DNA of 64,000 nucleotides. Origin: Candidatus Lloydbacteria bacterium RIFCSPHIGHO2_02_FULL_50_18 (GTDB lineage Bacteria > Patescibacteriota > Minisyncoccia > Phycocordibacterales > UBA6899). Positions 1 to 64,000 of this stretch are shown piece by piece (within the stretch, counting starts at the first letter, position 1; every line of letters begins with the position of its first letter). The stretch lies in the NCBI GenBank assembly GCA_001821395.1, contig MHLM01000012.1, positions 1-64,000 of the forward strand, in the 5' to 3' direction. Below the pieces are notes generated by a model. The model had not been told where the DNA came from and did not search any database. It worked only from the letters and a program-made list of their open reading frames with translations. Position numbers and translations under genes: made by a program.

Positions 1-121
1 GGTACGTGGAAAGATCGACGGCACCGGACAGCGGTCCAAGCGGGGCGAGGAGCGTGTAGGTGGGGGCGGCAGCGAGGGCGGAGAAAGGAAGCGTAAGGAG
101 CAAGGTTGCAAATTTTTTCAT
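1..121 (-). CDS. N-terminal fragment of a secreted protein; the gene continues beyond the window edge
   Basis: Minus-strand ATG at 121-119 reads MKKFATLLLTLPFSALAAAPTYTLL, a signal-peptide-like N-terminus. The ORF runs off the window start. Confidence 0.3.
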   Translation of the reverse strand, partial: MKKFATLLLTLPFSALAAAPTYTLLAPLGPLSGAVDLSTY

Positions 122-128
122 AGTGTTA

Positions 129-1499
129 TTATCGAATTGAACCTGCTGCATCTTTTTGTTCCTCAGGCGTTAGAGGGGGAAGTGTCTCGGAGACATTCAT
201 AGACCCAAGGTCTCCCGTGGGTTTCGGCAGCCGCATTGACCACAACGAATCATCTTCTTTGTTCACAAATATGAAGTGACGCCCACTCTTATCAATGAGC
301 GGCATGATAACATCGAAGTGTTTTTGGATGACCGATTCCGGATCCGCAATGAAGGTGATCTCCGTTGTATCGGTGTTCACCATCCAGAATGTATCACTCA
401 GACTAATGAGACCTTGATACCATTCATCAGGAAGTTTCGTTCCCGTTGAACCGACAAATGAACCGCAATAGAGCGTAGAGGGTAATACCCCCCATGCGCA
501 TTTCTCAGGAAGCGTCGCGAGTGGGATAAGTGCTTCGTGGTTCTCGACGCCCTCATGCGAGGAAAAACTTTTCTTTGTATACATTCCAAGGAATGGTGCA
601 TTTGCGACATTTTCGCCAAAGAGAATGCGACTCCCGACACTGTCTCCAAAAGTTGTGAGTCCATTCTTTTCTCGCACAATACGGGTAAGCGTTTTCTTGA
701 TCGGATCATACAAATAGGAATACCCGGCGATACCGGCAGATGGTTTTGTCGTGAGGAGAATAGTGCCATCGTCAAAAAGTTGAGGCAGCCATTCACTAAA
801 TGAGTTACGGAATACCTCCTTAGGGAAAAGCGTCGCATTGAGTGAGATGAGGGTGCCAGATACACCATCGGAAACAGGAAGCAGATAAAAAAGGCGAGTC
901 CCGTCAGGTGAAATGCTGACCGCACTGATATTGTCGGGAAGAAACTCCGTGCTACTGCGAATACTCCCCATACTTTCTTCATTGGTCGGAAGTTCAAGAT
1001 TTCCGAGATAGGTGACAATAACATCATTATTCAGCACACGTTTTAAGTAGCGCATGATGATCGTGTTGCCGTTGTTCCCAAAGAATGCCTCGTAGACACG
1101 AGGAATAGTCGTGTTGGTGATCTGACGGTCCGTTCCTGTTGACGGATCAACCTCATGGATATTCCCATTTTCTCGAAGCACGTAGCGTACATAGGTTATT
1201 CCGTCCCGAATCACGGTGGTAAATCCTGCAACGGACTCTTTCGACAATTGTCGGAACACTGGCTCTTCACCTGTGATTACCGGTGTCTCCTCGCTTCCTG
1301 TTGGAGTAATGTCTCCGATTATATCACTCACCGGTGTCTCCGGTAATACTTGTCCGAAGGGAAGGACTGCACCAACCTTTCTTGCGATAGAAGTATCCTT
1401 CCCAAGGGTGAGCAGTAGAACAAGAATGACCAGCAGAACGACGACGATTCCCGCAACGATCCATATCCACCACCTTTTGCGTTGTTCTTCTTGCTCCAT
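129..1499 (-). CDS. hypothetical membrane-anchored protein (N-terminal TM helix, large extracytoplasmic domain)
   Basis: 456-aa ORF. Its N-terminus WWIWIVAGIVVVLLVILVLLLTLG is a single TM anchor. No recognisable catalytic motif. Confidence 0.55.
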   Translation of the reverse strand: MEQEEQRKRWWIWIVAGIVVVLLVILVLLLTLGKDTSIARKVGAVLPFGQVLPETPVSDIIGDITPTGSEETPVITGEEPVFRQLSKESVAGFTTVIRDGITYVRYVLRENGNIHEVDPSTGTDRQITNTTIPRVYEAFFGNNGNTIIMRYLKRVLNNDVIVTYLGNLELPTNEESMGSIRSSTEFLPDNISAVSISPDGTRLFYLLPVSDGVSGTLISLNATLFPKEVFRNSFSEWLPQLFDDGTILLTTKPSAGIAGYSYLYDPIKKTLTRIVREKNGLTTFGDSVGSRILFGENVANAPFLGMYTKKSFSSHEGVENHEALIPLATLPEKCAWGVLPSTLYCGSFVGSTGTKLPDEWYQGLISLSDTFWMVNTDTTEITFIADPESVIQKHFDVIMPLIDKSGRHFIFVNKEDDSLWSMRLPKPTGDLGSMNVSETLPPLTPEEQKDAAGSIR

Positions 1500-1511
1500 A
1501 TGTTGATGAGA

Positions 1512-2501
1512 TTATTCTTGTGACGTAAATGATATAACTCCTTGAACTCTTGCATGCTGCAGAATACGTTTTGGATTTTGCACGTCGAGCGAGATCGTTT
1601 GTGATTCCAAATTTTTACCCGACCTCACGAGTGTCAGGTTCTGTGCGTCAACTTCTGATTGTCGATATTGATTGCCGACATTCCATTTATAGGAAAGTTC
1701 ACCATTGAGTAAGCCGTCAAGAGAAAAGAAATACGGCACAGCGCGTACAGTGAATTCCGTACCTGTCGTTTCCGTAGATTGTTTTAGTGCATGATGAAAG
1801 AGGGTGCCAAGAAGTGGTGCTTGCTCATAGAGTGTGACTTTTGGATCTGAAACAGGAATTGCGACGTATTTTGCCCCCTTCCACTCAGTCCCAGGAAGAC
1901 TTGTTTCGACATCGACGGGTACTGAGGACCCGGCATAACCAACGGGAATAACGATGCTGTTTCGTCCGATAGCTTCTCCCGCCCCCTTTATGCGGTCATA
2001 GGTCCATTTGTAATAGTATTCAGCAGGATTGCTTGTCAGGGTGTTGAATCTCGGGATCGCCGTTACCCGCACCATGCTTTTGTAGCTGGGGAGCGCTTTT
2101 CCTTTGTAGAATGGAGGTGTATATGTTTGAGCTTCCCAGAGAATGTCGACTTCTGCAGGGGCAATAACAAGCTGCTTATTAAGCGTCTGTCCTTCGGCGG
2201 TGAGAATGATTACGTCGATAATGGTCTGCTCTCCAAAGTCTCCCGTCCGAACAGTGATCGATTTTTCCGCCATGCCATTTTTGATTGGCTCTTTATTGAC
2301 ATACCAGGTGATATTTGCGGTACTGAGATTCACTGCGAAGGAATTCATGAGTACGAGGACGCTCTCGTTTGCGCCGGGTGTTTTTGGGGTCGTCGTGAAT
2401 TTCACGAGATCAAATCCTGCTGCAAATAGCGTTCCAGGAAAAGTTGTTAATGAGAAAATTATTCCAATGAGCAATAGTGCTCGTTTTGTACTAAGATACA
2501 T
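1512..2501 (-). CDS. hypothetical secreted protein
   Basis: 329-aa ORF with signal peptide MYLSTKRALLLIGIIFSLTTFPGTLFAAG. Confidence 0.55.
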   Translation of the reverse strand: MYLSTKRALLLIGIIFSLTTFPGTLFAAGFDLVKFTTTPKTPGANESVLVLMNSFAVNLSTANITWYVNKEPIKNGMAEKSITVRTGDFGEQTIIDVIILTAEGQTLNKQLVIAPAEVDILWEAQTYTPPFYKGKALPSYKSMVRVTAIPRFNTLTSNPAEYYYKWTYDRIKGAGEAIGRNSIVIPVGYAGSSVPVDVETSLPGTEWKGAKYVAIPVSDPKVTLYEQAPLLGTLFHHALKQSTETTGTEFTVRAVPYFFSLDGLLNGELSYKWNVGNQYRQSEVDAQNLTLVRSGKNLESQTISLDVQNPKRILQHARVQGVISFTSQE

Positions 2502-2642
2502 GGAATAATTTTACCTTATTTACCTCCAACCCTCAACTGAGTTATCAAGTACCGGTTGCTGTTTTCCTTGTGTTGTAAAGATCAATATTCTCCTCAACAG
2601 AGCTGGGGTGTATGTCGCGCGGATCAAGTCATTCAATCTGCA

Positions 2643-3089
2643 CTAAGTACTCGGAATAACGAGTCTCCCGGCACCAGAAATAACTTTTTTGGCAATGCCC
2701 ATTGCTCGTCCGACAAAGAAAGATGCAAAAAAGGCGATACTTGCGTCAGGGAGAAGATTAATGATGGGGATCATCCCCATAAGCGCACAAATACTGGTGA
2801 TCATAAATTTTGTCATGATCCCTCGACGTGAATAGAGGTGATAGATCATTGCGATGATTCCAACAGTAAGCGTCATAATCCCACCGAGAATCATGCAAGC
2901 GATAGAGATGGGAATACCGATGACCGTTGCCGCGGTCATTGCCTCAATGCCAGAAAGGAAGAGGTCGATAATGTCCTTAAGTATCATGATCCCTGCGACA
3001 AGCCAAAAAAAGAGCATATTTGTAGCTGCCTTCGCAGCAGATTCGCCGGAATTATCAGGTTTTGCTGTTTTTAGTGAAGATAGTGCCAT
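2643..3089 (-). CDS. small polytopic membrane protein; possible T4SS pilin / VirB2-VirB3-like subunit
   Basis: 148 aa with 3-4 hydrophobic helices. It sits immediately downstream of the VirB4-like ATPase in the same orientation. Confidence 0.45.
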   Translation of the reverse strand: MALSSLKTAKPDNSGESAAKAATNMLFFWLVAGIMILKDIIDLFLSGIEAMTAATVIGIPISIACMILGGIMTLTVGIIAMIYHLYSRRGIMTKFMITSICALMGMIPIINLLPDASIAFFASFFVGRAMGIAKKVISGAGRLVIPST

Positions 3090-3095
3090 TCTGTA

Positions 3096-4895
3096 TTATC
3101 CTTTAGCCTCCGCAAGCTCCTTTTTTGCCTTCGCTATTGCCAGCATTTGTGCCGGATCGGAGCTGACGATCTGGTCTTCGGTGTAAGAAGCGTAGACCTT
3201 GATAGCGACGTGCTTTAATCCTGCGAAGAAAAGTCCTTCCCCTACCCCTGACTCGAGTAAGAGATACTTTTCTTCATCAGTTAAATGGAACGTCTGCTGT
3301 ACAAGATCGATCGTCGTCGGTGATTGCTTGAGGAGTATTTGGATCGATGAGTTGGTGAGGATCGGAAGCCCATACGGAGAACGAAGGAAATCGTTGACGT
3401 CCTGGGTGATGGTCGCAATACCGAGGTAGTATTTACGACCGCGTTTCGCAAGACCAAAAAGGAATGATGCCGTATCCTCGGATTTCATCATCCACCACGC
3501 TTCATCAACAACGAGGAGGCGTTTGCGTATCTCCTTTCGTATCGCTGTCCAAATATGGTGCGTGACGATATAGACGGCGACTGGCTTCAACTCGTCCTCC
3601 ATGTTGCGGACAGAGAACACGGTGAAGCGCTTTGTGATATCCACATTCGTTGGCTGGTTCAAGAATCCCGACCAGGTTCCTCTCGTGTATTTCTCAAGGC
3701 GCTGAAGGAGCGACTCCGTTCCGTTCATTCCGGAGAGGACGATCTCGAAGTCCGACAGTAGTGGCGGCTCGATATCAGCAAAATTAATATCAGGCGTGAT
3801 ATCCTTGAGTGCGTATGTTTCTGAAATTGCACGGTCAATGATCGAGTCTTCCTCCGGAGTGAGTCCTCCGAGCATAATGCGGAACAGTCCGACGAGGAAG
3901 ATGATATTCGAGCGCAGCACGTCCGCACCGGACTCATCTTCGCGTGGGGCAGGAAGGTCGAACGGATTGATGTGATGTTCTGATGTCAGTGAGATATTAA
4001 AGTAGCGCCCTCCCGTCGCTTCCGCAAGAAATCCGTACTCTTGCTCAGGGTCGATAACGATCACATCCGCATCGAACATGAGTGTTCGGATGATCTCGAG
4101 TTTTGTTGAATAGGATTTTCCCGAACCTGAGACGGCAAATGTGACCGAATTGTAGTTCGGCATTGAGAATCGATCAAAAAGTACAAGCGAAGCATTGTGC
4201 CTGTTGATCCCCCAAAGAATTCCCTTGTCCGAGGTAAGGTCGAAGGAAACGAACGGGAATATCGACGAAAGTGGCGCAGAGTTCATCTTGTAGTGGACCT
4301 CAAGCTCGTCAGTCATGAGCGGGAGAACGCTGCGGTATGCTTGCTCTTGCTGGAAGATCGCCGGTTTTAAATATACGAGTTTCGCATCAAGGATCGACTT
4401 GAGCTCACTCTCTACTTTGTCGAGCTCGTTTCGATCGTTGGCATAGATCGTGATATAGACACCAACATCAAAAAGGCGCTCTTCCGCTTGTTGGAGCTTG
4501 TCACGCAGTCCCTCGAGGTCTTGGTATGCGATATCAAGCACCGGGTCACGGACAAACCCCTTGCGCTCACGTTCGTTGATCTGGCTCTGTACCTCAGCGA
4601 CCTTTTTCTGGAACGAACGGAGCGCGAGTTCTGTTTGCACGGGATGGATCATGATTGCGACATCGAACACTTTGTCGAGATTGATGATAGGAGTGAACCA
4701 ATCCTGCGACAAGAACCGAGGATAGGAGATCACGAACAACGTGCGTGCGATCTTGTCGCCGATAAAGATATCTTTTGGAGTGATGTCTACGGCGGCGGGA
4801 GCAAGAATATCCTTCATGTCGAGGTTTGTTGACTCGAATATATCAGAAGGAAGCACCCCGGTATTTAAATTTTCAAATCCTTTTTTTTCTGCCAT
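3096..4895 (-). CDS. virB4: VirB4/TrbE/CagE-family type IV secretion ATPase (ATPase domain portion)
   Basis: Walker A FAVSGSGKSYST and Walker B LLVVDEAWWMM, both typical of the VirB4 family. The N-terminal region TLFVISYPRFLSQDWF resembles the VirB4 central conserved block. Confidence 0.8.
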   Translation of the reverse strand: MAEKKGFENLNTGVLPSDIFESTNLDMKDILAPAAVDITPKDIFIGDKIARTLFVISYPRFLSQDWFTPIINLDKVFDVAIMIHPVQTELALRSFQKKVAEVQSQINERERKGFVRDPVLDIAYQDLEGLRDKLQQAEERLFDVGVYITIYANDRNELDKVESELKSILDAKLVYLKPAIFQQEQAYRSVLPLMTDELEVHYKMNSAPLSSIFPFVSFDLTSDKGILWGINRHNASLVLFDRFSMPNYNSVTFAVSGSGKSYSTKLEIIRTLMFDADVIVIDPEQEYGFLAEATGGRYFNISLTSEHHINPFDLPAPREDESGADVLRSNIIFLVGLFRIMLGGLTPEEDSIIDRAISETYALKDITPDINFADIEPPLLSDFEIVLSGMNGTESLLQRLEKYTRGTWSGFLNQPTNVDITKRFTVFSVRNMEDELKPVAVYIVTHHIWTAIRKEIRKRLLVVDEAWWMMKSEDTASFLFGLAKRGRKYYLGIATITQDVNDFLRSPYGLPILTNSSIQILLKQSPTTIDLVQQTFHLTDEEKYLLLESGVGEGLFFAGLKHVAIKVYASYTEDQIVSSDPAQMLAIAKAKKELAEAKG

Positions 4896-4900
4896 AGCGA

Positions 4901-5548
4901 TTACATGACTGAAGACTCAAGTTCTCCGGGATTAAATTTCTTGTAAAAAAGTTCGGTTATTTCTTCGGTTCCAAGTCGGATCGTGCGCAAGTCGCATCGG
5001 GAAAGACCTTGTTCGACGATTGATGCACGCTGCTCAAGCTGGACGCGTGCTTCCTCAAAGCTGTGTGTTTCTGCGGCGGTCAGTTTTTTGCTCGAGGCCT
5101 TCTTTCCGAAAATACCGGACAGGAGACCTCCTCCCCCGCTCCCCTTAGCAAGGCTCACTCCTCCCGAATATGGGATGATGATAAAAAAGTTCTTTGACAT
5201 GATATTCGTGCGGCTCGTGAAGTCTCTGACGAAGCTGATATATTCATGCACTTGAATCTTCATGGCATCAACGAGTTGTGCCCGTTCTCGTTCCTCAAGC
5301 ATCTTGAGGTATGGCCGGATGTCGAGACGCTTCGATTGGATGGAGATCTGAATAGGAAATTCGAGTGAGTTCAGGACATTTTGGAATTGCATCAGTATCG
5401 CGGCTTGCTCATCCCCAGATTTTAGTCCAAAGTTAAGGGATGAGGTCATCAGCATCATGCGGAGGTCGCCATTGTTGAGTACGATGACACCATTCCTGAT
5501 ATCACGAATGGGAACGAAATCTTGTGACGGTTTTCCTAATGTTGGCAT
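4901..5548 (-). CDS. VirB4 N-terminal-domain-like protein (apparent split VirB4); start assumed at MPTLGKP
   Basis: The segment IVLNNGDLRMMLMTSSLNFGLKSGDEQAAILMQFQNVLNSL matches the VirB4/TrbE N-terminal region pattern. It ends 5 nt before the ATPase ORF start. The two ORFs together are about 814 aa, the normal VirB4 length. Confidence 0.45.
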   Translation of the reverse strand: MPTLGKPSQDFVPIRDIRNGVIVLNNGDLRMMLMTSSLNFGLKSGDEQAAILMQFQNVLNSLEFPIQISIQSKRLDIRPYLKMLEERERAQLVDAMKIQVHEYISFVRDFTSRTNIMSKNFFIIIPYSGGVSLAKGSGGGGLLSGIFGKKASSKKLTAAETHSFEEARVQLEQRASIVEQGLSRCDLRTIRLGTEEITELFYKKFNPGELESSVM

Positions 5549-5562
5549 GCTGCAATTATAAC

Positions 5563-6009
5563 TTAAATAACGGCTGATTCCGAGCCTCGTTTCTCTATGA
5601 CCTTCGGTTTCGTGTCGATATCCATGGACCACGTAAGGTCACTCAGCTTATTTCCTGTTCCGGCGATCGGAAGTGACCCCACTTTGATTGTCGTTTGAAA
5701 ATTATTCAGATTGAGTTCGGTCGGCATGAGTGTTTTTTCTGATCTTTTCCACACGTAGCGACGCACATTTTTCATATAGTTAAATGCGGACTCGATCATG
5801 TTCGCAAACGGTTTTTTATTTGGGCGGTAGAATCCGAGTGCTCCCCCAAGACCAACGCACCCGAGAGCGAGGAACCAGCCGATAAATGGTATACGAGAGC
5901 ATATGTAGCCGAGACCGACACTGCCCGCGATGTAGAGAAACTGCTTGATCGTGAGCGGACCAATGACCTTATCTTCAACATCAAGAAATTGTGGTACCTG
6001 GAACTGCAT
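5563..6009 (-). CDS. PrgI/VirB3-like small T4SS membrane protein
   Basis: N-terminus MQFQVPQFLDVEDKVIGPLTIKQFLYIAGSVGLGYI followed by two TM helices, as in PrgI/TcpE-like proteins of monoderm conjugation systems. Start assumed at the internal Met. Confidence 0.5.
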   Translation of the reverse strand: MQFQVPQFLDVEDKVIGPLTIKQFLYIAGSVGLGYICSRIPFIGWFLALGCVGLGGALGFYRPNKKPFANMIESAFNYMKNVRRYVWKRSEKTLMPTELNLNNFQTTIKVGSLPIAGTGNKLSDLTWSMDIDTKPKVIEKRGSESAVI

Positions 6010-6105
6010 TATGGTTAGTTTACCTTTTTTTGTTTTAGGTGAACAGCGATCCGCCACTCACTGGGGAAGCACTAGCATTTCTTCCGCAAAGAGGCCTAGG
6101 AGTTT

Positions 6106-6750
6106 TTACCCTTCGGTCGTCTCCCTATAAGCATCTGGCTGTGTAGTCAGACTCGGTGCTTTTGTCTCGACAGGCTGAAAAGGAACAGTTGGCGTCGGTG
6201 GAGGGGGAACGACGAGCATGGGGTCCATGACCCGCTCCCTTGTCGGTGTCGGTATGGGGCTACTCATACGGAATGCGCCGCCAAGTTTTTGTTCGAATAT
6301 ACTCCCCACCGGCCTTGTCGGTGTCGGAGGTGTGGGGGTGACGATGATCGGTCGTTCTACGGTTGTTGTCGCCTGTGGTGCGCTCGCTGTCCCAGATCCG
6401 GAAATAGTTGACGGCGTGGTTTCAGTATATAGAGCGGTAAGAGAACCTTTGACACTGTTAAAGATATTTAAGTTGAGGTCCTGAGCAATAAGTGCTGCTT
6501 GTTCGCGAGATATCTTTAGCTCGTCTGTGAGCGCTATCACAAACTGCTGTGGCTGGGTGACGCCCATGAGGAGTAGACTGGATTGATGAGAGAGTGATTT
6601 TCGCTGCGCGGTACTGAGTACGAATTTTGTTGCGATCGCATCGTAGTACTCTGAAGTTTGCGGAGAAAAAATGACATCCTGAAGATCATCCGGCAGAGAG
6701 CGGTATATCGATAAAAGATCTTCTTTGGTATAAGTGTATGCCATGATCAC
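6106..6750 (-). CDS. hypothetical protein with Pro/Thr-rich C-terminal region
   Basis: 214 aa with PTPPTPTRP and PPPPTPTVP low-complexity linker-like stretches. It lies between the VirB6-like and PrgI-like genes. Confidence 0.45.
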   Translation of the reverse strand: MIMAYTYTKEDLLSIYRSLPDDLQDVIFSPQTSEYYDAIATKFVLSTAQRKSLSHQSSLLLMGVTQPQQFVIALTDELKISREQAALIAQDLNLNIFNSVKGSLTALYTETTPSTISGSGTASAPQATTTVERPIIVTPTPPTPTRPVGSIFEQKLGGAFRMSSPIPTPTRERVMDPMLVVPPPPTPTVPFQPVETKAPSLTTQPDAYRETTEG

Positions 6751-6753
6751 AGA

Positions 6754-9132
6754 TTAGCTCGCAAGCTTGTTTAGGTTGTCCTGGATCGATTTTTCACTTG
6801 CCTCTGCTGCATCGTGTGCTTTCTGCGCATCACCGATCTTTGTAGATATCCCCGTTGCTTTTGCCGCAGCAAGTCTCGCCTCTGTCTCTGCGCTTCTCAG
6901 TTTTGCTGCGCCGAGATCGATCTTCAGAGCGTCTCCACTCTTTGTTTTTGCAGCTCGAGCGATGTTGCGCTGGTAATTTTTCATATCACTTTCTTGGATG
7001 GTTCCCATTTCGAAAAGTGAAGATTTTCCTTCCGGAGAATTCATGTAGTTCACCACCTCTTCTCTCCCTCCGATTGCCACACTCTTAGTGAGCTTTTCTG
7101 TAACGCCTGCCTTGTAGCCGTCCTCGCTGACCGCCTTCCTCTGTATTGCATGAAGGTCTGCCTTCGTGAGATTACGTGCAAACGCGACACTTTCATAGTG
7201 GTCTTCTGCCAGCTTAGCTCGATCAATAGAAGTGAGGCCTTGCATTGCTTTCTTCATTTCTTCAGATACCTCCTTTGTTATTCGAATGACCTCATCATCA
7301 GCAGATTTGTTTATGGCGAGCTTCTCCTCATCTGTTTTGGCGTCTTTAATGGCAGCGGTGCGTTTCGTCTCGATATCGTTGATCCTTTCTTTTTCTGCTT
7401 TTGCGTGTTCCGCAATCTCCTCCTTGCTTTTTGCTAGGGCTATCCCCTTATTGAGCTCCTTTCGTGTCGCATCGTTACGCTTTGCGTCTGCGATGATCTC
7501 GCCAGGTTTGTTCGTAATATCTACCCCTCTTTGTTTTAAGTATGCTTGTTGCGCCGTCGGGTCATTTGGGAACCGTGCTTTTGCTGTGGCGATAAGCGCT
7601 TTCTCGTTTTCTGTGCCCACATAACCACCCACACCCTTATAAGAGAGAGAGCCCTCAGCGCCACCCGTTGTTGCATAACTCCTCTTGCTCCCAGCGCCTG
7701 TTTGAATCCCTACTGCTCCCAATGCGGCTCCGACACCAAGTCCTTTCATTGGCGCATTGCGTATGTCGTAGGTCCCCTTACTTGCTTTCTCTGCGGCGGC
7801 AAGTTTGAGGTTTGCGGAGCGGGCTGCAAACTTATCTCCTATCTTTGCGTCTTTCATACCACCCTTTGCAATAAGCTTATTTTGTTCAGCGACCCATTTT
7901 TCATTTTGGAGCTTACTCCTGCCCGCCCTACCCGCCGTTTGTCTCCCTACTGCTCCTGCGGCACCGAAACCGGCTGCGGCTCCATAGCCAAGGCCTCTCT
8001 TCGCCCACCTACTTCCACTGTCTCCCGCGCCCGCACTCACCGCATTTGCAACCGTGAGTGATGCGAGCAGCAGTATGATCATCAGTACGTAGTTGTAGAT
8101 GATTGGCAGACTACCAGGGTCTCCTGCGAGTGCGGCACCCCATTTTAATCCCTTGGCGCCGCCAAGAGTGTTGAGGTCAACACCGTTAATGATGATGATC
8201 ACGAGATAGAGCATCGCAAGGAATGCGGGCGCTACAAAGGCGTTGCCGATTAGTTTACTCAGCCATTTTTGGCTGAATCCGCCTCCCACAGGTAGGGCAA
8301 AAGAAAGAAAGGCAAATGGAGAAACGATCATCAGAAATATAAGGGTCACCGTGCGAATGATCATCATGATCGCTCCCGCGAGAAATACATATCCGGCAAC
8401 CAGCATAACGAGCGCACCGCCAATATAAATAAGGATACGATTTATGGGTTGTATGCCCGGAATCGTGTTTCCATCCTTATCTTTAAAGTCAGCGATCGAC
8501 TGGAGTTTTAACGCACCCAGGAGATGCTGTGCAGCAGAAGAATCTCCCGGCACTTTTCCCATCTCCATTTTTGACCAAAATCCCATAGCGAGCACGTTGC
8601 CGGCATCAATAACTACTTTTGTGGCAAAGAGGCTGAAATTGATCAGTATTGCGGCGAGGATCAGATTTGCAACCCAGCGTTTAGTGCTTGAGCCACCCAT
8701 GCCAAGAATCGTCTTGATGGCAATATAGAGTAGTGCAAAAATAAAGAACATATTTGAAAAGTCGCGCACCGTCGTCCAACCGACATTGATCACCTGGAGA
8801 CTCGAATACATATTGCTGTCGATAGTGGACTGAATTGCCATATCAAGCAAGAGGCCGCATCCCTCAAGAAACAAGCCGGCCGCCCAAAATATTGCCTGCG
8901 CGAGCATTTCCAGTAATGCGAGCGCAGCGTTCCCCGCCGCATCAAGTGCAGCTCCGCCAAAAAGCTTTGCTGCTACATACGACCCCCCCGCCCAGAGCGC
9001 CCAGGCAATTGGAAGAAATCCTCTAGAAGTACTATTGAAGCGATCTATCTTTTGGTTCTCTGCTGTGTCTGCCGAGTTCCGAAAAAGCGGTTTGAATTTT
9101 TTGTGTGCTATCGAGTAGTAATAAAGTTTCAT
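6754..9132 (-). CDS. VirB6/TrbL-like polytopic membrane protein with long hydrophilic Ala/Lys-rich C-terminal domain
   Basis: 792 aa. The N-terminal ~380 aa hold 6 or more TM helices separated by Gly-rich loops (TrbL/VirB6 architecture). The C-terminal half is charged and coiled-coil-like (KAEKERINDIETKRTAAIKDAK...). Confidence 0.55.
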   Translation of the reverse strand: MKLYYYSIAHKKFKPLFRNSADTAENQKIDRFNSTSRGFLPIAWALWAGGSYVAAKLFGGAALDAAGNAALALLEMLAQAIFWAAGLFLEGCGLLLDMAIQSTIDSNMYSSLQVINVGWTTVRDFSNMFFIFALLYIAIKTILGMGGSSTKRWVANLILAAILINFSLFATKVVIDAGNVLAMGFWSKMEMGKVPGDSSAAQHLLGALKLQSIADFKDKDGNTIPGIQPINRILIYIGGALVMLVAGYVFLAGAIMMIIRTVTLIFLMIVSPFAFLSFALPVGGGFSQKWLSKLIGNAFVAPAFLAMLYLVIIIINGVDLNTLGGAKGLKWGAALAGDPGSLPIIYNYVLMIILLLASLTVANAVSAGAGDSGSRWAKRGLGYGAAAGFGAAGAVGRQTAGRAGRSKLQNEKWVAEQNKLIAKGGMKDAKIGDKFAARSANLKLAAAEKASKGTYDIRNAPMKGLGVGAALGAVGIQTGAGSKRSYATTGGAEGSLSYKGVGGYVGTENEKALIATAKARFPNDPTAQQAYLKQRGVDITNKPGEIIADAKRNDATRKELNKGIALAKSKEEIAEHAKAEKERINDIETKRTAAIKDAKTDEEKLAINKSADDEVIRITKEVSEEMKKAMQGLTSIDRAKLAEDHYESVAFARNLTKADLHAIQRKAVSEDGYKAGVTEKLTKSVAIGGREEVVNYMNSPEGKSSLFEMGTIQESDMKNYQRNIARAAKTKSGDALKIDLGAAKLRSAETEARLAAAKATGISTKIGDAQKAHDAAEASEKSIQDNLNKLAS

Positions 9133-9201
9133 GTTGTGGGAATATGTGTGGCGAGATGGCTAGAGCGTGTTTTTTCCTCTTACAATTACATTGCACATAA
9201 A

Positions 9202-10752
9202 TTATGGGAATGCCCAACCCGAATATCCGGTATCAAGTGCGTCCTGCTGGTTTGTATCCGTGACGACAACAGCTGTTGATTGTGAATTGAATTTCATTTC
9301 ATCATAGATCATAAGCATTGTTGCTTGAGACCAGTAGGAGGTGTCTTTTGAGACACCAAAATATCCGATATACATTGTATCGTAGAGCTCCTTCACGAGC
9401 TCATTCACTGCGTTCTTGCTCGTTTGGAGTGGAGTGGTGTCGAAATCATTGAGCCCTTCCTGAGCTATTTGTGCTGACTGGGCTTCTGCAGGGTTGCCCG
9501 CACCAGAGTCAAGTGTTTTTGTATCACGCACTTGCTGATTACCGCTTCCCGCAGAATCACCAACGCTCCGTTGTGCTTCTCCTGCCGGGGTGACGGCGAT
9601 TGAGTTTTGTTGCTCAAGACAGTAGGGGTCATCAGGACGACCCGAGCATTCTGTCACGCTTGAGAAGCCGCTGCTCATCATATCTTGTCTCTTTGCTTCC
9701 TCTTGGCGCGCCAGTCGTCCCTGTACGACCTGGTCCGCTAGCGTGCTTGCACCGAGAGGAGAATTTGCAGGATTGTTCAGCATTGCACTAAACGTGGAAA
9801 TTCCGTCAACGAGATTGGCGGGGTCGTTGAAATTTTCCATGAATTTTGATGAATCACCAGGATTAAGGTATGTCGAAAGAGAGGATCCAGTTATCGATTG
9901 TGTGTAATTGAATGGATCTTCTGTTGATGACCGAGCATTATTGGCCATGTTTGCCGCAGTATCGAGACGCCAATCAGGGAATACATCCCATGAGCCGACA
10001 GGGTTTCCGGACAGTGGGTCCGATGCCGCCTGATCAACCGCGTGTTCAAGCTGGCGTGCTTTAACGTTGTAAATACTCTGTGAAGCATTGGTGTTGTAGA
10101 CAGCAGAATTTGACACCATTCCATTGTCGACGACCTCGTTTCCCGCTTTTGCCCAGTTTATGTTGGCGGCCGACATCTTGTTCATCAGCTGGTTGTTGAG
10201 CTGCGCGGTCTGCGCATCGGTAATATAGCTTTTGAGCAGCTGATGTATCTGGAGTGAGAGTCCTAATTTTTGCCATTCCACCTGTTCCTCGAGGAGGCAT
10301 CGGAGTGAGTGGCTATAATTGACCTGGACATATGGACCGGTTTTTGTTGCTGCTGGCGGACCTGCCGGAACTCCAAGGGGAAGTGTTGATGACGCCGAGG
10401 CATCCTTCCATGGTGTTGAACTGCCGGTAGTATAAGCAAATGCGGCATTTGGAAACCCCTCCATGTTATCACCCCTAATACATGGACCCCCCGCTTGTGC
10501 CATTGTGAGATTGTTTGCGGTAATGAGGTTCCGCAGTGAATCGGGATTATTTTTGAGGACATCGTTCATGTCTTTTGCATAAGTATCGAATTTCGTTGCG
10601 TACGAATTGAAGTCCGATATCAGGGTGGCATCATTGACCGGCACATATTGCGCGCTTGCATCTATCGGAGCAAGAAGGAGGACAAAAAATAATAGCATCA
10701 TCGTAAAAAAAACGTTGATGCTGTTCTCAATATTCATTATCTTATTGTACAT
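9202..10752 (-). CDS. hypothetical secreted protein
   Basis: 516 aa with signal peptide (FFTMMLLFFVLLLAPIDASA) and an Asn/Gln/Ser-rich mature region. Confidence 0.55.
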   Translation of the reverse strand: MYNKIMNIENSINVFFTMMLLFFVLLLAPIDASAQYVPVNDATLISDFNSYATKFDTYAKDMNDVLKNNPDSLRNLITANNLTMAQAGGPCIRGDNMEGFPNAAFAYTTGSSTPWKDASASSTLPLGVPAGPPAATKTGPYVQVNYSHSLRCLLEEQVEWQKLGLSLQIHQLLKSYITDAQTAQLNNQLMNKMSAANINWAKAGNEVVDNGMVSNSAVYNTNASQSIYNVKARQLEHAVDQAASDPLSGNPVGSWDVFPDWRLDTAANMANNARSSTEDPFNYTQSITGSSLSTYLNPGDSSKFMENFNDPANLVDGISTFSAMLNNPANSPLGASTLADQVVQGRLARQEEAKRQDMMSSGFSSVTECSGRPDDPYCLEQQNSIAVTPAGEAQRSVGDSAGSGNQQVRDTKTLDSGAGNPAEAQSAQIAQEGLNDFDTTPLQTSKNAVNELVKELYDTMYIGYFGVSKDTSYWSQATMLMIYDEMKFNSQSTAVVVTDTNQQDALDTGYSGWAFP

Positions 10753-10764
10753 GATTTTGGATAG

Positions 10765-11763
10765 TTATTGAATAGTCTGAACAGGTCCTGGCGTCTGCAT
10801 AAGGACTCGCGTGAATGGATACCCGGGTTCCCCCTCAGTGAAGACGATCCCGCTGGTCTTCAAAAATGAAACTACTTCACTGTATCCGGTGGTGACGTCA
10901 AGGCGAGTTTTTGTGTATGTTTGATATCCGGCTGCTCCATTGATCGGGTCAGAAAAAAGATGCTGCATACCAAGAAGGCCTCGCGACATACCGTCATAAC
11001 TATTCACAATAATGAGGTGTGACTGAGCTAGTCCTGAGGGGGTTTTTAATGCGCGCAGGTCAAGAGAAAATTTTTGATACACGATCGTGAGTAGCTGTAA
11101 TTCCTTGAGGGTTTCATCATCTTTTGTTTTTAGTCCATCAGCAAGTATCTCCTCTTCCGTGCGGAGGTGCGTAGAAGTGTATTTGTTGATGAGCTCACCG
11201 AAGGCGTTACCATAGGAACGCAGTGCCTCGGGACTATTGTCTCCGATGATATTGAGATCAGCGAGCTCATTCGCGGGTTTATATTTCTCCGGATTGAAAC
11301 CTTTGATAAGGTCGCGATAGGTTGTTTCACGGACCTCCTTACCTTGTAGTGCAAGAAACTTTGCATAGAATTCCTTTCGTTTTCCCTCTATGTCGGTCGT
11401 AGATGTTGCAAAATTGGGGTCTTGCATGATGGCAAGCTTGTCATCAGGTCCTGCCTTCACCGGGTTTCTGCCTTGTGCGACCTCTGCCCCATCGAGAGTG
11501 CCATCCCCATCTGTATCAGGGTTATGCGAATCGCTCCCATAAAGGCCTTCCTCCCAGTCAAGAAGACCATCATCGTCGGAATCTCGCGTGTCAATATTAT
11601 TTGCGTTGTTTAGACCCTGTTCAACAAGCTCTTGCGCATCGCTGCTGATTTGGGGTGCGCGGTTCACAAAAAAACCTACACCAACAATGGTAAGCGCGAC
11701 GAGGCTGCTGATCACAAGATTTTTGTGCGGTGAATGCAAAAAGTCCATAAGATTTCTCAACAA
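10765..11763 (-). CDS. membrane-anchored protein with Asp-rich calcium-binding (thrombospondin type-3-like) repeats
   Basis: TM anchor (LVISSLVALTIVGVGFFV) followed by DSDDDGLLDWEEGLYGSDSHNPDTDGDGTLDGAE, a DxDxDG-type motif. Confidence 0.55.
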   Translation of the reverse strand: MLRNLMDFLHSPHKNLVISSLVALTIVGVGFFVNRAPQISSDAQELVEQGLNNANNIDTRDSDDDGLLDWEEGLYGSDSHNPDTDGDGTLDGAEVAQGRNPVKAGPDDKLAIMQDPNFATSTTDIEGKRKEFYAKFLALQGKEVRETTYRDLIKGFNPEKYKPANELADLNIIGDNSPEALRSYGNAFGELINKYTSTHLRTEEEILADGLKTKDDETLKELQLLTIVYQKFSLDLRALKTPSGLAQSHLIIVNSYDGMSRGLLGMQHLFSDPINGAAGYQTYTKTRLDVTTGYSEVVSFLKTSGIVFTEGEPGYPFTRVLMQTPGPVQTIQ

Positions 11764-11897
11764 AAGAATGCTCCACTATTGTATCAATAATAGAATAAGA
11801 ACGGGTGAGAATATATATATGTGTGTGGATAACTGACGCTCGAGTAATCGATATTTCTGAATACAAAAAAGCGGAGCATGGTGCTCCGCATTCTCTC

Positions 11898-12464
11898 TTA
11901 CCGTCCTTTACCACCGATGATGCCAAGTGCTCTCTGGAGCGCATCCTTCGGTATCGCGTCGAGGATCTCTTGTGCCGCATTTCTTTCCGGTGTTTCACGC
12001 TTATCTGTCGCAAGATTGGGGTCATTTCCATTTCCCGAACCCGCGAATTGCTGTGCTTCACTGCTTTCAAAAATAAGGACACCTATGTTGTTTGCATCAA
12101 ATACAACCCAGGGTGTCAACTTGTGGCTGTTGATTTTCCAGACGCGGTCTACTGTTCCATGGATTATTGTTCGAATACGCCAAGCTTGCTTTCCATCCAC
12201 CGACCTCACGTCAAAACACCTGATACCCTGCCTTGAGGGGATGATGTTTCCATCCGGATCGCAACCCCCTATAGCGAAACCTCTCCCAACTATTTTTTTG
12301 GGCAGATATGGCCGTACGTAGGAATTTTTTTCAATAATAATCTCTTCCAAGGTCTGCTGCTTTGGGTCAGAGGCCGTGCGATTTTCGTCACCTTTATTGG
12401 CAAGTGCCAGTGGAGAAAAAGTGACCGCCAGTATTACCGAGGCTAAAAGAAACAATTTTTTCAT
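11898..12464 (-). CDS. hypothetical secreted protein
   Basis: 188 aa with signal peptide MKKLFLLASVILAVTFSPLALA. Confidence 0.55.
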   Translation of the reverse strand: MKKLFLLASVILAVTFSPLALANKGDENRTASDPKQQTLEEIIIEKNSYVRPYLPKKIVGRGFAIGGCDPDGNIIPSRQGIRCFDVRSVDGKQAWRIRTIIHGTVDRVWKINSHKLTPWVVFDANNIGVLIFESSEAQQFAGSGNGNDPNLATDKRETPERNAAQEILDAIPKDALQRALGIIGGKGR

Positions 12465-12622
12465 TCCGATCTCCTGTGTAAAGTAACATTCCGAGAGTCA
12501 TGTTATAACGAATTTGTGAATTGTCAATGGTCTTGAGGTGGAAAGCGATCATTTTGCAATAGTGCAGACAGAACGGAGGCACACTGCTATAATTTATTGT
12601 AATAGTTGCTTAACCACCCTAT

Positions 12623-13714
12623 ATGATGCACATGCGAACATTTATTATCCTTCTTGTATCGTGTTTTTCATTATTCACTGCACTCCCCGTCTTTGCCGCG
12701 ACCGATTGTGTGACCCTTTCGCGCAATCTCTCGCTTGGTATGAGCGGTACCGACGTTACGCTACTTCAGCAGGTTTTGAACAGAGACCCAAGAACCAATG
12801 TAGCCGTGACTGGTCCGGGGTCAGCCGGTTTTGAGAGTCGCTACTTTGGGCCGCTCACGAAGCAAGCGGTTGTTGCTTTTCAGAATATTTATGCCGGAGA
12901 AGTACTCAGTCCGGTCGGACTTACGACAGGGAGCGGTTATGTGGGGACATTCACAAGGGCGAAGATCCTCACGTTGTGTAATAAGTCGCAAGTAGCGATT
13001 TCCACTCCTATCACAACGCCAACCCCCATTCCCCCTAATCCCGTCACTCCAGTTGCAGTGGTCAATCAGGCACCTTCGACCGTAGCTCCGAGCACCGCCA
13101 CGACAAATAAGTCCGAGGTGGTGAATGATACTGTCGCATCACTTGCGGCATTTCATTCTGCAACCCCCGTCATGATGTTTCCCTCGACATATACTGCTTC
13201 GCGCGGAACTAAGGTGCTGCTCTATGGGGTCGGTCTTGCTACTGAAGGGAATATCGTTCACCTTGGTGACTATTTGATCGCTAGTACCAGTGTTGATAAG
13301 TTGGGTGTGCTCACCTTTATCGTCCCGGAAAACGCACCACGAGGAAAGCACGACCTCTGGATATCAAGCAGTAAGGGTGCAACAAACAAAATGTTCCTTA
13401 TCGTTACCGAATTGAATGTTCCTGCACCAACTATTGTCAGTTTTTCTCCGGCAGAGGGGCTGCTCGGCACCATGGTGACGGTTACCGGTACTGGGTTTAC
13501 TGCACAAGGGAATGAAGTTATCGGCGGACAAGGTTTTCAAAAAAATATTATCTCGGCAGATGGGAAGACGCTACAGTTTAAGGTTACCGCCGAAGTACCC
13601 GGAGTAGAACAAGGGATCGATTACTCGTCGGTTGACGCCCGTATCCCTGTTTGGTACGGCATCCTCAACGAAAACGGAATCTCTAAAAAATTAATGTTCA
13701 CCGTAATTATATAG
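12623..13714 (+). CDS. secreted protein with N-terminal peptidoglycan-binding domain (PG_binding_1-like) and Pro/Thr linker
   Basis: Signal peptide, then LSLGMSGTDVTLLQQVLN...FGPLTKQAVVAFQ (PGBD pattern), then TPITTPTPIPPNPVTP linker and a beta-rich C-terminus. Confidence 0.6.
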   Translation: MMHMRTFIILLVSCFSLFTALPVFAATDCVTLSRNLSLGMSGTDVTLLQQVLNRDPRTNVAVTGPGSAGFESRYFGPLTKQAVVAFQNIYAGEVLSPVGLTTGSGYVGTFTRAKILTLCNKSQVAISTPITTPTPIPPNPVTPVAVVNQAPSTVAPSTATTNKSEVVNDTVASLAAFHSATPVMMFPSTYTASRGTKVLLYGVGLATEGNIVHLGDYLIASTSVDKLGVLTFIVPENAPRGKHDLWISSSKGATNKMFLIVTELNVPAPTIVSFSPAEGLLGTMVTVTGTGFTAQGNEVIGGQGFQKNIISADGKTLQFKVTAEVPGVEQGIDYSSVDARIPVWYGILNENGISKKLMFTVII

Positions 13715-13750
13715 TTGGAATGCGCGTGCCATACTATAATCATCATACTT

Positions 13751-14179
13751 ATGAAATATCTTGCCATTCTTGTAAAAAAGCTTAAACAAAACATCAGTGC
13801 GGCATCCCGCATACTGATCGCAGTAACTGTTGTGATCGTTGGCGGAGCGATCGCATTTGGTGTTTACGTACACCCGACAGAGGCAGACACGGGTATCCCA
13901 TTCGGCGGACTTTCGACCTGGATCCAGTACTGCACTTGTACCGGCCCAGGAGTGATTGCGGTGACGGTGATGGATCTTAGTACCACGCCGGGAACTCCGA
14001 CTAATTATATTTATTATCCCGGCGGTACGATCCTTCACCCGGAGTACAATATCTACAGTTTGGGTGTGTGGCTGCTCGGTAATCGCAGCCCCGGTGGGGT
14101 ATGTATGTATTGGGTCGGAAAGATCTGCGTTACTTGGCCGACAGATGGAAGTATGGTTCGCGTTGGAACATCACTGTAA
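13751..14179 (+). CDS. small Cys-rich membrane-anchored/secreted hypothetical protein
   Basis: Start assumed at MKYLAILVKK. One TM helix (ILIAVTVVIVGGAIAFGV) and 6 Cys in the mature part. Confidence 0.4.
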   Translation: MKYLAILVKKLKQNISAASRILIAVTVVIVGGAIAFGVYVHPTEADTGIPFGGLSTWIQYCTCTGPGVIAVTVMDLSTTPGTPTNYIYYPGGTILHPEYNIYSLGVWLLGNRSPGGVCMYWVGKICVTWPTDGSMVRVGTSL

Positions 14180-14207
14180 GAGAAGTTACGTATACAAAAC
14201 ACCCTCA

Positions 14208-15050
14208 CTATTTTTCGTGAGGGTGTTTTGTATGACTTGAGATTTTCTTAGTAAGCCACATCCATGTTCCGATCGGCAGATCCTCTCCCCGTGCTTTTTT
14301 ATCAATACTGAGCTCGTCAAAGTACTCAATTATCTTGTCTTTATGTATACCTAATCCCTCTGAAAGATTTCCGACGAGCATTTTTCGTTTCGCGCGAAAA
14401 CCGGCCTTGATGAGGGTGAAGAATTCTTTTTCAGTAAAATCTTCGATCCTTTGTTTGCTGATATTGGTGATCATGAGGATCGCAGAATCGACCTTTGGCA
14501 CCGGATCAAAGGATTCCTTTGGGACCGTTGCAACATATACCGGGTCACCAAATATCTTAATTGAGAGTGAAAGGATCGTCTCTTTTTTGTTGCGCGAGAC
14601 GATCTGCTCCGCGACCTCTTTTTGTACGAGGAAGGTGAGCTGTGAAGGAGCACGGTGTTCCTCGAGAAAATAGCGGAAAAGCATTCCGGTAATGTAATAA
14701 GGAATGTTGGCGACGACTTTATATGTCGGCACATTACCGAGTAGTTCATCAAATAATTCCCGCGTAATATTTTTTTCCAGAATGTCGCCTTCTAAAAGTA
14801 TTAGGTGACCATCGCGAAGCGCATCAGCAAATCGGTCAGTAAGAATGGGGATGCAGCGCGTATCCTTTTCAATCGCGATCACATGAGCCCCAGCGTTCAA
14901 GAGGGCATTCGTGAGCGCCCCTTCCCCGGGGCCGACTTCAATGACGATGTCTCCGGGGAATATACCGGATGCATCAATGATCTTTTCAATGGTCGTTTCC
15001 GAGCGGAGAAAATTCTGTCCTAATGATTTTTTTGCTTGAATATTTTTCAT
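14208..15050 (-). CDS. rsmA: 16S rRNA (adenine1518/1519-N6)-dimethyltransferase
   Basis: KKSLGQNFL and VIEVGPGEGALT are the KsgA/RsmA signatures. Start taken at the internal Met MKNIQAKK. Confidence 0.85.
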   Translation of the reverse strand: MKNIQAKKSLGQNFLRSETTIEKIIDASGIFPGDIVIEVGPGEGALTNALLNAGAHVIAIEKDTRCIPILTDRFADALRDGHLILLEGDILEKNITRELFDELLGNVPTYKVVANIPYYITGMLFRYFLEEHRAPSQLTFLVQKEVAEQIVSRNKKETILSLSIKIFGDPVYVATVPKESFDPVPKVDSAILMITNISKQRIEDFTEKEFFTLIKAGFRAKRKMLVGNLSEGLGIHKDKIIEYFDELSIDKKARGEDLPIGTWMWLTKKISSHTKHPHEK

Positions 15051-15071
15051 AGAATCTACGCAAGCGGATGA

Positions 15072-15124
15072 AATTCGAGGCGTGGAGAAAGCGAAGAAGA
15101 CATATTCATATATGTTGACCGAGT
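15072..15124. repeat. short repeat, inverted copy of the one at 19503-19611
   Basis: The motifs GCTTTCTCCACGCCTCGAAT and GTCAACATATATGAATATGTCTT are shared (in reverse complement) with 19503-19611. Confidence 0.45.
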
Positions 15125-15170
15125 CGCAGAGGCTCCACAACGAAGAAGTTCGCCACTTGCGTAGATTCTA

Positions 15171-17195
15171 TTATATATAGACAACGCTGTCATTATCCTC
15201 ATCCCAGCCGAGGAGACTGACGCGTTTGCCGTTTGACTTGAAGGTATTCTCCGGAAAGGCTTCACCTTCTCGGGATTCATTCACCAGCAGTGCTTGGTCA
15301 AGGTCATCAAGAAATTCTGAAGGAATATTCACCGTACGGCTGCCGAAGATGGTGCGGAACGATGCGTAGGACAGAAAGACCTTCTTTGCAGCTCGGGTGA
15401 GTGCGACATAGAAAAGCCGCCGTTCTTCTTCTTGTTCGGATTGATCCTTGCTCTCATCGCGTGAGCGACGAGACGGGAAAAGGTCTTGTTCCATTCCGGT
15501 AATGAACACGTATGGGAATTCAAGACCCTTTGATGCGTGAATGGTCATGAGGCGTACTGCGTCAACCTCGCCCTTCATTGTGTCTTGATCGGACTCAAGT
15601 GCAACATCGGCAAGAAACTGCTCGATCCCTTCCTCTCCTTCAAAGACGTCATAGCGCGTGGCGACCGAGACGAGTTCGCGCACGTTCGCAAGTCGTTCCG
15701 TATCTTCTTCATCCCCGTCCGACAGTATACGCTCGATACCCGTCTCTTTGATGATGAAGGCGATGAGCACCGACGGCTTCATTGTCTCCTCGGCATGCTT
15801 GATCTTCTCAAGTAGTGCGTAGAATAGCGCGACCTTTGCACGCATCGTCGCGGGCAGTTTATCCGCTTCGCCTGCGAGGATCTTCATGAGCGTGACCTTC
15901 CCCACTCCCCGCGCGGGAACATTGATGACGCGCTCAAGATCAAACGGAGAGTTCGGATTTCGTGCGGCCTTCAGGTATGAAAGAACATCCTTCACTTCCT
16001 TGCGCTCATAGAAGCGGACCCCCAGCACTTGATACGGGATGCCTGCAAAGAGGAGTGCTTCCTCAAGCACGCGAGATTGGAAGTTCGTGCGGTAGAGAAT
16101 CGCCACTTCATTGGGACGCGCACCGCTTGATAAGAGGGCGGCAATGCGCATCGCAACGAAGCGCGCCTCGTCCGTTTCATCATATCCCGCAAAAAGTGAA
16201 AGCTTTTCTCCAGCAACATTTTCGGTGAATAACTTTTTTTGCTTGCGCATCGTGTTCTTGGCTATCACCGTGTTGGCTGCCGAGAGAATGTTCTGTGTTG
16301 AACGATAGTTCTGTTCGAGCAGGATCACCCGTGCACCGGGATAGTCCTCCTCGAAATTGAGAATATTCGCTATTGATGCACCGCGCCAGCTATAAATATT
16401 CTGGTCACTATCACCGACGACGCAGATATTCTTCGTTTTTCCTGCAAGCAGTCGAACGAGCTGATATTGGACTTGGTTTGTGTCTTGATATTCGTCGACG
16501 TGGATGTATTGCCATTGCGTCTGATAGTACCGGAGTATCTCCTCATGGGATTGGAGCAGTTTTACGGTCTTTTCCAGAAGATCATCAAAATCAAGCACGT
16601 TTGCTGACCGCAATGCCTCTTCGTAGAGCACAAAGACCCGCTTCAGTGTCGTTGCGAGGTAGCGGTTATTCGTCGTCTGCTCGATCGTATCTGGAGTTCC
16701 GAGATTTCCCTTATGGCGGGAAATGAGACCTTGAACCTTGCGCGGTTCGAACTGTTTTGGGTCAACTCCGGCTTTCACCATGGATTGTTTGATGAGTTTG
16801 AGTGATTCGTCTTGGGCAAGAATGCTCGCACTTTTCGGTATGCCAATCGCCTCCCCTTTTTCACGCAAAATGGAGATGCCGAGGCCGTGGAAGGTCCCGA
16901 TAAAGGGAAGATCTCTCCGGCGCCCGAACCCACCCACCATTCCTTCTGCCCCCAGCAGCGCAAAAACGCGTTCCCGCATTTCCTTGGCCGCTTTGTTGGT
17001 GAAAGTGATAGCGAGGATGGCACCACCCGGGACCCCTCCCTCCATAATATGGCCGATGCGATGGGTCAACGTTTTAGTTTTTCCCGCTCCTGCTCCGGCA
17101 ACAATGAGCACGGGGCCTTCCGTGGCAAGGACCGCCTTTTTCTGCGCTGGGTTCAGGTTTGCAAGGAGGTCTTTTGTCTTTTTTTCGGAATACAT
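15171..17195 (-). CDS. pcrA: ATP-dependent DNA helicase PcrA/UvrD family
   Basis: Walker A AGAGAGKTKTLTHRI, helicase motif YIHVDEYQDTNQVQY, and the UvrD-type motif III/IV spacing. 674 aa. Confidence 0.9.
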   Translation of the reverse strand: MYSEKKTKDLLANLNPAQKKAVLATEGPVLIVAGAGAGKTKTLTHRIGHIMEGGVPGGAILAITFTNKAAKEMRERVFALLGAEGMVGGFGRRRDLPFIGTFHGLGISILREKGEAIGIPKSASILAQDESLKLIKQSMVKAGVDPKQFEPRKVQGLISRHKGNLGTPDTIEQTTNNRYLATTLKRVFVLYEEALRSANVLDFDDLLEKTVKLLQSHEEILRYYQTQWQYIHVDEYQDTNQVQYQLVRLLAGKTKNICVVGDSDQNIYSWRGASIANILNFEEDYPGARVILLEQNYRSTQNILSAANTVIAKNTMRKQKKLFTENVAGEKLSLFAGYDETDEARFVAMRIAALLSSGARPNEVAILYRTNFQSRVLEEALLFAGIPYQVLGVRFYERKEVKDVLSYLKAARNPNSPFDLERVINVPARGVGKVTLMKILAGEADKLPATMRAKVALFYALLEKIKHAEETMKPSVLIAFIIKETGIERILSDGDEEDTERLANVRELVSVATRYDVFEGEEGIEQFLADVALESDQDTMKGEVDAVRLMTIHASKGLEFPYVFITGMEQDLFPSRRSRDESKDQSEQEEERRLFYVALTRAAKKVFLSYASFRTIFGSRTVNIPSEFLDDLDQALLVNESREGEAFPENTFKSNGKRVSLLGWDEDNDSVVYI

Positions 17196-17418
17196 TAGCC
17201 ATCATATTAGCACCCATTGGCAACAATTTCCTAAGATAAAAATATCTATATTTTAAGCCATATATTGCGACGCAGCAAAGAATTCCCCAGTTTGAAAAAT
17301 ATGGCTTAACATAGCCCGAATGTGACATCCTCATATGCTGTAAAAATGTATAGCGTATATTTATAGCCATATATTTGCCATATTTTTTTGCAAATTTGTT
17401 AATTCAAGCTAAAAAATG

Positions 17419-17448
17419 GTTGACTGAGTCGAATTGAGTTAGATATAA
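17419..17448 (+). promoter_or_regulatory. sigma70-like promoter upstream of the LysM-M23 peptidase gene
   Basis: TTGACT - 17 nt - ATATAAT, reading toward the 17575 gene. Confidence 0.4.
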
Positions 17449-17574
17449 TCTTTCTATACGGTTGTCAAATGGAAGTTCGGAAGAATGACGTTAAGGCAGG
17501 ACGAAAGAACGAAGGACGCGTAACTAAATAGGCTTATCGCATTTAACACCCCCCAAATACCTGAACTTCGCTTT

Positions 17575-18621
17575 TTGCGAAGTCTGGTCAGTCTGTTTCG
17601 GATGAGCACGCTTTCATTGAAAAAGCTGAGTTTTTCTCTATTTCTCCTCCTCATCATTCCCGGAGCTGTCGCATCTGCCAGCTTCTTTTCTTTTTTCGGA
17701 GACATCTTCAGCAAGGTGAGCACTCAGGAGAAGATCATCAATTCACAGAATGTTGCCCTGCTCGCAGCCGCGATAGGCCCCGGGGAATATATCAATCCAG
17801 ACTCTGCTGAGATCAGTACTGTCGGTGAAAGTGCGATATTGCCTGATGTTGGTCCGGACGGGGGGCTTTCGGATGTTGACGGAATGGAAGGCGGCCATGG
17901 ACAGATCAGTATTTACGTTGTCCACGAGGGTGATTCTCTTTCTGCGATCGCGCAGATGTTTGATGTTTCGGTGAACACCATTCTTTGGGCAAATAGCCTG
18001 CCTCGGGGCACGAAGCTTTCTGTCGGACAGACGCTGGTGATCCTTCCTGTGTCAGGGGTAAGGCATATCGTAAAACGAGGTGATACGGTATCGTCGATCG
18101 CGAAGAAGTATGCGGGGGATCCCGATGAGATCCGTTTATATAATGGCATTGATGGAGACACACTCGCGATCGACTCCGAGATCATCATTCCTGATGGAGA
18201 GGTTGCTGCGGTCGTGGTCAAGACAAAGCCCGCTTCCTCGAAATTAGGCGGCGGAAATGTCCCACTTTATAATGGGTACTATCAGGCGCCGTTCGGAGGT
18301 TATCGAAAGACACAGCGGCTTCATGGTTACAACGGCGTTGATCTCGTCTCCTCGCTCGGGATAGGGGCGCCGGTGATGGCCGCCGCAAGAGGAACAGTCA
18401 TTATTGCTCGACGGGGCGGCTATAATGGGGGGTACGGGAGTTACGTCGTCATTCAGCATGGCAATGGAACACAGACGCTCTACGGGCATCTAAAGTCGGT
18501 GACTGTGTCATCAGGAGAGATCGTCGTTCAGGGGCAGACGATCGGGACGATGGGAAATTCGGGGCGATCGACGGGACCACATTTGCACTTCGAGATCCGC
18601 GGCGCACGAAATCCTTTCTAA
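17575..18621 (+). CDS. secreted LysM-domain M23 (lysostaphin-like) peptidoglycan endopeptidase
   Basis: Signal peptide, two LysM motifs (VHEGDSLSAIAQMF, VKRGDTVSSIAKKY), and M23 motifs GVDLVSSLGIGAPVMAAARGTV and HLHFEI. Confidence 0.9.
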   Translation: MRSLVSLFRMSTLSLKKLSFSLFLLLIIPGAVASASFFSFFGDIFSKVSTQEKIINSQNVALLAAAIGPGEYINPDSAEISTVGESAILPDVGPDGGLSDVDGMEGGHGQISIYVVHEGDSLSAIAQMFDVSVNTILWANSLPRGTKLSVGQTLVILPVSGVRHIVKRGDTVSSIAKKYAGDPDEIRLYNGIDGDTLAIDSEIIIPDGEVAAVVVKTKPASSKLGGGNVPLYNGYYQAPFGGYRKTQRLHGYNGVDLVSSLGIGAPVMAAARGTVIIARRGGYNGGYGSYVVIQHGNGTQTLYGHLKSVTVSSGEIVVQGQTIGTMGNSGRSTGPHLHFEIRGARNPF

Positions 18622-18727
18622 ATTTGACGCATTACTTTGCTAAAGTATAAAAATGCGCTGCACCGTACTCAGAGTATGGCTTGCTTGCCTTAAGGCGGGG
18701 GTCGGTCGTTTTTGATACACTACAAAC

Positions 18728-19363
18728 GTGAAGAAGATAATTTTTGATAATGAAAAGATCGGCTTGAGTGAAAAAGAGCTGGAGATCTTCTCTGCGCTCG
18801 GCACCCCCGCAGCAATTCAGTCGTTTGTTTCCGCTATTCCCCATAATTTCGAACGAAACGGTGATTCGTGCATGTCGGTGCGTGAGGTCCTTGCGAAGCG
18901 TCGCGCGCATTGCATCGAGGGTGCAGTGGTCGCAGCACTCGCATTTTGGGTTCACGGAGAGAAGCCGCTCTTAATGGACCTCGTCGCCGGTGGCGGTGAT
19001 TTTGATCATGTTGTTGCGTTGTTCAAGCGGAATGGCTGTTGGGGTGCGATATCGAAAGGCAATCACGCGTATACGCTGTATCGTGATCCCATATATCGCA
19101 CACTACGCGAACTCGCAATGTCATATTTTCATGAATACTACGACACCGATGGCATCAAGACGCTTCGTGCATACTCGCTGCCTTTTGATATACGAAAATA
19201 TCAGCCTGAAGAATGGGTGACCGGTGAGGATGCTTGGACCATCGCGGAAGATATCGGTAAGGTACGACATTTCCCGCTCATCTCCGCACACCAGGCGTCA
19301 TCATTGCGAGAGATCGATGATATTGAGCGTACTGTGGCGAAGATCACCATAACGAAGCGTTAG
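18728..19363 (+). CDS. hypothetical protein with conserved Cys/His/Asp pattern (possible transglutaminase-like/papain-like fold)
   Basis: 211 aa containing CIEGAVVAALAFWVHG ... DFDHVVALFKRNGCWGAIS. No secure family assignment. Confidence 0.5.
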   Translation: MKKIIFDNEKIGLSEKELEIFSALGTPAAIQSFVSAIPHNFERNGDSCMSVREVLAKRRAHCIEGAVVAALAFWVHGEKPLLMDLVAGGGDFDHVVALFKRNGCWGAISKGNHAYTLYRDPIYRTLRELAMSYFHEYYDTDGIKTLRAYSLPFDIRKYQPEEWVTGEDAWTIAEDIGKVRHFPLISAHQASSLREIDDIERTVAKITITKR

Positions 19364-19502
19364 CGAGTCAACAAAAGCACCCATTTGCTTTGTTGTGTTT
19401 CCCTACAGGAACTGTCCACTCGTTGGGTTTCTTTTTCACTTCATTCAAAGAATCCTCAACGAGTCTTGCGAAGCTCCATGTATTCGCTTCTCACCTCAGC
19501 AA

Positions 19503-19611
19503 CTCAGTCAACGTATATGAATACGTCTTTCCCCATACTGGGACTTCCAAATTCATACTCCCTACGGTCGTTGAATTTTAGGTCGCTCGTTGCTTTCTCC
19601 ACGCCTCGCAT
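19503..19611. repeat. short repeat, inverted copy of the one at 15072-15124
   Basis: CTCAGTCAACGTATATGAATACGTCTTT and GCTTTCTCCACGCCTCGCAT match the reverse complement of the 15072-15124 motifs, with a ~60-nt divergent insert. Confidence 0.45.
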
Positions 19612-19631
19612 CTGGGTTCTTTTGTCGACGC

Positions 19632-21188
19632 TCATGCAAATAATCTTTTTGGGCGATACTGCAACGCCTCGAGGATGTGTGCTTCCTTGATGTGGCGTGA
19701 TTCATCGATGTCGGCGATGGTTCGCGCAAGTTTGATGATGCGATGGTATGCGCGCGGTGAGAGGTCGAGGCGTTTTGCGCTCTCATTCAATAGTGTGATG
19801 ACGCTCTCGTCGAGCTTGATGAATTGGTCGATCGCATGAACGCTCATTTTTGCATTTTGTGTGACCGTGGAGCCGGCGAATCGTTTTGCTTGATGTGCGC
19901 GAGCGCGAGCGATGTCTGATTGGAGTTGCTCTATTTCCTTGTTGTCGTTTTTTCTTTTTCCCGGTGCTAATGTGTCGTGTGCAATTCGCGGGACCTCGAT
20001 CCAAAGATCGATCCGGTCGATGATCGGGCCGGATATCTTGCGTTGGTAGCGTTGAATAGCACCCGGTACGCACACGCAGGGTTTTTTGGTGTCCCCCCAA
20101 TACCCACACGGGCAAGGATTCATCGCCGCGATAAGGATGAATTCCGCAGGAAAATGTTCCGAACCTTTCGCGCGAGATACGTGCACGTAACCCTCTTCGA
20201 GCGGTTGGCGCAGTGATTCGATGACGCGCTTATCAAACTCAGGGAACTCGTCGAGAAAAAGCACACCACGATGCGCAAGTGTCACTTCACCCGGCTTTGG
20301 AATAGCACCGCCTCCGATGATGGAGACATAGGATGAGGTGTGATGCGGTGCGCGCATGGGCGAAGTCACGATGATCTCACTCGTGAGTGCCCCCGCAACG
20401 GAGTGGATCGCGGTGACCTCCAGTGCTTCTTTTTCAGAAAGTGGCGGTAAGAGTTCGGTGAATGCTTTTGCGAGCATGGTCTTTCCTGTGCCGGGAGGTC
20501 CCCAGAGGGCAATGTTGTGTCCGCCTGCGGCGGCGATCATGAGTCCACGCTTCGCACCTTCTTGCCCGCGAATATCGCTCCATGATCGATGTACTATTCG
20601 TGAAAGTGGTGTGTCGAGTGGCGTGGCTTCTTGCGGAGTGATGCGTTCATGCGCCGCCCCGCCTTTGAGGTCTGGTGTGAGGTGCGCGATCACTTGCTTC
20701 AATGAGGTGACAGGATAAACAGTGATACCGGAGACGAGTGCCGCCTCGCGCGCATTTTCTTTGGGCACGAAGACCTCCGTCATTCCAAGATTCTTTGCCG
20801 CACTCGCGATCGCAAGCGCCCCTCTGATCGCACGCACGTCGCCATTGAGCGCAAGTTCCCCTGCGAACGACCTGTTTTCCGTGGCGAAGCGGCAGTCTTC
20901 CGTTGCAAGGAGATAACAGAGCGCGATCGGTAGATCAAAAGACGGTCCTTCTTTTTTGAGTGAGGCGGGTGCGAGGGCAACCGTGATCTTTTGGTTGCGC
21001 TGTTTTGGTGATTTGTATCCGCTATTTTTAATTGCGGCACTGACGCGGTCGCGTGATTCTTCGACGGCCTTGTCGGGAAGTCCTACGATTGTAAAGGCGT
21101 GAATACCTTTCGTAAGATCAGCCTCAATCGTGATACGATGTCCGCCGGAAAGCGTCGGTTGGATGGAATACAGTTTTGCAAATGCCAT
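19632..21188 (-). CDS. comM: Mg-chelatase-like AAA+ ATPase ComM/YifB family
   Basis: MAFAKLYSIQPTLSGGHRITIEADLTKGIHAFTIVGLPD is a ComM N-terminus. Walker A GPPGTGKTMLAKA, Walker B VLFLDEFPEF, and a Cys-rich zinc motif NPCPCGYWGDTKKPCVC. Confidence 0.85.
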   Translation of the reverse strand: MAFAKLYSIQPTLSGGHRITIEADLTKGIHAFTIVGLPDKAVEESRDRVSAAIKNSGYKSPKQRNQKITVALAPASLKKEGPSFDLPIALCYLLATEDCRFATENRSFAGELALNGDVRAIRGALAIASAAKNLGMTEVFVPKENAREAALVSGITVYPVTSLKQVIAHLTPDLKGGAAHERITPQEATPLDTPLSRIVHRSWSDIRGQEGAKRGLMIAAAGGHNIALWGPPGTGKTMLAKAFTELLPPLSEKEALEVTAIHSVAGALTSEIIVTSPMRAPHHTSSYVSIIGGGAIPKPGEVTLAHRGVLFLDEFPEFDKRVIESLRQPLEEGYVHVSRAKGSEHFPAEFILIAAMNPCPCGYWGDTKKPCVCVPGAIQRYQRKISGPIIDRIDLWIEVPRIAHDTLAPGKRKNDNKEIEQLQSDIARARAHQAKRFAGSTVTQNAKMSVHAIDQFIKLDESVITLLNESAKRLDLSPRAYHRIIKLARTIADIDESRHIKEAHILEALQYRPKRLFA

Positions 21189-21199
21189 GATGCGTCGGG

Positions 21200-21559
21200 T
21201 TATTCCATGTGTGCGATGCACGTGGTTGCTGCGGGATTTGCCAGCAGCCGGGATTCTTCGATGTCCATATTGCAAACGACACAACTTCCGTAGGTGCCTG
21301 CGTCGATCGCGGTGAGTGCGGCGTTGACTTCGTTCCATCTTTTTTCGAGTTCAAATTCGACCGCGCTGCGATCTTCAAAGTTAGTGATCTCACCCGCCCT
21401 TTCCTCCTCTTCGGCAGTATCGAGATTCAGGTCTGCCGCAACGGGTTCCCAGTCCGCGAGATTGTCCGGATTAATGCGCCCAACCTTCTGTAATTCTTGA
21501 ACAAGTATTGCTTTCTCTTCTTCGAGTTTTTGTTTTAATTGTGCGAATTGTGTTCCCAT
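21200..21559 (-). CDS. DksA/TraR-family C4 zinc-finger protein
   Basis: C-terminal YGSCVVCNMDIEESRLLANPAATTCIAHME (CxxC-17-C) preceded by a coiled-coil N-terminus. Confidence 0.65.
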   Translation of the reverse strand: MGTQFAQLKQKLEEEKAILVQELQKVGRINPDNLADWEPVAADLNLDTAEEEERAGEITNFEDRSAVEFELEKRWNEVNAALTAIDAGTYGSCVVCNMDIEESRLLANPAATTCIAHME

Positions 21560-21603
21560 ATGTAGTTATCATACGCGAAAAAAGTATAGTGGCAACATTT
21601 TTT

Positions 21604-22536
21604 CTACTGTACGGTTGTCTCGGTAAGAGAGAGAATGAGTCCTCGCAATGCTTCTTCGCCGCCGGCGATGACGAGTGTTTTTCTTTCGAGGATCGTGTAT
21701 GCGATAAGTAGTATTCCGGAATCGTCACGCAGTACGCGTGCATCGACACCCTCAAGGCGTTCATCAGTGAAGGGCTTGTTGCGAACGGTCACGAGGCCGG
21801 TCCTTCCATAATTGGGGTTAAGTGCCGGGGCGAGGTCGTTCGCCATGCTATTTTCCCACTCAAGCATTCCCGCAAAGGTTTCCGGATATGAGCGTGAGGT
21901 GACCTTGAAAAATCCCGCGAGTGAGTGTTCCCCTGTATAAATTCCATATGTGTTGGTCTCATCGAGCGAACGGAGCAATGTTTCAGGCGGAATGGAGTGT
22001 GCAAGTGCGGTGAAAAGTTCTGCTGTAGACGCGTCACTCGTGCCACCTTCGACATTGTTCACCGTGAACGCTATTTCACGTATTTTTCCCGATGCAAGCG
22101 TTGTGTCGCCGAAAGCAATGAAAATGTCAGCCATGATCTGCTCGCGCGGGGAGCCGGTGATAGCAATCTCCGCTGATATTTGGCGCTCAGGTTTGTTGGG
22201 TGTCGTTACCTCCGTGGTAGTGGTTGTTTTTGATCCCACAAGTACATAGAGTGCGATGCCGATACCGAAAGTGAGCACGAGCAGAAGGACAAAGATGATC
22301 CTGCCAAGATGAGATCCCCCTTCATGTATAGTGCGTGTTTCCCCTCGCTCTTCGCGACGCTCCGTCTCTGCGATGACCATTTGTGTTTTGGTCATGTTTT
22401 GTTTTGTGACGAGGTCGGCTACATCGCCGCGAAAAGTACGTAGCGGTGGTACTTTTTCCGAGCCGCGGCTGCGCGCCTTCTTTCTGCGCTGTTCGCTCTC
22501 GTCGTACGTTGGTCCATCGTAGGATATCTCTTTCAT
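21604..22536 (-). CDS. hypothetical single-pass membrane protein
   Basis: 310 aa with a charged N-terminus, one TM (IIFVLLLVLTFGIGIALYVLVG) and a Thr-rich stalk. Confidence 0.5.
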   Translation of the reverse strand: MKEISYDGPTYDESEQRRKKARSRGSEKVPPLRTFRGDVADLVTKQNMTKTQMVIAETERREERGETRTIHEGGSHLGRIIFVLLLVLTFGIGIALYVLVGSKTTTTTEVTTPNKPERQISAEIAITGSPREQIMADIFIAFGDTTLASGKIREIAFTVNNVEGGTSDASTAELFTALAHSIPPETLLRSLDETNTYGIYTGEHSLAGFFKVTSRSYPETFAGMLEWENSMANDLAPALNPNYGRTGLVTVRNKPFTDERLEGVDARVLRDDSGILLIAYTILERKTLVIAGGEEALRGLILSLTETTVQ

Positions 22537-22640
22537 GTGTTTGCATTATACCGTTGTTCTCTTTTGTGAGGAAATTACATTTGAACAGCAATAGGTCATA
22601 CGTCCGACAGATAAACATGTTTTCGATCCGAGTTGAAAAT

Positions 22641-22668
22641 GAAAGACCATCCTTGGCGGTGGTCTTTC
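22641..22668 (-). terminator. hairpin terminator downstream of pnp
   Basis: GAAAGACCA ... TGGTCTTTC perfect 9-bp stem just 3' of the pnp stop. Confidence 0.45.
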
Positions 22669-22674
22669 ATCTAG

Positions 22675-24870
22675 CTATATCCCCGGTTTTGGCGTGGGGA
22701 CGAATCTTTTTGGTGTCGGACCGGTGTCATCGCCATGAGATTCACTCATCATCTTTGCATCTCGCTCGTTTGGCTTGATGAAATCCTTGTCGGCGCGCTT
22801 GATGGAGAGGTTGATGCGACCCTTATCATCGACTTCTTTGACGACGACGGGGACTTCCATTCCCTCCTTAACATAATCAGCGACGCGCTCGATACGGAAT
22901 GGGGCAATTTCAGAGACGTGAACGAGTCCTTCCGCGCTGTGCCCTATCTTTACAAAGGCACCAAAGTCCATGAGTCGCGTGACGACACCCTTGAACATTT
23001 CTCCTGCAACGTACTCGTGGGTCATTTCCGCAATAATATCGCGTGCCTTCTCCGCGGAGCCGCTCTTTCCGGTGCAGAACACTGTGCCATCATCTTCAAT
23101 ATCGATCTCCGCTCCTGTTTGCTCGCGGATCTCTTTTACTGTTTTTCCTCCGGAGCCGATTACCATCCCGATCTGGTCGGGCTTGATCTTGATGACCACG
23201 ATCTTCGGAGCAAAGGGAGAAATGTCCGCACGTGGTGCTGCAATTGCGGCCTTCATTGTCTCAAGAATAGTGAGGCGAGCGGCTTTCGCTTTTGCAAACG
23301 CTTCCGCGAGTATCGGTAGTGGAATTCCATTAACCTTTACATCCATTTGAATTGCAGTAACACCGTTCTTTGTGCCGGCAACCTTGAAATCCATATCGCC
23401 GTGATGATCCTCAGGTCCCTGGATATCAGTGAGTACCTTATACTTTGTCGGTGTTTCCATCATCAGTCCCGATGCGATGCCTGCGACCGGCTCCGTAATG
23501 GGCACGCCTGCATCCATGAGGGCCAACGTGGAACCGCAGACCGAGGCCATTGATGTCGAACCATTCGAGGCCATTGATTCAGAAACGATGCGGATGGTGT
23601 ACGGAAAGGCCTCCTTCGCAGGAAGTACCGGCAGGAGTGCCTTTTCGGCAAGCGCCCCGTGCCCGATCGCTCGGCGGTTCATTCCCCCCATGCGTCCTGT
23701 CTCACCCGAAGAAAATGGCGGAAAGTTGTAATGATGCAGGTAGCGTTTCTTCCCCTGCACCTCCATTCCTTCAATGATGAGTGAATCCTGCGGTCCGCCT
23801 AATGTGAGTACGGAAAGCACGTGTGTTCCTCCGCGATAAAAGACTCCCGATCCGTGAAGTACGGGCGAGATCCCTCCTGCCTCTGCAAGAAGCGGGCGTA
23901 CCTCATCGAATGAGCGGCCATCAGGGCGCTTGTTCTCGTTGATTGCCTTTTTGTGCAGGAGATCATTTACCTCGTCATCAAAATATTGTGCTGCAAGTTT
24001 GTCATTCATCCCCTCGACGGCTTTGACGCATGTCATCCACTCATCCATGAGTGCATATTCGCGTGTACGGCCGGCCTCTCCCCAGATTGTTGATTCAAAT
24101 TTTGGAGCGATCTTCTCTGTAAACAATGCCTTGATGTCTTCACCAACCTCGTCGAGCTCTATGATGCGTTTCGTTTTTCCTAGTTTTGCAATAATCGCTT
24201 CCTGAAACTTTTGTAGTTTCTCGATCTCAGCACTTGCATAGGTGAGTCCTTCCATGACGACATCTTCTGAGATCTGCTCTCCCCCCATCTCGATCATGTT
24301 GACGTTGCCGTCCTTGCCGCAGACGATAAGCTCGCAGTCACCTTCAATGATCTCTACATTTTCTTCGACACGAAATGACGGCATCGTGACCCATTTTCCG
24401 TTCTGTCTAGAAACGCGTACCGCAGAGACCGGCCCGCCGAACGGAATCTCGGAAACCGCAAGCGCGATCGACGCACCGTTCACCGCGAGTACGTCCGGCT
24501 CGTCTTTATCGATCGAAAGAACGGTGATGACGACTTGTACGTCGTATCGTATGCGTCCATCGAAAAGTGGGCGTATTGCACGGTCGATGATGCGACCGGA
24601 CAAAACCGCGACATCCGAGGGACGTCCCTCGCGGCGCATGTATTGGCTACCAAGGATCTTGCCTGCGGCATAAAAGCGCTCCTCATAATCCACCGTAAGC
24701 GGGAAAAAATCTCCTCCCTCACGCTTCTTATTCGACATCACCGCGGTCGCAAGGATAGTCGTATTCCCATATCGGATAAAGACCGAACCGTGGGCTTGGT
24801 TCGCAAGGTCATTGAACTCCGCGATAAGCTTCTTTCCCCCGATCTCGATCTCGAATGATTCTTTTTTCAT
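22675..24870 (-). CDS. pnp: polyribonucleotide nucleotidyltransferase (PNPase)
   Basis: 731 aa with two RNase PH domains, KH and S1 C-terminal domains (GEMFKGVVTRLMDFGAFVKIG) and N-terminus MKKESFEIEIGGKKL. Confidence 0.95.
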   Translation of the reverse strand: MKKESFEIEIGGKKLIAEFNDLANQAHGSVFIRYGNTTILATAVMSNKKREGGDFFPLTVDYEERFYAAGKILGSQYMRREGRPSDVAVLSGRIIDRAIRPLFDGRIRYDVQVVITVLSIDKDEPDVLAVNGASIALAVSEIPFGGPVSAVRVSRQNGKWVTMPSFRVEENVEIIEGDCELIVCGKDGNVNMIEMGGEQISEDVVMEGLTYASAEIEKLQKFQEAIIAKLGKTKRIIELDEVGEDIKALFTEKIAPKFESTIWGEAGRTREYALMDEWMTCVKAVEGMNDKLAAQYFDDEVNDLLHKKAINENKRPDGRSFDEVRPLLAEAGGISPVLHGSGVFYRGGTHVLSVLTLGGPQDSLIIEGMEVQGKKRYLHHYNFPPFSSGETGRMGGMNRRAIGHGALAEKALLPVLPAKEAFPYTIRIVSESMASNGSTSMASVCGSTLALMDAGVPITEPVAGIASGLMMETPTKYKVLTDIQGPEDHHGDMDFKVAGTKNGVTAIQMDVKVNGIPLPILAEAFAKAKAARLTILETMKAAIAAPRADISPFAPKIVVIKIKPDQIGMVIGSGGKTVKEIREQTGAEIDIEDDGTVFCTGKSGSAEKARDIIAEMTHEYVAGEMFKGVVTRLMDFGAFVKIGHSAEGLVHVSEIAPFRIERVADYVKEGMEVPVVVKEVDDKGRINLSIKRADKDFIKPNERDAKMMSESHGDDTGPTPKRFVPTPKPGI

Positions 24871-24982
24871 AACATGAATTTACGTTGTGGTGTCCAGATT
24901 CTCGCATTGAAAGAGTGCCTTCAATTCGATGATCCGGACGCCGCAGCGGCTGGTAATGGAGTCACTATAGCAAACGCAGATA

Positions 24983-25222
24983 AAAATAAAAGGTAATTAA
25001 ACCCTAGGGCACAAGCCCTGGACTCGCAGTGAGCTCGCAAAGCCTCGCGCGAGTCCAGGGCTTGTGCCGCCAGGATATCGAACCTTTTTAGCACTCCTCG
25101 GCACCACGGGGAGTACTTCCATTTTTCTAAAGCAGAATACTGCTAAGAAAAATTGGTCGCCCGGAAATGAAAAAGAAGACTTTTTTATTTCGCTCGCTCT
25201 ACGTCGGCAATAAAAGCGGGGC
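24983..25222. repeat. copy A of a 230-290 bp intergenic repeat element containing a ~20-bp perfect-stem hairpin; copy B is at 51613-51905 in inverted orientation
   Basis: GGCACAAGCCCTGGACTCGC...GCGAGTCCAGGGCTTGTGCC hairpin plus a shared ~150-nt flank (…CTCCTCGGCACCACGGGGAGTACTTCCATTTTTCTAAAGCAGAATACTGCTAAGAAAAATTGGTCGCCCGGAAATGAAAAAGAAGAC…). Confidence 0.6.
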
Positions 25223-25247
25223 AATGGCCACACCTTTTTCCAGATTC

Positions 25248-25847
25248 CTAAAGCGACACTGCGCGCCGGGGTCGCGGCTCATTTCCCTCCCTTCCGCTCC
25301 GTCCTCCTCCGCGTGGCACACTTCTGCGTTTTTCCTTGAATCCCAAGAGATATGCGCTCGGATCTCCGGAAAGATCAAAGAAGTCGTCGGCGGCATCGCG
25401 CAATTTTGATGAAGCAGACTTACCGAATGCAACGACTTCGACTTGGATGCCCATATTGATTTGAAGGTATTTTACAAGCGGTTCGAAATCGCCGTCTCCG
25501 GAGGCGATGATGATCGCATCAAGTTTCGGTGCAAGCGTGATTGCGTCGACTGCGAGGCCGACGTCCCAGTCACCCTTCTTAGCTCCACCCCAGAATTCCT
25601 GGAGTTCTTTCGATCGTGTTTCGATGCCAATCTTACCGAGTGCCTCGAAGAATGCCTGTTCCTCACCGGATTTTGTTGAGATGACATATGCCATTGCGCG
25701 AATAAGTTTTCTGCCCGCAACGGCATCTTCGAGAATGTTACTAAAATTCACTCGGGCATCATCATAAAGATTCTTTGCACTGTGATAGAGATTCTGCGCA
25801 TCAATAAAGACACCGACGCGCTGGTCTTTGTGTTTTGTGACTGACAT
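25248..25847 (-). CDS. NYN-domain (LabA-like) putative ribonuclease
   Basis: RVGVFIDAQNLYHSAKN ... IIIASGDGDFEPLV, typical NYN/LabA residues. It lies between rpsO and pnp. Confidence 0.65.
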   Translation of the reverse strand: MSVTKHKDQRVGVFIDAQNLYHSAKNLYDDARVNFSNILEDAVAGRKLIRAMAYVISTKSGEEQAFFEALGKIGIETRSKELQEFWGGAKKGDWDVGLAVDAITLAPKLDAIIIASGDGDFEPLVKYLQINMGIQVEVVAFGKSASSKLRDAADDFFDLSGDPSAYLLGFKEKRRSVPRGGGRSGREGNEPRPRRAVSL

Positions 25848-26070
25848 AAGTGTGGCGATTCGCGGATCTTGATGAATTTCTTCGCTGTCTTCACGTCAAG
25901 GTCCCTAAGAACTTACGGTGAGTAAGTCTGGAGAGCCCCGCTCGGCTCGACGCCTCGAACTTCATTCAAGATCTACAAAACGTTAGTTATAAAAAGTAAT
26001 CAAACGTTTATAAAAATGTGCGAACAGTAGATAGATTAAATAATGCGGTCTCGAAAATTCTCACACAAAA

Positions 26071-26103
26071 AATAATAATGCACGCTTGTCGTGCATTATT
26101 ATT
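26071..26103 (-). terminator. rho-independent terminator after rpsO
   Basis: AATAATAATGCACG-loop-CGTGCATTATTATT perfect stem followed by a T-run on the coding strand. Confidence 0.55.
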
Positions 26104-26367
26104 TTACTTGATTCCTAATTTCTTGACGAGTGAGTTGTACTTTGCCTCACTCTTCTTTTTTAAATATTTGAGGTGGGCACGGCGGTCAGAAACCATTTTG
26201 AGCAAACCGCGGCGTGAATGATTGTCCTTCTTGTTCTCCTTCAGGTGCGCTGCAAGCTCATTGATCTTTTGACTTAAAATAGCGATCTGAACCTCCGGAG
26301 AACCGGTATCGGTATCGTGACGCTGGGTTTTGGCCATAACGACCTGCTTTTTCTTTGCTGTTAACAT
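26104..26367 (-). CDS. rpsO: 30S ribosomal protein S15
   Basis: [59 protein letters not shown] matches the S15 consensus. Start trimmed to MLTAKKK. Confidence 0.85.
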
Positions 26368-26415
26368 GGGAGACATCCTAGCACGAAAGAAAAAAAAACG
26401 CAACCTTGATCGCTG

Positions 26416-26646
26416 CTAAAATTTTTCGTCAAGAAATCGCTGAAGTTCTTGGTCGGGGGTAAGACTGACATGTGAATATTCGATACTATCGTCTGCAGCA
26501 AGCATTTGTTTTGTCTCGTCATTTATCGCTCTGATGTCGACGGGGGTGCTGCCCCCCTCCTCTTCTTCGCTAAAAATATCCCCATCTTTGATAAAGATGA
26601 TCTGCGTGCCGAGGCTTTGTTTTCCCGTGTAACTTGGGATTGGCAT
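26416..26646 (-). CDS. small acidic hypothetical protein
   Basis: 76-aa ORF, Glu/Asp-rich, no motif recognised. Confidence 0.4.
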   Translation of the reverse strand: MPIPSYTGKQSLGTQIIFIKDGDIFSEEEEGGSTPVDIRAINDETKQMLAADDSIEYSHVSLTPDQELQRFLDEKF

Positions 26647-26657
26647 AGTGGTTTGTA

Positions 26658-26978
26658 CTATTCTGCGTAGTGAGATGACCTGAAGGCTTCAAGCGCATCA
26701 GGGCTTAAGTTTGTCGCGTTCAGGACGTCCTCGATATTTTCCACCTCAATCTCTTCCGGTAGTTGCTCGAGTCCATCTTCGGCGGAAGCATATGCTCTTC
26801 GGAGCATAGTACTAATATCTGCTTCGTTTTCTTCTCCTCCTTCGAACACTGGTGCTTCGTTTGGGTTAAACATAGATTCTGTTGCTCTCATCGTATCACT
26901 CGTGTTTGTTTTTTTCAACAAGCAAAGATATGCACAACCTTTCTTTTTCATTATGTCTAACCCCATCTTCTGCGCCAA
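26658..26978 (-). CDS. small acidic hypothetical protein (start uncertain, possibly internal Met MRATES)
   Basis: 106-aa ORF with an acidic C-terminal half (EEIEVENIEDVLN). Confidence 0.4.
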   Translation of the reverse strand: MAQKMGLDIMKKKGCAYLCLLKKTNTSDTMRATESMFNPNEAPVFEGGEENEADISTMLRRAYASAEDGLEQLPEEIEVENIEDVLNATNLSPDALEAFRSSHYAE

Positions 26979-27006
26979 AGATCGATTCGCTTGCTACAAT
27001 GAATAA

Positions 27007-27948
27007 ATGGACTTACATGAGTGGAAAAAACATTTTCTTGAATACACGGAAATAGAAAAAGGAAGAAGTATTCATACGGTAGAAAATTATGATCGCTATT
27101 TGACGCGTTTTCTTGAATATTCGAAGCTGACGCAGCCGTCGGATATTACCTATGACGTCGTCCGTGAATACCGTCTTTGGCTCAATAGGCAGCTCGCAAC
27201 GGAGTCGCGTCGGGGGGTTCCGGAAACTACATTAAAAAAGCGGACACAGAACTATTATCTGATCGCTCTTCGCGCATTCCTGAAATATTTGATGCGTCAG
27301 GGTGCTGAAAATATCATGTCGCCGGAGAAGATCGAGCTCGCAAAAGTTTCAGAGCGTGAATTAGACCTGATATCCACACAGGATCTTGATCGTCTGCTCA
27401 TGGCCCCACGGGGTGATACGCTTGTTGCGCTTCGCGATACAGCGATACTGGAATTATTATTCTCCACCGGTCTGCGTGTATCTGAATTGTGCGGGCTGCC
27501 ACGCGACTTGGATCTTTCCCGCGATGAGTTTTCCGTGCGGGGAAAGGGTGAAAAGGTGCGTGTCGTATTTTTGTCCGAGACGGCGAAAGCAGCACTGAAG
27601 GCTTATCTTCACAGAAGGACAGATGTTGATGACGCCCTTTTTGTGCAGGTGGGCCGCGGCGGAGAACGATCCCAAATCAAAAAAGAAGGTTCGTTAAGGC
27701 TTACTTCCCGTTCCGTGGAACGCCTTGTGAAACACTATGCAATAAAGTCAGGAATCTCAAAAAAGGTCACCCCTCATGTTATTCGTCACAGTTTTGCCAC
27801 TGACCTATTGGAAAATGGGGCCGACCTTCGTTCCGTGCAGGCGTTATTGGGGCATGCAAATATTGCCACCACGCAGATATACACACATGTGACTGATAGC
27901 AAACTTCGTGAAGTGCATAAGCTGTTTCACGATAAGCGCAAAAGGTGA
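27007..27948 (+). CDS. tyrosine site-specific recombinase, XerC/XerD family
   Basis: C-terminal catalytic block HVIRHSFATDLLENGADLRSVQALLGHANIATTQIYTHV (R..H..R..Y). The N-terminal SAM-like domain has the conserved W/Y residues. Confidence 0.9.
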   Translation: MDLHEWKKHFLEYTEIEKGRSIHTVENYDRYLTRFLEYSKLTQPSDITYDVVREYRLWLNRQLATESRRGVPETTLKKRTQNYYLIALRAFLKYLMRQGAENIMSPEKIELAKVSERELDLISTQDLDRLLMAPRGDTLVALRDTAILELLFSTGLRVSELCGLPRDLDLSRDEFSVRGKGEKVRVVFLSETAKAALKAYLHRRTDVDDALFVQVGRGGERSQIKKEGSLRLTSRSVERLVKHYAIKSGISKKVTPHVIRHSFATDLLENGADLRSVQALLGHANIATTQIYTHVTDSKLREVHKLFHDKRKR

Positions 27949-28055
27949 TCGTTCCGTGAAACGTAATGCTTTTGTTATTCGTGTAACAATTTAGTTTTTT
28001 ATAGGCGTTCTACTGGTGATAGGCGGGAATATTTCTTTTGCGATATAATCATGAA

Positions 28056-28823
28056 ATGTATTACGTTTCATGGAATGTGAATGGACTTCGTGCAGCAGCA
28101 AAGAAGGGATTTTTGGATTGGCTGTATGAAACGCAGCCCGATGTACTCGGGTTGCAGGAAACAAAAGTAGAAGCGGAGCAGTTGCCTGAAGAAGTGCGCA
28201 GTCCAAAGGGGTATTTTGCTTACTTCACGCATTCAAAAGGGCGGAAGGGTTACAGTGGTGTCGCCTTGTACTCAAGGACAAAGCCCGACAAGGTAGAATA
28301 CGGTATAGGAATTAAGCGCTTTGACGACGAAGGACGGATCATTATCGGACATTATGGAGATCTTGTCCTTTTGAATGTCTATTTCCCGAACGGAGGTGGG
28401 GGGCCAGAGCGCCTCAAGTATAAACTCGATTTTTATGATGCTTTCTTGCTGCATATAGAAAAGCTGCGGAAACAAGGGAAAAAGGTCATGGTCTGCGGGG
28501 ACGTCAATACGGCACATGAGGAGATTGACCTGGCGCGACCGAAAGAGAATGAGAACAACACGGGATTCCTTCCGGAAGAACGCGCGTGGATCGACGAGCT
28601 TGTGTATCACGGCTATGTTGATACGTTTCGTTATTTTCATCCGAACAAAGAAGGTGCGTATAGTTTTTGGGATATGAAGACACATGCTCGAGAGCGCAAT
28701 GTTGGATGGAGGATCGATTATTTTTTTGTTGTACCTGATCTTGTCAGCAAACTTAAGTCGGCAGGTATCTCGGACCAGACGCCTGGCTCCGATCACTGTC
28801 CAGTATGGGTGGTTCTTAAATAA
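28056..28823 (+). CDS. xth: exodeoxyribonuclease III (AP endonuclease, ExoIII/APE1 family)
   Basis: MYYVSWNVNGLRA, LQETK, the GDVNTAHEEIDL region, and the C-terminal SDHCPVWVVLK. Confidence 0.85.
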   Translation: MYYVSWNVNGLRAAAKKGFLDWLYETQPDVLGLQETKVEAEQLPEEVRSPKGYFAYFTHSKGRKGYSGVALYSRTKPDKVEYGIGIKRFDDEGRIIIGHYGDLVLLNVYFPNGGGGPERLKYKLDFYDAFLLHIEKLRKQGKKVMVCGDVNTAHEEIDLARPKENENNTGFLPEERAWIDELVYHGYVDTFRYFHPNKEGAYSFWDMKTHARERNVGWRIDYFFVVPDLVSKLKSAGISDQTPGSDHCPVWVVLK

Positions 28824-28879
28824 TAAATAGAATAAAAAATCCGCACCAGAGTATGGTGCGGAGAAGTCTATGGTGGGAC

Positions 28880-29656
28880 TCATTGCTGGATCACGGGAAT
28901 GTAGTTTTTCGCCCAATGCGAGGTGTTGTACACACCGCGAGCAAGCGGAAGGGTGCGTTGAATCAACTCATAAACAGGTTTTGGTAGTGTGGCTCCAAAC
29001 ATGTCCCATAGTGTGATGATCGCAGTGGCAACCGCGAGCCGTTGTGTTTGCGGAAGCACCCTCTTTTCGGCGGAACTTGTCGTTCGTAACAGTTCTTCCG
29101 GCGAAAGCACGCGACGATCCCCGGTTTCTCCATTGTGTGCACGGTATGCACTGAGCCGATCATCAACGGAAGCAACGAAGTATGCATCAGCGCAGACCTT
29201 ACCGTTCATCATCTTGACCTCACTCGATCGATCTTCCGTTATTGTCCGGAGGCCGACGAGCTTGACTTCGTTAGGGTTAAGGTCGATACCTAATTCTTCC
29301 TTCACTTCACGGAGCAGGCAGTCGATTACGGACTCTTCTGCATCGACATCGCCTTCTTCACGAAATTCGCCGGAGTAGGGTTCGAGCCGCCCCCCGCCGA
29401 GCGTGTTATCACAGACGCCCGAACGCAGGTCTTCGCTGCAGACAATGCCATACTCGTCGCCAAGCGGCCCTCCGGGGAGTTCTCGTCCGATGAGGGTTAT
29501 GCGCGTCGAGGTGACGGAGTATTCCGTTGGGAGACCTTGGTCGTTGACTACCACGACAGAGTCTGAGGGGATTGCGCAGGCTTCCAGGCTGTTCGGATTG
29601 AAGAGGCGAGCGATTTGGTAACCGTCTCGCAAGAGAAAAGCGGTGTTCTTGTCCAC
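28880..29656 (-). CDS. NUDIX hydrolase
   Basis: Nudix box GGGRLEPYSGEFREEGDVDAEESVIDCLLREVKEELGI. Confidence 0.75.
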   Translation of the reverse strand: MDKNTAFLLRDGYQIARLFNPNSLEACAIPSDSVVVVNDQGLPTEYSVTSTRITLIGRELPGGPLGDEYGIVCSEDLRSGVCDNTLGGGRLEPYSGEFREEGDVDAEESVIDCLLREVKEELGIDLNPNEVKLVGLRTITEDRSSEVKMMNGKVCADAYFVASVDDRLSAYRAHNGETGDRRVLSPEELLRTTSSAEKRVLPQTQRLAVATAIITLWDMFGATLPKPVYELIQRTLPLARGVYNTSHWAKNYIPVIQQ

Positions 29657-29851
29657 GACGTACTCCTAAAAAAGTTGATGGTTGATGGCTCCAGAATTTG
29701 TAAGGTGCCTACTCTTCATACTACACAGATTGTGCGATTTGTCAATACATTGCCTGCGTGTTGAGGTCTGAAACACAAAGACCATAAAGTCCTGCGCTGC
29801 GAGTTGAGGTCGTGACGGCAGTGACGTTCTTTGTGAGCGCGCAAAGATCGC

Positions 29852-31339
29852 CTACTTCACTCCATATTTCTTGCGTATGGCACTCACCTCACCTTTTTCC
29901 TCCGCTTCTTTTTTCTCCTTACCCGCTTCTCCGAGTTGCTCAAGCTCCCTTCTCGGAAGCGTGTAGAGTGCTATCGCTCGTTGTTTAAGATAGTCAGCCG
30001 TGTTCTTTTCGGGATTATCAAGCACTTCATTGAAGAGTGCATGAAGTATCCATCCTATTTCCCGCCCCGGCTTCAAGTTGGCTGCGCTCATTATTCCCGC
30101 ACCATCGATTTTCAGCATACCCACCGATACCGGTGCACGCATTGCTTCCTCGATCATTGAATGATATTTGCGTAGTCGATAGGGGGTTTCTTTCGGACGC
30201 CCCATTCCGATACGGTCGCAGGCACGCACGTTCATGAGATCCCACACAAGTTCGGGTCCCACATGCGCAACGATGCGTCGTACTGCAGAGAGCGTAATCT
30301 TCTCAATATCGGAAAAAAATAAATGATAACGCACTAGCGTCGAGACGTCATGAATGAATTGCTTCGGAAAACGCAAGCGTTCAAGAATTTTTGCCGCCAT
30401 GCGCCCTCCGACGACATCGTGCCCGTAGAACGTCCAATCTTTCTTTTCGTCCGACCACTTACGCGTGTGGGGCTTCCCAACATCATGGAGTAACGCCGCG
30501 ATGCGCACGTGGAGCGGCCATCCCCTTTCTTTTGCATGCTGCAGAGCGCGCAGGTTATGTTCCCACACTTCATAGATGTGGTCGCCATTTTGCTCGCATC
30601 CAATGCCTGCCTCGAGTTCCGGTGCGATATATTTGAGTACCCCCGTTCTATTGAGCAGAACGATACCCTCCATGGGGCGATCCGACATGATGATCTTGAT
30701 GAACTCGTCACGAATGCGTTCCCCCGCGATGTGTTCAAGTCGGTGCGTAAATTTTACGACCGCATCCATGGTCTCTTTCTCGATGGCAAAGCCGAGCTCT
30801 GCGCCAAAGCGCACCGCGCGCAGTATGCGCAACGCGTCCTCGTGAAAACGATCTTCCGGCGCACCTACGGTTTTTATCAAATGGCGTTCGATGTCTTCTT
30901 CCCCTCCGTAGGGATCGATGATCATTCCTTGTGAAACATTGTACGCGATAGCATTCATGGTGAAATCGCGACGCTGTAGATCATCAGTAAGACTGCCGGA
31001 GAATGCAATCTCATCAGGATGGCGAAAGTTTGAATAGGCGCTTTCTTTGCGATATGGGGTCACTTCGACGATGCGCATGCTTCCCCGCTCCGCATCGTCT
31101 TCTGCGATGTCTTCATTGACGACGCCCACTGTTCCGTAATCATTCTCATAAAATGTTTTTGGGAAAAGTGCGATGATCTCTTCCGGCTTCGCGTTCGTTG
31201 TGACATCCCAATCCTTTGGCTTGACCCCTCGGTAAAGATCACGAACGCAACCACCTACGAGATATGCTTCATAGCCGGCTGCTTCGAGCGTTTTATTGAC
31301 CTGTGATATTTCGGGTGGAATAGTAAAGTGTTTCTGCAT
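29852..31339 (-). CDS. cca: CCA-adding tRNA nucleotidyltransferase with HD domain
   Basis: LVGGCVRDLYRGVKPKDWDVTT polymerase-beta-like head. HD motif LLHDVGKP. 495 aa. Confidence 0.85.
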   Translation of the reverse strand: MQKHFTIPPEISQVNKTLEAAGYEAYLVGGCVRDLYRGVKPKDWDVTTNAKPEEIIALFPKTFYENDYGTVGVVNEDIAEDDAERGSMRIVEVTPYRKESAYSNFRHPDEIAFSGSLTDDLQRRDFTMNAIAYNVSQGMIIDPYGGEEDIERHLIKTVGAPEDRFHEDALRILRAVRFGAELGFAIEKETMDAVVKFTHRLEHIAGERIRDEFIKIIMSDRPMEGIVLLNRTGVLKYIAPELEAGIGCEQNGDHIYEVWEHNLRALQHAKERGWPLHVRIAALLHDVGKPHTRKWSDEKKDWTFYGHDVVGGRMAAKILERLRFPKQFIHDVSTLVRYHLFFSDIEKITLSAVRRIVAHVGPELVWDLMNVRACDRIGMGRPKETPYRLRKYHSMIEEAMRAPVSVGMLKIDGAGIMSAANLKPGREIGWILHALFNEVLDNPEKNTADYLKQRAIALYTLPRRELEQLGEAGKEKKEAEEKGEVSAIRKKYGVK

Positions 31340-31389
31340 GACTCTATTATATAGGATTCACAATTATTGGAATGGTTGGATTCACGAAA

Positions 31390-31503
31390 GAAATATTCGC
31401 CAGGAATTTCGACCCCTACTGGGTCAGTACCTCATTCCCATTTTTCAGATTAAGAAATCTTCAAAAACATGGTAATGGGCTTCGAATCCTGTCGAAGCTG
31501 AAG
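31390..31503 (-). repeat. tRNA-3'-associated structured element (Arg copy) plus degenerate duplicate of the tRNA-Arg 3' end
   Basis: Read on the minus strand: GGATTCGAAGCCC...TTTTTGAAGATTTCTTAATCTGAAAAATGGGAATGAGGTACTGACCCAGTAGGGGTCGAAATTCCTGGCG. It is homologous to the elements at 32048-32150 and 35191-35302. Confidence 0.5.
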
Positions 31504-31543
31504 CAGTTCAGCTTCTCGGGAGCACAACTCGCTTCGCTCTTTG

Positions 31544-31615
31544 TGCTCCCGCCAGGATTCGAACCTGGAATAACTGCTTCGAAGGCAGTCGTGATATCCA
31601 TTTCACTACGAGAGC
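31544..31615 (-). tRNA. tRNA-Arg (anticodon TCG)
   Basis: Manual cloverleaf: acceptor GCTCTCG/CGGGAGC, D-stem GTGA/TCAC, anticodon stem ACTGC/GCAGT with loop CTTCGAA, T-arm CCAGG-TTCGAAT-CCTGG. Confidence 0.85.
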
Positions 31616-31731
31616 GTACTTTGTATTAAAGCAGATGATCAATGATAAAGCACGGCCAATAGAGATGAAGCGCTTGAAGGATGTATCCCTGTTTGCCATT
31701 TTCGTGTGAATTCGTTAGTATTGGTCCACAA

Positions 31732-31805
31732 GCGGGTATGGTTTAGTGGTAGAATACGTCCTTGCCAAGGATGAGACGGGAGTTCGATTCTCCCTACCCG
31801 CACCA
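31732..31805 (+). tRNA. tRNA-Gly (anticodon GCC), CCA encoded
   Basis: Acceptor GCGGGTA/TACCCGC, anticodon loop TTGCCAA, T-arm GGGAG-TTCGATT-CTCCC, 3' ACCA. Confidence 0.9.
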
Positions 31806-31828
31806 GGGTTGAGTGAAGCGGAAGTTAG

Positions 31829-31888
31829 CAAATCGTGAAATAGCAAAAATAACGAGATATCTCGTTATTTTTGCTATTTCACGATTTG
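31829..31888. repeat. 60-bp perfect palindrome immediately downstream of tRNA-Gly
   Basis: CAAATCGTGAAATAGCAAAAATAACGAGAT|ATCTCGTTATTTTTGCTATTTCACGATTTG has exact dyad symmetry. Confidence 0.7.
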
Positions 31889-32047
31889 TAACGATTTCCA
31901 TTTCCGAAAATCGCCGTGCGAGGAAAACTCTGCTTACCCGCATTAATTTTGCACTGTGCATGGTTTAAGGAAAGAAATCGTTCCGCCTCACTCAACTCTG
32001 TTGTTTCATATGCAAGCCTGTTTGGAAGTGTTTTGCCCCACTTCCGT

Positions 32048-32150
32048 GGGAGAATCGAAGCCTTTTCCCTTATTTTTGAAGGATTCATATCCTGAAAAAA
32101 TGGGAAATGGGCACTGAAACTGTAAGTTTCGATTCTCCCTACCCGCACTA
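32048..32150 (+). repeat. tRNA-3'-associated structured element (Gly copy) followed by a duplicate of the tRNA-Gly 3' end (att-like)
   Basis: GGGAGAATCGAAGCC...TTTTTGAAGGATTCATATCCTGAAAAAATGGGAAATGGGCACTGAAACTGTAAG, then TTTCGATTCTCCCTACCCGCACTA (compare the tRNA 3' end TTCGATTCTCCCTACCCGCACCA). Confidence 0.55.
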
Positions 32151-32310
32151 GGAACGAGCGTGATAAAAGGCCCTTCATAGGGCTTTTTATCACCGAGTGA
32201 CGACGTGCGGGAGGCTTTGCCTACGCGCACTAGGATGAACAACGAGCGTGATAAAAGGCCCTTCATAGGGCTTTTTATCACCGAGTGACGACGTGCGGGA
32301 GGCTTTGCCT
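32144..32310. repeat. tandem direct repeat (2 units of about 85 bp), each unit carrying a bidirectional terminator-like hairpin
   Basis: The unit CGCACTAGGA(TGAAC)AACGAGCGTGATAAAAGGCCCTTCATAGGGCTTTTTATCACCGAGTGACGACGTGCGGGAGGCTTTGCCTAC occurs twice. The hairpin is AAAAGGCCC-TTCAT-AGGGCTTTTT. Confidence 0.6.
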
Positions 32311-32496
32311 ACTCAGCAGTCATTTTTGATCAACTTGAGCTTTTGGTGTGCTGCTCACAAAGAATATACGTTTTTTATGAAATACAGGTAAATGCAAAGC
32401 ATTTTCTCCTTAAAAAATTAAACGTCGGCAATAAAATATTTTTTCTGAAATTCGTCAATAATTCCTAAAATATGTGATTTTAAGCATTTTTTGAAC

Positions 32497-32544
32497 TTAT
32501 CCACACCTGCTGTGCATAAAAACTGTGGATAAGTCTGTGGAAAG
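32497..32544. promoter_or_regulatory. cluster of DnaA boxes (three matches to TTATNCACA plus one 7/9) beside an AT-rich tract
   Basis: TTATCCACA at 32497-32505. TGTGCATAA at 32511-32519 and TGTGGATAA at 32524-32532 are reverse-complement boxes. TGTGGAAAG sits at 32536-32544. The stretch 32380-32490 is highly AT-rich. Confidence 0.5.
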
Positions 32545-32706
32545 TGGGTATAAAGGACATTATAATGACTTTTATTATGTCCTTTAGGAATTTGATTGAG
32601 GGCGGCGTTGTGCCGTTTCACGGAAAGCAAAGAATTAATGTTACTACGTAACAAATTAAGCAACAGTACAATATATCTGACTTGAATAACGTAAATTGGG
32701 TTTCAC

Positions 32707-33126
32707 ATGAAACTGAATAGTGAGAAACTTGAAAAAATGGGACAAATTACTGAAAAACAGCAAATAGGGAGGACCGGAGAGGATATTGCATGCTTGTTTC
32801 TCGTGAAACGTGGCTTTCAAATCGTTGAGCGTAATTTTTGGAAGAAGGTCGGTGAAATAGATATTATTTGCACAAAAGAGGAAAAATTTTACTTTGTTGA
32901 AGTAAAAACGATCGTAAAAAGAGGTGTTTCACGTGAAATGAGCGATAATTATCGTCCAGAAGATAATCTGCATGCTCAAAAGATCGTTCGACTTGGAAGA
33001 GCAATTGATATTTACCTTGAAGAGCAAAATATTGATGGTGATTGGGAAATACTTGGGGTCATGATAATTATTGACCCAAAGACTAAGATTGCAAAAGTGT
33101 CGCTTTTGGAAAATTTCGCCTGGTAG
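32707..33126 (+). CDS. YraN/UPF0102-family endonuclease
   Basis: GEDIACLFLVKRGFQIVERNFW...GEIDIICTKEEKFYFVEVKT matches the YraN signature. Confidence 0.7.
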   Translation: MKLNSEKLEKMGQITEKQQIGRTGEDIACLFLVKRGFQIVERNFWKKVGEIDIICTKEEKFYFVEVKTIVKRGVSREMSDNYRPEDNLHAQKIVRLGRAIDIYLEEQNIDGDWEILGVMIIIDPKTKIAKVSLLENFAW

Positions 33127-33403
33127 TCTTTTCACGTGAAACATAATGAACGAGAAGGATGACGGACCCAGGTCATAAGGTCGTTTTGTCTATTATGGGT
33201 GTTTCACGTGAAATCCTGCCTCAAATCTGTCTTGATCATCGCTTTGTTTTTGCGGTTTTATGTTTAGTGAAAGATAACTACAAAGTATAAATGAGCATAG
33301 CGCTGCTTGGGGATTACTCTTGAATTTTTTATGAGTATAATATGGAAAAGACAATCTTTATGAACAGGTTGCGTAGTTTAAAATTCTATGATATAATATT
33401 TCC

Positions 33404-33688
33404 ATGACTGATTCAAAACGCACCGAGTTGACACTGCATGCGATCGAGATCATTCACGGATCTCGTCTTTCAAGCGACGAGAAGATGATGCTTGAGGGGA
33501 GAATCCCGTTTATCTCTGATTCCATGCTTGAAATGTTTGTGCAGGTTTGCGATGAAGATCCGTTCGGCGTTGATGCAATCGTTAAAAATCTAAAGAAGAA
33601 ACTTGATGCAGGAGGGAATTTAAAACGATTGCATGAGATCGTAAAACAGGAGCGCAGGGAAATCGAAGATTCATTAGTCCTAGGATAA
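33404..33688 (+). CDS. hypothetical small protein
   Basis: 94-aa ORF, helical and charged, no motif. Confidence 0.45.
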   Translation: MTDSKRTELTLHAIEIIHGSRLSSDEKMMLEGRIPFISDSMLEMFVQVCDEDPFGVDAIVKNLKKKLDAGGNLKRLHEIVKQERREIEDSLVLG

Positions 33689-33698
33689 TAAATTTTAT

Positions 33699-34835
33699 AT
33701 GAGCGAGAAAATTCAGCAACAGGCAGAAGACGGAGAGGTGCAGCAAATTTCTTCCTTGACTGACATTGATTCAAGCACTAGGACGACAAGCACCGAGGAA
33801 GGTGATGGCGTTGTCACGGGTGATATCGGTACATCAGAAACGGTTTTTCCGCAGTTTGGTACCGTCGGAGATGTGGGAGAAACCTATGAATTGACGAGTA
33901 ATTTTTCCGAACTCGGTGATCCGATGCAAACTCTGGAACGATCACAACTACTTTGGGATGCACTTGCGCCGGAGGTTGTTGATCGACTCCTCGCAGATTC
34001 TCCGTTTAGCAGCGAGGAATTTTTGGCACTACCTGATGCAGATAAGAATGCCGCGCTTAATATCGTTGAAGATAGCGCAGTCGCTGCTGCCATGGCGCAG
34101 GAAGCCCCATCCGCCCGTGTCGCAGTGGTTTCATCAGAACTTACCCTAGCTGACGATCAGTCGATCGCGGCGAAGTCGATGAGGTGGGGTCGGTCTCTCG
34201 GTGCCGCATTAATAGTGGGGCTTGGCGCAACCCTTGCGCCGGGTGTTGCAAGTGCCGGTGGTCATGATGATAATATTTTCAAGTCATTTGGAGATAGCAT
34301 CGTGCATGGAGTTAAAAGAGATGTGCGTGAGGCGGGGAGAGATAGCGGCGCGGTGTTGGGAGGGGTTGTGCGCATCATCATCGATCGTTCGGTAAATCAG
34401 ACAGCAGTGCAAATACTTGGAGCGGCCGGAGTGCCGGCACAGCAGGCCCCGGAGGAAGTTGTTGTTGTGCCGAGAAGTGTTCCTGGCGCGTATGGCGGCG
34501 GATACGGAGGTCAATACGAAGTACGCGGACGGAGTGCCGGCGAATACGAAGCGCATGGATACGGCGGTCGCGGAATGGAGAGCAGTGAGCGTATTCGCAT
34601 AAAACAGGATATTAACCGTCTCGTGTCACAAGAGAGGGCACTCACAATTCAGGCGGAAAATTCACGGAGAACGGTAATGCAAACTTACGCTCAGTTGAGC
34701 GGGAGCAGAAATGACCTGAGTCTTCGGGCAAGATATGATGCAGAGCGGAGCCAGTACGAATATACCGTGGGAATGATTAGGACTCTCCGGGGTCAGATCG
34801 GCGACCTGAGCGGTAGACTCAGTCAGACGCCATAA
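33699..34835 (+). CDS. hypothetical protein, acidic N-terminal part, Gly/Tyr-rich segment and coiled-coil C-terminus
   Basis: 378 aa containing GAYGGGYGGQYEVRGRSAGEYEAHGYGGRG low-complexity and C-terminal heptad-like repeats. Confidence 0.5.
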   Translation: MSEKIQQQAEDGEVQQISSLTDIDSSTRTTSTEEGDGVVTGDIGTSETVFPQFGTVGDVGETYELTSNFSELGDPMQTLERSQLLWDALAPEVVDRLLADSPFSSEEFLALPDADKNAALNIVEDSAVAAAMAQEAPSARVAVVSSELTLADDQSIAAKSMRWGRSLGAALIVGLGATLAPGVASAGGHDDNIFKSFGDSIVHGVKRDVREAGRDSGAVLGGVVRIIIDRSVNQTAVQILGAAGVPAQQAPEEVVVVPRSVPGAYGGGYGGQYEVRGRSAGEYEAHGYGGRGMESSERIRIKQDINRLVSQERALTIQAENSRRTVMQTYAQLSGSRNDLSLRARYDAERSQYEYTVGMIRTLRGQIGDLSGRLSQTP

Positions 34836-34946
34836 GGTGTTGATCAGCGTCTGGTGAAAAACATCCCATATTCGATGGGGTGTTTTTATTATCGCAAACG
34901 AGATAGTTGCCCTAATTTGAATTTTAAGCTACTCTTGCGACACGAC

Positions 34947-34983
34947 CGAAGTATATCGGGGCGTGGTGTAATGGCTAACATGT
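34947..34983 (+). pseudogene. tRNA-Pro 5'-half pseudo-copy (degenerate duplicate upstream of the intact gene)
   Basis: CGGGGCGTGGTGTAATGGCTAACATGTCTGGTTTT is near-identical to the 5' half of tRNA-Pro at 35047. The anticodon loop is disrupted (TTTTCAGGATAGAGA) and the T-arm is missing. Confidence 0.5.
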
Positions 34984-35046
34984 CTGGTTTTCAGGATAGA
35001 GACCAGATGACAAGAGACAGCGTGACGTAGTGAGGAAGAAGTATAT

Positions 35047-35119
35047 CGGGGCGTGGTGTAACGGCTAACATGTCTGGTTTGGGACCAGATGACTCCGGGT
35101 TCGAATCCCGGCGCCCCGA
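35047..35119 (+). tRNA. tRNA-Pro (anticodon TGG)
   Basis: Acceptor CGGGGCG/CGCCCCG, anticodon stem TCTGG/CCAGA with loop TTTGGGA, T-arm CCGGG-TTCGAAT-CCCGG. Confidence 0.9.
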
Positions 35120-35163
35120 CTAAATAAAGAAAAGACCTTCAAGGAGGTCTTTTCTTTATTTAG
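35120..35163 (+). terminator. long AT-rich hairpin immediately 3' of tRNA-Pro
   Basis: CTAAATAAAGAAAAGACC-loop-GGTCTTTTCTTTATTTAG perfect 18-bp inverted repeat. Confidence 0.45.
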
Positions 35164-35190
35164 TCGAAGGCGCGAGGAGCACAGCTCCGA

Positions 35191-35302
35191 GAGGGATTCG
35201 AAGCCCTTCTCCCATATTTATGAAGGATTCTTATCCTGAGTAAATGGGAAAGGGGTACTGACGCAGTAGGCGTCGAAATTCCCGGCGCCCCGACTAAATA
35301 AA
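35191..35302 (+). repeat. tRNA-3'-associated structured element (Pro copy) followed by an exact duplicate of the tRNA-Pro 3' end plus 11 nt (att-like)
   Basis: GAGGGATTCGAAGCCCTTCTCCCATATTTATGAAGGATTCTTATCCTGAGTAAATGGGAAAGGGGTACTGACGCAGTAGGCG, then TCGAAATTCCCGGCGCCCCGACTAAATAAA. Confidence 0.55.
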
Positions 35303-35476
35303 AAAACTGCCTTTTGGCGGTTTTTTTATTAAATCTTCAAGATTGAAAATCACCTGCGGCGGTAAGGGTAGATCTCAGTTTTCAATGACTGAGAAGGCGT
35401 CATCGATAAAAAGTGTTTCACGTGGAACACCTGCGAGCTCGCAATGAATAACTTCTCACGATAGAATGAGTTTCTT

Positions 35477-36058
35477 GTGAAGAATCCCGAATACGAAGAA
35501 GGTGGACATGATGAAAAAAAAGACCTATTCCTTTTTGAGTTGGACGGGGATCTTTACGCTGTACCCGTTGAACTCGTCGATCGAGTAATGAAAATACCTC
35601 CGATCACTCCGATCCCCAATGCGCCGGCGGCAATTGTTGGTATCTTCCACTTGCGCGGAAAGGTCGTTTTGACCCTCGACCTCTCAAGTCGTATGGGTAT
35701 TTCCAGAATGAAGCCCTTAAGTCAAAACTTTCTTTTTGTCGTGCGGTATAAAAATGATCAGTTCGCCATTTTGATCGATACACCTAAGGTCATTGTACAC
35801 ATCCCAGCGAGCGAAATTCATCGTCCCGACTCCATTCTTACGGCCCGATTATCACCGCAATATGTCCAGGGAACCTTCATGTTTCAGGAGGTAACAAAAG
35901 TGAAAGTCCCTAATCATTCGATCTTCATCGAGCATATTGGTGGGGTTGACCGGAGGCCTGAAGAAATTCCACCATCACTTCGACCGGTACTCCTCCTTGA
36001 CCTTGAGCGAGTCCTTGACCAGGAGGATCTTCAGCACATGTTTATTTCACAGGAGTAA
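35477..36058 (+). CDS. cheW: chemotaxis coupling protein CheW
   Basis: CheW-like domain LFLFELDGDLYAVPVELVDRVMKIPPITPIPNAPAAIVGIFHLRGKVVLTLDL. Confidence 0.8.
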   Translation: MKNPEYEEGGHDEKKDLFLFELDGDLYAVPVELVDRVMKIPPITPIPNAPAAIVGIFHLRGKVVLTLDLSSRMGISRMKPLSQNFLFVVRYKNDQFAILIDTPKVIVHIPASEIHRPDSILTARLSPQYVQGTFMFQEVTKVKVPNHSIFIEHIGGVDRRPEEIPPSLRPVLLLDLERVLDQEDLQHMFISQE

Positions 36059-36079
36059 AGTCTATGGTACAATTTTAGT

Positions 36080-36442
36080 ATGGCAAAGGATATAAAAATA
36101 CTTCTTGTTGATGACTCAGCTTTTATGCGTAAGGTATTGCGTGACATCTTTGAAAGTGCCGGATATACGAATTTCATAGAGGCGGGAAATGGAACAGAAG
36201 CGATCCAAAAATTCAGAACAGAGAAGCCCGATTTTATCTTTCTTGATATCATCATGCCTGACGTGAACGGTATGGATGTACTTCGTGAGATCGGGAGCGA
36301 AGCGAAGGTCATCGTCGTATCGGCGGTTGGACAAAAGGATGTGATCGAGCAGGCAAAAACACTTGGTGCACTCGATTACATCGTAAAGCCTTTTGATCGT
36401 GATCAGGTGCTCGAAAAGGCCCAGCGGCATTTCGGTCAGTAA
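36080..36442 (+). CDS. cheY: chemotaxis response regulator CheY
   Basis: 120-aa single REC domain KILLVDDSAFMRKVL...DFIFLDIIMPDVNGMDVL...KP with the phospho-acceptor Asp. Confidence 0.85.
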   Translation: MAKDIKILLVDDSAFMRKVLRDIFESAGYTNFIEAGNGTEAIQKFRTEKPDFIFLDIIMPDVNGMDVLREIGSEAKVIVVSAVGQKDVIEQAKTLGALDYIVKPFDRDQVLEKAQRHFGQ

Positions 36443-36456
36443 GTAGCCCGACACGC

Positions 36457-37566
36457 TTGGTCAAATGTTTCATGAATAGTCAACCAACCGAAAAGATCCG
36501 TGTACTTATTGCAGATGATTCTTTTTTTATACGCACCTATCTTCAGGAGGTATTGAAAGCAAGTGAATCGATCGAAGTCGTTGGGCTTGCTTCATCGGGA
36601 ATCGAAGTAGTTGAGTTGGCACGTAAATTAAAACCCCATGTGATCACGATGGATTATCACATGCCGGGAAAAAATGGAATTGAAGCAACCGCAGAGATTA
36701 TGCGTGATGATCACCCGCTTCCGGCAATCATCATGCTTTCTGCTTTCGAGGGGGATGATGGCGAACATGTTCGAAAGACCCTTTTGTCCACCGGTGCCCA
36801 TGTGATCGAAAAACCGTCGGGAGAAGTGTCTCTTGATATAGAAAAGATTGCACGCACTATCGTACAACGGATCGAGGAGGTCGGGTGGACCGAAGTACGC
36901 ATGCGACACTCCTTTGCCCGCATGAAACACACTAGGGAACGAAGCCTAAATGGGCAGGATCGCACACTGCCATTTTCGGGGGTTGTCGTGATCGGTGCGT
37001 CTACCGGTGGGCCATCCTTGGTTGAAGGTTTGATCAAGTCGTTTGATCAGTATCACGGAATTTCGATCGTGATAGTTCAGCACATGTCTGCATATTTTAC
37101 TTCGCTGTTTGCTGAGCGGCTCGGACACGTTACCTCATTCCGTGTTTATGAAGCAAAGAGCGGAGACGTTCTTCTTCCGAACGATGCCCTCGTTGTCCCC
37201 GGTGGTTCTTTTTTGTTACCTACTTCGCTACCGGGTTCCCCGATGTGCAGCTTTGATATTATCGAAAGTGAAACTCATGCACCGGAGGCGCAGATCGACA
37301 ATTCGATGCGCGCGATAGCCGCTTGTTACCAGGGACCAATCGCCGGCGTATTACTTTCCGGAATGGGAAATGACGGAGCCGTCGGACTGCACGCACTGCG
37401 ATTGCGTGGAGGACTTTGTCTTGCGCAGGATCCGGAAACAGCACCGGTGCGTTCTATGCCGGCGCATGCGATTGATAGCGGTGAGGCAGTCGGAGTGCGG
37501 ATAGAGGATATCCCCGAACGTATCATGAGTCATTTTCGTCGACCATCACCGTCACGGCTTGCGTGA
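36457..37566 (+). CDS. cheB: chemotaxis protein-glutamate methylesterase CheB (REC + CheB_methylest)
   Basis: N-terminal REC (IRVLIADDSFFIR). C-terminal VVVIGASTGGPSLVEGLI, HMSAYFT and a GMGNDGAVG-like catalytic region. Confidence 0.85.
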   Translation: MVKCFMNSQPTEKIRVLIADDSFFIRTYLQEVLKASESIEVVGLASSGIEVVELARKLKPHVITMDYHMPGKNGIEATAEIMRDDHPLPAIIMLSAFEGDDGEHVRKTLLSTGAHVIEKPSGEVSLDIEKIARTIVQRIEEVGWTEVRMRHSFARMKHTRERSLNGQDRTLPFSGVVVIGASTGGPSLVEGLIKSFDQYHGISIVIVQHMSAYFTSLFAERLGHVTSFRVYEAKSGDVLLPNDALVVPGGSFLLPTSLPGSPMCSFDIIESETHAPEAQIDNSMRAIAACYQGPIAGVLLSGMGNDGAVGLHALRLRGGLCLAQDPETAPVRSMPAHAIDSGEAVGVRIEDIPERIMSHFRRPSPSRLA

Positions 37567-39250
37567 TATAATCAACCATATGCCGTTGAACATGAATAAG
37601 TATAAGGATCTCTTCTGCGCGGAAGCAGAGGAGCAGCTTGCAATACTCTCTCGTTTATTGCTTGTGCTTGAGAAATCAACAAACCACATGGAATACCATG
37701 AGGAGTTAATGCGCAGCGCACACACCATCAAGGGTGCCGCTGCGACAATGGGGTATGCTTCAATGGCAGAACTTGCTCATGCGGTTGAAGATATTTTTCA
37801 TGCAGCCGAGCGGGGTGCCCTTGTGGTTGATACACGGATCATTACACTATTGCTCTCAGCGATCGACCTCATGACGCATTCACTCGCCTCGATCAAGAGT
37901 AGTGACGTTGAACTTCCCAGTAAGGAAGTTGTTGATAAATTGAAAAAAATTCTTGAAGAAAATGCCGGTGTACAGACCGTTGTTCCGCAAGAAAAAACCG
38001 GTACTGATGTTCAGCAATTGCATATCGTCACTCCGGATACCATCAAGGTTAGTGTCGAAAAACTCGATACATTAATGGGGCTATTTGAGGAAATGTTGAT
38101 GCTCAGACTGAAGGCAAATTCAATGATCGAGCCTGCTGTGGAATTTGTTCGGACGACGACTGACCCTGTATTGAAGCAGCAATTATTCTTCATTGCCGAG
38201 CTCGAGGCATTGTTTGCAGAACTTGCGCGGCTCATGACTGAGCATCAAGACGCTCTTCTTGCTATTCGCCTCGTTCCCCTTGAACAGATCTTCGGCCAGT
38301 TCCCTCGTATGGTGAGGGATCTGTCGGTGCGAGAAGAAAAAGCGATCGAATTTTTTGTTGAAGGTGGAGATATCGCCTTAGACCGTACCGTGATCGAGGG
38401 CCTTGGCGGTGCACTAGCGCATCTTCTTCGCAATGCGGTCGACCACGGGATCGTTTCACGTGGAACAATATCTCTTTCGGCGGTAAGGGAAAAGGGACGC
38501 GTACGGATCTTTGTGGAGGATTCGGGCGCCGGGATCGATTATGGGCGGGTCAAAGAGGTGGCAACGGCTCAAGGGGTAGGCACGAGTGAAGAGATCGCAC
38601 TTATGGGAAACGAACAGCTCGCAGAATTATTGTTTCATCAAAATATGTCGACCAACAAAGTGGTGACGGATATTTCGGGAAGAGGAGTTGGTCTTGCTGC
38701 GGTGCGCGGGTTTGCTGAGGATGTCGGAGGACGCGTTGAAGTCATTTCTCCCATTCCGGAAATAGGGAAGGGGACCCGCTTTGTTCTTGATCTTCCGATC
38801 TCTCTTGCAACAGTGCGCGTGCTCGTCGTGCAAGCACGAGGGTACACATTTGCGATACCTTTCGATCATGTCATTAAAACACTTCACTTTGAAACGCGGG
38901 AGGTCGGTGACGCGGCGCATCAGGAAACACTTTTTCTCGACGGGACATTGTTGCCGCTGATGCATCTCGATAAAATTCTCAAACTATCATACGGTTCCGC
39001 TCCATCTCCGGAACATTCTCGAACCGCGGTGTTGATCCGAACGGGAGAGAAAACATTTCTTCTCGAAGTAGATGCGTGCACGGGTGAACAAGACCTATTG
39101 ATCAAATCGCTTCCTCCGGTTCTCCGTAATAATAAGGGATTTTCAGGCTCAGCGCTTCTCCCGGACGGACGAACAATATTATTACTCGATGGCCATGGTT
39201 TACTCATACAAGCAATAGACGATATACTGAACACCCAATCATTATCTTAA
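37559..39250 (+). CDS. cheA: chemotaxis histidine kinase CheA
   Basis: HPt motif HTIKGAAATMGY, HATPase_c HLLRNAVDHGI ... GRGVGLAAV, and a C-terminal CheW-like domain. Confidence 0.85.
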   Translation: MRDIINHMPLNMNKYKDLFCAEAEEQLAILSRLLLVLEKSTNHMEYHEELMRSAHTIKGAAATMGYASMAELAHAVEDIFHAAERGALVVDTRIITLLLSAIDLMTHSLASIKSSDVELPSKEVVDKLKKILEENAGVQTVVPQEKTGTDVQQLHIVTPDTIKVSVEKLDTLMGLFEEMLMLRLKANSMIEPAVEFVRTTTDPVLKQQLFFIAELEALFAELARLMTEHQDALLAIRLVPLEQIFGQFPRMVRDLSVREEKAIEFFVEGGDIALDRTVIEGLGGALAHLLRNAVDHGIVSRGTISLSAVREKGRVRIFVEDSGAGIDYGRVKEVATAQGVGTSEEIALMGNEQLAELLFHQNMSTNKVVTDISGRGVGLAAVRGFAEDVGGRVEVISPIPEIGKGTRFVLDLPISLATVRVLVVQARGYTFAIPFDHVIKTLHFETREVGDAAHQETLFLDGTLLPLMHLDKILKLSYGSAPSPEHSRTAVLIRTGEKTFLLEVDACTGEQDLLIKSLPPVLRNNKGFSGSALLPDGRTILLLDGHGLLIQAIDDILNTQSLS

Positions 39251-39255
39251 GTATT

Positions 39256-39921
39256 ATGCCATCACTATTTCAACTCACAGAAAATGATAATGACCAGTTA
39301 CGAGAACTTGTAAATATCGGAGTTTCGCATGCCGGAGACACGTTGTCTTTGATGATGGGGAAACATATCACGGTAAGTATTCCGGGGATATCCGTACAAA
39401 GCGCATCCACTACGCTCTGTTTGCCGCAAGGTGATGAGGATCTCACCGTCTCAGTGTTGCTCCGCGTATACGGGTTAATTAATGGATATGTCTTTTTGTT
39501 TTTTCCGCGCACTGCCGCTCTCCGCTTGCTGCAAGTACTTTCAGGAAAGAGTATCAGCGATGTGCGCGCACTCGATCGATTCGACCGGTCAATATTTCAA
39601 GAACTAGGAAACGTGATCACCGGCGGTACGTTGAACGGACTATCAAAATTTCTCCACATCGAGATGCTTCACTCCGTCCCCAACGTTGTCGTGGATATGA
39701 GTGGTGCAATATTCAATTCCTTATCAGCATCGATGGTGAAGCAGCACGAGGAATTTCTTTCTCTTGATGTTTCGATCTGCATCGATTCTCCATCGAGCTC
39801 TGCTGTGTGTGTTGATAGCGAGGCCTCCGCTGCGCGCATGTATCTTTTTATGGGACCGGATGCCGTGGAGAGGATCCTTGCGATCACCAATGCGATGATC
39901 GGCAAAAAAAATGACCTATGA
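39256..39921 (+). CDS. cheC: CheC-family CheY-P phosphatase
   Basis: Two CheC-type motifs (NIGVSHAGDTLSLMMG and ELGNVITGGTLNGLS). Confidence 0.65.
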   Translation: MPSLFQLTENDNDQLRELVNIGVSHAGDTLSLMMGKHITVSIPGISVQSASTTLCLPQGDEDLTVSVLLRVYGLINGYVFLFFPRTAALRLLQVLSGKSISDVRALDRFDRSIFQELGNVITGGTLNGLSKFLHIEMLHSVPNVVVDMSGAIFNSLSASMVKQHEEFLSLDVSICIDSPSSSAVCVDSEASAARMYLFMGPDAVERILAITNAMIGKKNDL

Positions 39922-40406
39922 GCAATACTATCGAAATACGGATTGCTGAGCTTTTTGTTGGTGATCAGTCGAATGTCATCATCACAAAGGGGGTCGGCTC
40001 ATGTATCGTGATCGTCCTCTATGATCGCCTCGTGCGCATCGGAGGGATGGCACATGCGATACTTCCAGAAGCGAGCATCGAGCATGCAGAGGTTGGTGTG
40101 CATGTGGATTTAGGAAAACGATTTGTGAAGTATGCGGATCTTGCAGTGGACACATTGATCGCTGATATGGAGTCATTGGGTGGAACACGGCAGCATCTTG
40201 TCGCAAAATTGATCGGAGGTGCGCATATGTTTGCGTTGCTTGAAGGTGATACGTTTGGTATCGGGTGGGAAAATACAGAAAGTGCACGCGCGCGATTGGT
40301 CCACCATGGAATACCGATTGAAACGGAGGTGGTAGGCGGAACGGTCGGTCGGAATGTACGTCTTGATTGTGCAACAGGCATCGTCGAGATTATCACGAAG
40401 GTTTAA
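39918..40406 (+). CDS. cheD: chemoreceptor glutamine deamidase CheD
   Basis: GVGSCIVIVLYDRLVRIGGMAHAILP matches the CheD catalytic Cys/His region. 4-nt overlap with cheC. Confidence 0.8.
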   Translation: MSNTIEIRIAELFVGDQSNVIITKGVGSCIVIVLYDRLVRIGGMAHAILPEASIEHAEVGVHVDLGKRFVKYADLAVDTLIADMESLGGTRQHLVAKLIGGAHMFALLEGDTFGIGWENTESARARLVHHGIPIETEVVGGTVGRNVRLDCATGIVEIITKV

Positions 40407-40454
40407 CCTGAAGGTATCCTCAGTCAACTCACGCTTCATTGAATTTTATCTATT

Positions 40455-40994
40455 TTGCTATACACTGGGCAAATGCTCATCCGTCGTAACCCACTAACCC
40501 TTTTGTCCTTTGTGCTGTTCGTTATTGCTCTCTACTCTGCGGGCATGCTTTCTTCTTCAGCTCGTGTTACACATGAAACAACGATCCCCGAAAACCTTTT
40601 TTCTGTGAAACAGGGTGTTACTCAGGATGGAACGGTGTCTATTTCCGAGGTTTCACGGGTTCCCGCCGTCCCGATCTTTCTAAAGAGTGCGAATCATCCA
40701 CGAACACTGCGAGCATTTGTCGGACCAAGTCAGGGTGACAAAGCATCACTTTTTATAGAGTCGGTACTACCGCGTGGCTATTTTGTTATTTCAGGAGGTT
40801 ATACTGTTTCACAAGATTTCCCGACACTTTTATGGAATAACGCAGTGACACTTCAGTTTTACGGAACAAAAGAGAACAACGAGCAGCTCTACCGTATTCG
40901 TCTTAACGTGCATGCACTTACGGTTGATGCTTTGCCCGTTGATCCGACAGCAACCAGTAGCGATCCGACGGGGTATCGTGTGACGCCGGATTAA
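40455..40994 (+). CDS. hypothetical membrane-anchored protein
   Basis: 179 aa with N-terminal TM LTLLSFVLFVIALYSAGML. Confidence 0.5.
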   Translation: MLYTGQMLIRRNPLTLLSFVLFVIALYSAGMLSSSARVTHETTIPENLFSVKQGVTQDGTVSISEVSRVPAVPIFLKSANHPRTLRAFVGPSQGDKASLFIESVLPRGYFVISGGYTVSQDFPTLLWNNAVTLQFYGTKENNEQLYRIRLNVHALTVDALPVDPTATSSDPTGYRVTPD

Positions 40995-40998
40995 TACT

Positions 40999-41652
40999 AT
41001 GTCCGATATTCACCTTTGTTCCGATGCAGGATCAAAAAAAGCACGCGCGCTGTGCATGCTACGCAATCTGAAACTCCTGTTTCCTGACGCAAAAATGTTT
41101 TTGCAATTCAGCAACAATTGGGAGCTGCTCGTAGCCGTCGAGCTATCAGCACAATGCACCGATAAGAAGGTGAACGAGATCACCCCGGCGTTGTTTCAGA
41201 AGTATCCGACACTTGAGGACTACATTCGCGCCAAGCCAGTCGAGTTCGAACAAATGATCTTTCAGTCAGGATTTTATCGCAATAAGACGAAAAATATTCT
41301 CGCGGCGGCAAAAATAATTCACGATAAATTTGGGGGAAAAATTCCAAAAACAATGACGGAAATGTTATCGATTCCCGGCGTGGCAAGAAAGACCGCCAAT
41401 GTCGTATTGGGAAATGCGTATGGAATTGTGGAGGGTGTTGCTGTTGATACGCACGTGAAACGATTGGCATCTGTACTCGGTCTTTCTTCAGAAAAAGATC
41501 CGAATAAGATCGAGAAAGACCTCATGGCATTATTTCCAAAAAAAGAGTGGTTTTATCTTACCTATCTTTTGATTGAATTTGGTCGCACCTATTGCCCGGC
41601 GCGTAAACATGACCATGATGCATGCCGGGTACTTCTTGGTCTTAAGCATTGA
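40999..41652 (+). CDS. nth: endonuclease III (HhH-GPD DNA glycosylase)
   Basis: LVAVELSAQCTD and the HhH motif IPGVARKTANVVLGNAYG. The C-terminal region has Cys residues. Confidence 0.8.
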   Translation: MSDIHLCSDAGSKKARALCMLRNLKLLFPDAKMFLQFSNNWELLVAVELSAQCTDKKVNEITPALFQKYPTLEDYIRAKPVEFEQMIFQSGFYRNKTKNILAAAKIIHDKFGGKIPKTMTEMLSIPGVARKTANVVLGNAYGIVEGVAVDTHVKRLASVLGLSSEKDPNKIEKDLMALFPKKEWFYLTYLLIEFGRTYCPARKHDHDACRVLLGLKH

Positions 41653-41662
41653 GTAATAATAA

Positions 41663-43006
41663 TTATTTTACGAGATTGATGAGGGAAAGCAGTTCAAGCT
41701 TTTTGTCTTCCAGTATCATCGATGTATCACCCTCAATATTTAATCGTACAAGAGGTTCGGTGTTTGATGCGCGGAGAGAAAACCACCAATTGGGATAACT
41801 GATTTTGATACCGTCTAATGTGTCAAGTTTACCATCAGCATATTTTTCTTTCGTGATTGTAAAAAGTGCAGCAGAATTTTTTATTGCGAAATTCAATTCC
41901 CCGGAGTGTGCATAGCGACTGACATGTTGCACGAGTTCAGAAAGTTTTTTTCCTGATGACGCCATTATGTTCATTATGAGGATTGCGGGAAGTGCCCCCA
42001 TTTCTGCCGCATATCCGTTTTCCGTAAAATAATAATGGCCTGAAAGTTCTCCTGCAAATACTGCTCCTGTTTCGCGCATGTGCTTTTTAATATTTGCATG
42101 ACCAACCATGCATTCTTTCGCGATTCCACCTGCGGCTTCGATCTCTTCTTTTACTGTGCGCGATGAGCGAAGATCATAAAGTATTGTTGCACCTGGATGA
42201 CGTCGCAATACTTCCGGTGCAATGATCGCGGTGATGAGGTCCATCGGGACAGGATTTCCAAGTTCGTCGACAAAGCCAACACGGTCGGCATCACCATCAA
42301 ACGCAACTCCCATATCCGCCTTTTTTTCTTTTACTAGAAGAGAGAGTTCCTCGAGTGTTTCTGTGTTGAGAGGATTTGCTTCATGGGGGCACGTACCGGG
42401 AGCTTCTAGTGTGTCGTAAAGTGAGCCTACAATTTCAATATTTTTAATCTGATGAAAAATTGGAAGCTCAAGTACTCCCATTGCGTGAGCAGGGTCAAAT
42501 GCAAGTCGAAAATTCATGTCATGCAGATCCGCGAATGATAATAAAAAACTGTGATAGTCCGCAGTGATGGAGCGAGTCGTCATATTCCCCCTCTCCCCGT
42601 CTTTTTTAAAATTGGACTTCATCATGATGTCGCGAATGTCACTCAGCCCACTGTTGAGACCAAGCGGTATCGCATTTTCTTGACAGATCTTTAGTCCATT
42701 ATATTGACCTGGATTGTGTGATGCGGTAATCATTACGGCTCCATCAACAGAAAGGGTTGCTGATGCAAAATAGAGCATAGGAGTGGACACAAGTCCGAGG
42801 TCGATAATCGTACAGCCCTCATCCATCGCACCCCTGGTGAATGCGTCAAATAAAGAAGGGGAGGAGTCACGATTGTCACGTCCTACCGCAAGTGATTTTG
42901 CTCTTAGTTTTATAACCGTTGCGTGCCCGATTTTCTCGATAATTTCCTCGTTTAATTCTGAAGGATAAACGCCACGAATGTCATAGGATTTAAAGATATT
43001 GGTCAT
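41663..43006 (-). CDS. phosphoglucomutase/phosphomannomutase family protein
   Basis: Active-site loop TASHNPGQYNGLK and the Mg-binding FDGDADRVGFVDE. Confidence 0.85.
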   Translation of the reverse strand: MTNIFKSYDIRGVYPSELNEEIIEKIGHATVIKLRAKSLAVGRDNRDSSPSLFDAFTRGAMDEGCTIIDLGLVSTPMLYFASATLSVDGAVMITASHNPGQYNGLKICQENAIPLGLNSGLSDIRDIMMKSNFKKDGERGNMTTRSITADYHSFLLSFADLHDMNFRLAFDPAHAMGVLELPIFHQIKNIEIVGSLYDTLEAPGTCPHEANPLNTETLEELSLLVKEKKADMGVAFDGDADRVGFVDELGNPVPMDLITAIIAPEVLRRHPGATILYDLRSSRTVKEEIEAAGGIAKECMVGHANIKKHMRETGAVFAGELSGHYYFTENGYAAEMGALPAILIMNIMASSGKKLSELVQHVSRYAHSGELNFAIKNSAALFTITKEKYADGKLDTLDGIKISYPNWWFSLRASNTEPLVRLNIEGDTSMILEDKKLELLSLINLVK

Positions 43007-43088
43007 ACAACCATTATATCGTTGTTTGGATATTGTAAAAGTTGTGCTTGTTGTCTCTCTGCCTTCAATCTGCTAGGATGTGCTCATT

Positions 43089-43159
43089 GCGGGATTAGTT
43101 TAGTGGCAAAATAGGAGTTTTCCAAACTCTTGTCGCCGGTTCGATTCCGGCATCCCGCA
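43089..43159 (+). tRNA. tRNA-Gly (anticodon TCC)
   Basis: Acceptor GCGGGAT/ATCCCGC, anticodon stem GGAGT/ACTCT with loop TTTCCAA, T-arm GCCGG-TTCGATT-CCGGC. Confidence 0.75.
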
Positions 43160-43434
43160 CAGAAATGAGATTCAAAGAGCGCATTACTGCGCTCTTTGTA
43201 TTTTTGTGAACCACAGCGATGTTTCGCCAGCGGGTGAAACTGCAGGGTGGGGCCACGAATACTTACATTTTTTGTGCGAGTAGCTATAAAAAATCTAGTG
43301 ATTCGTGATCTGGGATACGAAACACTACCGATAGATGGTTGTTTTGTATGTGCGCGGAAGGCTGCCAGAATGACTTGGTCAGGGCTAAATCGGAAGGTTC
43401 TTCGACAACGACCGACTAATTTTTTCTTGTAACA

Positions 43435-44004
43435 GTGTTGCACGTATGGCGATGTCGGTTATATAGTATGTTCATGCCAAAAAAAGAAAAGATCGGAAGC
43501 GACGGATATTCTGAGGAAATTTATGACGCTAAGCGTAATGAGCTTGAGGAGCTGGGAATTGCTTATCAGCCCCCGTCTCCGGAGCGAAATTCCGATGAAG
43601 AGTGGAAATCGCTCAACGATGAGGTCTCGCATGAGGCAAAGAAGATCATCGCAACACTCGATCGACTGAGTGCAAACGCAAAACGACTTGCCGAAAAAGA
43701 TGAGTTACATCGTGAATATCTTGGGCTGGTTCCGAGAGTAGAAGAGGCAAGAGAGGAGATCAAAAAAACTCTTGCAGAGGTTTCTGACACCGCCTCATTT
43801 GGGGTGGTGCGCGAGGCGGGGGAAGTACTGCGGATGGGCGATGAGCTTGAGGATGTATTACAAAGTGAATCGCCGGTTCAGCCGCGTTCACTCGTCAGAA
43901 TGCTTATCGAGGAGTTTTTAAATGCAAAAAAATACGTGTTGGGAAAATTGCGAAAGTGGCTCGGTTTGCAGCATCGGTATGGTGATCCGCTGCCTCCCGC
44001 TTGA
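43435..44004 (+). CDS. hypothetical charged helical protein (start probably at MFMPKK, 43471)
   Basis: 189-aa ORF, Glu/Lys-rich, followed by a strong terminator. Confidence 0.5.
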   Translation: MLHVWRCRLYSMFMPKKEKIGSDGYSEEIYDAKRNELEELGIAYQPPSPERNSDEEWKSLNDEVSHEAKKIIATLDRLSANAKRLAEKDELHREYLGLVPRVEEAREEIKKTLAEVSDTASFGVVREAGEVLRMGDELEDVLQSESPVQPRSLVRMLIEEFLNAKKYVLGKLRKWLGLQHRYGDPLPPA

Positions 44005-44021
44005 CGAATGCTTCTTGTACT

Positions 44022-44049
44022 AAAAAACCCGCCATAAGGCGGGTTTTTT
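44022..44049. terminator. bidirectional rho-independent terminator between the convergent genes 43435-44004 and hup
   Basis: AAAAAACCCGCC-ATAA-GGCGGGTTTTTT. Confidence 0.65.
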
Positions 44050-44070
44050 AGTGTATGTTTGATTCACTGC

Positions 44071-44346
44071 TTATTCCTTGACGGCGTCCTTGAGTGCCTT
44101 TGCGGGGCGGAACTTAGGAACGCGCATTGCTGCGACCTTGATGGCCTCACCTGTGCGTGGATTGCGCGCAGTGCGTGCAGCACGAGTCTTCACGGACCAG
44201 ATGCCGAGGCCGGCAACCGAGACCTCGTCGCCCTTCTTGAGGGCTCCGGTGATCGTCTCGATCATCGTCTCAACAGCCTGCTCTGCAGCGACCTTTGTGC
44301 CGCCGAGCTTTTCGTGGACTGCCTCAACTATTGACTGCTTGTTCAT
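44071..44346 (-). CDS. hup: DNA-binding protein HU
   Basis: MNKQSIVEAVHEKLGGTKVAAEQAVETMIETITGALKKGDEVSVAGLGIWSVKTRAARTARNPRTGEAIKV with the HU/IHF arm motif. Confidence 0.9.
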   Translation of the reverse strand: MNKQSIVEAVHEKLGGTKVAAEQAVETMIETITGALKKGDEVSVAGLGIWSVKTRAARTARNPRTGEAIKVAAMRVPKFRPAKALKDAVKE

Positions 44347-44510
44347 CGTTTTCTGATTAGCAGATGCTAATAAATCTTTGTTATGTACGATCACTCGCAA
44401 TAACCCTGCATGCAGAGGTTTCTAGCCTCTATATATATTATATAGGAGCGGTACTTTCGCGCAACAGAGCCATTATTTTGCGGTGGATAACGGAATAAGT
44501 GTCAAAATAT

Positions 44511-44545
44511 TGACAAACATAAAGCAATATGCTAAAATATGACTA
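44511..44545 (+). promoter_or_regulatory. strong sigma70-type promoter (TTGACA-17-TAAAAT)
   Basis: TTGACAAACATAAAGCAATATGCTAAAATAT. Confidence 0.5.
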
Positions 44546-44546
44546 C

Positions 44547-44708
44547 GAGTGCGATCTCAGAAAATTGAGGAAAGAGTGAATCAAGAAATTTTTTACTCCA
44601 TGTCACTTCTCTTCAGCAGTATTAAGGATTTAATGGGTAATTATGCCCAGTCAGTAGTATAAAAAAGAGCAGCATTCCCGAAAAACCGCTAGACAAAGCG
44701 GTTTTTCA
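44547..44708 (+). ncRNA. candidate small non-coding RNA (about 160 nt) bracketed by a consensus promoter and an intrinsic terminator
   Basis: No ORF longer than 19 codons and no ribosome-binding site. It ends with GAAAAACCGCT-AGACAA-AGCGGTTTTTC. Identity unknown. Confidence 0.35.
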
Positions 44709-44713
44709 ACACA

Positions 44714-44744
44714 TTGACAAATCGCCCAAATCAGGTACAATCAC
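44714..44744 (+). promoter_or_regulatory. second sigma70-type promoter (TTGACA-16-TACAAT)
   Basis: TTGACAAATCGCCCAAATCAGGTACAATC, upstream of the micro-ORF at 44771. Confidence 0.4.
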
Positions 44745-44770
44745 TGTAGGTCATGTAGATGGAGACATCC

Positions 44771-44875
44771 ATGGGAAACAACTGGATTGGATATTTGGCG
44801 ATAGGGTTTGTGGCATTGGTCGTGTGTTTTGGCGCTTGGGAGGCCTGGCGCGCATATCAGAAAAGACCGCGATAG
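44771..44875 (+). CDS. candidate 34-aa hydrophobic micro-protein
   Basis: GGAGACATCC then ATG. It encodes MGNNWIGYLAIGFVALVVCFGAWEAWRAYQKRPR, a single TM helix. It is below the ORF-track size cutoff. Confidence 0.3.
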   Translation: MGNNWIGYLAIGFVALVVCFGAWEAWRAYQKRPR

Positions 44876-44960
44876 AATCTGGAGGAGCAGAAGCCGCTCG
44901 ACTGAGTGGCTTTTTTTATGCAGTATTCTTACTCCCTACCTACTACTTGATGCACTTTAA

Positions 44961-46490
44961 TTATCTCGCGTACTCGATGCAGCGCATCTCACGGATAACG
45001 GTTATCTTGATCTCCCCGGGATATTTCATTTCCTGCTCTATTTGAAGAGCGATATCTCGTGCGAGTGCATGTGCCTCAAGGTCACTGATTGTCTGCGGTG
45101 TAACGAAGACACGCATTTCGCGGCCAGCCTGAAGCGCGTAGGCTTTTTCTACGCCCGGTTTTGCGCAAGCAATCTTCTCAAGTTCCTCAAGTTTTTTGAG
45201 ATAATTCTCCACCGACGCGCGTCGCGCACCAGGTCTTCCTCCTGAGATCGCATCGGCAGTCTGCACGATGATCGATTCGATCGTTTCATAAGGATATTCC
45301 TCATGGTGGGATTGCATTGCCTTCACGATGCGCTCATCTGCACCGAATTTCGCTAAGATGCGCCGTCCGATCTCCACATGAGTTCCTTGCACTTCATGGT
45401 CAAGCGCCTTTCCGATGTCATGGAAGAGCGCCCCCGCTCGTGCTATCTGCACATTTGCACCCAACTCCTCCGCAAGCATGCCGGAAATATGAGCCATTTC
45501 AATGGAATGCTGAAGCACGTTCTGTCCGTAACTCGTACGGAAGTAAAGCCGTCCGAGAATAGAGACAAGACGGGGATCCATGTTGAGCACGCCGCATTCG
45601 TAGCATGCTTGTTCACCCTTCTCTTTGATGATCTTATTGATGTCGAGGCTGGCTTTTTCCACGAGTTCTTCGATCTTGGAAGGCTGAATGCGTCCGTCGA
45701 GAATAAGATTCTCGAGTGCAACACGTGCGATCTGCCGTCGCACCGGGTCAAATGCGGAAATGATGATCGTTCCCGGAGTGTCATCAACAATGAGTTCAAC
45801 ACCGGCAACGCGCTCGAAGGTGCGGATGTTGCGCCCTTCTTTGCCGATGATCTTACCTTTGATCTCATCGTTTGGAATATTGACCGCTGAGGTCATGATG
45901 TCACCGGCGGTTGACGCAGCGAGGCGTTGAATTGAGGTGGAAAGGATGTCTTTCGCGCGTCGGTCGAGCCGCTCGATGCCCTCGCGCTCCAGCTTTTGTA
46001 ATCGCACACGAAAATCTTCCTCGAACCGTTCGTCGATCTTTTTGACAAGGGCCTGCTTTGCTTCTTCCTCGGAGAGCCCCGCAACCTTCTCAAGTTCCTT
46101 CTCAACAAGCTGTTTCCGCTCTTCGATCGTTGTTTTGATGGCGCGGATCTCTTCTGCTTTTGCCTTGATATTGTCGACTTCCTTGTCGACGTCCTCTTGC
46201 TTTCGGTCGAGTGTTTCCTCCTTCTTTATGAGACGTTCTTCCGTTTTACGCCACTCGTGCTCCTTTTCCTTTTCCTGAGCACGCAATTCTTCGGCTTTTC
46301 TCTCCCCTTTTTTCTCTGATTCTTGAATGATCTTCTGCGCCTCTTCCTTTGCGGAAAGCAGCAATTGCTTGACCTCGATCTCGATCGTACCCTTTTTGCC
46401 TACAGTGAGAGCCCAGCGGATGACATATCCGGCGATAAGGCCGAAAATGCCGCTGCCCACACCAATGGCGATAACCATGGTGAAATCCAT
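44961..46490 (-). CDS. rny: ribonuclease Y
   Basis: N-terminal TM, Glu/Lys coiled coil, KH domain, and HD domain HSIEMAHISGMLAEELGANVQIARAGALFHDIGK. 509 aa. Confidence 0.9.
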   Translation of the reverse strand: MDFTMVIAIGVGSGIFGLIAGYVIRWALTVGKKGTIEIEVKQLLLSAKEEAQKIIQESEKKGERKAEELRAQEKEKEHEWRKTEERLIKKEETLDRKQEDVDKEVDNIKAKAEEIRAIKTTIEERKQLVEKELEKVAGLSEEEAKQALVKKIDERFEEDFRVRLQKLEREGIERLDRRAKDILSTSIQRLAASTAGDIMTSAVNIPNDEIKGKIIGKEGRNIRTFERVAGVELIVDDTPGTIIISAFDPVRRQIARVALENLILDGRIQPSKIEELVEKASLDINKIIKEKGEQACYECGVLNMDPRLVSILGRLYFRTSYGQNVLQHSIEMAHISGMLAEELGANVQIARAGALFHDIGKALDHEVQGTHVEIGRRILAKFGADERIVKAMQSHHEEYPYETIESIIVQTADAISGGRPGARRASVENYLKKLEELEKIACAKPGVEKAYALQAGREMRVFVTPQTISDLEAHALARDIALQIEQEMKYPGEIKITVIREMRCIEYAR

Positions 46491-46812
46491 ATATGTAAAA
46501 ACCGTACCCTACATGACGGATTCGTGTGCGTGCGAAAAAATACGGATGTTCTTTAGGTTTCTTAGCGTAGGTCGGTGAAAGTCGAGAGCATCTGGAGATT
46601 TAAGTGCATACGAGTGGTGTAGGAGGAGGTTCAGATTACGTTGATAAATAACGATATTTCTTCAAATGTCAGTTTGCGTGCCTGCGTGAGATGGATACTG
46701 ACATTCTCAATGTATCAGATTGTCACATAAAGGCAAATTCGATAATGTATTTGGGGATATAAATAAAAAACGACGCATAGTGCGCCGTTGTGGTTGCTGA
46801 GCCCTCGTTTCG

Positions 46813-47103
46813 TCATGAAAGGTATCCCGCATACCAAGTAGTTGCAATAATCATCGCAAGTATTAGTGTTTTTACAAAATAGGTCTTCGATATGTCGCGA
46901 AGCGACGGATGCCAGAGAGCAAAAAACCCGACATAGAGCGCCCAGACCACAATTGCCACAGCAAGTGGAAGGGATCCAATTAGTCCGATTAGCAGGCTAA
47001 TGATCATGACGCGCATGGTCATATTTCTCTCTGAGTGACCGAAGATGATCGCTCCGCCGAGGCGATAGATAGCCTCAAGGCACGTGTAGAAAAACTCCTC
47101 CAT
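46813..47103 (-). CDS. small hydrophobic membrane protein
   Basis: 96 aa with 2-3 TM helices. Confidence 0.45.
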   Translation of the reverse strand: MEEFFYTCLEAIYRLGGAIIFGHSERNMTMRVMIISLLIGLIGSLPLAVAIVVWALYVGFFALWHPSLRDISKTYFVKTLILAMIIATTWYAGYLS

Positions 47104-47170
47104 CTATTTCCCCTCTAAAAAACATCCCATGAATATTCTTTCATGGGATGTCTGTTATTGCAAGCAGTGG

Positions 47171-47767
47171 CTATTTGCTGTTCATTTTTGGTTTCAGCAC
47201 CTCATCGATGAGACCATACTTTTTGGACTCATCGGCAGACATGTAGTTGTCTCGGTCGGAGTCTTTTTCTATCTGATCAATGTTTTTTCCGGTGTTTTTG
47301 GCAAGAATACGATTTAAGTTCTCTTTGGTGCGAAGAATATGTTTCGCGGAAATAGCGATATCGGAGGCTTGTCCCTCGACGCCACCCATCACTTGATGGA
47401 TCATGACCTCAGCGTTCGGAAGTGCGAACCGCTTTCCCTTTGTACCGGAGGCGAGCAATACGGCCGCCATGCTTGCGGCGATGCCGACGCAGATCGTCGA
47501 AACATCAGGCTTGATATGATTCATCGTGTCATAGATCGCTAGTCCTGCGCTCACTGACCCGCCAGGGGAGTGAATATATAATTTAATGTCTTTCTTCGGG
47601 TCTTCTGACTCAAGAAAGAGCATTTGTGCAATGATGATATTGGCGGAATCATCATCAATAGCACCGGACATGAAAATGATACGCTCTTTTAAAAGACGTG
47701 AGTAAATATCATATGCGCGTTCGCCCATGGATGTTTTTTCGATGACCGTTGGAATGAGGTAGCCCAT
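47171..47767 (-). CDS. clpP: ATP-dependent Clp protease proteolytic subunit
   Basis: [15 protein letters not shown], catalytic GIAASMAA (Ser) and MIHQ (His). Start taken at MGYLIPTV. Confidence 0.9.
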
Positions 47768-47821
47768 AGTTTGTAGGTTAGTTAGATAACGGGACCAATG
47801 TAGCACGCAAATCTTCCCTTG

Positions 47822-48553
47822 TCAAAATGCTTTCGTTCCAGCATTTTTGTTTTTTGCTGCAGCGATGAATGCCTGAAAAAGTCTTGTCGACGGTTCATCT
47901 AAGAGCTCTTCCGGATGCCATTGAACACCAATATAAAATGGATGACCCCGTAGTTCGACAGCCTCAATGAGTCCGTCACTGGTCGCACCAGAAGCGGTGA
48001 GTTTGTTAGACAGTCTTTTTATTCCCTGATGGTGAAGACTATTAGTCATAGCTTTCCCCCCTCCATATATTTGTGCGAGCAGCGACCCACTCTTGATTTC
48101 CACTTCGTGTGCGAGAAAGTTGCGTTTTTGACCATCGTGCATGTCGTGTGTGAGTGACCCTGAAAGATCCGTCGTGAGGTGTTGATAGAGTGATCCTCCG
48201 AGAGTAATATTCATTACTTGTAATCCACGACAGATCCCGAGAATTGGTATATTTTTTTCTTGAGCAAGGCGTGCCAGCGTTATCTCTACTCGGTCACGGT
48301 CCTGATCAACGTTGCATGTATGTTCATTTTTTTCTTCTCCGTATGTGTTGGGATCTACGTCATGACCGCCGGCAAGTAAAATTCCATCGATAGTAGAAAG
48401 TAGTTCTTGCAGTGTTTGATCGTCCGGACGTGCAACCATGATAGGGTTGCCACCCGCACGACAGATCGCTTCCGCATATGTTTGATTCAGCTTGTATATT
48501 ATCGGGCGTTGGTCATTTTGAGTAGCGAGCGGGATCAATATGTTTGGTATCAT
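47822..48553 (-). CDS. class I glutamine amidotransferase-like / gamma-glutamyl hydrolase (peptidase C26, PuuD-like)
   Basis: PILGICRGLQVMN (nucleophile Cys) and SLHHQGI (His). Start trimmed to MIPNILIP. Confidence 0.7.
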   Translation of the reverse strand: MIPNILIPLATQNDQRPIIYKLNQTYAEAICRAGGNPIMVARPDDQTLQELLSTIDGILLAGGHDVDPNTYGEEKNEHTCNVDQDRDRVEITLARLAQEKNIPILGICRGLQVMNITLGGSLYQHLTTDLSGSLTHDMHDGQKRNFLAHEVEIKSGSLLAQIYGGGKAMTNSLHHQGIKRLSNKLTASGATSDGLIEAVELRGHPFYIGVQWHPEELLDEPSTRLFQAFIAAAKNKNAGTKAF

Positions 48554-48615
48554 TATTTGTTGAGTATATGAAAACCCACGCTTTGTGTAAACGTGGGTCT
48601 GTGTGCGTAACGATA

Positions 48616-49149
48616 TCAATACCAGGCATGTCGCACCATCTGCGTATGCGATGGAGTGAACCAGTGGATATGTTCTTTGGCGTTTTCTCTCTTGAGGAAT
48701 GAGCGCATGCCCACATTGTCCGACTTGGTGTCGCAATAGAGAGGTAGTGCAAGCAGTGTGGCCAGCCACTTTGCGTTATCAAGCAGCATCGCGCCGTATC
48801 CATTTCCCCGTTCATCAAGAAGAATGATGAGCCTGCGAATGAATATTCCGCTCACTGATGCTTGTTGCACCCCATCAAAAACATATTGCTGTTCATACGC
48901 TGTAGGTTTTGCATTTTGGACGACAGAAACCCCGATACATCCAATTACTGCACCATTCGCATTTGTCATTGTTTTCTCGAGGCGTATCCGCGAGCGGAGA
49001 ACGAGAGTCCTTGCGTTGTATTGTTCCGTGTTTTTTATTTCCGCGAGAATATCCTTCAGATACGGCATGCCACCCATGGCATTTTTCATTTTTGTATCCG
49101 CAGTAAAAAGTTGACGAATACTTTCTATTTTTGAAAGGAGCACGAGCAT
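48616..49149 (-). CDS. putative GNAT-family acetyltransferase
   Basis: IRRLIILLDERGNGYGAMLL resembles GNAT motif A. Weak assignment. Confidence 0.45.
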   Translation of the reverse strand: MLVLLSKIESIRQLFTADTKMKNAMGGMPYLKDILAEIKNTEQYNARTLVLRSRIRLEKTMTNANGAVIGCIGVSVVQNAKPTAYEQQYVFDGVQQASVSGIFIRRLIILLDERGNGYGAMLLDNAKWLATLLALPLYCDTKSDNVGMRSFLKRENAKEHIHWFTPSHTQMVRHAWY

Positions 49150-49208
49150 TCTCCTCTATATTTTATTCTTTACGCACACTAACAACAGAAAAAACTTTCT
49201 GCAAGACC

Positions 49209-50276
49209 CTAGGAAATTTGAGACTCTAGGAATTCGAACACCTTTTCATTCGTAAGCAGCATGTGTACATAACTGTGAATGCGATCTTTTTCCGCTTCGG
49301 GGTAGCGTGCTTGAAGTGCTTTTACGTCACGCTCAATAAGTGTTTGGTCAGGTTCAATTTTTTCCGCATCGGCGATCTTTCCGACAAGGATCTGAATGAT
49401 CGCTCTTTTGATCGCATCAGGGCGCCAGTCTTTCCGCATGTCTTCTTTTGTTTTTTCAACTTTCTTTAAGTATCCCTCGATATCGAGTCCCATGCGCGCA
49501 ACATCCGCGGAAAATTCATCTTCCATACGCAAAAGCTCCTGGTCGATGATGATCTCGGGAAGTTCGATCTTCGTATCAGCGACGATCGCTTCCATGATGG
49601 CAATACGTTTTTTATCTTTTACTTCGCGCGACTTCTCGGTGAGCATGTTTTCCTGTAATTTCGCCCTGAGTTCCTCAAGGTTTTTGAACTCACCAAGCGT
49701 TGCCACGTACGCATCGTCTAATTCGGGGAGCGGTGCACTCTCATCAAATTCTTTTCCTTCACTCTCCGCTATGCTCTGTGCACGCATACGACGTATCTGT
49801 TCGAGGGTCTTCGTCATGTCTTCCTCGTTCACGGTGACCTCTGCTTTTGTCTTTCCCGCCTTCGCCGCAATCTTTTTGTAGTCGGGGAGTTCATACTCCG
49901 GAAATACGGCTGTTGTGATCGTGAACTCAAGGGGATTCCCTCGTGCGATCTTCGAGATGTGTATCTCCGGTCGTCCAAGTACGTCGATCTTCTCCGCGAC
50001 GACGATCGTCGGATATGCCCTACTGATCGAAATTTCCGCCATTTCCTCAAGGAGCGCAGCTTCCCCGATCTTGGTGATCAAGACCTTCTCAGGAACGTGG
50101 CCTTTCCGGAAGCCCGGAAGTTCGACGTCGGCACCGATACGCCTTATCGCTTCACTCTGCGTCGCGTCAAATTCGTCTGCACCGACAGATGTCTTTATTT
50201 CAATTCGTGAGCCTGATAATTTTTTGATCGCTACCGGATATGTTGTGTTGGTTTGTTGGTCCATAAGTGCGCGCAT
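49209..50276 (-). CDS. tig: trigger factor (short form)
   Basis: N-terminal ribosome-binding signature ELPGFRKGHVPEKVL. The position upstream of clpP is typical. Start assumed at MRALMDQQ. Confidence 0.75.
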   Translation of the reverse strand: MRALMDQQTNTTYPVAIKKLSGSRIEIKTSVGADEFDATQSEAIRRIGADVELPGFRKGHVPEKVLITKIGEAALLEEMAEISISRAYPTIVVAEKIDVLGRPEIHISKIARGNPLEFTITTAVFPEYELPDYKKIAAKAGKTKAEVTVNEEDMTKTLEQIRRMRAQSIAESEGKEFDESAPLPELDDAYVATLGEFKNLEELRAKLQENMLTEKSREVKDKKRIAIMEAIVADTKIELPEIIIDQELLRMEDEFSADVARMGLDIEGYLKKVEKTKEDMRKDWRPDAIKRAIIQILVGKIADAEKIEPDQTLIERDVKALQARYPEAEKDRIHSYVHMLLTNEKVFEFLESQIS

Positions 50277-50358
50277 AGTAGCGTTTTTGCGGCATTTTCG
50301 CAAGCAAAAAACACGACATCGTGGGATGTCGTGTTTTTCAGCAAAGTGCACGCAACGA

Positions 50359-50658
50359 CTATATGCTATTTATGTCATTGAGCGAGTTGAGGTCTGTTGC
50401 CTCTAGATCCGCATCGATGGCGCTGATCTCGTCCGAGGTGCCTTGCACCTGGAACGCGGCTGTCGCAGTGTCGACCTCGGTGCTTGCCGCACCCGTCGTA
50501 TCCGAAGGGGTTGCTGCAGGCGATCCCGCGTCGTATTGCTGCATGAAGATGTACCAGCCGCCGACGAGGAGGGCGATGAGTAATGATAATCCGGCAATGA
50601 CGTTTCCTAACGTTCGGTGATGCCCCGCTAGTACGGGAATGTTTGTGTCTTGATCCAT
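50359..50658 (-). CDS. small membrane-anchored hypothetical protein
   Basis: 99 aa with one TM GLSLLIALLVGGWYIF and an acidic Thr/Ala-rich tail. Confidence 0.45.
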   Translation of the reverse strand: MDQDTNIPVLAGHHRTLGNVIAGLSLLIALLVGGWYIFMQQYDAGSPAATPSDTTGAASTEVDTATAAFQVQGTSDEISAIDADLEATDLNSLNDINSI

Positions 50659-50667
50659 AGTGATGAA

Positions 50668-51450
50668 TTAATTAACTGTGGATGAAGCGGTGCTTGTAGC
50701 TGCAACCCCCTCGATCTTCACATTGGCTTTTAATGATACTATCGCCACGACAAGCGCCTTGTGTGCTGCGACGACGGCAATGCGGGCTTCCTCGAGGGCT
50801 TCACGGACCGGTTTGCCTGCGTCGCTCGGAGTTGTACTCCCGGTCATCGCATCAGCCTGAGTCGCCGCTCCCAATATTGAAGCTTCTGCTTTTGCGACTG
50901 CCGCTCTAGCCTCAGTAATCTTTGTTCGCGTGATTGCTACATTTGCAGTAGCGGAAGTAGTATCGACCCCTTTTTCTATGAGTTTTGCGATCCGTGAATC
51001 AACACGATCCGCTAATTTTTCGATGCGCTCGATCGCAGCATTCATGCGTCCGATCATTTGCCGAGCCATGCGTTTCAATATTTCGCTGCGGCGCTCTTCT
51101 TTGCGATCATTCATTTCCTGGCGCCGCTCGTCGATGCGCTCCTTGCGCTCCCCAAGAGGTGGCGTGCCACTCCCGATCAATCGGTCGCGTTCCTCCATTT
51201 CACGCTTGATCTGTGGAGGTAATGACCTCGTGCCACTGGCAACCATGCGCTCTTTTGTTGCGGGGGTACCGAGTGGTTGCGACCGCGTCGTCGTGGCACC
51301 ACGCGGGGGCAGCGGCATGACTCTTGGTAAATTGTTGCGCATCATTACCGGCGCAACGGTTGCTTCTTCAGATTGTTGCGCAAGCGCCGAAAGCGGGGTG
51401 CACAGTAAGAGTCCGAGGACACTGAATGAAATGAGTTGTGTTGTTTTCAT
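50668..51450 (-). CDS. secreted coiled-coil hypothetical protein
   Basis: Start at MKTTQLISFSVLGLLLCTPLSALA (signal peptide). The rest is Arg/Glu-rich helical (ERRQEMNDRKEERRSEILKRM). Confidence 0.55.
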   Translation of the reverse strand: MKTTQLISFSVLGLLLCTPLSALAQQSEEATVAPVMMRNNLPRVMPLPPRGATTTRSQPLGTPATKERMVASGTRSLPPQIKREMEERDRLIGSGTPPLGERKERIDERRQEMNDRKEERRSEILKRMARQMIGRMNAAIERIEKLADRVDSRIAKLIEKGVDTTSATANVAITRTKITEARAAVAKAEASILGAATQADAMTGSTTPSDAGKPVREALEEARIAVVAAHKALVVAIVSLKANVKIEGVAATSTASSTVN

Positions 51451-51612
51451 AAAAAGTGTGGATAAATTAATACTAAAATTACTTTCTCCAGTATAGCAAA
51501 ACCCACACTTTTTGTGACGATACCGATCGCAACAGAGAAATTCAGCAAAATGAAAGCCATCCGACCACGCTTCTCCGCGGGGCATTCGCCTCCGCTGGTG
51601 TTCGGTAATAGT

Positions 51613-51905
51613 GCTTTATTGCCGACGTAGAGCGAGCGACCTAAAATTTCATCGAGTCTCTGCGAGTACTGAAATTTGGAAGTACTCTCTGTGGTGCGAA
51701 ATGAAAAAGTCTTCTTTTTCATTTCCGGGCGACCAATTTTTCTTAGCAGTATTCTGCTTTAGAAAAATGGAAGTACTCACCGTGGTGCCGAGGAGAGCTA
51801 AAAAAGGTTTAATACCCCGCGGCACAGCCCTAGACTCGCGCGAGGCTTTGCGAGCCCATCGCGAGTCCAGGGCTTGCCCTGGGGTTTAATACCTTTTATT
51901 AAACA
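51613..51905. repeat. copy B of the 230-290 bp hairpin-containing repeat element (inverted relative to copy A at 24983-25222), with a ~55-bp internal partial duplication
   Basis: The reverse complement aligns with copy A across the hairpin GCCCTAGACTCGCG...CGCGAGTCCAGGGC and the flank GAAATGAAAAAGTCTTCTTTTTCATTTCCGGGCGACCAATTTTTCTTAGCAGTATTCTGCTTTAGAAAAATGGAAGTACTC. Confidence 0.6.
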
Positions 51906-51957
51906 AAACGTCCCCAATGTAACATTGGGGACGTTTGCGCGAAAAGATTGCCCGATA

Positions 51958-53961
51958 CTATTTTGCCATTAAGGCGACAAGGAGCAATGCAACAATGTTC
52001 AAAATCTTGATCATCGGATTGATTGCGGGTCCAGCAGTATCTTTATAAGGATCACCGACCGTGTCACCGGTTACTGCGGCCTTATGGGCATCACTGCCCT
52101 TGCCGCCAAAGTTCCCTTGCTCGATATACTTCTTTGCGTTGTCCCACGCACCTCCACCCGTGGTCATGGAAATTGCCACAAAGAGTCCAGTAACGATGCT
52201 TCCCACGAGGAGTCCACCGAGTGCCTCGGGGCCAAGCACGAACCAAACGATAACTGGAGCAAGCACAGGAATAAGTGCCGGAACGATCATTTCTTTCAGT
52301 GCAGCTGCGGTGACGATCTCAACTGCCTTGGAATAATCGGGTTTTCCGGTACCGTCCATGATTCCCTTGATCTCGCGAAATTGTCTGCGAACTTCTTCCA
52401 CAACGCTCCCCGCTGTTTTTCCGACAGCCTCCATGCAGAGTGCAGCGAAGTAGTAGGGAAGCATTCCTCCGATAAAGAGTCCGACGATAACGTACGGGTC
52501 CCCGAGCTCAAAGACCAATTTGTGACCGATGGCCTCAAACTCCTGCGTGTATGATGCAAAAAGAACGAGTGCCGCAAGTCCTGCTGAGCCGATCGCATAA
52601 CCTTTGGTTACCGCCTTCGTGGTGTTTCCCACGGCATCGAGAGGGTCAGTGATCGCACGTACTGACTCAGGAAGTTCTGCCATTTCCGCAATCCCTCCGG
52701 CATTGTCGGTGATTGGACCGAATGTGTCGATTGCGATGATAACTCCAGCGATAGAGAGCATGCTCATTGCGGCAACTGCGATGCCGTAGATTCCGGCGAA
52801 GGAGTGCGCAATTAAAATTCCCCCCACGATTGCAATGACGGGGAGTGCCGTTGCCTTCATCGAGATTGCCAGTCCTTGGATGACGTTTGTCCCATGTCCT
52901 GAGGTCGACGCCTTCGCTATCGACTGAACTGGTGCGTGGTTTGTGCCAGTGTAGTAGTCAGTAATGACGACAAGCAATCCGGTTACCACAAGACCAACGA
53001 GCGCCGCGATGAAAAGATTAATGGTTGGCCATGATCCGTTGTCGGTCATGAGCATATTTGTGACAGGGTAAAACGCGGCGGCTGATACAATCCCAGATAC
53101 GATGAGCGCCTTATAAAGCGCGCCCATGATATTTTGTGATTTACCGAGTTTGACGAACCACGTCCCTATAATTGATGCGATGATGGAAACTCCGCCGAGC
53201 ACAAGGGGGAACACGACCGCATTGGGAAAGTTGGGGAACATGAGTTCTCCGAGCAGCATCGCTGCGATTGATGTCACTGCATATGTTTCGAATAGGTCTG
53301 CTGCCATTCCTGCGCAGTCTCCGACGTTGTCTCCGACGTTGTCTGCAATGACCGCGGGATTTCGTGGATCATCTTCAGGGATACCTGCCTCTACTTTTCC
53401 AACCAAGTCCGCACCCACATCGGCTGCTTTGGTAAAAATTCCACCACCCAATCGGGCAAAGACAGATATCAAACTCGCACCAAAGCCAAGTCCGATAAGT
53501 GACTTTACATCACCAGTCCACCAAAAGAAGACGGTCAACGAAAGAAGCGCGAGTCCAACCACCATGAGGCCGGTGACGGCACCACCGCGAAATGCGACGG
53601 ATAGCGCGGGTGCTAATCCACCCTTTGCTGCCTCCGCTGTTCGGACGTTGGAGCGCACTGATACGTTCATTCCAATATACCCTGCAATGGCAGATGAAAC
53701 TGCACCAACGAGAAACCCTATTCCCGTAGTAATATCAAGAAAGTACGAGAGCAATCCAAATATGATGAGCGCTATTGGCGCAATCGCTTTGTATTGCTTA
53801 TTGAGGAACGCCTCTGCACCGATACGAATGGCACCCGATATCTCTTGCATGCGTGCGCTTCCCGCACTCATGCTCAAGATGCTTTTTGCAGTCCATAGAC
53901 CATAGAGAATGGCCAACAGAGAACTTGCTATTGCGAACAGAATATAATTACTCATATACAT
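51958..53961 (-). CDS. hppA: membrane-bound proton/sodium-translocating pyrophosphatase
   Basis: About 16 TM helices with the motifs [32 protein letters not shown] and [19 protein letters not shown]. Confidence 0.9.
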
Positions 53962-54050
53962 CTTTATACTATTTTTAATAATGAGATTTCCAAAGATTAT
54001 CGCTATTTTACCTACAAAGCACATGCTCGCGCAATACGCGAATGTGACCG

Positions 54051-55397
54051 CTAGTTATTGTCGGTGTTCGTATTTTCCTCGACAACCTCTTTGTCTTCTG
54101 CGGCCTCCTCCGCCTCGGTAACAAGCTCAGTGTTTGGCTCTCCGGCTGACTCGTCGGATGCGATGAATTCCGCCACTTCTTCCTCGGGAGTACTCATTGG
54201 TTCAGCAATCGCTCCCGGTGTCCCCGCATAGGCCTCCCCTTCGGTTGATTTGATGTCGATACGGAATCCCGTAAGTTTTGCGGCAAGGCGTACATTCTGT
54301 CCGCCGCGTCCGATCGCAAGGGAGAGCTGATCAGAGGTAACTTCCACGGTCGCATGTCGTTCTTCTTTGTTGACGATCACACTGCGAACCTTTGCCGGAG
54401 AAAGGGCGTCTGAAATGAATTTTTCGATATCGGGTGACCATTCAATGACATCGATCTTCTCTCCCGCAAGTTCGGAGATGACCGTTGCGACACGTACCCC
54501 GCGTTGTCCGACGCACGAACCAACAGGATCGATGTGTGGATCGTTTGAATACACCGCAATCTTCGTGCGGGATCCCGCTTCACGCGCGATCTCTTTCAGT
54601 TCGACTACGCCGGTGGATACTTCAGGTGCTTCGATCGCAAAGAGTGCGCGAACAAAGTTTGGATGGGCGCGTGAGAGTCGAAGATTAATCCCTCGCGGTG
54701 ATTCCTCAACACTATAGAGGTAACTACGCAAACGTTCTCCGGTACGATAACGCTCCCCCGGGATCTGGTCTTCATATGACAGCAGTCCTGGTGCGCGCCC
54801 AAGGTCAATAAAGATATTTCCGCGCTCGATGCGCTGGACGATACCCGTCACGATCTCCTCTCCCTTTTGTGCGAATTCGTCTAAGACCGAAGACTTCTCA
54901 GCCTCACGGATCTTTTGGATGATCACCTGCTTTGCGGTCTGAGCGGCAATTCGGCCGTAATCATCCTTTGCTTCGAGATTAAAGACGAGCTCTTCGCCAA
55001 GCTCCGCGTCTTTTTTGATGAGTCGCGCATCTTCGATCATGATGTGATGCTCAGGATTGAAGCGCACGCGCGTGTCGATGTCTCCCTCTCCCTCAGCGCC
55101 GACGATCGGCTCGGGTGCGGAAACGAACGGACGCACTGGAGCATCATCTTCTTCCTCCTCTCCCTCGATCGGCTGGCGCACCATCGTGTCGTCGACGACG
55201 ATCTTTACCTGCTCAAAGTCCGTCTTTCCGGTGTCCATGTCGAGTCTTGCGCGCACGATCTGCCCCTTTTTGCCGTAGTCTTTCTTGTATGCGGCAGCAA
55301 GCGCAGCCTCGATGGCGTCGATGATCTTTTCCTTCGAGATACCGCGCTCCTCCTCAAGCTGCTCTAGAGCCGACTTCATTGTTTTTAGATCCAACAT
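54051..55397 (-). CDS. nusA: transcription termination/antitermination factor NusA
   Basis: N-terminal domain, S1 domain ([21 protein letters not shown]), two KH domains and an acidic C-terminal tail. Confidence 0.9.
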
Positions 55398-55518
55398 ATA
55401 TAGTACGAATTATGAATAACTGGTAATTCATGGTTTCCCTTAAATAGGAAAAATTAAAACAGCGTACCGTAGTACCCTGTTTATGATGATTGAATGCTAG
55501 CAAGGGGAGTGATTCCCG

Positions 55519-55944
55519 TCAATGCTTGATCCCGGTTGCGTGATTCTTCTCCGATTTTTTGGCTGAACCATTCTTCTGCACTACGAATTCGGGTGCAAAT
55601 ACGAAATGTTCCCGCTTTTCACCGCATCTCGGACATTTGTACGCGACGCCATAGCTGCGGACATGAGTGTTGAGTCTGTCGGGTCTTCCTCCGAGCCACT
55701 TCAGCTCATATTCTGTATCCGGAGGCAGCGCACCGGAGACCCCAGAGATCACCCCCCTCGCGATGTAGTGCTTATTACTCATAAGGCACTCGCGTTGCTC
55801 CAATATCGTGACCTTGTCCCCGACCTTTGCAACGGCGGCTTCGACCGGCAGTTTTTCGCATGCCTCGCACGCTTTTTTGGATGAATACGCCGTTTTACAC
55901 GTTTTGCAAATATAGGTTGTGACGATCTTCCTCTTCGCTTTCAT
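55519..55944 (-). CDS. zinc-ribbon hypothetical protein (start at MKAKRKIV with AAGGGGGG ribosome-binding site)
   Basis: CKTCKTAY...CEACEK and CPRCGEKREH cysteine pairs. Confidence 0.5.
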   Translation of the reverse strand: MKAKRKIVTTYICKTCKTAYSSKKACEACEKLPVEAAVAKVGDKVTILEQRECLMSNKHYIARGVISGVSGALPPDTEYELKWLGGRPDRLNTHVRSYGVAYKCPRCGEKREHFVFAPEFVVQKNGSAKKSEKNHATGIKH

Positions 55945-56041
55945 GTTCTGACCCCCCTTATGATGAACGACTTTTTGCATCATACACGCAATTATCGGTG
56001 TTGCAACGGGTAATCCTTGATATAATGAATCAAGCAAATTT

Positions 56042-57793
56042 ATGCTCGTCCAAGAAAGCAAATTAAAGAAATTTATTCTCGATTCCGGGCTCACATCACG
56101 GTCGGAGATCCTTGCCGCCGAGAAAGATGCCGAGAAGGAAGGTGGGAGTATCGGAGATGTATTAGTGAAGCAGGGCAAAATATCCTCTGATGACCTGCGC
56201 CGTGTCCAGGCATATATTCTCGGCATTCCATTTGTGGATCTGCGCGGGCAGAAGATCGATTTTGCCATCCTTTCATTGATCCCCGAGCCGATTGCACGCA
56301 AGCACAATATCGTCGCATTTCGAAAAACGGATTCCGGTCTTGAGGTCGCAATGCTTGACGTTGATGATCTTGAGGCGATCGACTTTGTGCGTAAAAAGGT
56401 GGGGTTACGTATTCTCCCGCGATTGACGGATCAAGAGTCGGTAAAGGGATCATTGCTGCAGTATCAAAAATCTCTGAAGGCGGAGTTTGGTGACCTCATT
56501 CAGCAAGAAGCACAGTCGATACAAATGCTTGCCGAAGATGAAGATAATCCTGCGTCAGAAAAAGATCTGAAGAAACTCGCGGAAGACCTTCCTGTGGTGC
56601 GTATTGTTGATACGCTCTTGAATCATGCCATCATTCAGTCAGCGTCCGACATTCATATTGAACCGATGGAAAATCAATTGCTGGTGCGCTATCGCATCGA
56701 CGGTATTCTTCACGATGCCATGGTGCTTCCACGAAATTCTGCACCGGGTATTACCGCGCGTATCAAGGTGCTTTCGAATTTAAAATTGGATGAAAAGCGG
56801 TTGCCTCAGGACGGACGGTTCAAGATCCAATTGAACAATGAGAAGGTCTCTTTTCGTGTCTCGACGCTTCCGACACATCATGGAGAGAAGACGGTTATGC
56901 GTCTTTTGCGCGAATCATCAGGAGGTTTCTCGCTTGAATCATTGGGTTTTCACGGGCAGGGACTTGAGGCGCTCCATTCGGCGATGAATCAGCACGTCGG
57001 AATGCTGCTCGTGACCGGGCCGACCGGTTCCGGTAAGACAACGACGCTCTATACATTGCTCGATATCCTGAATACTCCCGATGTGAACATCTCCACCATT
57101 GAGGATCCCGTTGAGTATCAGATGCCGCGTATCAATCAGACACAAGTGAAGCCGGAGATCGGCCTCACCTTTGCCATGGGGTTACGCGCACTCCTTCGCC
57201 AGGACCCCGATATCATCATGGTGGGAGAGATCCGCGACGGTGAGACAGCCTCACTTGGAATCAATGCCGCGCTTACGGGACATTTAGTGCTGTCGACCCT
57301 GCATACGAATTCCGCCGCCGGAACATTACCGCGTTTCATTGATATGGGCGCAGAGCCGTTCCTCATCATCTCAACGGTGAACGTCATCATCGGACAACGG
57401 CTCGTACGTAAGTTGTGCGCCACGAAAGAGAAATATAATCTCTCAAAGGCGGAGCTTGATGCATTAGGGAAAAAGGCAAACCTCGATATCGTCCTCGCTT
57501 CACTCAAGGAGGAGGGGATAGTAGCAAAAGATATAGCGTGGGCGGATGTCCCGTTTTATAAAGCGAAACCTTCCCCTGAATGTGATGAGGGCTATAAGGG
57601 GCGTCTGAGTATTCATGAAGTGCTACACATGTCGTCGGGGATCCGTGAACTTGCCGTCGCAAGTGCATCTGCAGAAAAGATCGAGATACAGGCGCGCAAA
57701 GAAGGGATGCTGACGATGCTTGAAGACGGGATATTCAAGGCAGCCCAAGGACTCACGTCCATCGAAGAAGTCTATAGAGTAGTCAGCGAGTGA
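56042..57793 (+). CDS. pilB: type IV pilus assembly ATPase PilB (GspE family)
   Basis: N-terminal T2SSE_N-like domain. Walker A LVTGPTGSGKTTTLY, Asp box, Walker B, His box. C-terminal tetracysteine-like CxxC region. Confidence 0.9.
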   Translation: MLVQESKLKKFILDSGLTSRSEILAAEKDAEKEGGSIGDVLVKQGKISSDDLRRVQAYILGIPFVDLRGQKIDFAILSLIPEPIARKHNIVAFRKTDSGLEVAMLDVDDLEAIDFVRKKVGLRILPRLTDQESVKGSLLQYQKSLKAEFGDLIQQEAQSIQMLAEDEDNPASEKDLKKLAEDLPVVRIVDTLLNHAIIQSASDIHIEPMENQLLVRYRIDGILHDAMVLPRNSAPGITARIKVLSNLKLDEKRLPQDGRFKIQLNNEKVSFRVSTLPTHHGEKTVMRLLRESSGGFSLESLGFHGQGLEALHSAMNQHVGMLLVTGPTGSGKTTTLYTLLDILNTPDVNISTIEDPVEYQMPRINQTQVKPEIGLTFAMGLRALLRQDPDIIMVGEIRDGETASLGINAALTGHLVLSTLHTNSAAGTLPRFIDMGAEPFLIISTVNVIIGQRLVRKLCATKEKYNLSKAELDALGKKANLDIVLASLKEEGIVAKDIAWADVPFYKAKPSPECDEGYKGRLSIHEVLHMSSGIRELAVASASAEKIEIQARKEGMLTMLEDGIFKAAQGLTSIEEVYRVVSE

Positions 57794-58069
57794 CGGGCAT
57801 TCTCGCGGATTATTTCGTTGAAAGCTTGCGAGGCTCATTCACCGTACTCAGAAGTACGCCTCATATCGCTTCGCGCTTTCGCCTCGTACTCCATCGAGAA
57901 TACCAATCACTCTATTCGGCTAAATCTGGCGTCTATATTTGTTAGCGGCCCACTGCCCGTCCTTCCTAGCTTTCGTTTCGCATCAAGATCATTCACTCAC
58001 TCGGGAACAGCGAATGAATGATTTTGCGTTTTATTTGTGAAAAGAGTAGAACTACAAAGGAACAATTGA

Positions 58070-58375
58070 ATGAAATTTCACATGAAACTTATTCGTGACA
58101 AGATACCCGGCATCGCTCATGCAAAGGGTGAACAGCTGCAGTGCCATAAGGCGGATCCCGCAGAATATCGCTATCATCTTCGAGAAAAGATTCTTGAAGA
58201 GGTTCATGAATTTCGTGAGTCTGGAGAGGCAGAGGAATTAGCTGATATTCTGGAGGTTGTACGGGCGATAGCAAATGAGCGCGGTTTATCGATGCGCAAT
58301 CTTTATCTCCTTCGTGATAAAAAGCGCCGAGCACGGGGAGGATTTGACGGACGGATCATTTGGCAAAATGAGTAG
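58070..58375 (+). CDS. MazG-like/PRA-PH-superfamily nucleotide pyrophosphohydrolase
   Basis: MKLIRDKIP...EELADILEVVRAIANERGLS...RGGFDGRI. 101 aa. Confidence 0.55.
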   Translation: MKFHMKLIRDKIPGIAHAKGEQLQCHKADPAEYRYHLREKILEEVHEFRESGEAEELADILEVVRAIANERGLSMRNLYLLRDKKRRARGGFDGRIIWQNE

Positions 58376-58527
58376 ATCGAGCAAGTCGGCTTGTAGGATC
58401 GGACATCGTGTCCGGTCTTTTGTTATTGCCCATGAGAATGCCATGAGTTTCGGTCACGACCATGCGCGAGTAAGGAGTGTGGAAAAGCGTGTCACGCAGA
58501 CTATTTTCCTATATAATAAAATGAACT

Positions 58528-59745
58528 ATGCCCAAGTACACCTATAAAGCACAATTGCTCGCAACTGGTAGTGAGATGGAAGGAACCGCAGAAGCAGCGG
58601 ATAAATTTGAACTTGCAAAGAATATAAAGATGGAAGGAAAACTTCTTCTTAGCGCAACCGAGCTCTCCGATTCACCCTGGAACATGGACAAGATCAACGC
58701 CTTGCTGACGAAGGTTGACCTGCGTGAAAAGATCTTGTTTGCGCGCAATATGGCGACGATGATCCAGGCAGGACTTCCTCTTTCACGAGCATTGCAGATC
58801 TTTGTGAAACAAACGAAGAATCCGAAGTTTCGTACGGTATTGAGCTCCATCATCGAAGACATTAATAAAGGCACTTCTTTTTCCGATGCCATGGGAAAAT
58901 TCGAAGATATTTTTCCGGCCGTCTTCATTTCAATGGTACGTGCAGGTGAGGAATCCGGCGGACTCGTTGAGGCGCTCAATGTTGTTGGCGGACAGATGGA
59001 AAAGACCTATACGATAAAGAAAAAAGTAAAAGGCGCAATGATGTATCCTGGGATCGTCCTCATCGTCATGCTTGCGGTGGGGGTGCTGATGATGATCTAC
59101 GTTGTTCCCGGACTTGCGGCAGGGTTCAAGGAGGCCGGCGCTGAATTGCCCCCCCTGACAAAGGCCATCGTGGCTATAAGTGATTTTCTGCAGAATGACC
59201 TCCTCCTCGCATTGCTCGGTGTCGCCGGTGTCACTGCAGCATTCTGGTGGTACAAGCGCACGACGCTCGGTTCTCGTTCCATTGACTGGCTAGTAATCCG
59301 CCTCCCTGTTTTTGGTAAATTGATCAAGGAGTTCAACTCCGCACTTGCTACTCGTACGCTGTCATCACTCATATCTGCGGGGGTGGATATCGTCCATGCG
59401 ATCGAGATCACCCAAGACGTGCTCGGTAATATCTTTTATAAAGAAACGCTAGAACAGGCGAAGATTAATGTGCAGAAAGGAGTCCCTCTTTCCCAGGTGT
59501 TCATCGAAAATAATGAGATCTACCCGGTCATGGTGGGAGACATGATGGAGGTTGGGGAAGAGACCGGACAGCTCTCGGGAATGCTGCTCAAGATCGCGAC
59601 GTTCTATGAAGAAGAGGTTAGTCAGGCGACCGAGGACATGTCAAAGCTCATCGAACCGCTGCTCATGGCCATCATCGCCGTCTTTGTCGGCATTTTCGCG
59701 GTCGCAATGATCACCCCCATGTACTCGATGATGCAAAATATCTAA
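58528..59745 (+). CDS. pilC: type IV pilus inner-membrane platform protein PilC (GspF family)
   Basis: Two T2SSF repeats and 3 TM helices. 405 aa. Confidence 0.9.
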   Translation: MPKYTYKAQLLATGSEMEGTAEAADKFELAKNIKMEGKLLLSATELSDSPWNMDKINALLTKVDLREKILFARNMATMIQAGLPLSRALQIFVKQTKNPKFRTVLSSIIEDINKGTSFSDAMGKFEDIFPAVFISMVRAGEESGGLVEALNVVGGQMEKTYTIKKKVKGAMMYPGIVLIVMLAVGVLMMIYVVPGLAAGFKEAGAELPPLTKAIVAISDFLQNDLLLALLGVAGVTAAFWWYKRTTLGSRSIDWLVIRLPVFGKLIKEFNSALATRTLSSLISAGVDIVHAIEITQDVLGNIFYKETLEQAKINVQKGVPLSQVFIENNEIYPVMVGDMMEVGEETGQLSGMLLKIATFYEEEVSQATEDMSKLIEPLLMAIIAVFVGIFAVAMITPMYSMMQNI

Positions 59746-59885
59746 GCATTTATTTGTATTATCGTTTCATGAGGTGTGACGACGGAGGATGCATGCGGAG
59801 GGGGCGGACATGCTGCGGTGCTTCGGTCTCGCGGTGATCGTTGGATTTTCGGCAAACGAAAATATTTTAGGCGACATTTCGAATT

Positions 59886-60359
59886 ATGCTCAATTCACAA
59901 CACACAACTCGCGGAGTGACACTCGTTGAAATATTGCTGGTGATCGCAATCACGATACTGCTTGCGTCTGTCGTGCTTTCTTCGTTTGGACAATATCGGT
60001 TGCGGCAGAGTCTCGCAGGTTCGATCGAAAGCGTGCTCGCGGCAATAAGCGCGGCACATCTGAATACCATTTCTTCAAAAAATGACAGTCCTTATGGGGT
60101 CAATCTCAAGCCTGACGAGGCGATCTATTTTGCCGGTGATTCTTATCCGGGAGATACCGATCCCGCTAATATTCATTACGTGCTACCGGCGACGATCGAG
60201 ATCGCAAATGTCAGTCTTAATGGTGGTGATACAAAAATATATTTTAAGAAGCTTATGGGGGCTACCGACAATTATGGAACATTTGATATTCGCGCAAAAA
60301 CAAGCACCGGCGTAGGTACGACAGTGACGATCTATCAGACCGGGGCGACATCCATCTGA
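59886..60359 (+). CDS. type IV pilin-like protein (prepilin N-terminal motif)
   Basis: TTRG|VTLVEILLVIAITILLASVVL is a class III signal with Glu+5. Confidence 0.75.
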   Translation: MLNSQHTTRGVTLVEILLVIAITILLASVVLSSFGQYRLRQSLAGSIESVLAAISAAHLNTISSKNDSPYGVNLKPDEAIYFAGDSYPGDTDPANIHYVLPATIEIANVSLNGGDTKIYFKKLMGATDNYGTFDIRAKTSTGVGTTVTIYQTGATSI

Positions 60360-60373
60360 TTGTTCATATAAAT

Positions 60374-60943
60374 ATGATGAAACTCAAACACACAAAGACA
60401 GCAGTAAGAGCAGCACTGAATGGAGGCAGCTTCTTCCTCACTTGCCGTCCGTCGCGATGCCGTCGAGGTCCGACATCGGGATTTTCCATCGTTGAGATCA
60501 TTCTTGGTATCGGAATGCTGACAACGGCACTCGTTGCTGTTTCAGCGTACTATATAAGGCTGCTCACCGTCAGTGAGTTGACTACCGAGCACATTCAGTC
60601 AGGGTTCTTGCTTGAGGAGGGGGTTGAGGTTATGAAGCTGTTGCGTGACGAGAGTTGGTCGACAACAATCGCCCCACTTTCCACTACGACGACGTACTAT
60701 TTGTCCTGGAATGGAACGAAGTGGACAGCGACAACAACAAAGCAGGTCATAGAGAATATTTTCACACGCTCATTGGAGATCAGTGACGTGAATCGTGACA
60801 ATGTAACCTACAATATTGATCCTACGGGTACATATGATCCTGGAACTAAGAAGGTCACCGTGAGTATTGGATGGCAGAGAAGAGGCGGGAACGTCGCTAC
60901 CGACACGGCGCAAACTTACATCATGAACCTTTTTAATAATTAG
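60374..60943 (+). CDS. type IV pilin-like protein (long leader)
   Basis: PTSG|FSIVEIILGIGMLTTALVAV. Confidence 0.7.
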   Translation: MMKLKHTKTAVRAALNGGSFFLTCRPSRCRRGPTSGFSIVEIILGIGMLTTALVAVSAYYIRLLTVSELTTEHIQSGFLLEEGVEVMKLLRDESWSTTIAPLSTTTTYYLSWNGTKWTATTTKQVIENIFTRSLEISDVNRDNVTYNIDPTGTYDPGTKKVTVSIGWQRRGGNVATDTAQTYIMNLFNN

Positions 60944-60944
60944 T

Positions 60945-61478
60945 ATGATCTTTTTACGAAACAATTCGGACAGGACACAGAGCAGGGGCTTCACTCTTGT
61001 TGAAATGGTCCTTTATATTGGACTGTTCGTATTGCTTTCAACGATGTCGATGACTGCGCTCTTTCAGACGGTTAGGGCTTTCAACGAACTACGGGTATCC
61101 CGCGATATCGATGATTCTGCAGTAAAGATCATGGAGCGACTGACGCGCGATATTAAGAGCTCGACATCTGTCGATCTTGCAAACAGCACCTTTGGGTCAT
61201 CTCCGGGAAGGTTGACGCTATTAACGGTCAATGCCTCAGGAACACCCCTCACCGTCGAATACTATGTCTCAGGTTCCATATTGAGCATAAGAGAGAACGG
61301 CGTCGACAGAGGAGCGCTTATGTCTGCTCGTACGAACATCGATGCATTGGTATTTTATTACATCAGCTCGGGCCCAACATTTGGAATAAAAACAGAATTG
61401 CACATTTCATCGACGCGCGGAAAGGCCGGCGAGGTGGATGATTTCTACGATACCAGTGTCCTACGGGGATCGTATTAA
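60945..61478 (+). CDS. type IV pilin-like protein
   Basis: QSRG|FTLVEMVLYIGLFVLLST. Confidence 0.75.
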   Translation: MIFLRNNSDRTQSRGFTLVEMVLYIGLFVLLSTMSMTALFQTVRAFNELRVSRDIDDSAVKIMERLTRDIKSSTSVDLANSTFGSSPGRLTLLTVNASGTPLTVEYYVSGSILSIRENGVDRGALMSARTNIDALVFYYISSGPTFGIKTELHISSTRGKAGEVDDFYDTSVLRGSY

Positions 61479-61483
61479 CGCTT

Positions 61484-63340
61484 ATGAAGATATTTTTTAT
61501 GCAAATTCGCTCACGATCCGCACATATGTTTTCTCATGCAAGTCAGACGAGGGGTGCCGCGCTCATTATCTTGGTCTTCTTTTTTATCTCGATATCTCTC
61601 GCGATCATTCAAACCGCTACCATCGGTGCTCTTGTCGAACTTCGGACCTATCGCACGATTGCGAGCTCTAAGGCCGCGTACGCCGCCGCCGAGGCGGGCG
61701 TTGAAGATATTTTTTACCGCACGATAAATAGTAAGCCCGTCCCAGTAAGCGAGTCACTCACATTGGACGGGGCAACGGCCAGCGTGGGAGTGGCGCCTAT
61801 TTCGGCGTCCCAGAGTGATGTGTATGTCGTCGGCACGGCTGGTAACGGCGAAGTACGCAAGCTGTATCTGTCGATATCGAAGAACAGAACGGCTTCGTTT
61901 TCCTACGGCGCACAGGTCGGAGAGGGCGGGATTATCATGGATAACAACGTGGATATCGATGGTATGGGTCTTGCAAATGGTGATATTTACTCGAACGGTC
62001 AGGTTGTCGGCGGTACGAATGTCCACGTGATGGGTAACGTTATTTCATCATCCAGTTTGTTCGCTGACCAGATCGCAAGTTCCACGTTGTGTGAGAGTGA
62101 TGAGGCTGTCGGCAAAACAAATCCGCGCATTGATTATGCGCAAAGCTTTATGCTCTCTACTACGACGGCGAGCATTGACCTTGCCAGTGTCTCGCTCTAC
62201 ATCAAGCGGAATAATGGTCCGACCGGCGCGAATATTCGCATTACCGCAGATGATAGCGGTAAGCCGTCAACGGTCGCTCTCGCTACTCAACCGCTTCCAT
62301 ATTCAAGTGTCGCCACTACTTACGGATGGGTGACGGTCAGCTTTGCGACACCCGCCACGCTTGACCCCGGGACATTGTACTGGATCGTTCTTGACGCGAC
62401 GCAGAATGCGTCAAAGTATTGGTATTGGTGCAGGAGTAACGCCGACAATTATGCAACCGGTACCCCGGCCTACAAGCTCGACAGTTCTACGTCCGGTGCG
62501 TGGACGGCGGTATCGGGTGATATGGCGTTTGGAACGACATTTGGCGGCGGTATCAGTAAGATCGATGATGTTGACGTCCTTGGTATCGCTAAGGCCGATA
62601 CGATAACAGATTCGCATATTCACAGTGATGCTTACTACAAGACCATCTCCGATTCGACCGTCGACGGGGCGTCCTATGCCGGAACACCGACTCCTCCATA
62701 TGTCCCACTTCCGATCTCGAGTTCGACGATCACACAGTGGGAGGGCGATGCCGCTAGTGGTGGTATCATAAGCGGTGATTGTGGCGTTGGCGGCATCGCG
62801 GCATGCAACACGTTTCCCCTCTCTCTCGGGCCGAAGCGGATCAACGGCAACCTCGTCGTTGATAATGGAGCAGTGCTGACCGTCACTGGGACGATCTATG
62901 TTACCGGGAATGTCGTCATTGATAATGGCGGATCGATCCGTTGCGCATTCGGCTTCATGGGTAATAGCTGTATCATCATCGCAGATGGCCATATCAGTGT
63001 ATCCAACAATGCGACCTTCGGCGGATCCGGAGTGTCCGGAAGTTTTATCATGTTACTGTCAACAAAGGAGGGCTGTCTGGGGACAAGCGGCACCGGCTGC
63101 GCTACAAATTTTAGCGCAATAGGAATAAAGAATAATGTTACCGGTGCGCTCTTCTATACCAGTAGATCGCTTATCGATATTTCGAATCAGGCTACCGTGA
63201 CTGCGGTTGTCGGGTATATGCTTATGCTGCAAAACGGATCCGGAATCATGTATGATCCGCTGGTTGCGAACATCTCATTTGCGCCGGCCACGAGTGGAGT
63301 AACCGGCGCCTGGAATGCAGTTCGCTGGAATGAATATTGA
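61484..63340 (+). CDS. large pilus-associated protein with degenerate pilin-like N-terminus (candidate tip/adhesin component)
   Basis: N-terminal TRG|AALIILVFFFISISLAI is hydrophobic and pilin-like but lacks Glu+5. The 600-aa Gly/Thr/Ser-rich beta-type body follows three pilin genes. Confidence 0.5.
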   Translation: MKIFFMQIRSRSAHMFSHASQTRGAALIILVFFFISISLAIIQTATIGALVELRTYRTIASSKAAYAAAEAGVEDIFYRTINSKPVPVSESLTLDGATASVGVAPISASQSDVYVVGTAGNGEVRKLYLSISKNRTASFSYGAQVGEGGIIMDNNVDIDGMGLANGDIYSNGQVVGGTNVHVMGNVISSSSLFADQIASSTLCESDEAVGKTNPRIDYAQSFMLSTTTASIDLASVSLYIKRNNGPTGANIRITADDSGKPSTVALATQPLPYSSVATTYGWVTVSFATPATLDPGTLYWIVLDATQNASKYWYWCRSNADNYATGTPAYKLDSSTSGAWTAVSGDMAFGTTFGGGISKIDDVDVLGIAKADTITDSHIHSDAYYKTISDSTVDGASYAGTPTPPYVPLPISSSTITQWEGDAASGGIISGDCGVGGIAACNTFPLSLGPKRINGNLVVDNGAVLTVTGTIYVTGNVVIDNGGSIRCAFGFMGNSCIIIADGHISVSNNATFGGSGVSGSFIMLLSTKEGCLGTSGTGCATNFSAIGIKNNVTGALFYTSRSLIDISNQATVTAVVGYMLMLQNGSGIMYDPLVANISFAPATSGVTGAWNAVRWNEY

Positions 63341-63442
63341 TGGAGCTCGTAAGTGTTTTAGCGCGGAGTATCCCGGAGGCGTCTTTATTTGGTGTTTACG
63401 TTCATCGCCCGTTATACTGCAGATGAACATTCATATTGCATC

Positions 63443-64000
63443 ATGAAGTCATTTTTATCTTTTAACCAGCGACAAGACCAGGGGCTATCACTTATTGAGA
63501 CAGTGATTGGCGCTGCGCTTTTTGCTTTTATTTCGATGATGCTCGCTACTACCTATCAACGGGTCTTTGTCGTTGCGCGGGCGGCGCAGGAACGAGTGGA
63601 TGCGATCGCGCTTGCGAACGCGCAATTTGAAATTGTGCGTAATCTTTCTTATGCAAATGTCGGTACGGTGGGTGGAATTCCCAATGGGGTACTTCCGCAG
63701 GTGAGGACACTCATGAGCGGTGGAAAAACCTTCGTAGCTACGACGACGGTGCGAAATATTGACCTGCCGTTTGATGGTACTGCGGGGGGTGTTCCGGACG
63801 ACCTCTCTCCCGCAGACAATAAGCTCGTGGAAATGGAAGTGACCTGTACAAGTTGCAAAAATTTTCGACCGCTCATCTTCACCACCTCCGTCGGTCCGAG
63901 AGACCTGGAGAATGTATCAACGAATGGCTCCCTCTTTGTGAGGGTGCTTGATGCGAGCGGTGCTCCTGTCCCGGGTGCTACTGTTAAAGTAGTGAACAAT
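63443..64000 (+). CDS. type IV pilin-like protein, 3'-truncated by the window end
   Basis: MKSFLSFNQRQDQG|LSLIETVIGAALFAFISMM. The ORF is open to the end of the window. Confidence 0.6.
   Translation, partial: MKSFLSFNQRQDQGLSLIETVIGAALFAFISMMLATTYQRVFVVARAAQERVDAIALANAQFEIVRNLSYANVGTVGGIPNGVLPQVRTLMSGGKTFVATTTVRNIDLPFDGTAGGVPDDLSPADNKLVEMEVTCTSCKNFRPLIFTTSVGPRDLENVSTNGSLFVRVLDASGAPVPGATVKVVNN

Follow-up and report, generated by a model that had tools for sequence, protein, structure and literature searches.

An ORF-less, structured element family behind Patescibacterial tRNA genes, seen from the tRNA-Pro locus of a Candidatus Lloydbacteria contig

The tRNA-Pro gene of Candidatus Lloydbacteria bacterium RIFCSPHIGHO2_02_FULL_50_18 is accompanied on both sides by partial copies of its own sequence. 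What do these copies record? The window analysed here is a stretch of 64,000 nucleotides (contig MHLM01000012.1, positions 1 to 64,000). A first-pass annotation of this DNA had taken the 5' and 3' duplications together as marks of repeated site-specific recombination, and had suggested that the chemosensory operon next to them might belong to an inserted island. The intact gene, tRNA-Pro(UGG), lies on the forward strand at 35047-35120 (ARAGORN, 35047-35119/35120; Rfam, 65.4 bits) and does not encode CCA.

The 5' copy occupies 34948-35011 on the same strand and corresponds, by direct-repeat alignment, to positions -9 to about +47 of tRNA-Pro. The repeat itself, 34948-34990 against 35038-35080, measures 43 nt with 1 mismatch (98%) and includes 9 nt of leader; its existence had been recognised earlier, and its coordinates, its length of 45 bp and its spacing of 100 bp (in fact 90) had to be corrected. 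It had rightly been described as having a disrupted anticodon loop and no T-arm. The loop is enlarged by 8 nt (TTTTCAGGATAGAGA vs TTTGGGA in tRNA-Pro), past which the copy contains the 3' strand of the anticodon stem and TGAC, and the T arm and the acceptor 3' strand are absent. Neither ARAGORN nor Rfam calls the upstream copy as a tRNA, both reporting only 35047-35120, and in particular no intron-containing tRNA is predicted by ARAGORN. The 8-nt loop expansion was rejected as an intron; group I introns occur at position 35/36 of Patescibacterial tRNAs, in the closest publication found, and are different from the feature described here (doi 10.1101/2025.07.03.662931). In front of the leader, at 34907-34935 (+), a putative promoter, TTGCCC-17 nt-TACTCT, was read from the sequence, and its hexamers and spacing are also kept in the related contigs L039 and L041. 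The core of the leader copy, GGCTAACATGTCTGG-TTTCAGGATAGAGA-CCAGATGA, is kept in L039, L041 and L045; folding gives it a stem of 10 bp and a loop of 7 nt, and the leader hairpin lies at 34973-35011. Among the 31 tRNAs examined, a copy of this type is exclusive to tRNA-Pro genes. It was because of this leader position 3' of a conserved promoter-like motif, the conserved core hairpin and the restriction to tRNA-Pro that an att scar or remnant was rejected. The 5' copy is a conserved pre-tRNA leader hairpin specific to tRNA-Pro and separate from the 3' element, and it drops out as a mark of recombination. The leader loop (TCAGGATA) is complementary over 8 nt to the core of the element (TATCCTGA), a match that is not reproduced in L036 and was therefore treated as chance.

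The 3' side of the gene, all on the forward strand, begins with a perfect 22-bp palindrome of terminator-like appearance (35117-35166; GACCT/AGGTC stem, then a T-rich run), with arms at 35117-35138 and 35145-35166 and a loop of 6 nt. The hairpin had been reported as an 18-bp stem following the tRNA; its left arm begins inside the tRNA, at CGA in the acceptor 3' strand, and its right arm runs into a decayed A5 segment (35163-35176). Homologous terminators were found in L037 and L038. The next part is a small hairpin, hp1 (GGAGC ACA GCTCC, 35176-35188), recovered by alignment, by covariation (helix 1) and by folding, which splits an inverted copy of the tRNA 3' end into an acceptor-derived and a T-stem-derived part. 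The latter, read at 35193-35202, is GGGATTCGAA, the reverse complement of TTCGAATCCC, and represents the T-loop and the T-stem 3' strand. It is followed by a long conserved core hairpin of type I (35204-35255). Tandem G.A forms the internal loop of this hairpin and UCUU its apical loop; its helices 4-5 are 94.7% and 98.2% paired, show compensatory changes and are also obtained by folding. The junction TACTGA, the hairpin hp2 (GACGC AGTAG GCGTC) and GAAAT take up 35256-35279; in hp2, which is helix 6, four of five pairs show changes on both sides and the loop GTA is invariant, and this GUA may pair with UAC of the junction. The covariance model matches the whole core at 35174-35287 with 118.3 bits (E = 1.7e-27).

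The element is closed by a direct repeat of the tRNA 3' end. The exact part, TCCCGGCGCCCCGACTAAATAAA, lies at 35280-35302 and equals 35106-35128, and it covers 23 nt, of which 14 are tRNA (T60 to the discriminator) and 9 are trailer. An exact repeat of 30 nt with 11 nt of flank had been claimed; the 30-mer exists at 35273-35302 and is exact over these 23 nt only, the T-loop part being different (TCGAAATTCCC vs TTCGAATCCC). A weaker similarity continues through both terminators (51 nt, 76%). The second terminator, an inverted repeat at 35296-35330 (+; CTGCC/GGCGG), is homologous to the tRNA-proximal terminator of L046 and therefore looks like a displaced original; judged from this homology, it is probably the former terminator of tRNA-Pro, moved away by the insertion.

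The Pro copy had been counted as the third copy of a conserved element, and this count was borne out, as the element pattern has 3 matches in the window vs 0 expected and the model scores them at 118, 116 and 104 bits. The Gly copy (32022-32148, +, 116.5 bits) consists of a core at 32022-32143 and a direct repeat of the tRNA-Gly(GCC) 3' end at 32128-32148. Between it and tRNA-Gly (31732-31805) lies an arm of 215 nt, which contains a 60-nt palindrome (31829-31888) and an inverted trailer copy (31981-32003). The Arg copy (31398-31552, - strand, 103.6 bits) has its core at 31398-31517 and an 11-bp palindrome at 31518-31552 that overlaps the 3' end of tRNA-Arg(UCG); its direct repeat is shortened to TCCTGGCG. 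The three copies are ~80% alike, and given this divergence within one genome there is no sign of a recent burst. Another motif, at 43198-43335, was rejected as a divergent copy, the covariance model giving no match.

Three of the four window tRNAs and 20 of 31 tRNAs on related contigs (non-duplicate loci, up to 450 nt downstream, same strand) have a model match behind them. The family comprises more than 36 copies at no fewer than 13 tRNA isoacceptors, among them Pro, Gly, Arg, Leu, Ser, Ala, Val, Trp, Lys and Cys, in many genomes and always on the tRNA strand, and all matching genomes are Patescibacteria. The element is hairpin-rich, has no ORF and measures about 170-350 bp, in round terms ~200. 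The order of parts is tRNA, terminator palindrome, split reverse complement of the tRNA 3' end, structured core of ~85 nt, and direct copy from the T-loop to the tRNA 3' end. The direct repeats vary from 7 to 31 nt (window Pro 23, Gly 21, L026 31); those of 16-31 nt start within the T-loop, and several reach into the trailer. In the inverted copy the T-loop and the T-stem 3' strand recur as their exact reverse complement, a relation that holds also at non-palindromic T-loops such as CTTGAA of Leu. Nine of the 22 copies examined possess perfect Watson-Crick palindromes of 15-29 bp, from the interior of the acceptor 3' strand through the terminator, and since these are free of G.T pairs they fit duplex DNA identity.

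The family is apparently undescribed. At permissive thresholds neither the window nor three isolated copies matched an Rfam family, the family threshold being reached by the tRNAs themselves only; the element alone gave nothing but hairpin-type chance matches at E <= 10, and no description of such an element was found in the full-text literature searched. Known self-cleaving ribozymes (hammerhead, twister, pistol, hatchet, HDV-like), tmRNA, Y RNA and T-box were all rejected for want of an Rfam match. A likeness to the hammerhead (CUGA ... GAAA) fails because the required GA is missing and because GAAA is derived from the T-loop and varies with the tRNA. A role as 5' regulator of the downstream gene was also rejected, as the downstream genes are unrelated and lie on either strand.

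What kind of constraint acts on the core? In the core alignment 90.5% of the cells are paired, against at most 51% in slid controls; pairs changed on both sides number 25 vs 16.8 +/- 1.9 in shuffles, and none of 500 shuffles matched the observed values on all five measures. Divergent copies retain the fold despite different sequence or length. At the level of the alignment, the core structure is demonstrably under selection, a point that belongs to the case for the insertion element preferred below. The main rival of that reading is a structured non-coding RNA retained by the host, co-transcribed with the tRNA or read through from it, and acting as a tRNA mimic. Its closing helix would copy the acceptor/T minihelix of the neighbouring tRNA and may be a substrate of the CCA-adding enzyme (encoded at 29855-31339), of RNase P or of RNase Z. 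The three-way junction would either serve as a protein-binding site or have an activity of its own; local duplication would create copies and deletion would remove them. RNA families typically show what is seen here, with helices that covary (hp1, the long hairpin, hp2), conserved nucleotides in junction and loops, and stems that differ in length. In 18 of 19 copies the better fold is that of the tRNA-sense strand, which is favoured also by the pairs of intact copies (12 G.U vs 5 A.C); the fold of the Pro copy has z = -4.46.

Conservation points the same way. Between the window and L039 or L044, whose CheW proteins are 54-60% identical to that of the window, the core is nearly identical (96%) and the flanks are saturated and not alignable; in L039 the direct repeat has decayed and the core has not. 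A core that is conserved while flanks and direct repeat decay looks like selection in place and so favours a host function. Occupancy of tRNA-Pro is almost universal across deep divergence, and where two copies are comparable only the tRNA-proximal one is intact. Against a retained RNA, the printed sequences have an intrinsic-terminator-like hairpin and a T-run between tRNA and core in roughly 10 of 16 copies, so that terminators precede most cores, and no conserved promoter was found 5' of the core. Several good copies (window Arg, window Pro, L030, L036) have no acceptor-like stem or a decayed one, the long palindromes are perfectly Watson-Crick without G.U, the direct repeat extends into trailer that is not tRNA, three long-hairpin subtypes are found at the same orthologous site, and many tRNAs, as well as the closest relative L037, do without the element. 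We therefore regard such an RNA as a serious possibility that is nonetheless unlikely.

Comparison of occupied and unoccupied sites bears directly on insertion. The tRNA-Gly(GCC) site is empty in the window and filled in L007 and L011, with the boundaries falling exactly at the 21-nt repeat and the original tRNA-Gly trailer pushed to the far end of the insert. The window and L007 have the same tRNA-Arg(UCG) sequence, and the element is present in the window only. L037, with a CheW 87% identical, keeps tRNA-Pro and the proximal terminator and is without the element. Presence is thus polymorphic between species; among same-strain assemblies from other samples no one was without the element and no copy-number variant occurred. 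Relatives have tandem or nested copies at tRNA-Pro itself, and these, with the displaced terminator, uphold the 3' half of the earlier hotspot claim. The tRNA-proximal copy is the better preserved one in four comparable arrays, L011 (101 vs 69 bits), L001 (120 vs 70), L043 and L039. The order of subtypes varies by lineage, type I then II in L043 and type II then I in L010, where the covariance model, being based on type I, cannot rank the two copies.

Could the repeats come from the assembly? Some short contigs do break at repeats, and a fifth assembly, L048, has a 31-nt gap inside the tRNA. Four other assemblies, made independently from other samples, reproduce the sequence exactly over the stretch that each covers, apart from one SNP in one of them; two of the four span the whole intergenic region, and the same architecture recurs in NCBI, JGI, ENA and Logan records. 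That the repeats are artefacts of assembly or of repeat collapse is next to impossible.

A direct repeat of a tRNA 3' end is also the classic att signature, and a Xer-type tyrosine recombinase, the only recombinase of the window, is encoded at 27007-27948, 3.4 kb away. The repeats could on this ground be scars left by repeated integration and decay of islands or prophages bearing an integrase, with the element as their shared attP arm. However, more than 36 copies at 13 or more tRNA types are uniformly ORF-less inserts of 170-350 bp belonging to one structured family with no integrase fragment nearby, covarying hairpins are unexpected for protein-binding arms, and there is no match in viral contigs, phage records or plasmids. 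The neighbouring operon has not arrived as an island either. It does lie directly downstream of the locus, as first noted, with CheW, CheY, CheB, CheA and CheC/X, and the junction in relatives whose CheW is only 43-60% identical keeps the order UPF0102 - orf94 - orf~365 - tRNA-Pro - cheW - cheY - cheB - cheA. A che cluster within an inserted island was rejected on this synteny, and island or prophage scars as a whole are very improbable.

The comparisons establish linkage to tRNA genes, flanks derived from them, sites with and without an insert that differ exactly at the repeat boundaries, displaced trailers and terminators, arrays preserved best at their proximal end where their copies are comparable, and selection for the core structure. 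The reading that we prefer, with a probability of about 0.5, is that the 3' part is one copy of a small, structured, non-autonomous element without ORF that, in Patescibacteria, integrates at the T-loop of tRNA genes and restores their 3' end. Such a unit would bring a new 3' end for the tRNA, which reaches from the T-loop to the discriminator and in some copies on into the trailer, then a terminator hairpin, then the reverse complement of that 3' end interrupted by hp1, and then the conserved three-way-junction core (long hairpin, junction GTAC, hp2 with GTA loop); the original 3' end would be displaced and remain as the direct repeat. Integration may proceed by site-specific or homology-driven recombination within the segment from T-loop to 3' end, which would leave the tRNA intact, as with tRNA-targeting integrative elements. 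By analogy with attC and the attP of CTX phage, the inverted copy may allow a single-stranded form to fold into a mimic of the double-stranded target, on which an enzyme supplied in trans, such as a Xer-type tyrosine recombinase of the kind that the window encodes, would act.

Some observations sit uneasily with a mobile element. No copy has a linked gene for a recombinase, integrase, transposase or reverse transcriptase, the inserts contain no integrase remnant, and neither an excised form nor a circle junction was seen; when the ORFs of all loci were clustered, the only protein recurring near copies was CheY, from synteny. Copies within a genome have diverged and same-strain assemblies are invariant, the stems are matched to 13 or more different tRNAs within one core family, and a nearly universal occupancy of tRNA-Pro goes together with absence from viral, phage and plasmid collections.

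The layout of a sequence, its reverse complement and the sequence again resembles fold-back products, its centres being the terminator loop and the hairpin-rich core, and the palindromes are perfect. It could in principle be a by-product of template switching at palindromes (the terminator hairpin, the T-loop TTCGAA) in which the core is passively co-amplified, with neither mobility nor function. This explanation has a small chance of being right, as the same hp1 and core sequences stand behind unrelated tRNAs in many genomes, the place of hp1 within the inverted copy is fixed, the core is under structural selection, and tRNAs with non-palindromic T-loops are occupied too. A simple copy-back origin of the inverted repeat is weakened by the internal hp1 and by an imperfect trailer palindrome in L001. 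tRNA-primed reverse transcription was rejected as the origin of the direct repeats because they carry genomic trailer instead of CCA.

Interpretation can be taken further, tentatively and with the odds against it, to a new class of nucleic-acid-programmed elements or alternatively to a set of paired tRNA-shadow RNAs, one per tRNA, in Patescibacterial tRNA metabolism. In the programmed form, target choice would be written in a mimic of the tRNA minihelix that holds both T-loop-to-acceptor strands in one fold, and the three-way-junction core would serve to bring in a recombinase or nuclease acting in trans; an element without ORF, retargetable by structure and sequence, could thus colonise tRNA genes.

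Small as the genomes of Patescibacteria are, between one third and two thirds of the sampled tRNA genes carry this element of ~200 bp; it would therefore either parasitise tRNA genes with success or meet a need of the cell. If mobile, it is a gene-less element that targets essential genes safely, rebuilding the 3' end and supplying a terminator; if an RNA, it adds a new and large family to the tRNA mimics. On the practical side, island-finding tools will misread these tRNA 3'-end repeats as att sites, and assemblies break at the palindromes. Annotation of the element across genomes of the candidate phyla radiation (CPR) could make use of the covariance model built here.

Several known systems share some of these features. 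Integrative elements and islands at tRNA 3' ends, including the integrase-less CIMEs, also insert in the 3' part of a tRNA gene, regenerate its end from a copy they carry, leave the old end as a direct repeat that may pass the gene, and accumulate in tandem at one tRNA. Here too the direct repeat bounds the insert, and it is exactly there that filled sites depart from empty ones. The present element differs in being ~200 bp without genes, integrase or integrase remnant, in placing one core at 13 or more tRNAs, in carrying the target a further time in inverted orientation, and in a core of hairpins that covary. Casposons, which depend on Cas1, likewise use the 3' end of a tRNA gene and duplicate the target. 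They are multi-kilobase elements with a casposase and a polymerase, terminal inverted repeats and a fixed duplication of ~14-15 bp. MITEs, REP/BIME sequences and the PATEs derived from IS200/IS605 are similarly short, ORF-less, multi-copy, hairpin-forming and presumably mobilised in trans; in the present case the inverted repeat is target sequence and not element termini, the direct repeat of 16-31 nt varies in extent from one copy to another and is no target-site duplication of fixed length, insertion is strictly at tRNA 3' ends and the within-genome copies are old and divergent. As for PATEs, hairpins are present here as well, but the target is duplicated both directly and inverted and the tRNA is not split.

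tRNA-like non-coding RNAs (the tRNA-like domain of tmRNA, YrlA, viral tRNA-like structures) also combine a coaxial helix of acceptor/T type with other modules elsewhere. In the present family a three-way junction takes the place of the T-loop, the stems match the adjacent tRNA, the acceptor stem is often absent, each genome has many paralogous copies, and there is no Rfam family. The integron attC site and the attP(+) of CTX phage resemble the element in that an imperfect palindrome with paired arms mimics a duplex recombination site, extra-helical features lie on one arm (here hp1 and a frequent AT bulge), the terminal structure between the arms is variable, structure is conserved above stem sequence, and the enzyme is not encoded by the element. 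They differ in that here there are no R/L boxes (RYYYAAC/GTTRRRY), no dif-like site, no IntI and no cassette array, the copies being solitary or in twos and threes behind tRNAs. The arms are tRNA-derived (GGGATTCGAAG ... TCGAAATTCCC, with G and not C after GAA), the stems copy the tRNA 3' end, it is the terminal structure that is conserved, and a single-stranded intermediate would have to be assumed. If mobile, the element may extend folded single-strand recombination sites, as in integron attC and CTX phage, to tRNA targets.

ARAGORN and Rfam identified a single intact tRNA-Pro(UGG) gene in the window, at 35047-35119/35120 (+), together with tRNA-Arg(UCG) at 31543-31615 (-), tRNA-Gly(GCC) at 31732-31805 (+) and tRNA-Gly(UCC) at 43089-43160 (+). 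The first-pass annotation had described duplications on both sides of tRNA-Pro and had read them as a recombination hotspot; the observation holds in part, and this reading is partly supported. The upstream repeat exists, with 43 nt, one mismatch and a spacing of 90 nt (34948-34990 and 35038-35080) in place of the 45 bp and 100 bp first reported. This 5' copy resumes past an anticodon loop enlarged by 8 nt relative to that of the tRNA and ends at 35011. The hairpin 3' of the tRNA is present as well, its stem being a perfect 22 bp (35117-35166), not 18 bp, and starting inside the tRNA. The downstream duplication, taken to be exact over 30 nt, is exact over only 23 nt (35106-35128 = 35280-35302); its T-loop portion carries an indel between the copies, and a weaker similarity extends beyond the exact repeat across both terminators. 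An assembly artefact or collapsed repeat is excluded, as the stretch recurs base for base in four independent assemblies from other samples, over the part each covers, with one single SNP in one of them. A fifth public assembly of this strain, L048, shows a 31-nt gap within tRNA-Pro (window-equivalent ~35062-35092), probably because the 5' repeat led to mis-assembly. The chemosensory operon next to tRNA-Pro was confirmed by Pfam, and since every relative retrieved has it at this place after tRNA-Pro, the che cluster does not belong to an inserted island. At nine sites in the window there is a palindromic motif, GTTTCACGTGRAAC (18 strand matches against 0.9 expected), five of them in 32700-33214 and the others at 35415-35428, 38453-38466, 40566-40579 and 58075-58088. 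By eye, a similar palindrome lies upstream of cheW in four related loci (L037, L038, L039 and L041), and it is probably a transcription-factor operator.

The 5' copy is a feature of the tRNA-Pro leader and no att scar. It is exclusive to tRNA-Pro genes (UGG in the window, GGG in the related locus L036) and was found at none of about 29 other tRNAs. The leader mimics the D/anticodon arm of tRNA-Pro with an enlarged loop, GGCTAACATGTCTGG-TTTCAGGATAGAGA-CCAGATGA, a conserved arrangement that is also present in the related locus L045; the mimic of the window is longer by 26 nt, taking in the tRNA 5' end. Upstream of it TTGCCC-17-TACTCT is conserved in the window, L039 and L041, and the 5' copy is predicted to fold into a 10-bp hairpin.

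In the 5' to 3' direction of the tRNA strand, the parts of the element follow the tRNA in this order. First comes a palindrome that usually holds an intrinsic-terminator-like hairpin and that reaches with its left arm 3-12 nt into the acceptor 3' strand; of the 22 copies examined, 9 have it as an unbroken Watson-Crick stem of 15-29 bp without any G.T pair. Next are a segment complementary to the acceptor 3' strand ("A5"), a small hairpin hp1 with a loop that is often AACUGCUU, and the T-stem 3' strand and T-loop in exact reverse complement, a relation kept for non-palindromic loops such as that of Leu (TTCAAGT to CTTGAA). A conserved G/A, a long hairpin that is bulged and has tandem G.A in an internal loop, the junction GTACTG(A) and the 5-bp hairpin hp2, with GTA invariant in its loop, lead to a direct repeat of tRNA positions T55 to discriminator. 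This direct copy frequently has two extra nucleotides, AT, at T-loop positions 58-60 and in some cases reaches into the trailer (23 nt in Pro, 31 nt in the related locus L026). As a single strand the whole unit is predicted to form a rod like an acceptor/T minihelix with a three-way junction cap, and the predicted fold of the Pro copy has -59.2 kcal/mol (z = -4.46). Helices of the tRNA-derived flanks covary automatically and were left out as evidence, so that hp1, the long hairpin and hp2 are the independent ones. Across 19 copies 90.5% of cells are paired, and slid controls reach at most 51%. Changes on both sides were seen in 25 of 43 pairs against 16.8 +/- 1.9 after shuffling, a value that none of 500 shuffles reached. 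Divergent copies keep the fold with other sequence or length, and at least three subtypes of the long hairpin exist. The better-folding strand is the tRNA-sense one in 18 of the 19 copies, and intact copies have 12 G.U versus 5 A.C pairs. Selection thus acts on a single-stranded sense form, either RNA or DNA.

The locus reveals an apparently undescribed family of structured elements linked to Patescibacteria tRNA 3' ends. A pattern built from the Pro, Gly and Arg copies of the window matches three times there (0 expected) and nowhere else in it, and a covariance model trained on 18 copies gives these three 118, 116 and 104 bits; both results uphold the claim of a third copy at tRNA-Pro. At E <= 1 the model has 42 matches across the window and the related sequences searched. 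Public genomes matching the pattern are Patescibacteria only (Lloydbacteria, Paceibacterota, UBA6023 and Parcubacteria GW2011_GWA2_47_7); metagenome contigs also match, and no match was obtained in the viral contigs searched or in phage and plasmid collections. The window belongs to Candidatus Lloydbacteria, and its CheW shares 100% identity with a protein from a RIFCSPHIGHO2_01_FULL MAG. Rfam 15 holds no family matching the element, even when it was searched alone, and a literature search returned no description of it. Wherever upstream sequence suffices, each copy has a tRNA on its own strand no more than 450 nt upstream of it. In non-duplicate loci 20 of 31 tRNAs are occupied, including Pro, Gly, Arg, Leu, Ser, Ala, Val, Trp, Lys and Cys. 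Clustering of the adjoining ORFs gave no recurrent protein family, the sole cluster, CheY, reflecting synteny. Runs of N mask the terminator and inverted-copy part in two related loci (L002, ~2680-2800; L005, ~1290-1300), and the unmasked record of the former, L044, has a perfect 29-bp palindrome at the masked position.

Several other features were observed in the window. A second conserved two-hairpin motif, GTGAACCACAGCGATGTTTC ... GAAACCGCGAGGTGGGGTCGCGAGTACTTAG ... TAGTGACTCGTGACC, lies at 43198-43335 (+), with further copies in the related loci L001 (1779-1905), L007 (5445-5582, -) and L026 (8375-8490). It is found just past the terminators of tRNA-Gly(UCC), tRNA-Arg and tRNA-Leu, is fused into an element copy in L026 and has some compensatory pairs; it matches nothing in Rfam and is not recognised by R1, the covariance model of the element core. 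A 60-nt perfect palindrome, AT-rich and terminator-like, separates tRNA-Gly(GCC) from the Gly element (31829-31888) and has homologues in L007 and in another related locus, L011. Just past the Gly element there is a perfect tandem duplication (32153-32224 and 32241-32312, 72 nt identical, 88-nt spacing), each unit holding a terminator hairpin along with one more incomplete copy of the tRNA-Gly 3' end (CCTACGCGCACTAGGA). After 59 nt the Arg element is followed, on its own strand, by the start of the gene for the CCA-adding tRNA nucleotidyltransferase, 29855-31339 (-); the L007 orthologue lies ~560 nt downstream of tRNA-Arg, again on the same strand, and tRNA-Gly(GCC) is the only tRNA of the window that encodes CCA. 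A Xer-type tyrosine recombinase gene at 27007-27948 (+), 3.4 kb from the tRNA-Arg/Gly cluster, codes for an XerC/D-like product whose score slightly exceeds the NCBIfam XerA/integron-integrase cut-off; nothing connects it with the element. At 3099-4895 (-), among large ORFs without Pfam match, the encoded protein has a TraG/VirB4-like P-loop domain, and this region may be a secretion or conjugation-like locus.

Comparison between relatives points to insertion and turnover at the tRNA 3' end. The window has no element directly 3' of tRNA-Gly; in L007 and L011 this place is filled by one whose exact bounds are the 21-nt repeat, after the distal unit of which the trailer of the window reappears. 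The counterpart of the window's Gly copy is another one further from the tRNA, degenerate in L011. tRNA-Arg is identical between the window and L007 (CCA-adding enzymes 80% identical) and only the window has the element. At tRNA-Pro the element occupies the orthologous site in all relatives spanning 43-75% CheW identity, with differing subtypes, internal insertions and tandem partners in varying order. L037, the closest relative (87% CheW identity), has kept the proximal GACCT terminator and lacks the element, pointing to a deletion. The distal terminator of the window (35296-35330) is homologous to the proximal terminator of the related locus L046, and thus the tRNA-proximal set in the window (3' end, terminator, inverted copy, core) seems to have arrived later and to have pushed the original tRNA-Pro end away. 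In arrays the tRNA-proximal copy is the best preserved in all four cases where copies are comparable. The motif CACCTGCGGCGGTAAGGG / CACC(C/T)GCGGCGGTAGCCGA was found downstream of the Pro element (35346-35368) and at 38467-38489, and in relatives inside nested element copies (L010 ~55-95; L041 ~2120-2160). A ~75-nt module with this motif is flanked in L041 by a GATTCGAA duplication, which suggests its insertion into a T-loop-like site of an existing element.

We give a probability of about one half to the reading that these signatures come from an element that integrates within the T-loop-to-3'-end segment and rebuilds the tRNA. Four observations speak against a purely selfish element: cores are 96% identical across genomes whose flanking intergenic DNA is unalignable, in L039 such a core has persisted although the direct repeat next to it has decayed, the copies found in a single genome are old, and tRNA-Pro occupancy is nearly universal. 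A tRNA-mimic non-coding RNA is therefore a serious rival. However, terminators precede most cores, acceptor stems are missing in some copies, direct repeats extend into the trailer and L037 has lost the element, and we rank the RNA below the integrating element as the less likely of the two. In the mechanism that we infer for the integrating element, insertion would take place within the segment from T-loop to 3' end, and the inverted copy with the perfect palindrome would provide a recombination substrate in which one strand, by folding, imitates the duplex target, by analogy with integron attC sites and CTX phage attP. Integrative elements that target tRNA genes likewise integrate and rebuild the tRNA, but the present element differs in having no genes. 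The defining sequence boxes of attC and attP are absent from it, and its likeness to these analogous folded substrates is one of mechanism, not of membership.

What the first reader, a model, noticed from the sequence alone, without database searches (positions are those of the whole stretch)
35477..40406. Compact chemosensory operon (cheW-cheY-cheB-cheA-cheC-cheD) lacking cheR and receptor genes, next to a recombination hotspot
Six che genes are tightly packed (4-nt overlaps, 20-nt gaps). CheB and CheD (receptor-modifying enzymes) are present, but no methyltransferase CheR or MCP is in the window. CheA seems to lack a P2 domain (563 aa). With abundant type IV pilus genes and no flagellar genes in the window, this may be a pilus-controlling (Chp/Frz-like) pathway. 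The position right after the tRNA-Pro insertion hotspot raises the possibility of acquisition by horizontal transfer.
Basis: partly seen in the sequence, partly recalled or inferred. Interest (0 to 1): 0.5.

Follow-up and report, generated by a model that had tools for sequence, protein, structure and literature searches.

The report
Pilus-linked chemosensory operon in CPR bacterium
An ultrasmall groundwater bacterium from a group usually said to lack chemotaxis carries an intact six-gene chemical-sensing operon that, in its relatives, sits directly beside type IV pilus genes, so it most likely steers pili rather than flagella.

Summary
At 35477-40406 lie cheW, cheY, cheB, cheA, cheC and cheD, tightly packed on the + strand. 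All catalytic motifs are intact. The 64-kb window has no MCP, no CheR, no flagellar gene and no other receiver domain. CheA lacks P2.

The window comes from Candidatus Lloydbacteria bacterium RIFCSPHIGHO2_01_FULL_49_22 (CPR/Patescibacteria).

The horizontal-transfer idea is not supported. The neighbourhood, including tRNA-Pro directly upstream of cheW, is syntenic in relatives whose CheA is only 51-54% identical. GC content equals that of the window. The genes are under strong purifying selection.

In 6 of 11 other Patescibacteria loci the same cheW-Y-B-A-C-D core runs straight into (REC)-pilB-pilC-pilins-pilM. In the more distant clade it is preceded by MCP genes. The pilus cluster inside this window (56-63 kb) is a paralogue of that che-linked module, not its orthologue.

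In composition and ancestry the system is F1-like, with CheC and CheD and nearest relatives in Firmicutes, Thermotogae and Archaea. It is not Chp- or Frz-like.

I found no paper describing this system. I rate it a new variant of a known kind, of moderate interest. Whether MCP and CheR exist elsewhere in the genome is unresolved.

The parts
35047..35120 (+). tRNA-Pro(TGG), the conserved upstream neighbour of cheW. It is a context marker, not part of the pathway.
   Evidence: ARAGORN and Rfam. The same tRNA lies directly upstream of cheW in L003 and L006.
35477..36058 (+). cheW, the coupling protein (193 aa, GTG start).
   Evidence: Pfam PF01584, E 2e-23. Aligns with solved CheW structures. The public gene call has the same length.
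36080..36442 (+). cheY, a single-domain response regulator (120 aa).
   Evidence: PF00072. Best PDB match is T. maritima CheY 1TMY, E 5e-28. The DD, D, S and K phospho-acceptor residues are conserved. It is 91% identical to the L171 orthologue.
36472..37566 (+). cheB, receiver domain plus methylesterase/deamidase (364 aa by the public gene call; the ORF opens at TTG 36457).
   Evidence: PF00072 plus PF01339. The GASTGGP, QHM and GMGNDG catalytic motifs are present.
37580..39250 (+). cheA, histidine kinase with P1-P3-P4-P5 and no P2 (556 aa; the ORF opens at TTG 37559).
   Evidence: Hpt, HATPase_c and CheW-like domains. 100% identical to OGZ06235.1. The alignment with E. coli and T. maritima CheA shows that P2 is missing. 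The P1-P3 spacer has a median of 49 aa in the clade, against 181-195 aa in P2-bearing relatives.
39256..39921 (+). cheC, CheY-P phosphatase (221 aa).
   Evidence: PF04509/PF13690. Matches T. maritima CheC 1XKR, E 2e-22. Both D/S-x3-E-x2-N sites are present, as DQLRELVN and SIFQELGN.
39918..40406 (+). cheD, receptor glutamine deamidase and CheC partner (162 aa). It overlaps cheC by 4 nt.
   Evidence: PF03975. Matches T. maritima CheD 2F9Z, E 3e-18. The GSC and MAH motifs (catalytic Cys and His) are conserved.
40473..40994 (+). Conserved membrane-anchored protein of unknown function (173 aa), 66 nt downstream of cheD. It may be co-transcribed; whether it belongs to the pathway is unproven.
   Evidence: An orthologue occupies the same position in L003, L006, L008, L171 and L172. 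It has no Pfam or NCBIfam hit. The AF2 model is unusable, with pLDDT 40.6.
56042..63340 (+). Type IV pilus cluster: pilB 56042-57793, pilC 58528-59745, prepilin-like genes 59886-61478 and a 618-aa pilus-associated protein 61484-63340. It is a candidate output machine, but it is a paralogue of the che-linked pilus module seen in relatives.
   Evidence: Pfam T2SSE/MshEN and T2SSF. NCBIfam type IV-A PilB. Prepilin-type N-termini such as RG|VTLVE and RG|FTLVE. PilB is only 41-43% identical, and PilC only 25-31% identical, to the che-linked copies.

Best explanation
This is an intact, vertically inherited chemosensory operon of a lineage specific to Patescibacteria (CPR). It descends from the F1-type (CheC/CheD-containing) pathway of Firmicutes, Thermotogae and Archaea.

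Shown here:
- A CheA consisting of P1-P3-P4-P5 without P2.
- CheW.
- A T. maritima-like CheY.
- A two-site CheC phosphatase.
- A CheD deamidase.
- A CheB esterase/deamidase.
- All catalytic residues conserved, and all six genes under purifying selection.

Inferred working:
1. Transmembrane MCPs encoded elsewhere in the genome control CheA through CheW and the P5 domain. In relatives these MCPs have dCache or CHASE3 sensor domains and many Gln-Gln modification sites.
2. P1~P passes phosphate to CheY and CheB without a P2 docking domain.
3. CheC, regulated by CheD, dephosphorylates CheY-P.
4. CheD and CheB modify the receptors.
5. CheY-P acts on type IV pilus machinery, probably at or near the PilB ATPase, and so biases pilus extension. 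That would bias twitching or host contact in a flagellum-less episymbiont.

The pilus output rests on gene neighbourhood in relatives. In this genome the dedicated REC-pilB-pilC module is not next to the operon.
For: - **Domains and motifs:**
- **Source organism:** Ca. Lloydbacteria RIFCSPHIGHO2_01_FULL_49_22.
- **Conserved synteny:** the block UPF0102-hyp94-hyp~350-tRNA-Pro-cheWYBACD-hyp173-nth is the same in L003, L006, L171 and L172, whose CheA is 51-73% identical.
- **Link to pilus genes:** cheD is followed by REC-pilB-pilC-pilins(-pilM) in L005, L006, L172, L089 and L173, and by pilB in L088. MCP genes precede cheW in L088, L089, L091 and L173.
- **Specificity of that link:** PilB adjacency occurs in 6 of 11 other CPR loci. 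Among the nearest non-CPR CheA loci it occurs in 3 of 78 for PilB-like genes and 0 of 78 for PilC.
- **Phylogeny:** CPR CheAs form a clade in 55 of 60 NJ bootstraps, and all of them lack P2.
- **F1 affinity:** the nearest outgroups are Firmicutes, Thermotogae and Archaea. CheC is present in 50 of 78 of those loci and CheD in 56 of 78. The top NCBIfam hits are CheA_Halo, CheY_Halo, CheC_Thtogales and CheD_Thtga.
- **Purifying selection:** pN is 0.04-0.28 against a saturated pS of 0.72-0.82, and CheY is 91% identical to its L171 orthologue.
- **Receptor substrates:** CPR MCPs carry up to 9 heptad-spaced QQ/EQ consensus sites.
- **Precedent for pilus motility in CPR:** type IV pili drive twitching and host association in cultured Saccharibacteria (PMC9894109, PMC11623550).
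Against: - No MCP, CheR or second response regulator is in the 64-kb window. A search seeded with a CPR MCP found none traceable to this contig.
- The pilus cluster in the window is a paralogue of the che-linked one.
- No orthologue of the pilB-adjacent REC was found on this organism's contigs.
- No CheR was seen in any of 12 CPR loci, so methylation-based adaptation is unproven.
- No PilT was seen in any locus.
- The output is inferred from gene neighbourhood only. There is no experimental or expression evidence.
- The CPR origin of most 'group 2' CheAs is known only for the loci inspected.
Confidence: 0.6

Rival explanations
1. The pathway has an alternative cellular function in this lineage. 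The Lloydbacteria subclade lost or moved the dedicated REC-pilB-pilC module, so CheY-P may now control something other than pili, such as adhesion or surface proteins, DNA uptake, secretion or cell division.
For: In the window, L171, L008 and L003, cheD-hyp173-nth is followed by unrelated housekeeping genes, not by REC-pilB. REC2 orthologues were found on other che contigs but not on those of this organism. The window's PilB and PilC are paralogues of the che-linked copies.
Against: CheY is the most conserved gene of the neighbourhood, at 91% identity, and it is orthologous to the CheY of the pilus-linked clusters at 68-76% identity. A type IV pilus system is still present 15.6 kb away. No alternative output domain, such as a GGDEF, HTH or STAS domain, is encoded in or next to the operon.
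Confidence: 0.25
2. This is ordinary flagellar chemotaxis, with cheR, MCPs and flagellar genes lying outside the window.
For: The composition (CheC, CheD, T. maritima-like CheY) is that of F1 flagellar or archaellar systems. Only about 64 kb of the genome was visible.
Against: No flagellar gene appears in the window or in any of the other 11 CPR loci, while pil genes abut the operon in 6 of the 11. The literature describes CPR bacteria as lacking motility and chemotaxis machinery (PMC11974145, PMC11809585).
Confidence: 0.03
3. The operon is a recently acquired genomic island inserted at the tRNA-Pro hotspot.
For: tRNA-Pro lies 357 nt upstream. A 5'-half pseudo-copy (34948-35011) and an exact 23-nt copy of its 3' end (35280-35302) flank the tRNA. 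The operon's codon usage ranks 35th of 39 control blocks for divergence.
Against: The same tRNA-Pro-cheW junction and the same flanking genes occur in relatives with 51-73% CheA identity. GC is 0.483 against 0.484, and GC3 is within 1 SD of the other genes. No tRNA-end repeat lies downstream of the operon. CPR CheAs are monophyletic. The nearby integrase (27007-27948) is also syntenic in relatives, which fits a Xer-type chromosomal recombinase.
Confidence: 0.03
4. The operon is a decaying remnant that no longer signals, having been orphaned from its receptors, CheR and pilus module.
For: MCP, CheR and REC2 were not found in the window.
Against: All six ORFs are intact and their catalytic residues are conserved. 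pN is far below pS in all six genes. The same six-gene arrangement is kept in at least four genomes of the subclade.
Confidence: 0.07

Closest known systems
F1-class chemotaxis system of Bacillus subtilis and Thermotoga maritima (CheA-CheW-CheY-CheB-CheR-CheC-CheD)
   Same: It has the same auxiliary pair, CheC phosphatase and CheD deamidase. The best structural-sequence matches are T. maritima CheY, CheC and CheD. The nearest non-CPR CheAs come from Firmicutes and Thermotogae.
   Different: CheA has no P2 domain. No CheR is linked. There are no flagellar genes. In relatives the cluster is fused to type IV pilus genes instead. All proteins score below the NCBIfam equivalog cut-offs.
Archaeal chemotaxis system (F1-type che genes acquired from bacteria, driving the archaellum, a type IV pilus-like machine, through CheF). 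This description rests on my own knowledge.
   Same: An F1-type che gene set is coupled to a type IV filament machine rather than to a flagellum. The top NCBIfam hits are the haloarchaeal CheA and CheY models. Archaeal CheAs are among the nearest outgroups.
   Different: The machine here is a bacterial type IVa-like pilus (PilB, PilC, PilM), not an archaellum. No CheF-like protein was detected by Pfam in the window. Archaeal CheA keeps P2 and CheR is present. The coupling step here is unknown; in relatives it may be a pilB-adjacent receiver protein.
Pil-Chp (Tfp class) system of Pseudomonas aeruginosa
   Same: It is a chemosensory pathway genetically linked to, and controlling, type IV pili, with two CheY-like proteins. 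PilG and PilH there correspond to CheY plus the pilB-adjacent REC in relatives here.
   Different: ChpA has many Hpt domains and a C-terminal receiver; this CheA has one Hpt and no receiver. The Tfp class has PilK (CheR) and lacks CheC and CheD; here the reverse is true. The ancestry is unrelated.
Frz system of Myxococcus xanthus and the cyanobacterial Pix/Tax phototaxis systems. These descriptions rest on my own knowledge.
   Same: These are chemosensory-type pathways that steer type IV pilus motility. In cyanobacteria, CheY-like regulators act at the PilB/PilC level, which is the mechanism proposed here.
   Different: FrzE is a CheA-CheY fusion with a cytoplasmic receptor, FrzCD, and a CheR, FrzF. 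The cyanobacterial systems use PATAN-REC regulators and photoreceptor MCPs. None of these features is present here.

Membership tests
Chemosensory (Che) signalling pathway, generic | CheA kinase with Hpt (P1), dimerisation (P3), HATPase (P4) and CheW-like (P5) domains | tested here: met
   Pfam finds Hpt, HATPase_c and CheW-like domains. P3-P5 align with E. coli and T. maritima CheA structures, E 1e-56.
Chemosensory (Che) signalling pathway, generic | CheW adaptor and a CheY receiver with phospho-acceptor residues | tested here: met
Chemosensory (Che) signalling pathway, generic | At least one MCP (PF00015) receptor in the genome | tested here: inconclusive
   None in the 64-kb window. MCPs are adjacent to cheW in the distant CPR loci L088, L089, L091 and L173. 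The rest of this genome could not be searched (one search found no traceable hit).
F1 class (Wuichet-Zhulin scheme; the 19 classes are described in PMC9239204 and bioRxiv 10.1101/2022.05.07.491037) | CheC and CheD auxiliary proteins in the cluster | tested here: met
F1 class (Wuichet-Zhulin scheme) | CheA, CheB and CheR assigned to F1 by the class-specific HMMs or trees | not testable with these tools
   MiST class HMMs are not available. As a proxy, the nearest non-CPR CheAs are from Firmicutes, Thermotogae and Archaea at 28-38% identity, but the CPR sequences form their own clade.
F1 class (Wuichet-Zhulin scheme) | CheR methyltransferase partner of CheB | tested here: inconclusive
   Absent from the window and from all other CPR loci (profile best E 0.47). 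The same query finds cheR in 28 of 78 non-CPR genome loci. Genome-wide status is unknown.
F1 class (Wuichet-Zhulin scheme) | CheA with a P2 (CheY-binding) domain, as in the P2-bearing relatives sampled here | tested here: not met
   The P1-P3 spacer is 43 aa here and has a median of 49 aa in the clade, against 181-195 aa in relatives.
Tfp class (Pil-Chp) | ChpA-type CheA with multiple Hpt domains and a C-terminal receiver | tested here: not met
   One Hpt domain and no REC in CheA.
Tfp class (Pil-Chp) | Gene set pilG-pilH-pilI-pilJ-pilK-chpA-chpB without CheC or CheD | tested here: not met
   CheC and CheD are present. There is no CheR/PilK and no MCP/PilJ in the operon.
Tfp class (Pil-Chp) | Functional and genetic link to type IV pilus genes | tested here: inconclusive
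   Direct adjacency in 6 of 11 related CPR loci. In the window, only a paralogous pilus cluster lies 15.6 kb away.
Frz-type (ACF) pathway | CheA-CheY fusion (FrzE), cytoplasmic MCP (FrzCD) and dual-receiver FrzZ | tested here: not met
   CheA has no receiver domain. The window holds only two receiver domains, both accounted for by CheY and CheB.
Archaeal Che-archaellum coupling | CheF adaptor and archaellum (FlaI/FlaJ/FlaH) genes | tested here: not met
   Pfam found no such domains in the ORFs scanned. The ATPase is a bacterial type IV-A PilB (TIGR02538, 545 bits), with FlaI only a distant hit.

The most novel reading that the evidence does not exclude
Patescibacteria carry their own class of chemosensory pathway. 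It would be an F1-derived, P2-less system with no CheR at all, in which receptor state is set only by CheD/CheB deamidation of Gln-Gln sites and by the CheC-CheD feedback. CheY-P, helped in many lineages by a pilB-adjacent receiver protein, would dock directly on the PilB extension ATPase to steer pilus-based host seeking by ultrasmall episymbionts. This would be a bacterial parallel to the archaeal rewiring of F1 chemotaxis onto the archaellum.
Probability: 0.2. Interest if true: 0.75.

Novelty: new variant of a known kind. Interest (0 to 1): 0.55.

Why it matters
CPR/Patescibacteria are usually described as lacking chemotaxis and motility machinery (PMC11974145, PMC11809585). How these obligate episymbionts find hosts is an open question. 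Type IV pili are already known to drive twitching and host association in cultured Saccharibacteria (PMC9894109, PMC11623550).

A conserved, selected chemosensory operon that is physically fused to pilus genes in several Paceibacteria-type lineages gives a concrete and testable candidate for directed host or nutrient seeking.

For chemotaxis research it would be a second case, after Archaea, of an F1-type pathway re-wired from the flagellum to a type IV filament machine. It comes with a minimal CheA (no P2) and possibly no methyltransferase.

Tried and rejected
1. **Exact look-ups that failed.** The CheA look-up with the TTG start failed and succeeded with the 556-aa form. The last look-up, meant to extend the window past 64 kb, failed because the 618-aa ORF start did not match a gene call. 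The rest of the 182-kb contig could therefore not be read.

2. **MCP search.** A search seeded with a CPR MCP signalling domain returned Patescibacteria, WWE3 and Gracilibacteria MCPs. None had this organism's name or the 182,048-bp contig fingerprint, so the result is inconclusive.

3. **Collection scans.** Only two CPR loci came from the first and one from the second. They served as outgroups and controls only.

4. **The 'one pilus cluster split by a rearrangement' idea.** I first thought the window's pilB-pilC was the che-linked module displaced by a 14-kb insertion. I rejected this because PilB is 41-43% and PilC 25-31% identical to the che-linked copies, which are 73-78% identical among themselves.

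5. **The upstream conserved proteins as cryptic receptors.** hyp378 (33699-34835) and hyp94 (33404-33688) have no MCP tip and no Pfam or NCBIfam hit. hyp378 has one transmembrane segment and is low-complexity and Gly-rich. I treat both as syntenic neighbours only.

6. **Structure of hyp173.** The AF2 single-sequence model had pLDDT 40.6 and was unusable, so no fold search was run.

7. **dN/dS.** Synonymous sites are saturated, so only pN against pS is reported.

8. **Regulatory RNAs.** Rfam found no regulatory RNA around the operon, only the four tRNAs. Promoter and terminator scans were at or below the level of shuffled controls.

9. **Literature.** Searches on CPR/Patescibacteria/Parcubacteria/Lloydbacteria combined with chemotaxis, CheA or chemosensory terms found no description of this system. 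The Wuichet and Zhulin 2010 paper was not held.

Full report
**1. Observation**

Six + strand ORFs between 35477 and 40406 carry the Pfam domains of these proteins:
- CheW
- CheY
- CheB (receiver plus methylesterase)
- CheA (Hpt, HATPase_c, CheW-like)
- CheC/CheX
- CheD

Public gene calls on identical DNA give CheB 364 aa (start 36472) and CheA 556 aa (ATG 37580). They do not use the upstream TTG starts listed by the ORF finder. With those starts the junctions are +21, +29, +13 and +5 nt and a 4-nt cheC/cheD overlap.

The CheA protein is 100% identical to OGZ06235.1 of Candidatus Lloydbacteria bacterium RIFCSPHIGHO2_01_FULL_49_22, a member of the Parcubacteria group of the Patescibacteria, also called CPR. 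The rest of the window fits such a genome. It holds many unannotated ORFs, a VirB4/PrgI-type secretion cluster, an H+-pyrophosphatase and a type IV pilus cluster.

**2. The proteins look functional**

- **CheY.** It aligns best with T. maritima CheY (1TMY, E 5e-28) and keeps the DD, D, S and K residues.
- **CheB.** It keeps the GASTGGP (Ser), QHM (His) and GMGNDG (Asp) motifs and the receiver aspartate.
- **CheC.** It aligns with T. maritima CheC (1XKR) and has both D/S-x3-E-x2-N phosphatase sites.
- **CheD.** It aligns with T. maritima CheD (2F9Z) and has the GSC cysteine and MAH histidine.
- **CheA.** It has the phospho-histidine motif and the N, G1 and G2 boxes.

Against the orthologous operon of L171 (CheA 73% identical), non-synonymous differences are 0.04-0.28 per site. 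Synonymous sites are saturated at 0.72-0.82. CheY is 91% identical, higher than the housekeeping genes compared (the CCA-adding enzyme at 84%, Nth and PGM at 75%). The operon is under purifying selection and is not decaying.

**3. CheA lacks P2**

In the alignment with E. coli CheA (6s1k), residues 3-109 match P1 and residues 153-541 match E. coli 262-640, which are P3-P5. The 43 residues in between stand where E. coli has about 150 residues of linkers and P2.

In an alignment of 194 CheAs, the P1-P3 spacer has these median lengths:
- 49 aa in the close clade (70 sequences)
- 64 aa in a second Patescibacteria-type clade (29 sequences)
- 181-195 aa in P2-bearing relatives

**4. What is missing**

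- **MCP.** None was found by Pfam in about 50 ORFs. A tblastn of the near-invariant MCP hairpin tip gave only chance hits.
- **CheR.** A tblastn with E. coli CheR finds cheR in 59 non-CPR loci, 28 of them among the 78 genome loci. It finds none in the window or the other CPR loci. A profile built from 53 CheRs gives a best E of 0.47 there.
- **Receiver domains.** The window contains only two, those of CheY and CheB.
- **Flagellar genes.** None was seen.

Only about 64 kb of a 182-kb contig was visible, so absence from the genome is not established. A search seeded with a CPR MCP gave no hit traceable to this contig.

**5. Relatives**

CheA homologues fall into three layers:
- About 74 clusters at 50-75% identity with the same architecture.
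- About 30 at 35-40% identity, several of which are shown to be Patescibacteria.
- P2-bearing CheAs at about 35% identity or less.

A genome-collection scan shows that the nearest non-CPR CheAs, at 28-38% identity, belong to Firmicutes, Thermotogae, Chloroflexota and Archaea. CheC occurs in 50 of those 78 loci and CheD in 56 of 78. In a neighbour-joining tree the close clade is monophyletic in 60 of 60 bootstraps. The two Patescibacteria-type clades together are monophyletic in 55 of 60. NCBIfam's best models are CheA_Halo, CheY_Halo, CheC_Thtogales and CheD_Thtga, all below the equivalog cut-offs. The system is therefore a divergent, CPR-specific offshoot of the F1-type pathway.

**6. Gene neighbourhood**

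In the close clade the following block is conserved in L003, L006, L171 and L172:

CCA-adding enzyme, tRNA-Arg, tRNA-Gly, UPF0102, hyp94, hyp~350, tRNA-Pro(TGG), cheW-Y-B-A-C-D, hyp173, nth.

In L006 and L172, nth is followed at once by a 123-aa receiver protein, pilB, pilC and pilin genes. In L005, cheD is followed directly by REC-pilB-pilC-pilins-pilM.

In the distant clade the arrangements are:
- **L088:** pilins, MCP(dCache), che genes, pilB.
- **L089:** MCP, MCP, Cache/HAMP protein, cheW-Y-B-A-C-D, REC, pilB, pilC, pilins, pilM.
- **L173:** MCP(CHASE3), cheW, CheC-like protein, cheY-B-A-C-D, three REC genes, pilB, pilC, further genes, pilM.
- **L091:** an MCP upstream of cheW.

Pilus adjacency is thus seen in 6 of 11 other CPR loci. 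Among the nearest non-CPR loci it is seen in 3 of 78 for PilB-like genes and 0 of 78 for PilC.

The pilB-adjacent receiver protein is a separate orthologous family. It is 28-35% identical to CheY and has all phospho-acceptor residues. Its orthologues sit on the same contigs as CheA in at least four assemblies.

The CPR MCPs have a canonical hairpin tip and up to nine heptad-spaced matches to the methylation/deamidation consensus, mostly encoded as Gln-Gln. That gives CheD and CheB plausible substrates.

**7. A caveat specific to this window**

Those genes are a paralogous system. Window PilB (583 aa) is 41-43% identical to the che-linked PilBs, which are 73-78% identical among themselves. Window PilC (405 aa) is 25-31% identical to the che-linked PilCs, which are 348-362 aa long.

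In the Lloydbacteria subclade (window, L171, L008, L003) the REC-pilB-pilC module is not next to the operon. No REC2 orthologue could be traced to this organism. The pilus output is therefore well supported for the CPR clade as a whole, but only inferred for this genome.

**8. The horizontal-transfer hypothesis**

tRNA-Pro does have local scars: a 5'-half pseudo-copy at 34948-35011 and an exact 23-nt copy of its 3' end at 35280-35302. Four results argue against recent transfer of the operon:
- No such repeat lies downstream of the operon.
- The tRNA-Pro-cheW junction is conserved in relatives with about 52% CheA identity.
- The operon's GC is 0.483 against 0.484 for the window, and its GC3 of 0.473 is within 1 SD of the other genes (0.502 ± 0.058).
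- Its codon-usage divergence of 0.0207 lies inside the range of control blocks, whose maximum is 0.0244.

The operon is old and vertically inherited within this clade. Any transfer from an F1-bearing donor predates the split of the two CPR clades.

**9. Mechanism**

The kinase, adaptor, regulator, phosphatase, deamidase and esterase are shown to be present and conserved.

The following steps are inferred:
1. MCPs encoded elsewhere gate CheA through CheW and P5.
2. P1~P phosphorylates CheY and CheB without P2-assisted docking.
3. CheC, modulated by CheD as in B. subtilis and T. maritima, removes the phosphate. This modulation rests on my own knowledge of that system.
4. CheD and CheB deamidate or demethylate the receptors.
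5. CheY-P, with the pilB-adjacent receiver protein in many relatives, modulates the type IV pilus motor.

The last step has precedents. CheY-like regulators act on PilB in cyanobacteria, and CheY acts through CheF on the archaellum in Archaea; both statements rest on my own knowledge. Type IV pili are also the known motility and host-association organelle of cultured CPR bacteria (PMC9894109, PMC11623550).

**10. Comparison and novelty**

The system works like a pilus-directed chemosensory pathway, but it is not a member of the Tfp (Pil-Chp) or Frz families. It has no multi-Hpt or REC-fused CheA, it has CheC and CheD, and no CheR is linked.

It shares ancestry and auxiliary proteins with the F1 class. 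It fails the P2 feature, and the linked-CheR feature could not be settled. It forms its own clade. Formal class assignment needs the MiST HMMs. The 19-class scheme is described in PMC9239204 and in bioRxiv 10.1101/2022.05.07.491037.

Seven literature searches found no description of a che-pilus system in CPR bacteria. Recent papers state that CPR bacteria, or a particular CPR genus, lack chemotaxis proteins. The Saccharibacteria pilus paper does not mention chemotaxis.

I rate this a new variant of a known kind, with interest 0.55. The main open points are the genome-wide status of MCP and CheR, and the actual target of CheY-P.

Noticed in passing
window 34948-35011 and 35280-35302: tRNA-Pro (35047-35120) is flanked by two partial copies. 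Ninety nt upstream lies a pseudo-copy of its 5' half (43 nt at 98% identity, then 21 nt at 81%). Downstream, 174 nt from the original, lies an exact 23-nt copy of its 3' end plus the bases that follow it. These look like scars of past integration or excision, but they do not bracket the che operon.
   Followed up: partly
L006:17732-19138: A bAvd gene and a reverse transcriptase gene, resembling a diversity-generating retroelement, sit between the che-linked pilB and pilC of a relative. A 933-aa LVIVD-repeat protein lies nearby in the pilus cluster.
   Followed up: no
L088:5359-5955 and 6988-7572; L090:959-1537; L173:7955-8542: The che clusters of the more distant Patescibacteria clade encode extra proteins of about 195 aa with no Pfam hit. 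The three whose sequences I read (two in L088, one in L090) contain a CheC-type S-x3-E-x2-N motif (DRSAIKETLNILSNSY), so they are probably unannotated CheC/CheX-like phosphatases. The L173 protein is included by its size and position only.
   Followed up: partly
L088:3278-5350 (MCP): This Patescibacteria chemoreceptor has nine heptad-spaced matches to the methylation/deamidation consensus, mostly encoded as Gln-Gln. It has no HAMP domain and a short signalling domain. No CheR gene is nearby.
   Followed up: partly
window 3096-6057 (and 129-11763): A VirB4/TraG-like ATPase (3096-4895) and a PrgI-like protein (5563-6057) lie on the minus strand among large ORFs without Pfam hits. This may be a type IV secretion or conjugation-like cluster.
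   Followed up: no
window 31000-34000: A low-GC patch (0.40-0.42, against 0.48 for the window) contains tRNA-Arg, tRNA-Gly and a UPF0102 gene with GC 0.364. The gene order is nevertheless conserved in relatives, so it is not an obvious island.
   Followed up: partly
window 33404-34835 and 40473-40994: Three proteins of unknown function (94, 378 and 173 aa) keep their positions around the che operon throughout the close clade. The 94-aa protein is 82% identical between the window and L171. The 173-aa protein has an N-terminal membrane anchor.
   Followed up: partly
window 56042-57793: The window's PilB has an N-terminal MshEN domain and a weak, below-cut-off match to the MshE-type c-di-GMP-binding motif (residues 13-55).
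   Followed up: no

Follow-up and report, generated by a model that had tools for sequence, protein, structure and literature searches.

A probable accessory small RNA gene in the variable rny-hup spacer of Candidatus Lloydbacteria

Results

The rny-hup spacer

The window, as we call the whole stretch of 64,000 nt that was analysed, comes from an uncultured member of Candidatus Lloydbacteria (Paceibacteria, CPR/Patescibacteria). CPR bacteria, whose genomes are minimal, are believed to grow attached to the cells of a host, and the annotation of their genomes is almost restricted to proteins, tRNAs and rRNAs. The RNase Y of the window is 93% identical to that of one Lloydbacteria MAG and 62-87% identical to those of 79 other Paceibacteria. 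Its gene, rny, and the gene for HU, hup, both lie on the minus strand, and the spacer of 614 nt between them holds, on the opposite strand, the element that concerns us here. An earlier, sequence-only reading had proposed a candidate sRNA at this place, with a promoter, a terminator, and a second promoter and micro-ORF behind it. All of these features are present, though the coordinates given for them were one base off, as TTGACA starts at 44510 and the hairpin ends at 44707. Rfam 15, run at the gathering threshold over the whole 64-kb window, reports only four tRNAs. The features of the region are as follows.

44071-44346, minus strand: hup (HU, PF00216)
44510-44538, plus strand: promoter P1 of the sRNA, -35 TTGACA (44510-44515), 17-nt spacer, extended -10 TGc-TAAAAT (44530-44538)
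44545-44707, plus strand: predicted sRNA of about 163 nt, with a putative start at an A 7 nt past the -10 and a putative end in the T-run of the terminator
44547-44555, plus strand: stem P1, 5' strand GAGUGCGAU, partner of 44669-44677
44565-44583, plus strand: most conserved stretch, UUGAGGAAAGAGUGAAUCA, which holds the 3' strand of P1b and the 5' strand of helix P2
44572-44613, plus strand: helix P2, AAGAGUG (44572-44578) with UUCUCUU (44607-44613), around a loop of 28 nt that varies in sequence
44620-44659, plus strand: P3 arm, UAUUA/UAGUA, a 2x2 AG/AG internal loop, GAUU/AGUC and an apical hairpin GGGU(A)/(U)GCCC
44669-44677, plus strand: stem P1, 3' strand GCAGCAUUC, 82% identity among variants
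44680-44707, plus strand: intrinsic terminator hairpin of bidirectional type, GAAAAACCGCU-AGACAA-AGCGGUUUUUC
44714-44741, plus strand: promoter P2 of the next cassette, outside the sRNA, TTGACA-16-TACAAT, score 11/12
44771-44875, plus strand: micro-ORF for a hydrophobic peptide of 34 aa, MGNNWIGYLAIGFVALVVCFGAWEAWRAYQKRPR, with Shine-Dalgarno GGAG at 44761-44764, 6 nt before the ATG at 44771
44891-44917, plus strand: terminator of the micro-ORF, a hairpin followed by T7
44961-46490, minus strand: rny (RNase_Y_N/KH/HD)

Homologues and their distribution

Variants of the element were sought in 80 rny loci from species-representative genomes, and then in contigs retrieved by exact look-ups of the HU protein, which reach diverged relatives because HU is highly conserved. 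Among the 80 rny loci the body of the RNA is kept only in one, L001, and ten others keep only the hup-proximal 116-119 nt, the -35 box included. Seven distinct full-length variants are now at hand, that of the window and six from related Candidatus Lloydbacteria contigs, all of them beside hup:

window, identical in L081 and L082
L001
L083
L084
L090, identical in L091
L094, identical in L095
L086, identical in L088 and L089

L085 carries a truncated and diverged variant, with the same ends and a different interior. The seven full-length variants were used to build a covariance model, which was run on 110 loci and the window. It scores the seven at 122-176 bits, and beyond these and their identical copies it returns only terminator-driven matches of at most 33 bits. 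Matches at L047 and L011 were rejected, as they are without P1 or P2. The model found no second copy of the sRNA in the 64-kb window, and the RNA was not found in L002-L013, L092, L093 or L096-L111.

The distribution is patchy even at short distance. Relatives with an RNase Y 82-87% identical to that of the window lack the RNA at the rny-hup locus, and of L093 and L094, which have the same HU protein, only L094 has it. Scans with the conserved motifs gave 0 matches in the JGI metagenomes, a scan of viral contigs likewise gave 0, and phage and plasmid sequences searched with blastn contained no match. Since nothing was found in these metagenome, viral, phage and plasmid collections, the family is very narrow, and the element may be young and only weakly selected. 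This picture of the distribution is biased, because all of the variants were found through their linkage to hup.

The promoter

In promoter P1 the -35 box is followed, after a spacer of 17 nt, by TAAAAT at 44533-44538, with TG at 44530-44531. This is the TTGACA-17-TAAAAT promoter that the sequence-only reading had named, and it scores 11/12 against the sigma-70 consensus and has the TG extension besides. Over both strands of the 64 kb there are three sites that score at least 11/12, where 0.8 are expected, and two of the three are P1 and the promoter of the next cassette, so the pair of promoters at the element is beyond chance. P1 is oriented divergently from hup.

Is P1 kept in relatives? 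The -35 box, the spacer of exactly 17 nt, a TGA or TGC and a -10 of the form TAnnnT are found in all eight variants (the seven full-length ones and the truncated L085), and a start A, 7-8 nt past the -10 and the first base of the conserved ACGAGUGCGAU, in all seven of the full-length ones. The sequence between these elements has drifted widely. Mean pairwise identity is 93% in the -35 region and 71% over TGn and the -10, versus 36% in the spacer between them and 42% in the discriminator; the 5' part of the RNA, for comparison, has 82%. Such a mosaic, laid over a randomised spacer, reads as the signature of a working promoter, rather than of general sequence conservation.

Coding potential

Does the transcript encode a small protein? 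According to the sequence-only reading there was no plausible ORF, the longest having 19 codons and no ribosome-binding site. That description was mistaken, as a GTG ORF of 37 codons is present at 44549-44662, with an in-frame GTG at 44576 that sits 5 nt after GAGGA. The conclusion that the RNA is non-coding nevertheless stands, because this frame is not conserved in relatives; indeed no reading frame is conserved among the seven variants.

We consider it very improbable that the gene encodes a peptide, whether one of 28 aa from the GTG at 44576 behind GAGGA, or one of 20 aa from the ATG at 44600 (MSLLFSSIKDL...). The element GAGGAAAGA-GTG does resemble a ribosome-binding site with its start codon, and is nearly invariant, and a peptide start of the form MS(P/L)LF(N/S)xI(K/M)D can be read in 6/7 variants. 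The length of the GTG frame, however, differs from variant to variant (28, 29, 5, 19, 4 or 19 codons, or read-through of the terminator); in L084 and L094 a stop comes after only 4-5 codons, and the C-termini are unrelated. The internal ATG, which is without a Shine-Dalgarno sequence, is ACG in L083, and in L001 a one-base indel in a hairpin loop shifts the frame while the nucleotides downstream are still conserved. Substitutions are spread evenly over the codon positions, with no third-position bias, and the same nucleotides are accounted for by helices with compensatory changes.

The fold

The consensus fold was obtained with RNAalifold from an alignment of the seven full-length variants. 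Its 42 pairs, of which 10 show compensatory changes on both sides, form a branched junction closed by stem P1 and made up of P1, P1b, P2 and P3, and the terminator behind it. Stem P1 (44547-44554 with 44670-44677) has 8 pairs, with 92.9% of the alignment cells paired, one double and three single compensatory pairs, and changes among variants from G-C to A-U and from G-U to G-C. It is present in the single-sequence MFE folds of 7/7 variants and is not formed by the reverse complement. P1b is a small hairpin, CUC/GAG. Helix P2 is 93.9% paired, and in L083 an A-U pair of this helix is replaced by G-C, a double change. In the P3 arm the 2x2 AG/AG internal loop is conserved among the variants, and the apical hairpin, which is GGGUA/UGCCC in the window, AAGGC/GCCUU in L083 and GGAGU/ACUCC in L090, has double compensatory changes in 3/4 pairs, with indels confined to its loop. 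In L086 the P3 arm is replaced by a different hairpin.

How much of this agreement might be expected by chance? Standard pairs fill 94.5% of the cells at the proposed pairs, versus 40-47% in controls in which each partner was slid along by 1-3 columns, and 10 pairs are changed on both sides, versus 1-2 in the slid controls. The observed covariation was reached by 0/500 shuffles, although the relatedness of the sequences is a caveat for this control, and the covariation statistics are modest because only seven distinct, related sequences are available. Within these bounds, the comparison with related genomes that the sequence-only reading had put forward as a check has come out in favour of a structured RNA: the helices covary among the seven variants, and compensatory changes preserve four of them across a sequence divergence of about 20-30%. 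Conserved G-U pairs are compatible with the plus strand only. The folding stability of the body alone is unremarkable, with z from -0.45 to -3.2 across the variants, and the z of -5.6 found when the terminator is included is largely the contribution of the terminator.

Sequence conservation follows the fold: the 5' part (44545-44584) and the 3' strand of P1 have 82% identity, versus 45-50% for the loop of P2, the apex of P3 and the junction before P1. The most conserved stretch is UUGAGGAAAGAGUGAAUCA, within which GUGAAUCA is invariant in 7/7 variants, and this stretch has two alternative registers of pairing. In the first, CUC/GAG is combined with AAGAGUG/CACUCUU, and in the second, UUGAGGA/UCUUCAG is combined with GUGA/UCAC. 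Both registers are maintained, each with one variant-specific compensatory change, and the single-sequence MFE folds are split between the two. In these models the register of P2 is ambiguous.

The terminator

The hairpin that ends the element starts 2 nt after stem P1, and consists of the inverted repeat GAAAAACCGCT (44680-44690) and AGCGGTTTTTC (44697-44707), 11/11 complementary, around the loop AGACAA. This is the intrinsic terminator of the sequence-only reading, and it too covaries in relatives: its helix is 96.1% paired, with double changes in 4 pairs, and CCGC/GCGG becomes CAGC/GCUG, a change from C-G to A-U, in three variants. There is no free U-tail, as the T-run is part of a stem extended by an A-tract and a T-tract, and a simple terminator scan of the window does not list the hairpin at 44680-44707. 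In relatives without the RNA, rny ends in a bidirectional hairpin, AAAACCGCTCAATTGAGCGGTTTT, to which the sRNA terminator is homologous.

What follows the RNA

Directly behind the terminator of the window come the second promoter and the hydrophobic micro-ORF of 34 codons that the sequence-only reading had seen there, the peptide of which has one transmembrane helix and a basic tail. A TTGAC(A/T) box also lies 6-13 nt past the T-run of the sRNA terminator in L083, L084, L090 and L094. The genes that follow are diverse. L001, L090 and L091 have a gene for a protein of 65 aa with no Pfam family, L084 has a partial gene of 44 aa, apparently of the same sequence as the 65-aa protein, and L094 has a gene for a 76-aa membrane protein. 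Taken together the downstream genes are mutually unrelated, and each has its own TTGAC promoter directly after the terminator. In L086, L088 and L089 no gene comes after the RNA: about 60 nt past its terminator lies the stop codon of the convergent rny.

Is the RNA then a cis-acting 5' leader, a riboswitch or attenuator in which the P1-closed junction and the terminator control read-through into a gene for a small membrane protein? There are reasons to think so. A multi-stem junction closed by P1, with a terminator 2 nt behind it, resembles a transcriptional riboswitch, the conserved stretch has two mutually exclusive pairings, and a gene on the same strand lies downstream in the window, L001, L084, L090 and L094. 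The arrangement in L086, L088 and L089 speaks against it, however, as there is no gene there to be controlled, and elsewhere the candidates for control are unrelated to one another and have promoters of their own. The alignment contains no conserved antiterminator for the 5' strand of the terminator, and L083 and L084 lack the U-run at 44589-44594. Nor does any Rfam riboswitch or leader match, apart from terminator look-alikes. A leader is therefore improbable to our minds, and the more specific possibility that the sequence-only reading had itself raised against an sRNA, a long 5' UTR of the micro-ORF, is excluded by the lack of the gene in three loci, the varying cargo and the want of an antiterminator. 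Because L086, L088 and L089 are without a downstream gene, we take the RNA to be an autonomous gene and not a leader.

Targets within the window

When the sRNA was compared by RNAduplex with the window, on both strands, the only duplexes to come out were long, gapped and at chance level. Duplexes near 21400 (minus strand) and 6540 (plus strand) were rejected, as the 16/17 match there falls in a part of the RNA that is not conserved and is at about chance level. The 10-mer AGTGAATCAA, common to the sRNA and the 3' UTR of hup, was also set aside, being same-sense, specific to the window and again at about chance level; relatives have GGTTCATCAA instead. Duplexes of the sRNA with the mRNAs of the micro-ORF, the 65-aa and the 76-aa proteins, or with the 5' region of hup, are no better than shuffles; for the downstream mRNAs of the window, L094, L090 and L001, z lies between -0.3 and +1.0.

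These comparisons bear on a further possibility, that the RNA is the antitoxin of a type I toxin-antitoxin pair and the hydrophobic micro-ORF its toxin. A 34-aa peptide with one TM helix and a basic tail, with its own strong promoter and beside a structured sRNA in a region that varies among strains, is what one might look for in such a pair. The sRNA gene and the micro-ORF, however, follow one another in tandem on one strand, with no antisense overlap, and they part company in relatives: the sRNA occurs without a peptide gene in L086, and a peptide gene without the sRNA in L003, L093 and L096. With pairing at the level of shuffles, and the RNA and the peptide gene occurring independently, we see hardly any likelihood in a type I system.

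Exchange of spacer cassettes

What occupies the position of promoter P1 in relatives that have no RNA? In L002, L006 and L007 there is nothing but the palindrome TGTCAAAAATTGACA. In L003, L093 and L096 the promoter at the P1 position directly drives a hydrophobic micro-ORF of 39 aa, and the ribosome-binding regions of the window micro-ORF (TGGAGACATCCATG) and the 39-aa ORF of L003 (TGGAGACACCATG) are closely similar. The position is taken by an acidic ORF of 61 aa in L004 and L005, by a BlaI/PadR-like repressor in L009, and by an 84-aa relative of the 65-aa protein in L092. Pfam gives no significant family for the neighbouring small proteins, except for the repressor of L009. The hup promoter region of L093 and L094 is identical up to GAGCCATT, and the sequence is wholly different beyond. 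As these two have the same HU and diverge past that point, we conclude that strains exchange the region by recombination. Direct repeats of 16 nt, 88% identical and containing both -35 boxes, lie on either side of the RNA cassette of the window. It seems, from these comparisons, that the rny-hup spacer is a variable region in which small cassettes, each running from promoter to terminator, are swapped among close relatives. Because the RNA is one of several such swapped cassettes, it is accessory, not housekeeping.

One might ask whether such a piece of DNA need have any function. It could be a passenger, recently acquired or decaying DNA lying behind a promoter-like palindrome that is conserved because it really serves the regulation of hup. 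The very narrow distribution would fit, as would the retention of the palindrome TGTCAAAAWWTTGACA where nothing follows it (L002, L006 and L007) and the weak single-sequence folding z-scores of some variants. A palindromic operator, however, would have no need of a -10, a TGn, a fixed spacer length and a start A conserved over a randomised spacer, and decaying DNA would not be expected to hold four helices by compensatory changes, nor to show identity that tracks the stems and junctions and falls away in the loops. We give the passenger a small chance.

Known RNA families

The sequence-only reading had suggested 6S RNA, SRP RNA or a lineage-specific regulator as the identity of the RNA, and had named the tmRNA and RNase P models as well for a search. 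Rfam at E<=10, applied to 44340-44970 and to five homologue contigs, gives only terminator look-alikes (Leu, Phe, Thr and Trp leaders, RNAI and STnc370). With no Rfam family matched, nothing supports 6S RNA, SRP RNA, tmRNA, RNase P RNA or the known riboswitches, and of the identities suggested it is the lineage-specific regulator that survives, the gene being absent at this site from close relatives.

Might a housekeeping RNA of one of these kinds have diverged so far in the CPR that the Rfam models miss it? The RNAs of CPR bacteria are often divergent, and a length of about 160 nt, a strong promoter of constitutive look and a place between housekeeping genes would all suit such an RNA. We hold it to be extremely improbable all the same. 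A match at E<=10 is missing in six sequences and not in one only, a branched junction with a swappable arm is neither the rod of 6S nor the hairpin of SRP RNA, and 163 nt are too few for tmRNA or RNase P RNA. A housekeeping gene would also not be expected to be missing at the locus in relatives with an 82-87% identical RNase Y, or to differ between strains with the same HU.

A protein sponge of the CsrB/RsmZ type would be expected to have several GGA motifs in hairpin loops. The window RNA has two GGA motifs, neither of them in a hairpin loop, and L085 and L086 have 3-5; the window RNA by itself does not point to such a sponge. No gene for CsrA, Hfq or ProQ lies within the 64-kb window, which is too small a part of the genome to be informative about the whole. 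In a full-text search of the literature we found no paper that describes an sRNA in CPR/Patescibacteria.

Discussion

The promoter architecture, the covarying helices and the terminator make it highly probable, in our view, that the element is a genuine gene for a non-coding RNA, independent and equipped with a promoter and terminator of its own. The fuller claim, which joins to this that the gene is autonomous, that its RNA is structured and about 163 nt long, and that it is an accessory and not a housekeeping gene of a small group of Candidatus Lloydbacteria, is in our view probable, on the strength of comparisons among genomes. With no match in Rfam, the element counts as a new sRNA family, though as an sRNA gene that runs from promoter to terminator it is of an ordinary kind.

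How does the element compare with known systems? It shares with 6S RNA (RF00013) a similar length and the pairing of its 5' and 3' ends in a closing stem, and, given the near-consensus promoter, it is probably abundant, as 6S RNA is. Where 6S RNA folds into a long rod with a bubble at its centre, the element forms a three- or four-way junction, and it neither matches RF00013 nor is universal in close relatives. The stand-alone, trans-acting sRNAs of Gram-positive bacteria that are independent of Hfq, such as RsaE/RoxS, resemble it in being independent intergenic units of 100-200 nt with a Rho-independent terminator, a structured non-coding body and short, highly conserved segments. Those sRNAs, however, use a C-rich anti-SD seed, whereas the conserved stretch of the element is purine-rich (GAGGAAAGAG) and largely base-paired; the element also comes from a CPR host, has no similarity to any Rfam family and has no predicted target. 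With the transcriptional riboswitches it has in common a P1-closed junction right before a terminator and a conserved strand with two pairings, but it lacks a conserved class of downstream gene, an antiterminator and a known aptamer family, and the next gene has its own promoter. As in type I toxin-antitoxin loci, a gene for a small hydrophobic peptide adjoins the sRNA gene in a strain-variable locus, but here the genes are in tandem and not antisense or divergent, they have no complementarity, and each occurs alone.

What might the RNA do? RNA polymerase would start at A44545 and stop at about 44707, and stem P1 and the terminator hairpin would protect the two ends of the transcript, making for a stable RNA. 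Such an RNA may act in trans, the invariant purine-rich UUGAGGAAAGAGUGAAUCA switching between its two pairings and contacting a partner that could be protein or RNA. We offer trans action through UUGAGGAAAGAGUGAAUCA as a tentative proposal, and rate it at somewhat below even chances. A bolder version, to which we allow only a slim chance, would make the RNA a free-standing two-state sensor with a riboswitch-like fold that acts in trans, in a spacer that is a hotspot of cassette exchange; its invariant SD-like strand would toggle between UCUC and UCUUCA partners, and would bind the ribosome, HU or some other protein. If that were true, CPR bacteria would possess an accessory riboregulator of a new class.

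The practical weight of the finding is limited by the very narrow family and the familiar kind of element. What the locus does provide is a candidate RNA gene in the CPR that is backed by comparison, in the form of promoter architecture, covarying helices and lost reading frames, and so goes beyond motif spotting alone. The sRNA gives metatranscriptomics, and work in the few co-culture systems for CPR bacteria, something concrete to aim at. The rny-hup spacer as a whole appears to hold exchangeable cassettes, for an RNA, micro-peptides, small proteins and a repressor, of a sort that standard annotation overlooks.

Conserved elements at the hup end of the spacer

The promoter of hup, the HU gene, is likely TTGCGC-16-TATAAT on the minus strand (window 44437-44464); this element is invariant among relatives, and it was absent from the output of the promoter scan. 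The hup 5' UTR (window 44347-44430) is also conserved, and contains the hairpin AGAGGnnnnnnnCCUCU, the sequence GCAUGC and a second hairpin that shows covariation. Immediately 5' of the hup ATG, which has no Shine-Dalgarno sequence, lies UUAGCAUCUGCUAA. At the other end of the gene, between the stop codon and the terminator, most relatives (L001-L097, related contigs or loci, were compared) share the 3' UTR motif GGUUCAUCAAACAUACAC, represented in the window by the variant CAGUGAAUCAAACAUACAC (44056-44070, minus). This variant and the predicted sRNA have a 10-mer in common, in the same sense, which is probably a matter of chance.

Farther upstream of hup is the palindrome TGTCAA-AATA-TTGACA (window 44500-44515), with a conservation of 93%. 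It is retained in L002, L006 and L007, relatives in which no gene lies behind it. Besides supplying the divergent promoter with its -35 box, the palindrome may be a hup operator or upstream element. Between it and the hup promoter is GTGGATAAC (window 44483-44491; reverse complement GTTATCCAC), largely conserved among relatives, which matches the DnaA box consensus at 8 of 9 positions.

Mini-cassettes between rny and hup

The spacer between hup and rny, the RNase Y gene (window 44348-44960; related loci L001-L013 and L092-L098), is an array of mini-cassettes that varies by strain. The layout of a mini-cassette is a TTGAC -35 box, a -10 box, a small gene, and a hairpin made of an A-tract, a GC stem and a T-tract.

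Cargo of the mini-cassettes in rny-hup spacers
sRNA
hydrophobic peptides of 34 and 39 aa
65-84-aa protein without a Pfam family
76-aa membrane protein
61-aa acidic ORF
BlaI/PadR-like repressor
none, in some relatives

In the window, the sRNA cassette lies between two 16-nt direct repeats that are 88% identical, TCAAAATATTGACAAA and TCAACACATTGACAAA (44502-44517 and 44706-44721), each with a -35 box inside it. These flanking repeats suggest that the promoter box is where the cassette came in, by insertion or by duplication.

At the position of the sRNA promoter, the relative L011 has a different ORF-poor stretch of ~170 nt (L011:2460-2630, minus), which ends in the same terminator as the sRNA. 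The stretch includes a stem that closes onto that terminator, has a folding z of -2.6, and is a possible additional sRNA cassette. L085:1-125 (minus), a variant on a contig that stops short of the terminator, retains the sRNA promoter, the 5' end (ACGAGUGCGAUCUC) and the 3' strand of the closing stem P1, and its interior is unrelated and purine-rich, with five GGA motifs.

How might the cargo come to differ? Relatives L093 and L094 are identical in the HU protein and the hup promoter, yet past GAGCCATT they have no likeness at all, and this comparison of sequences implies that recombination exchanges the cassettes of the rny-hup spacer.
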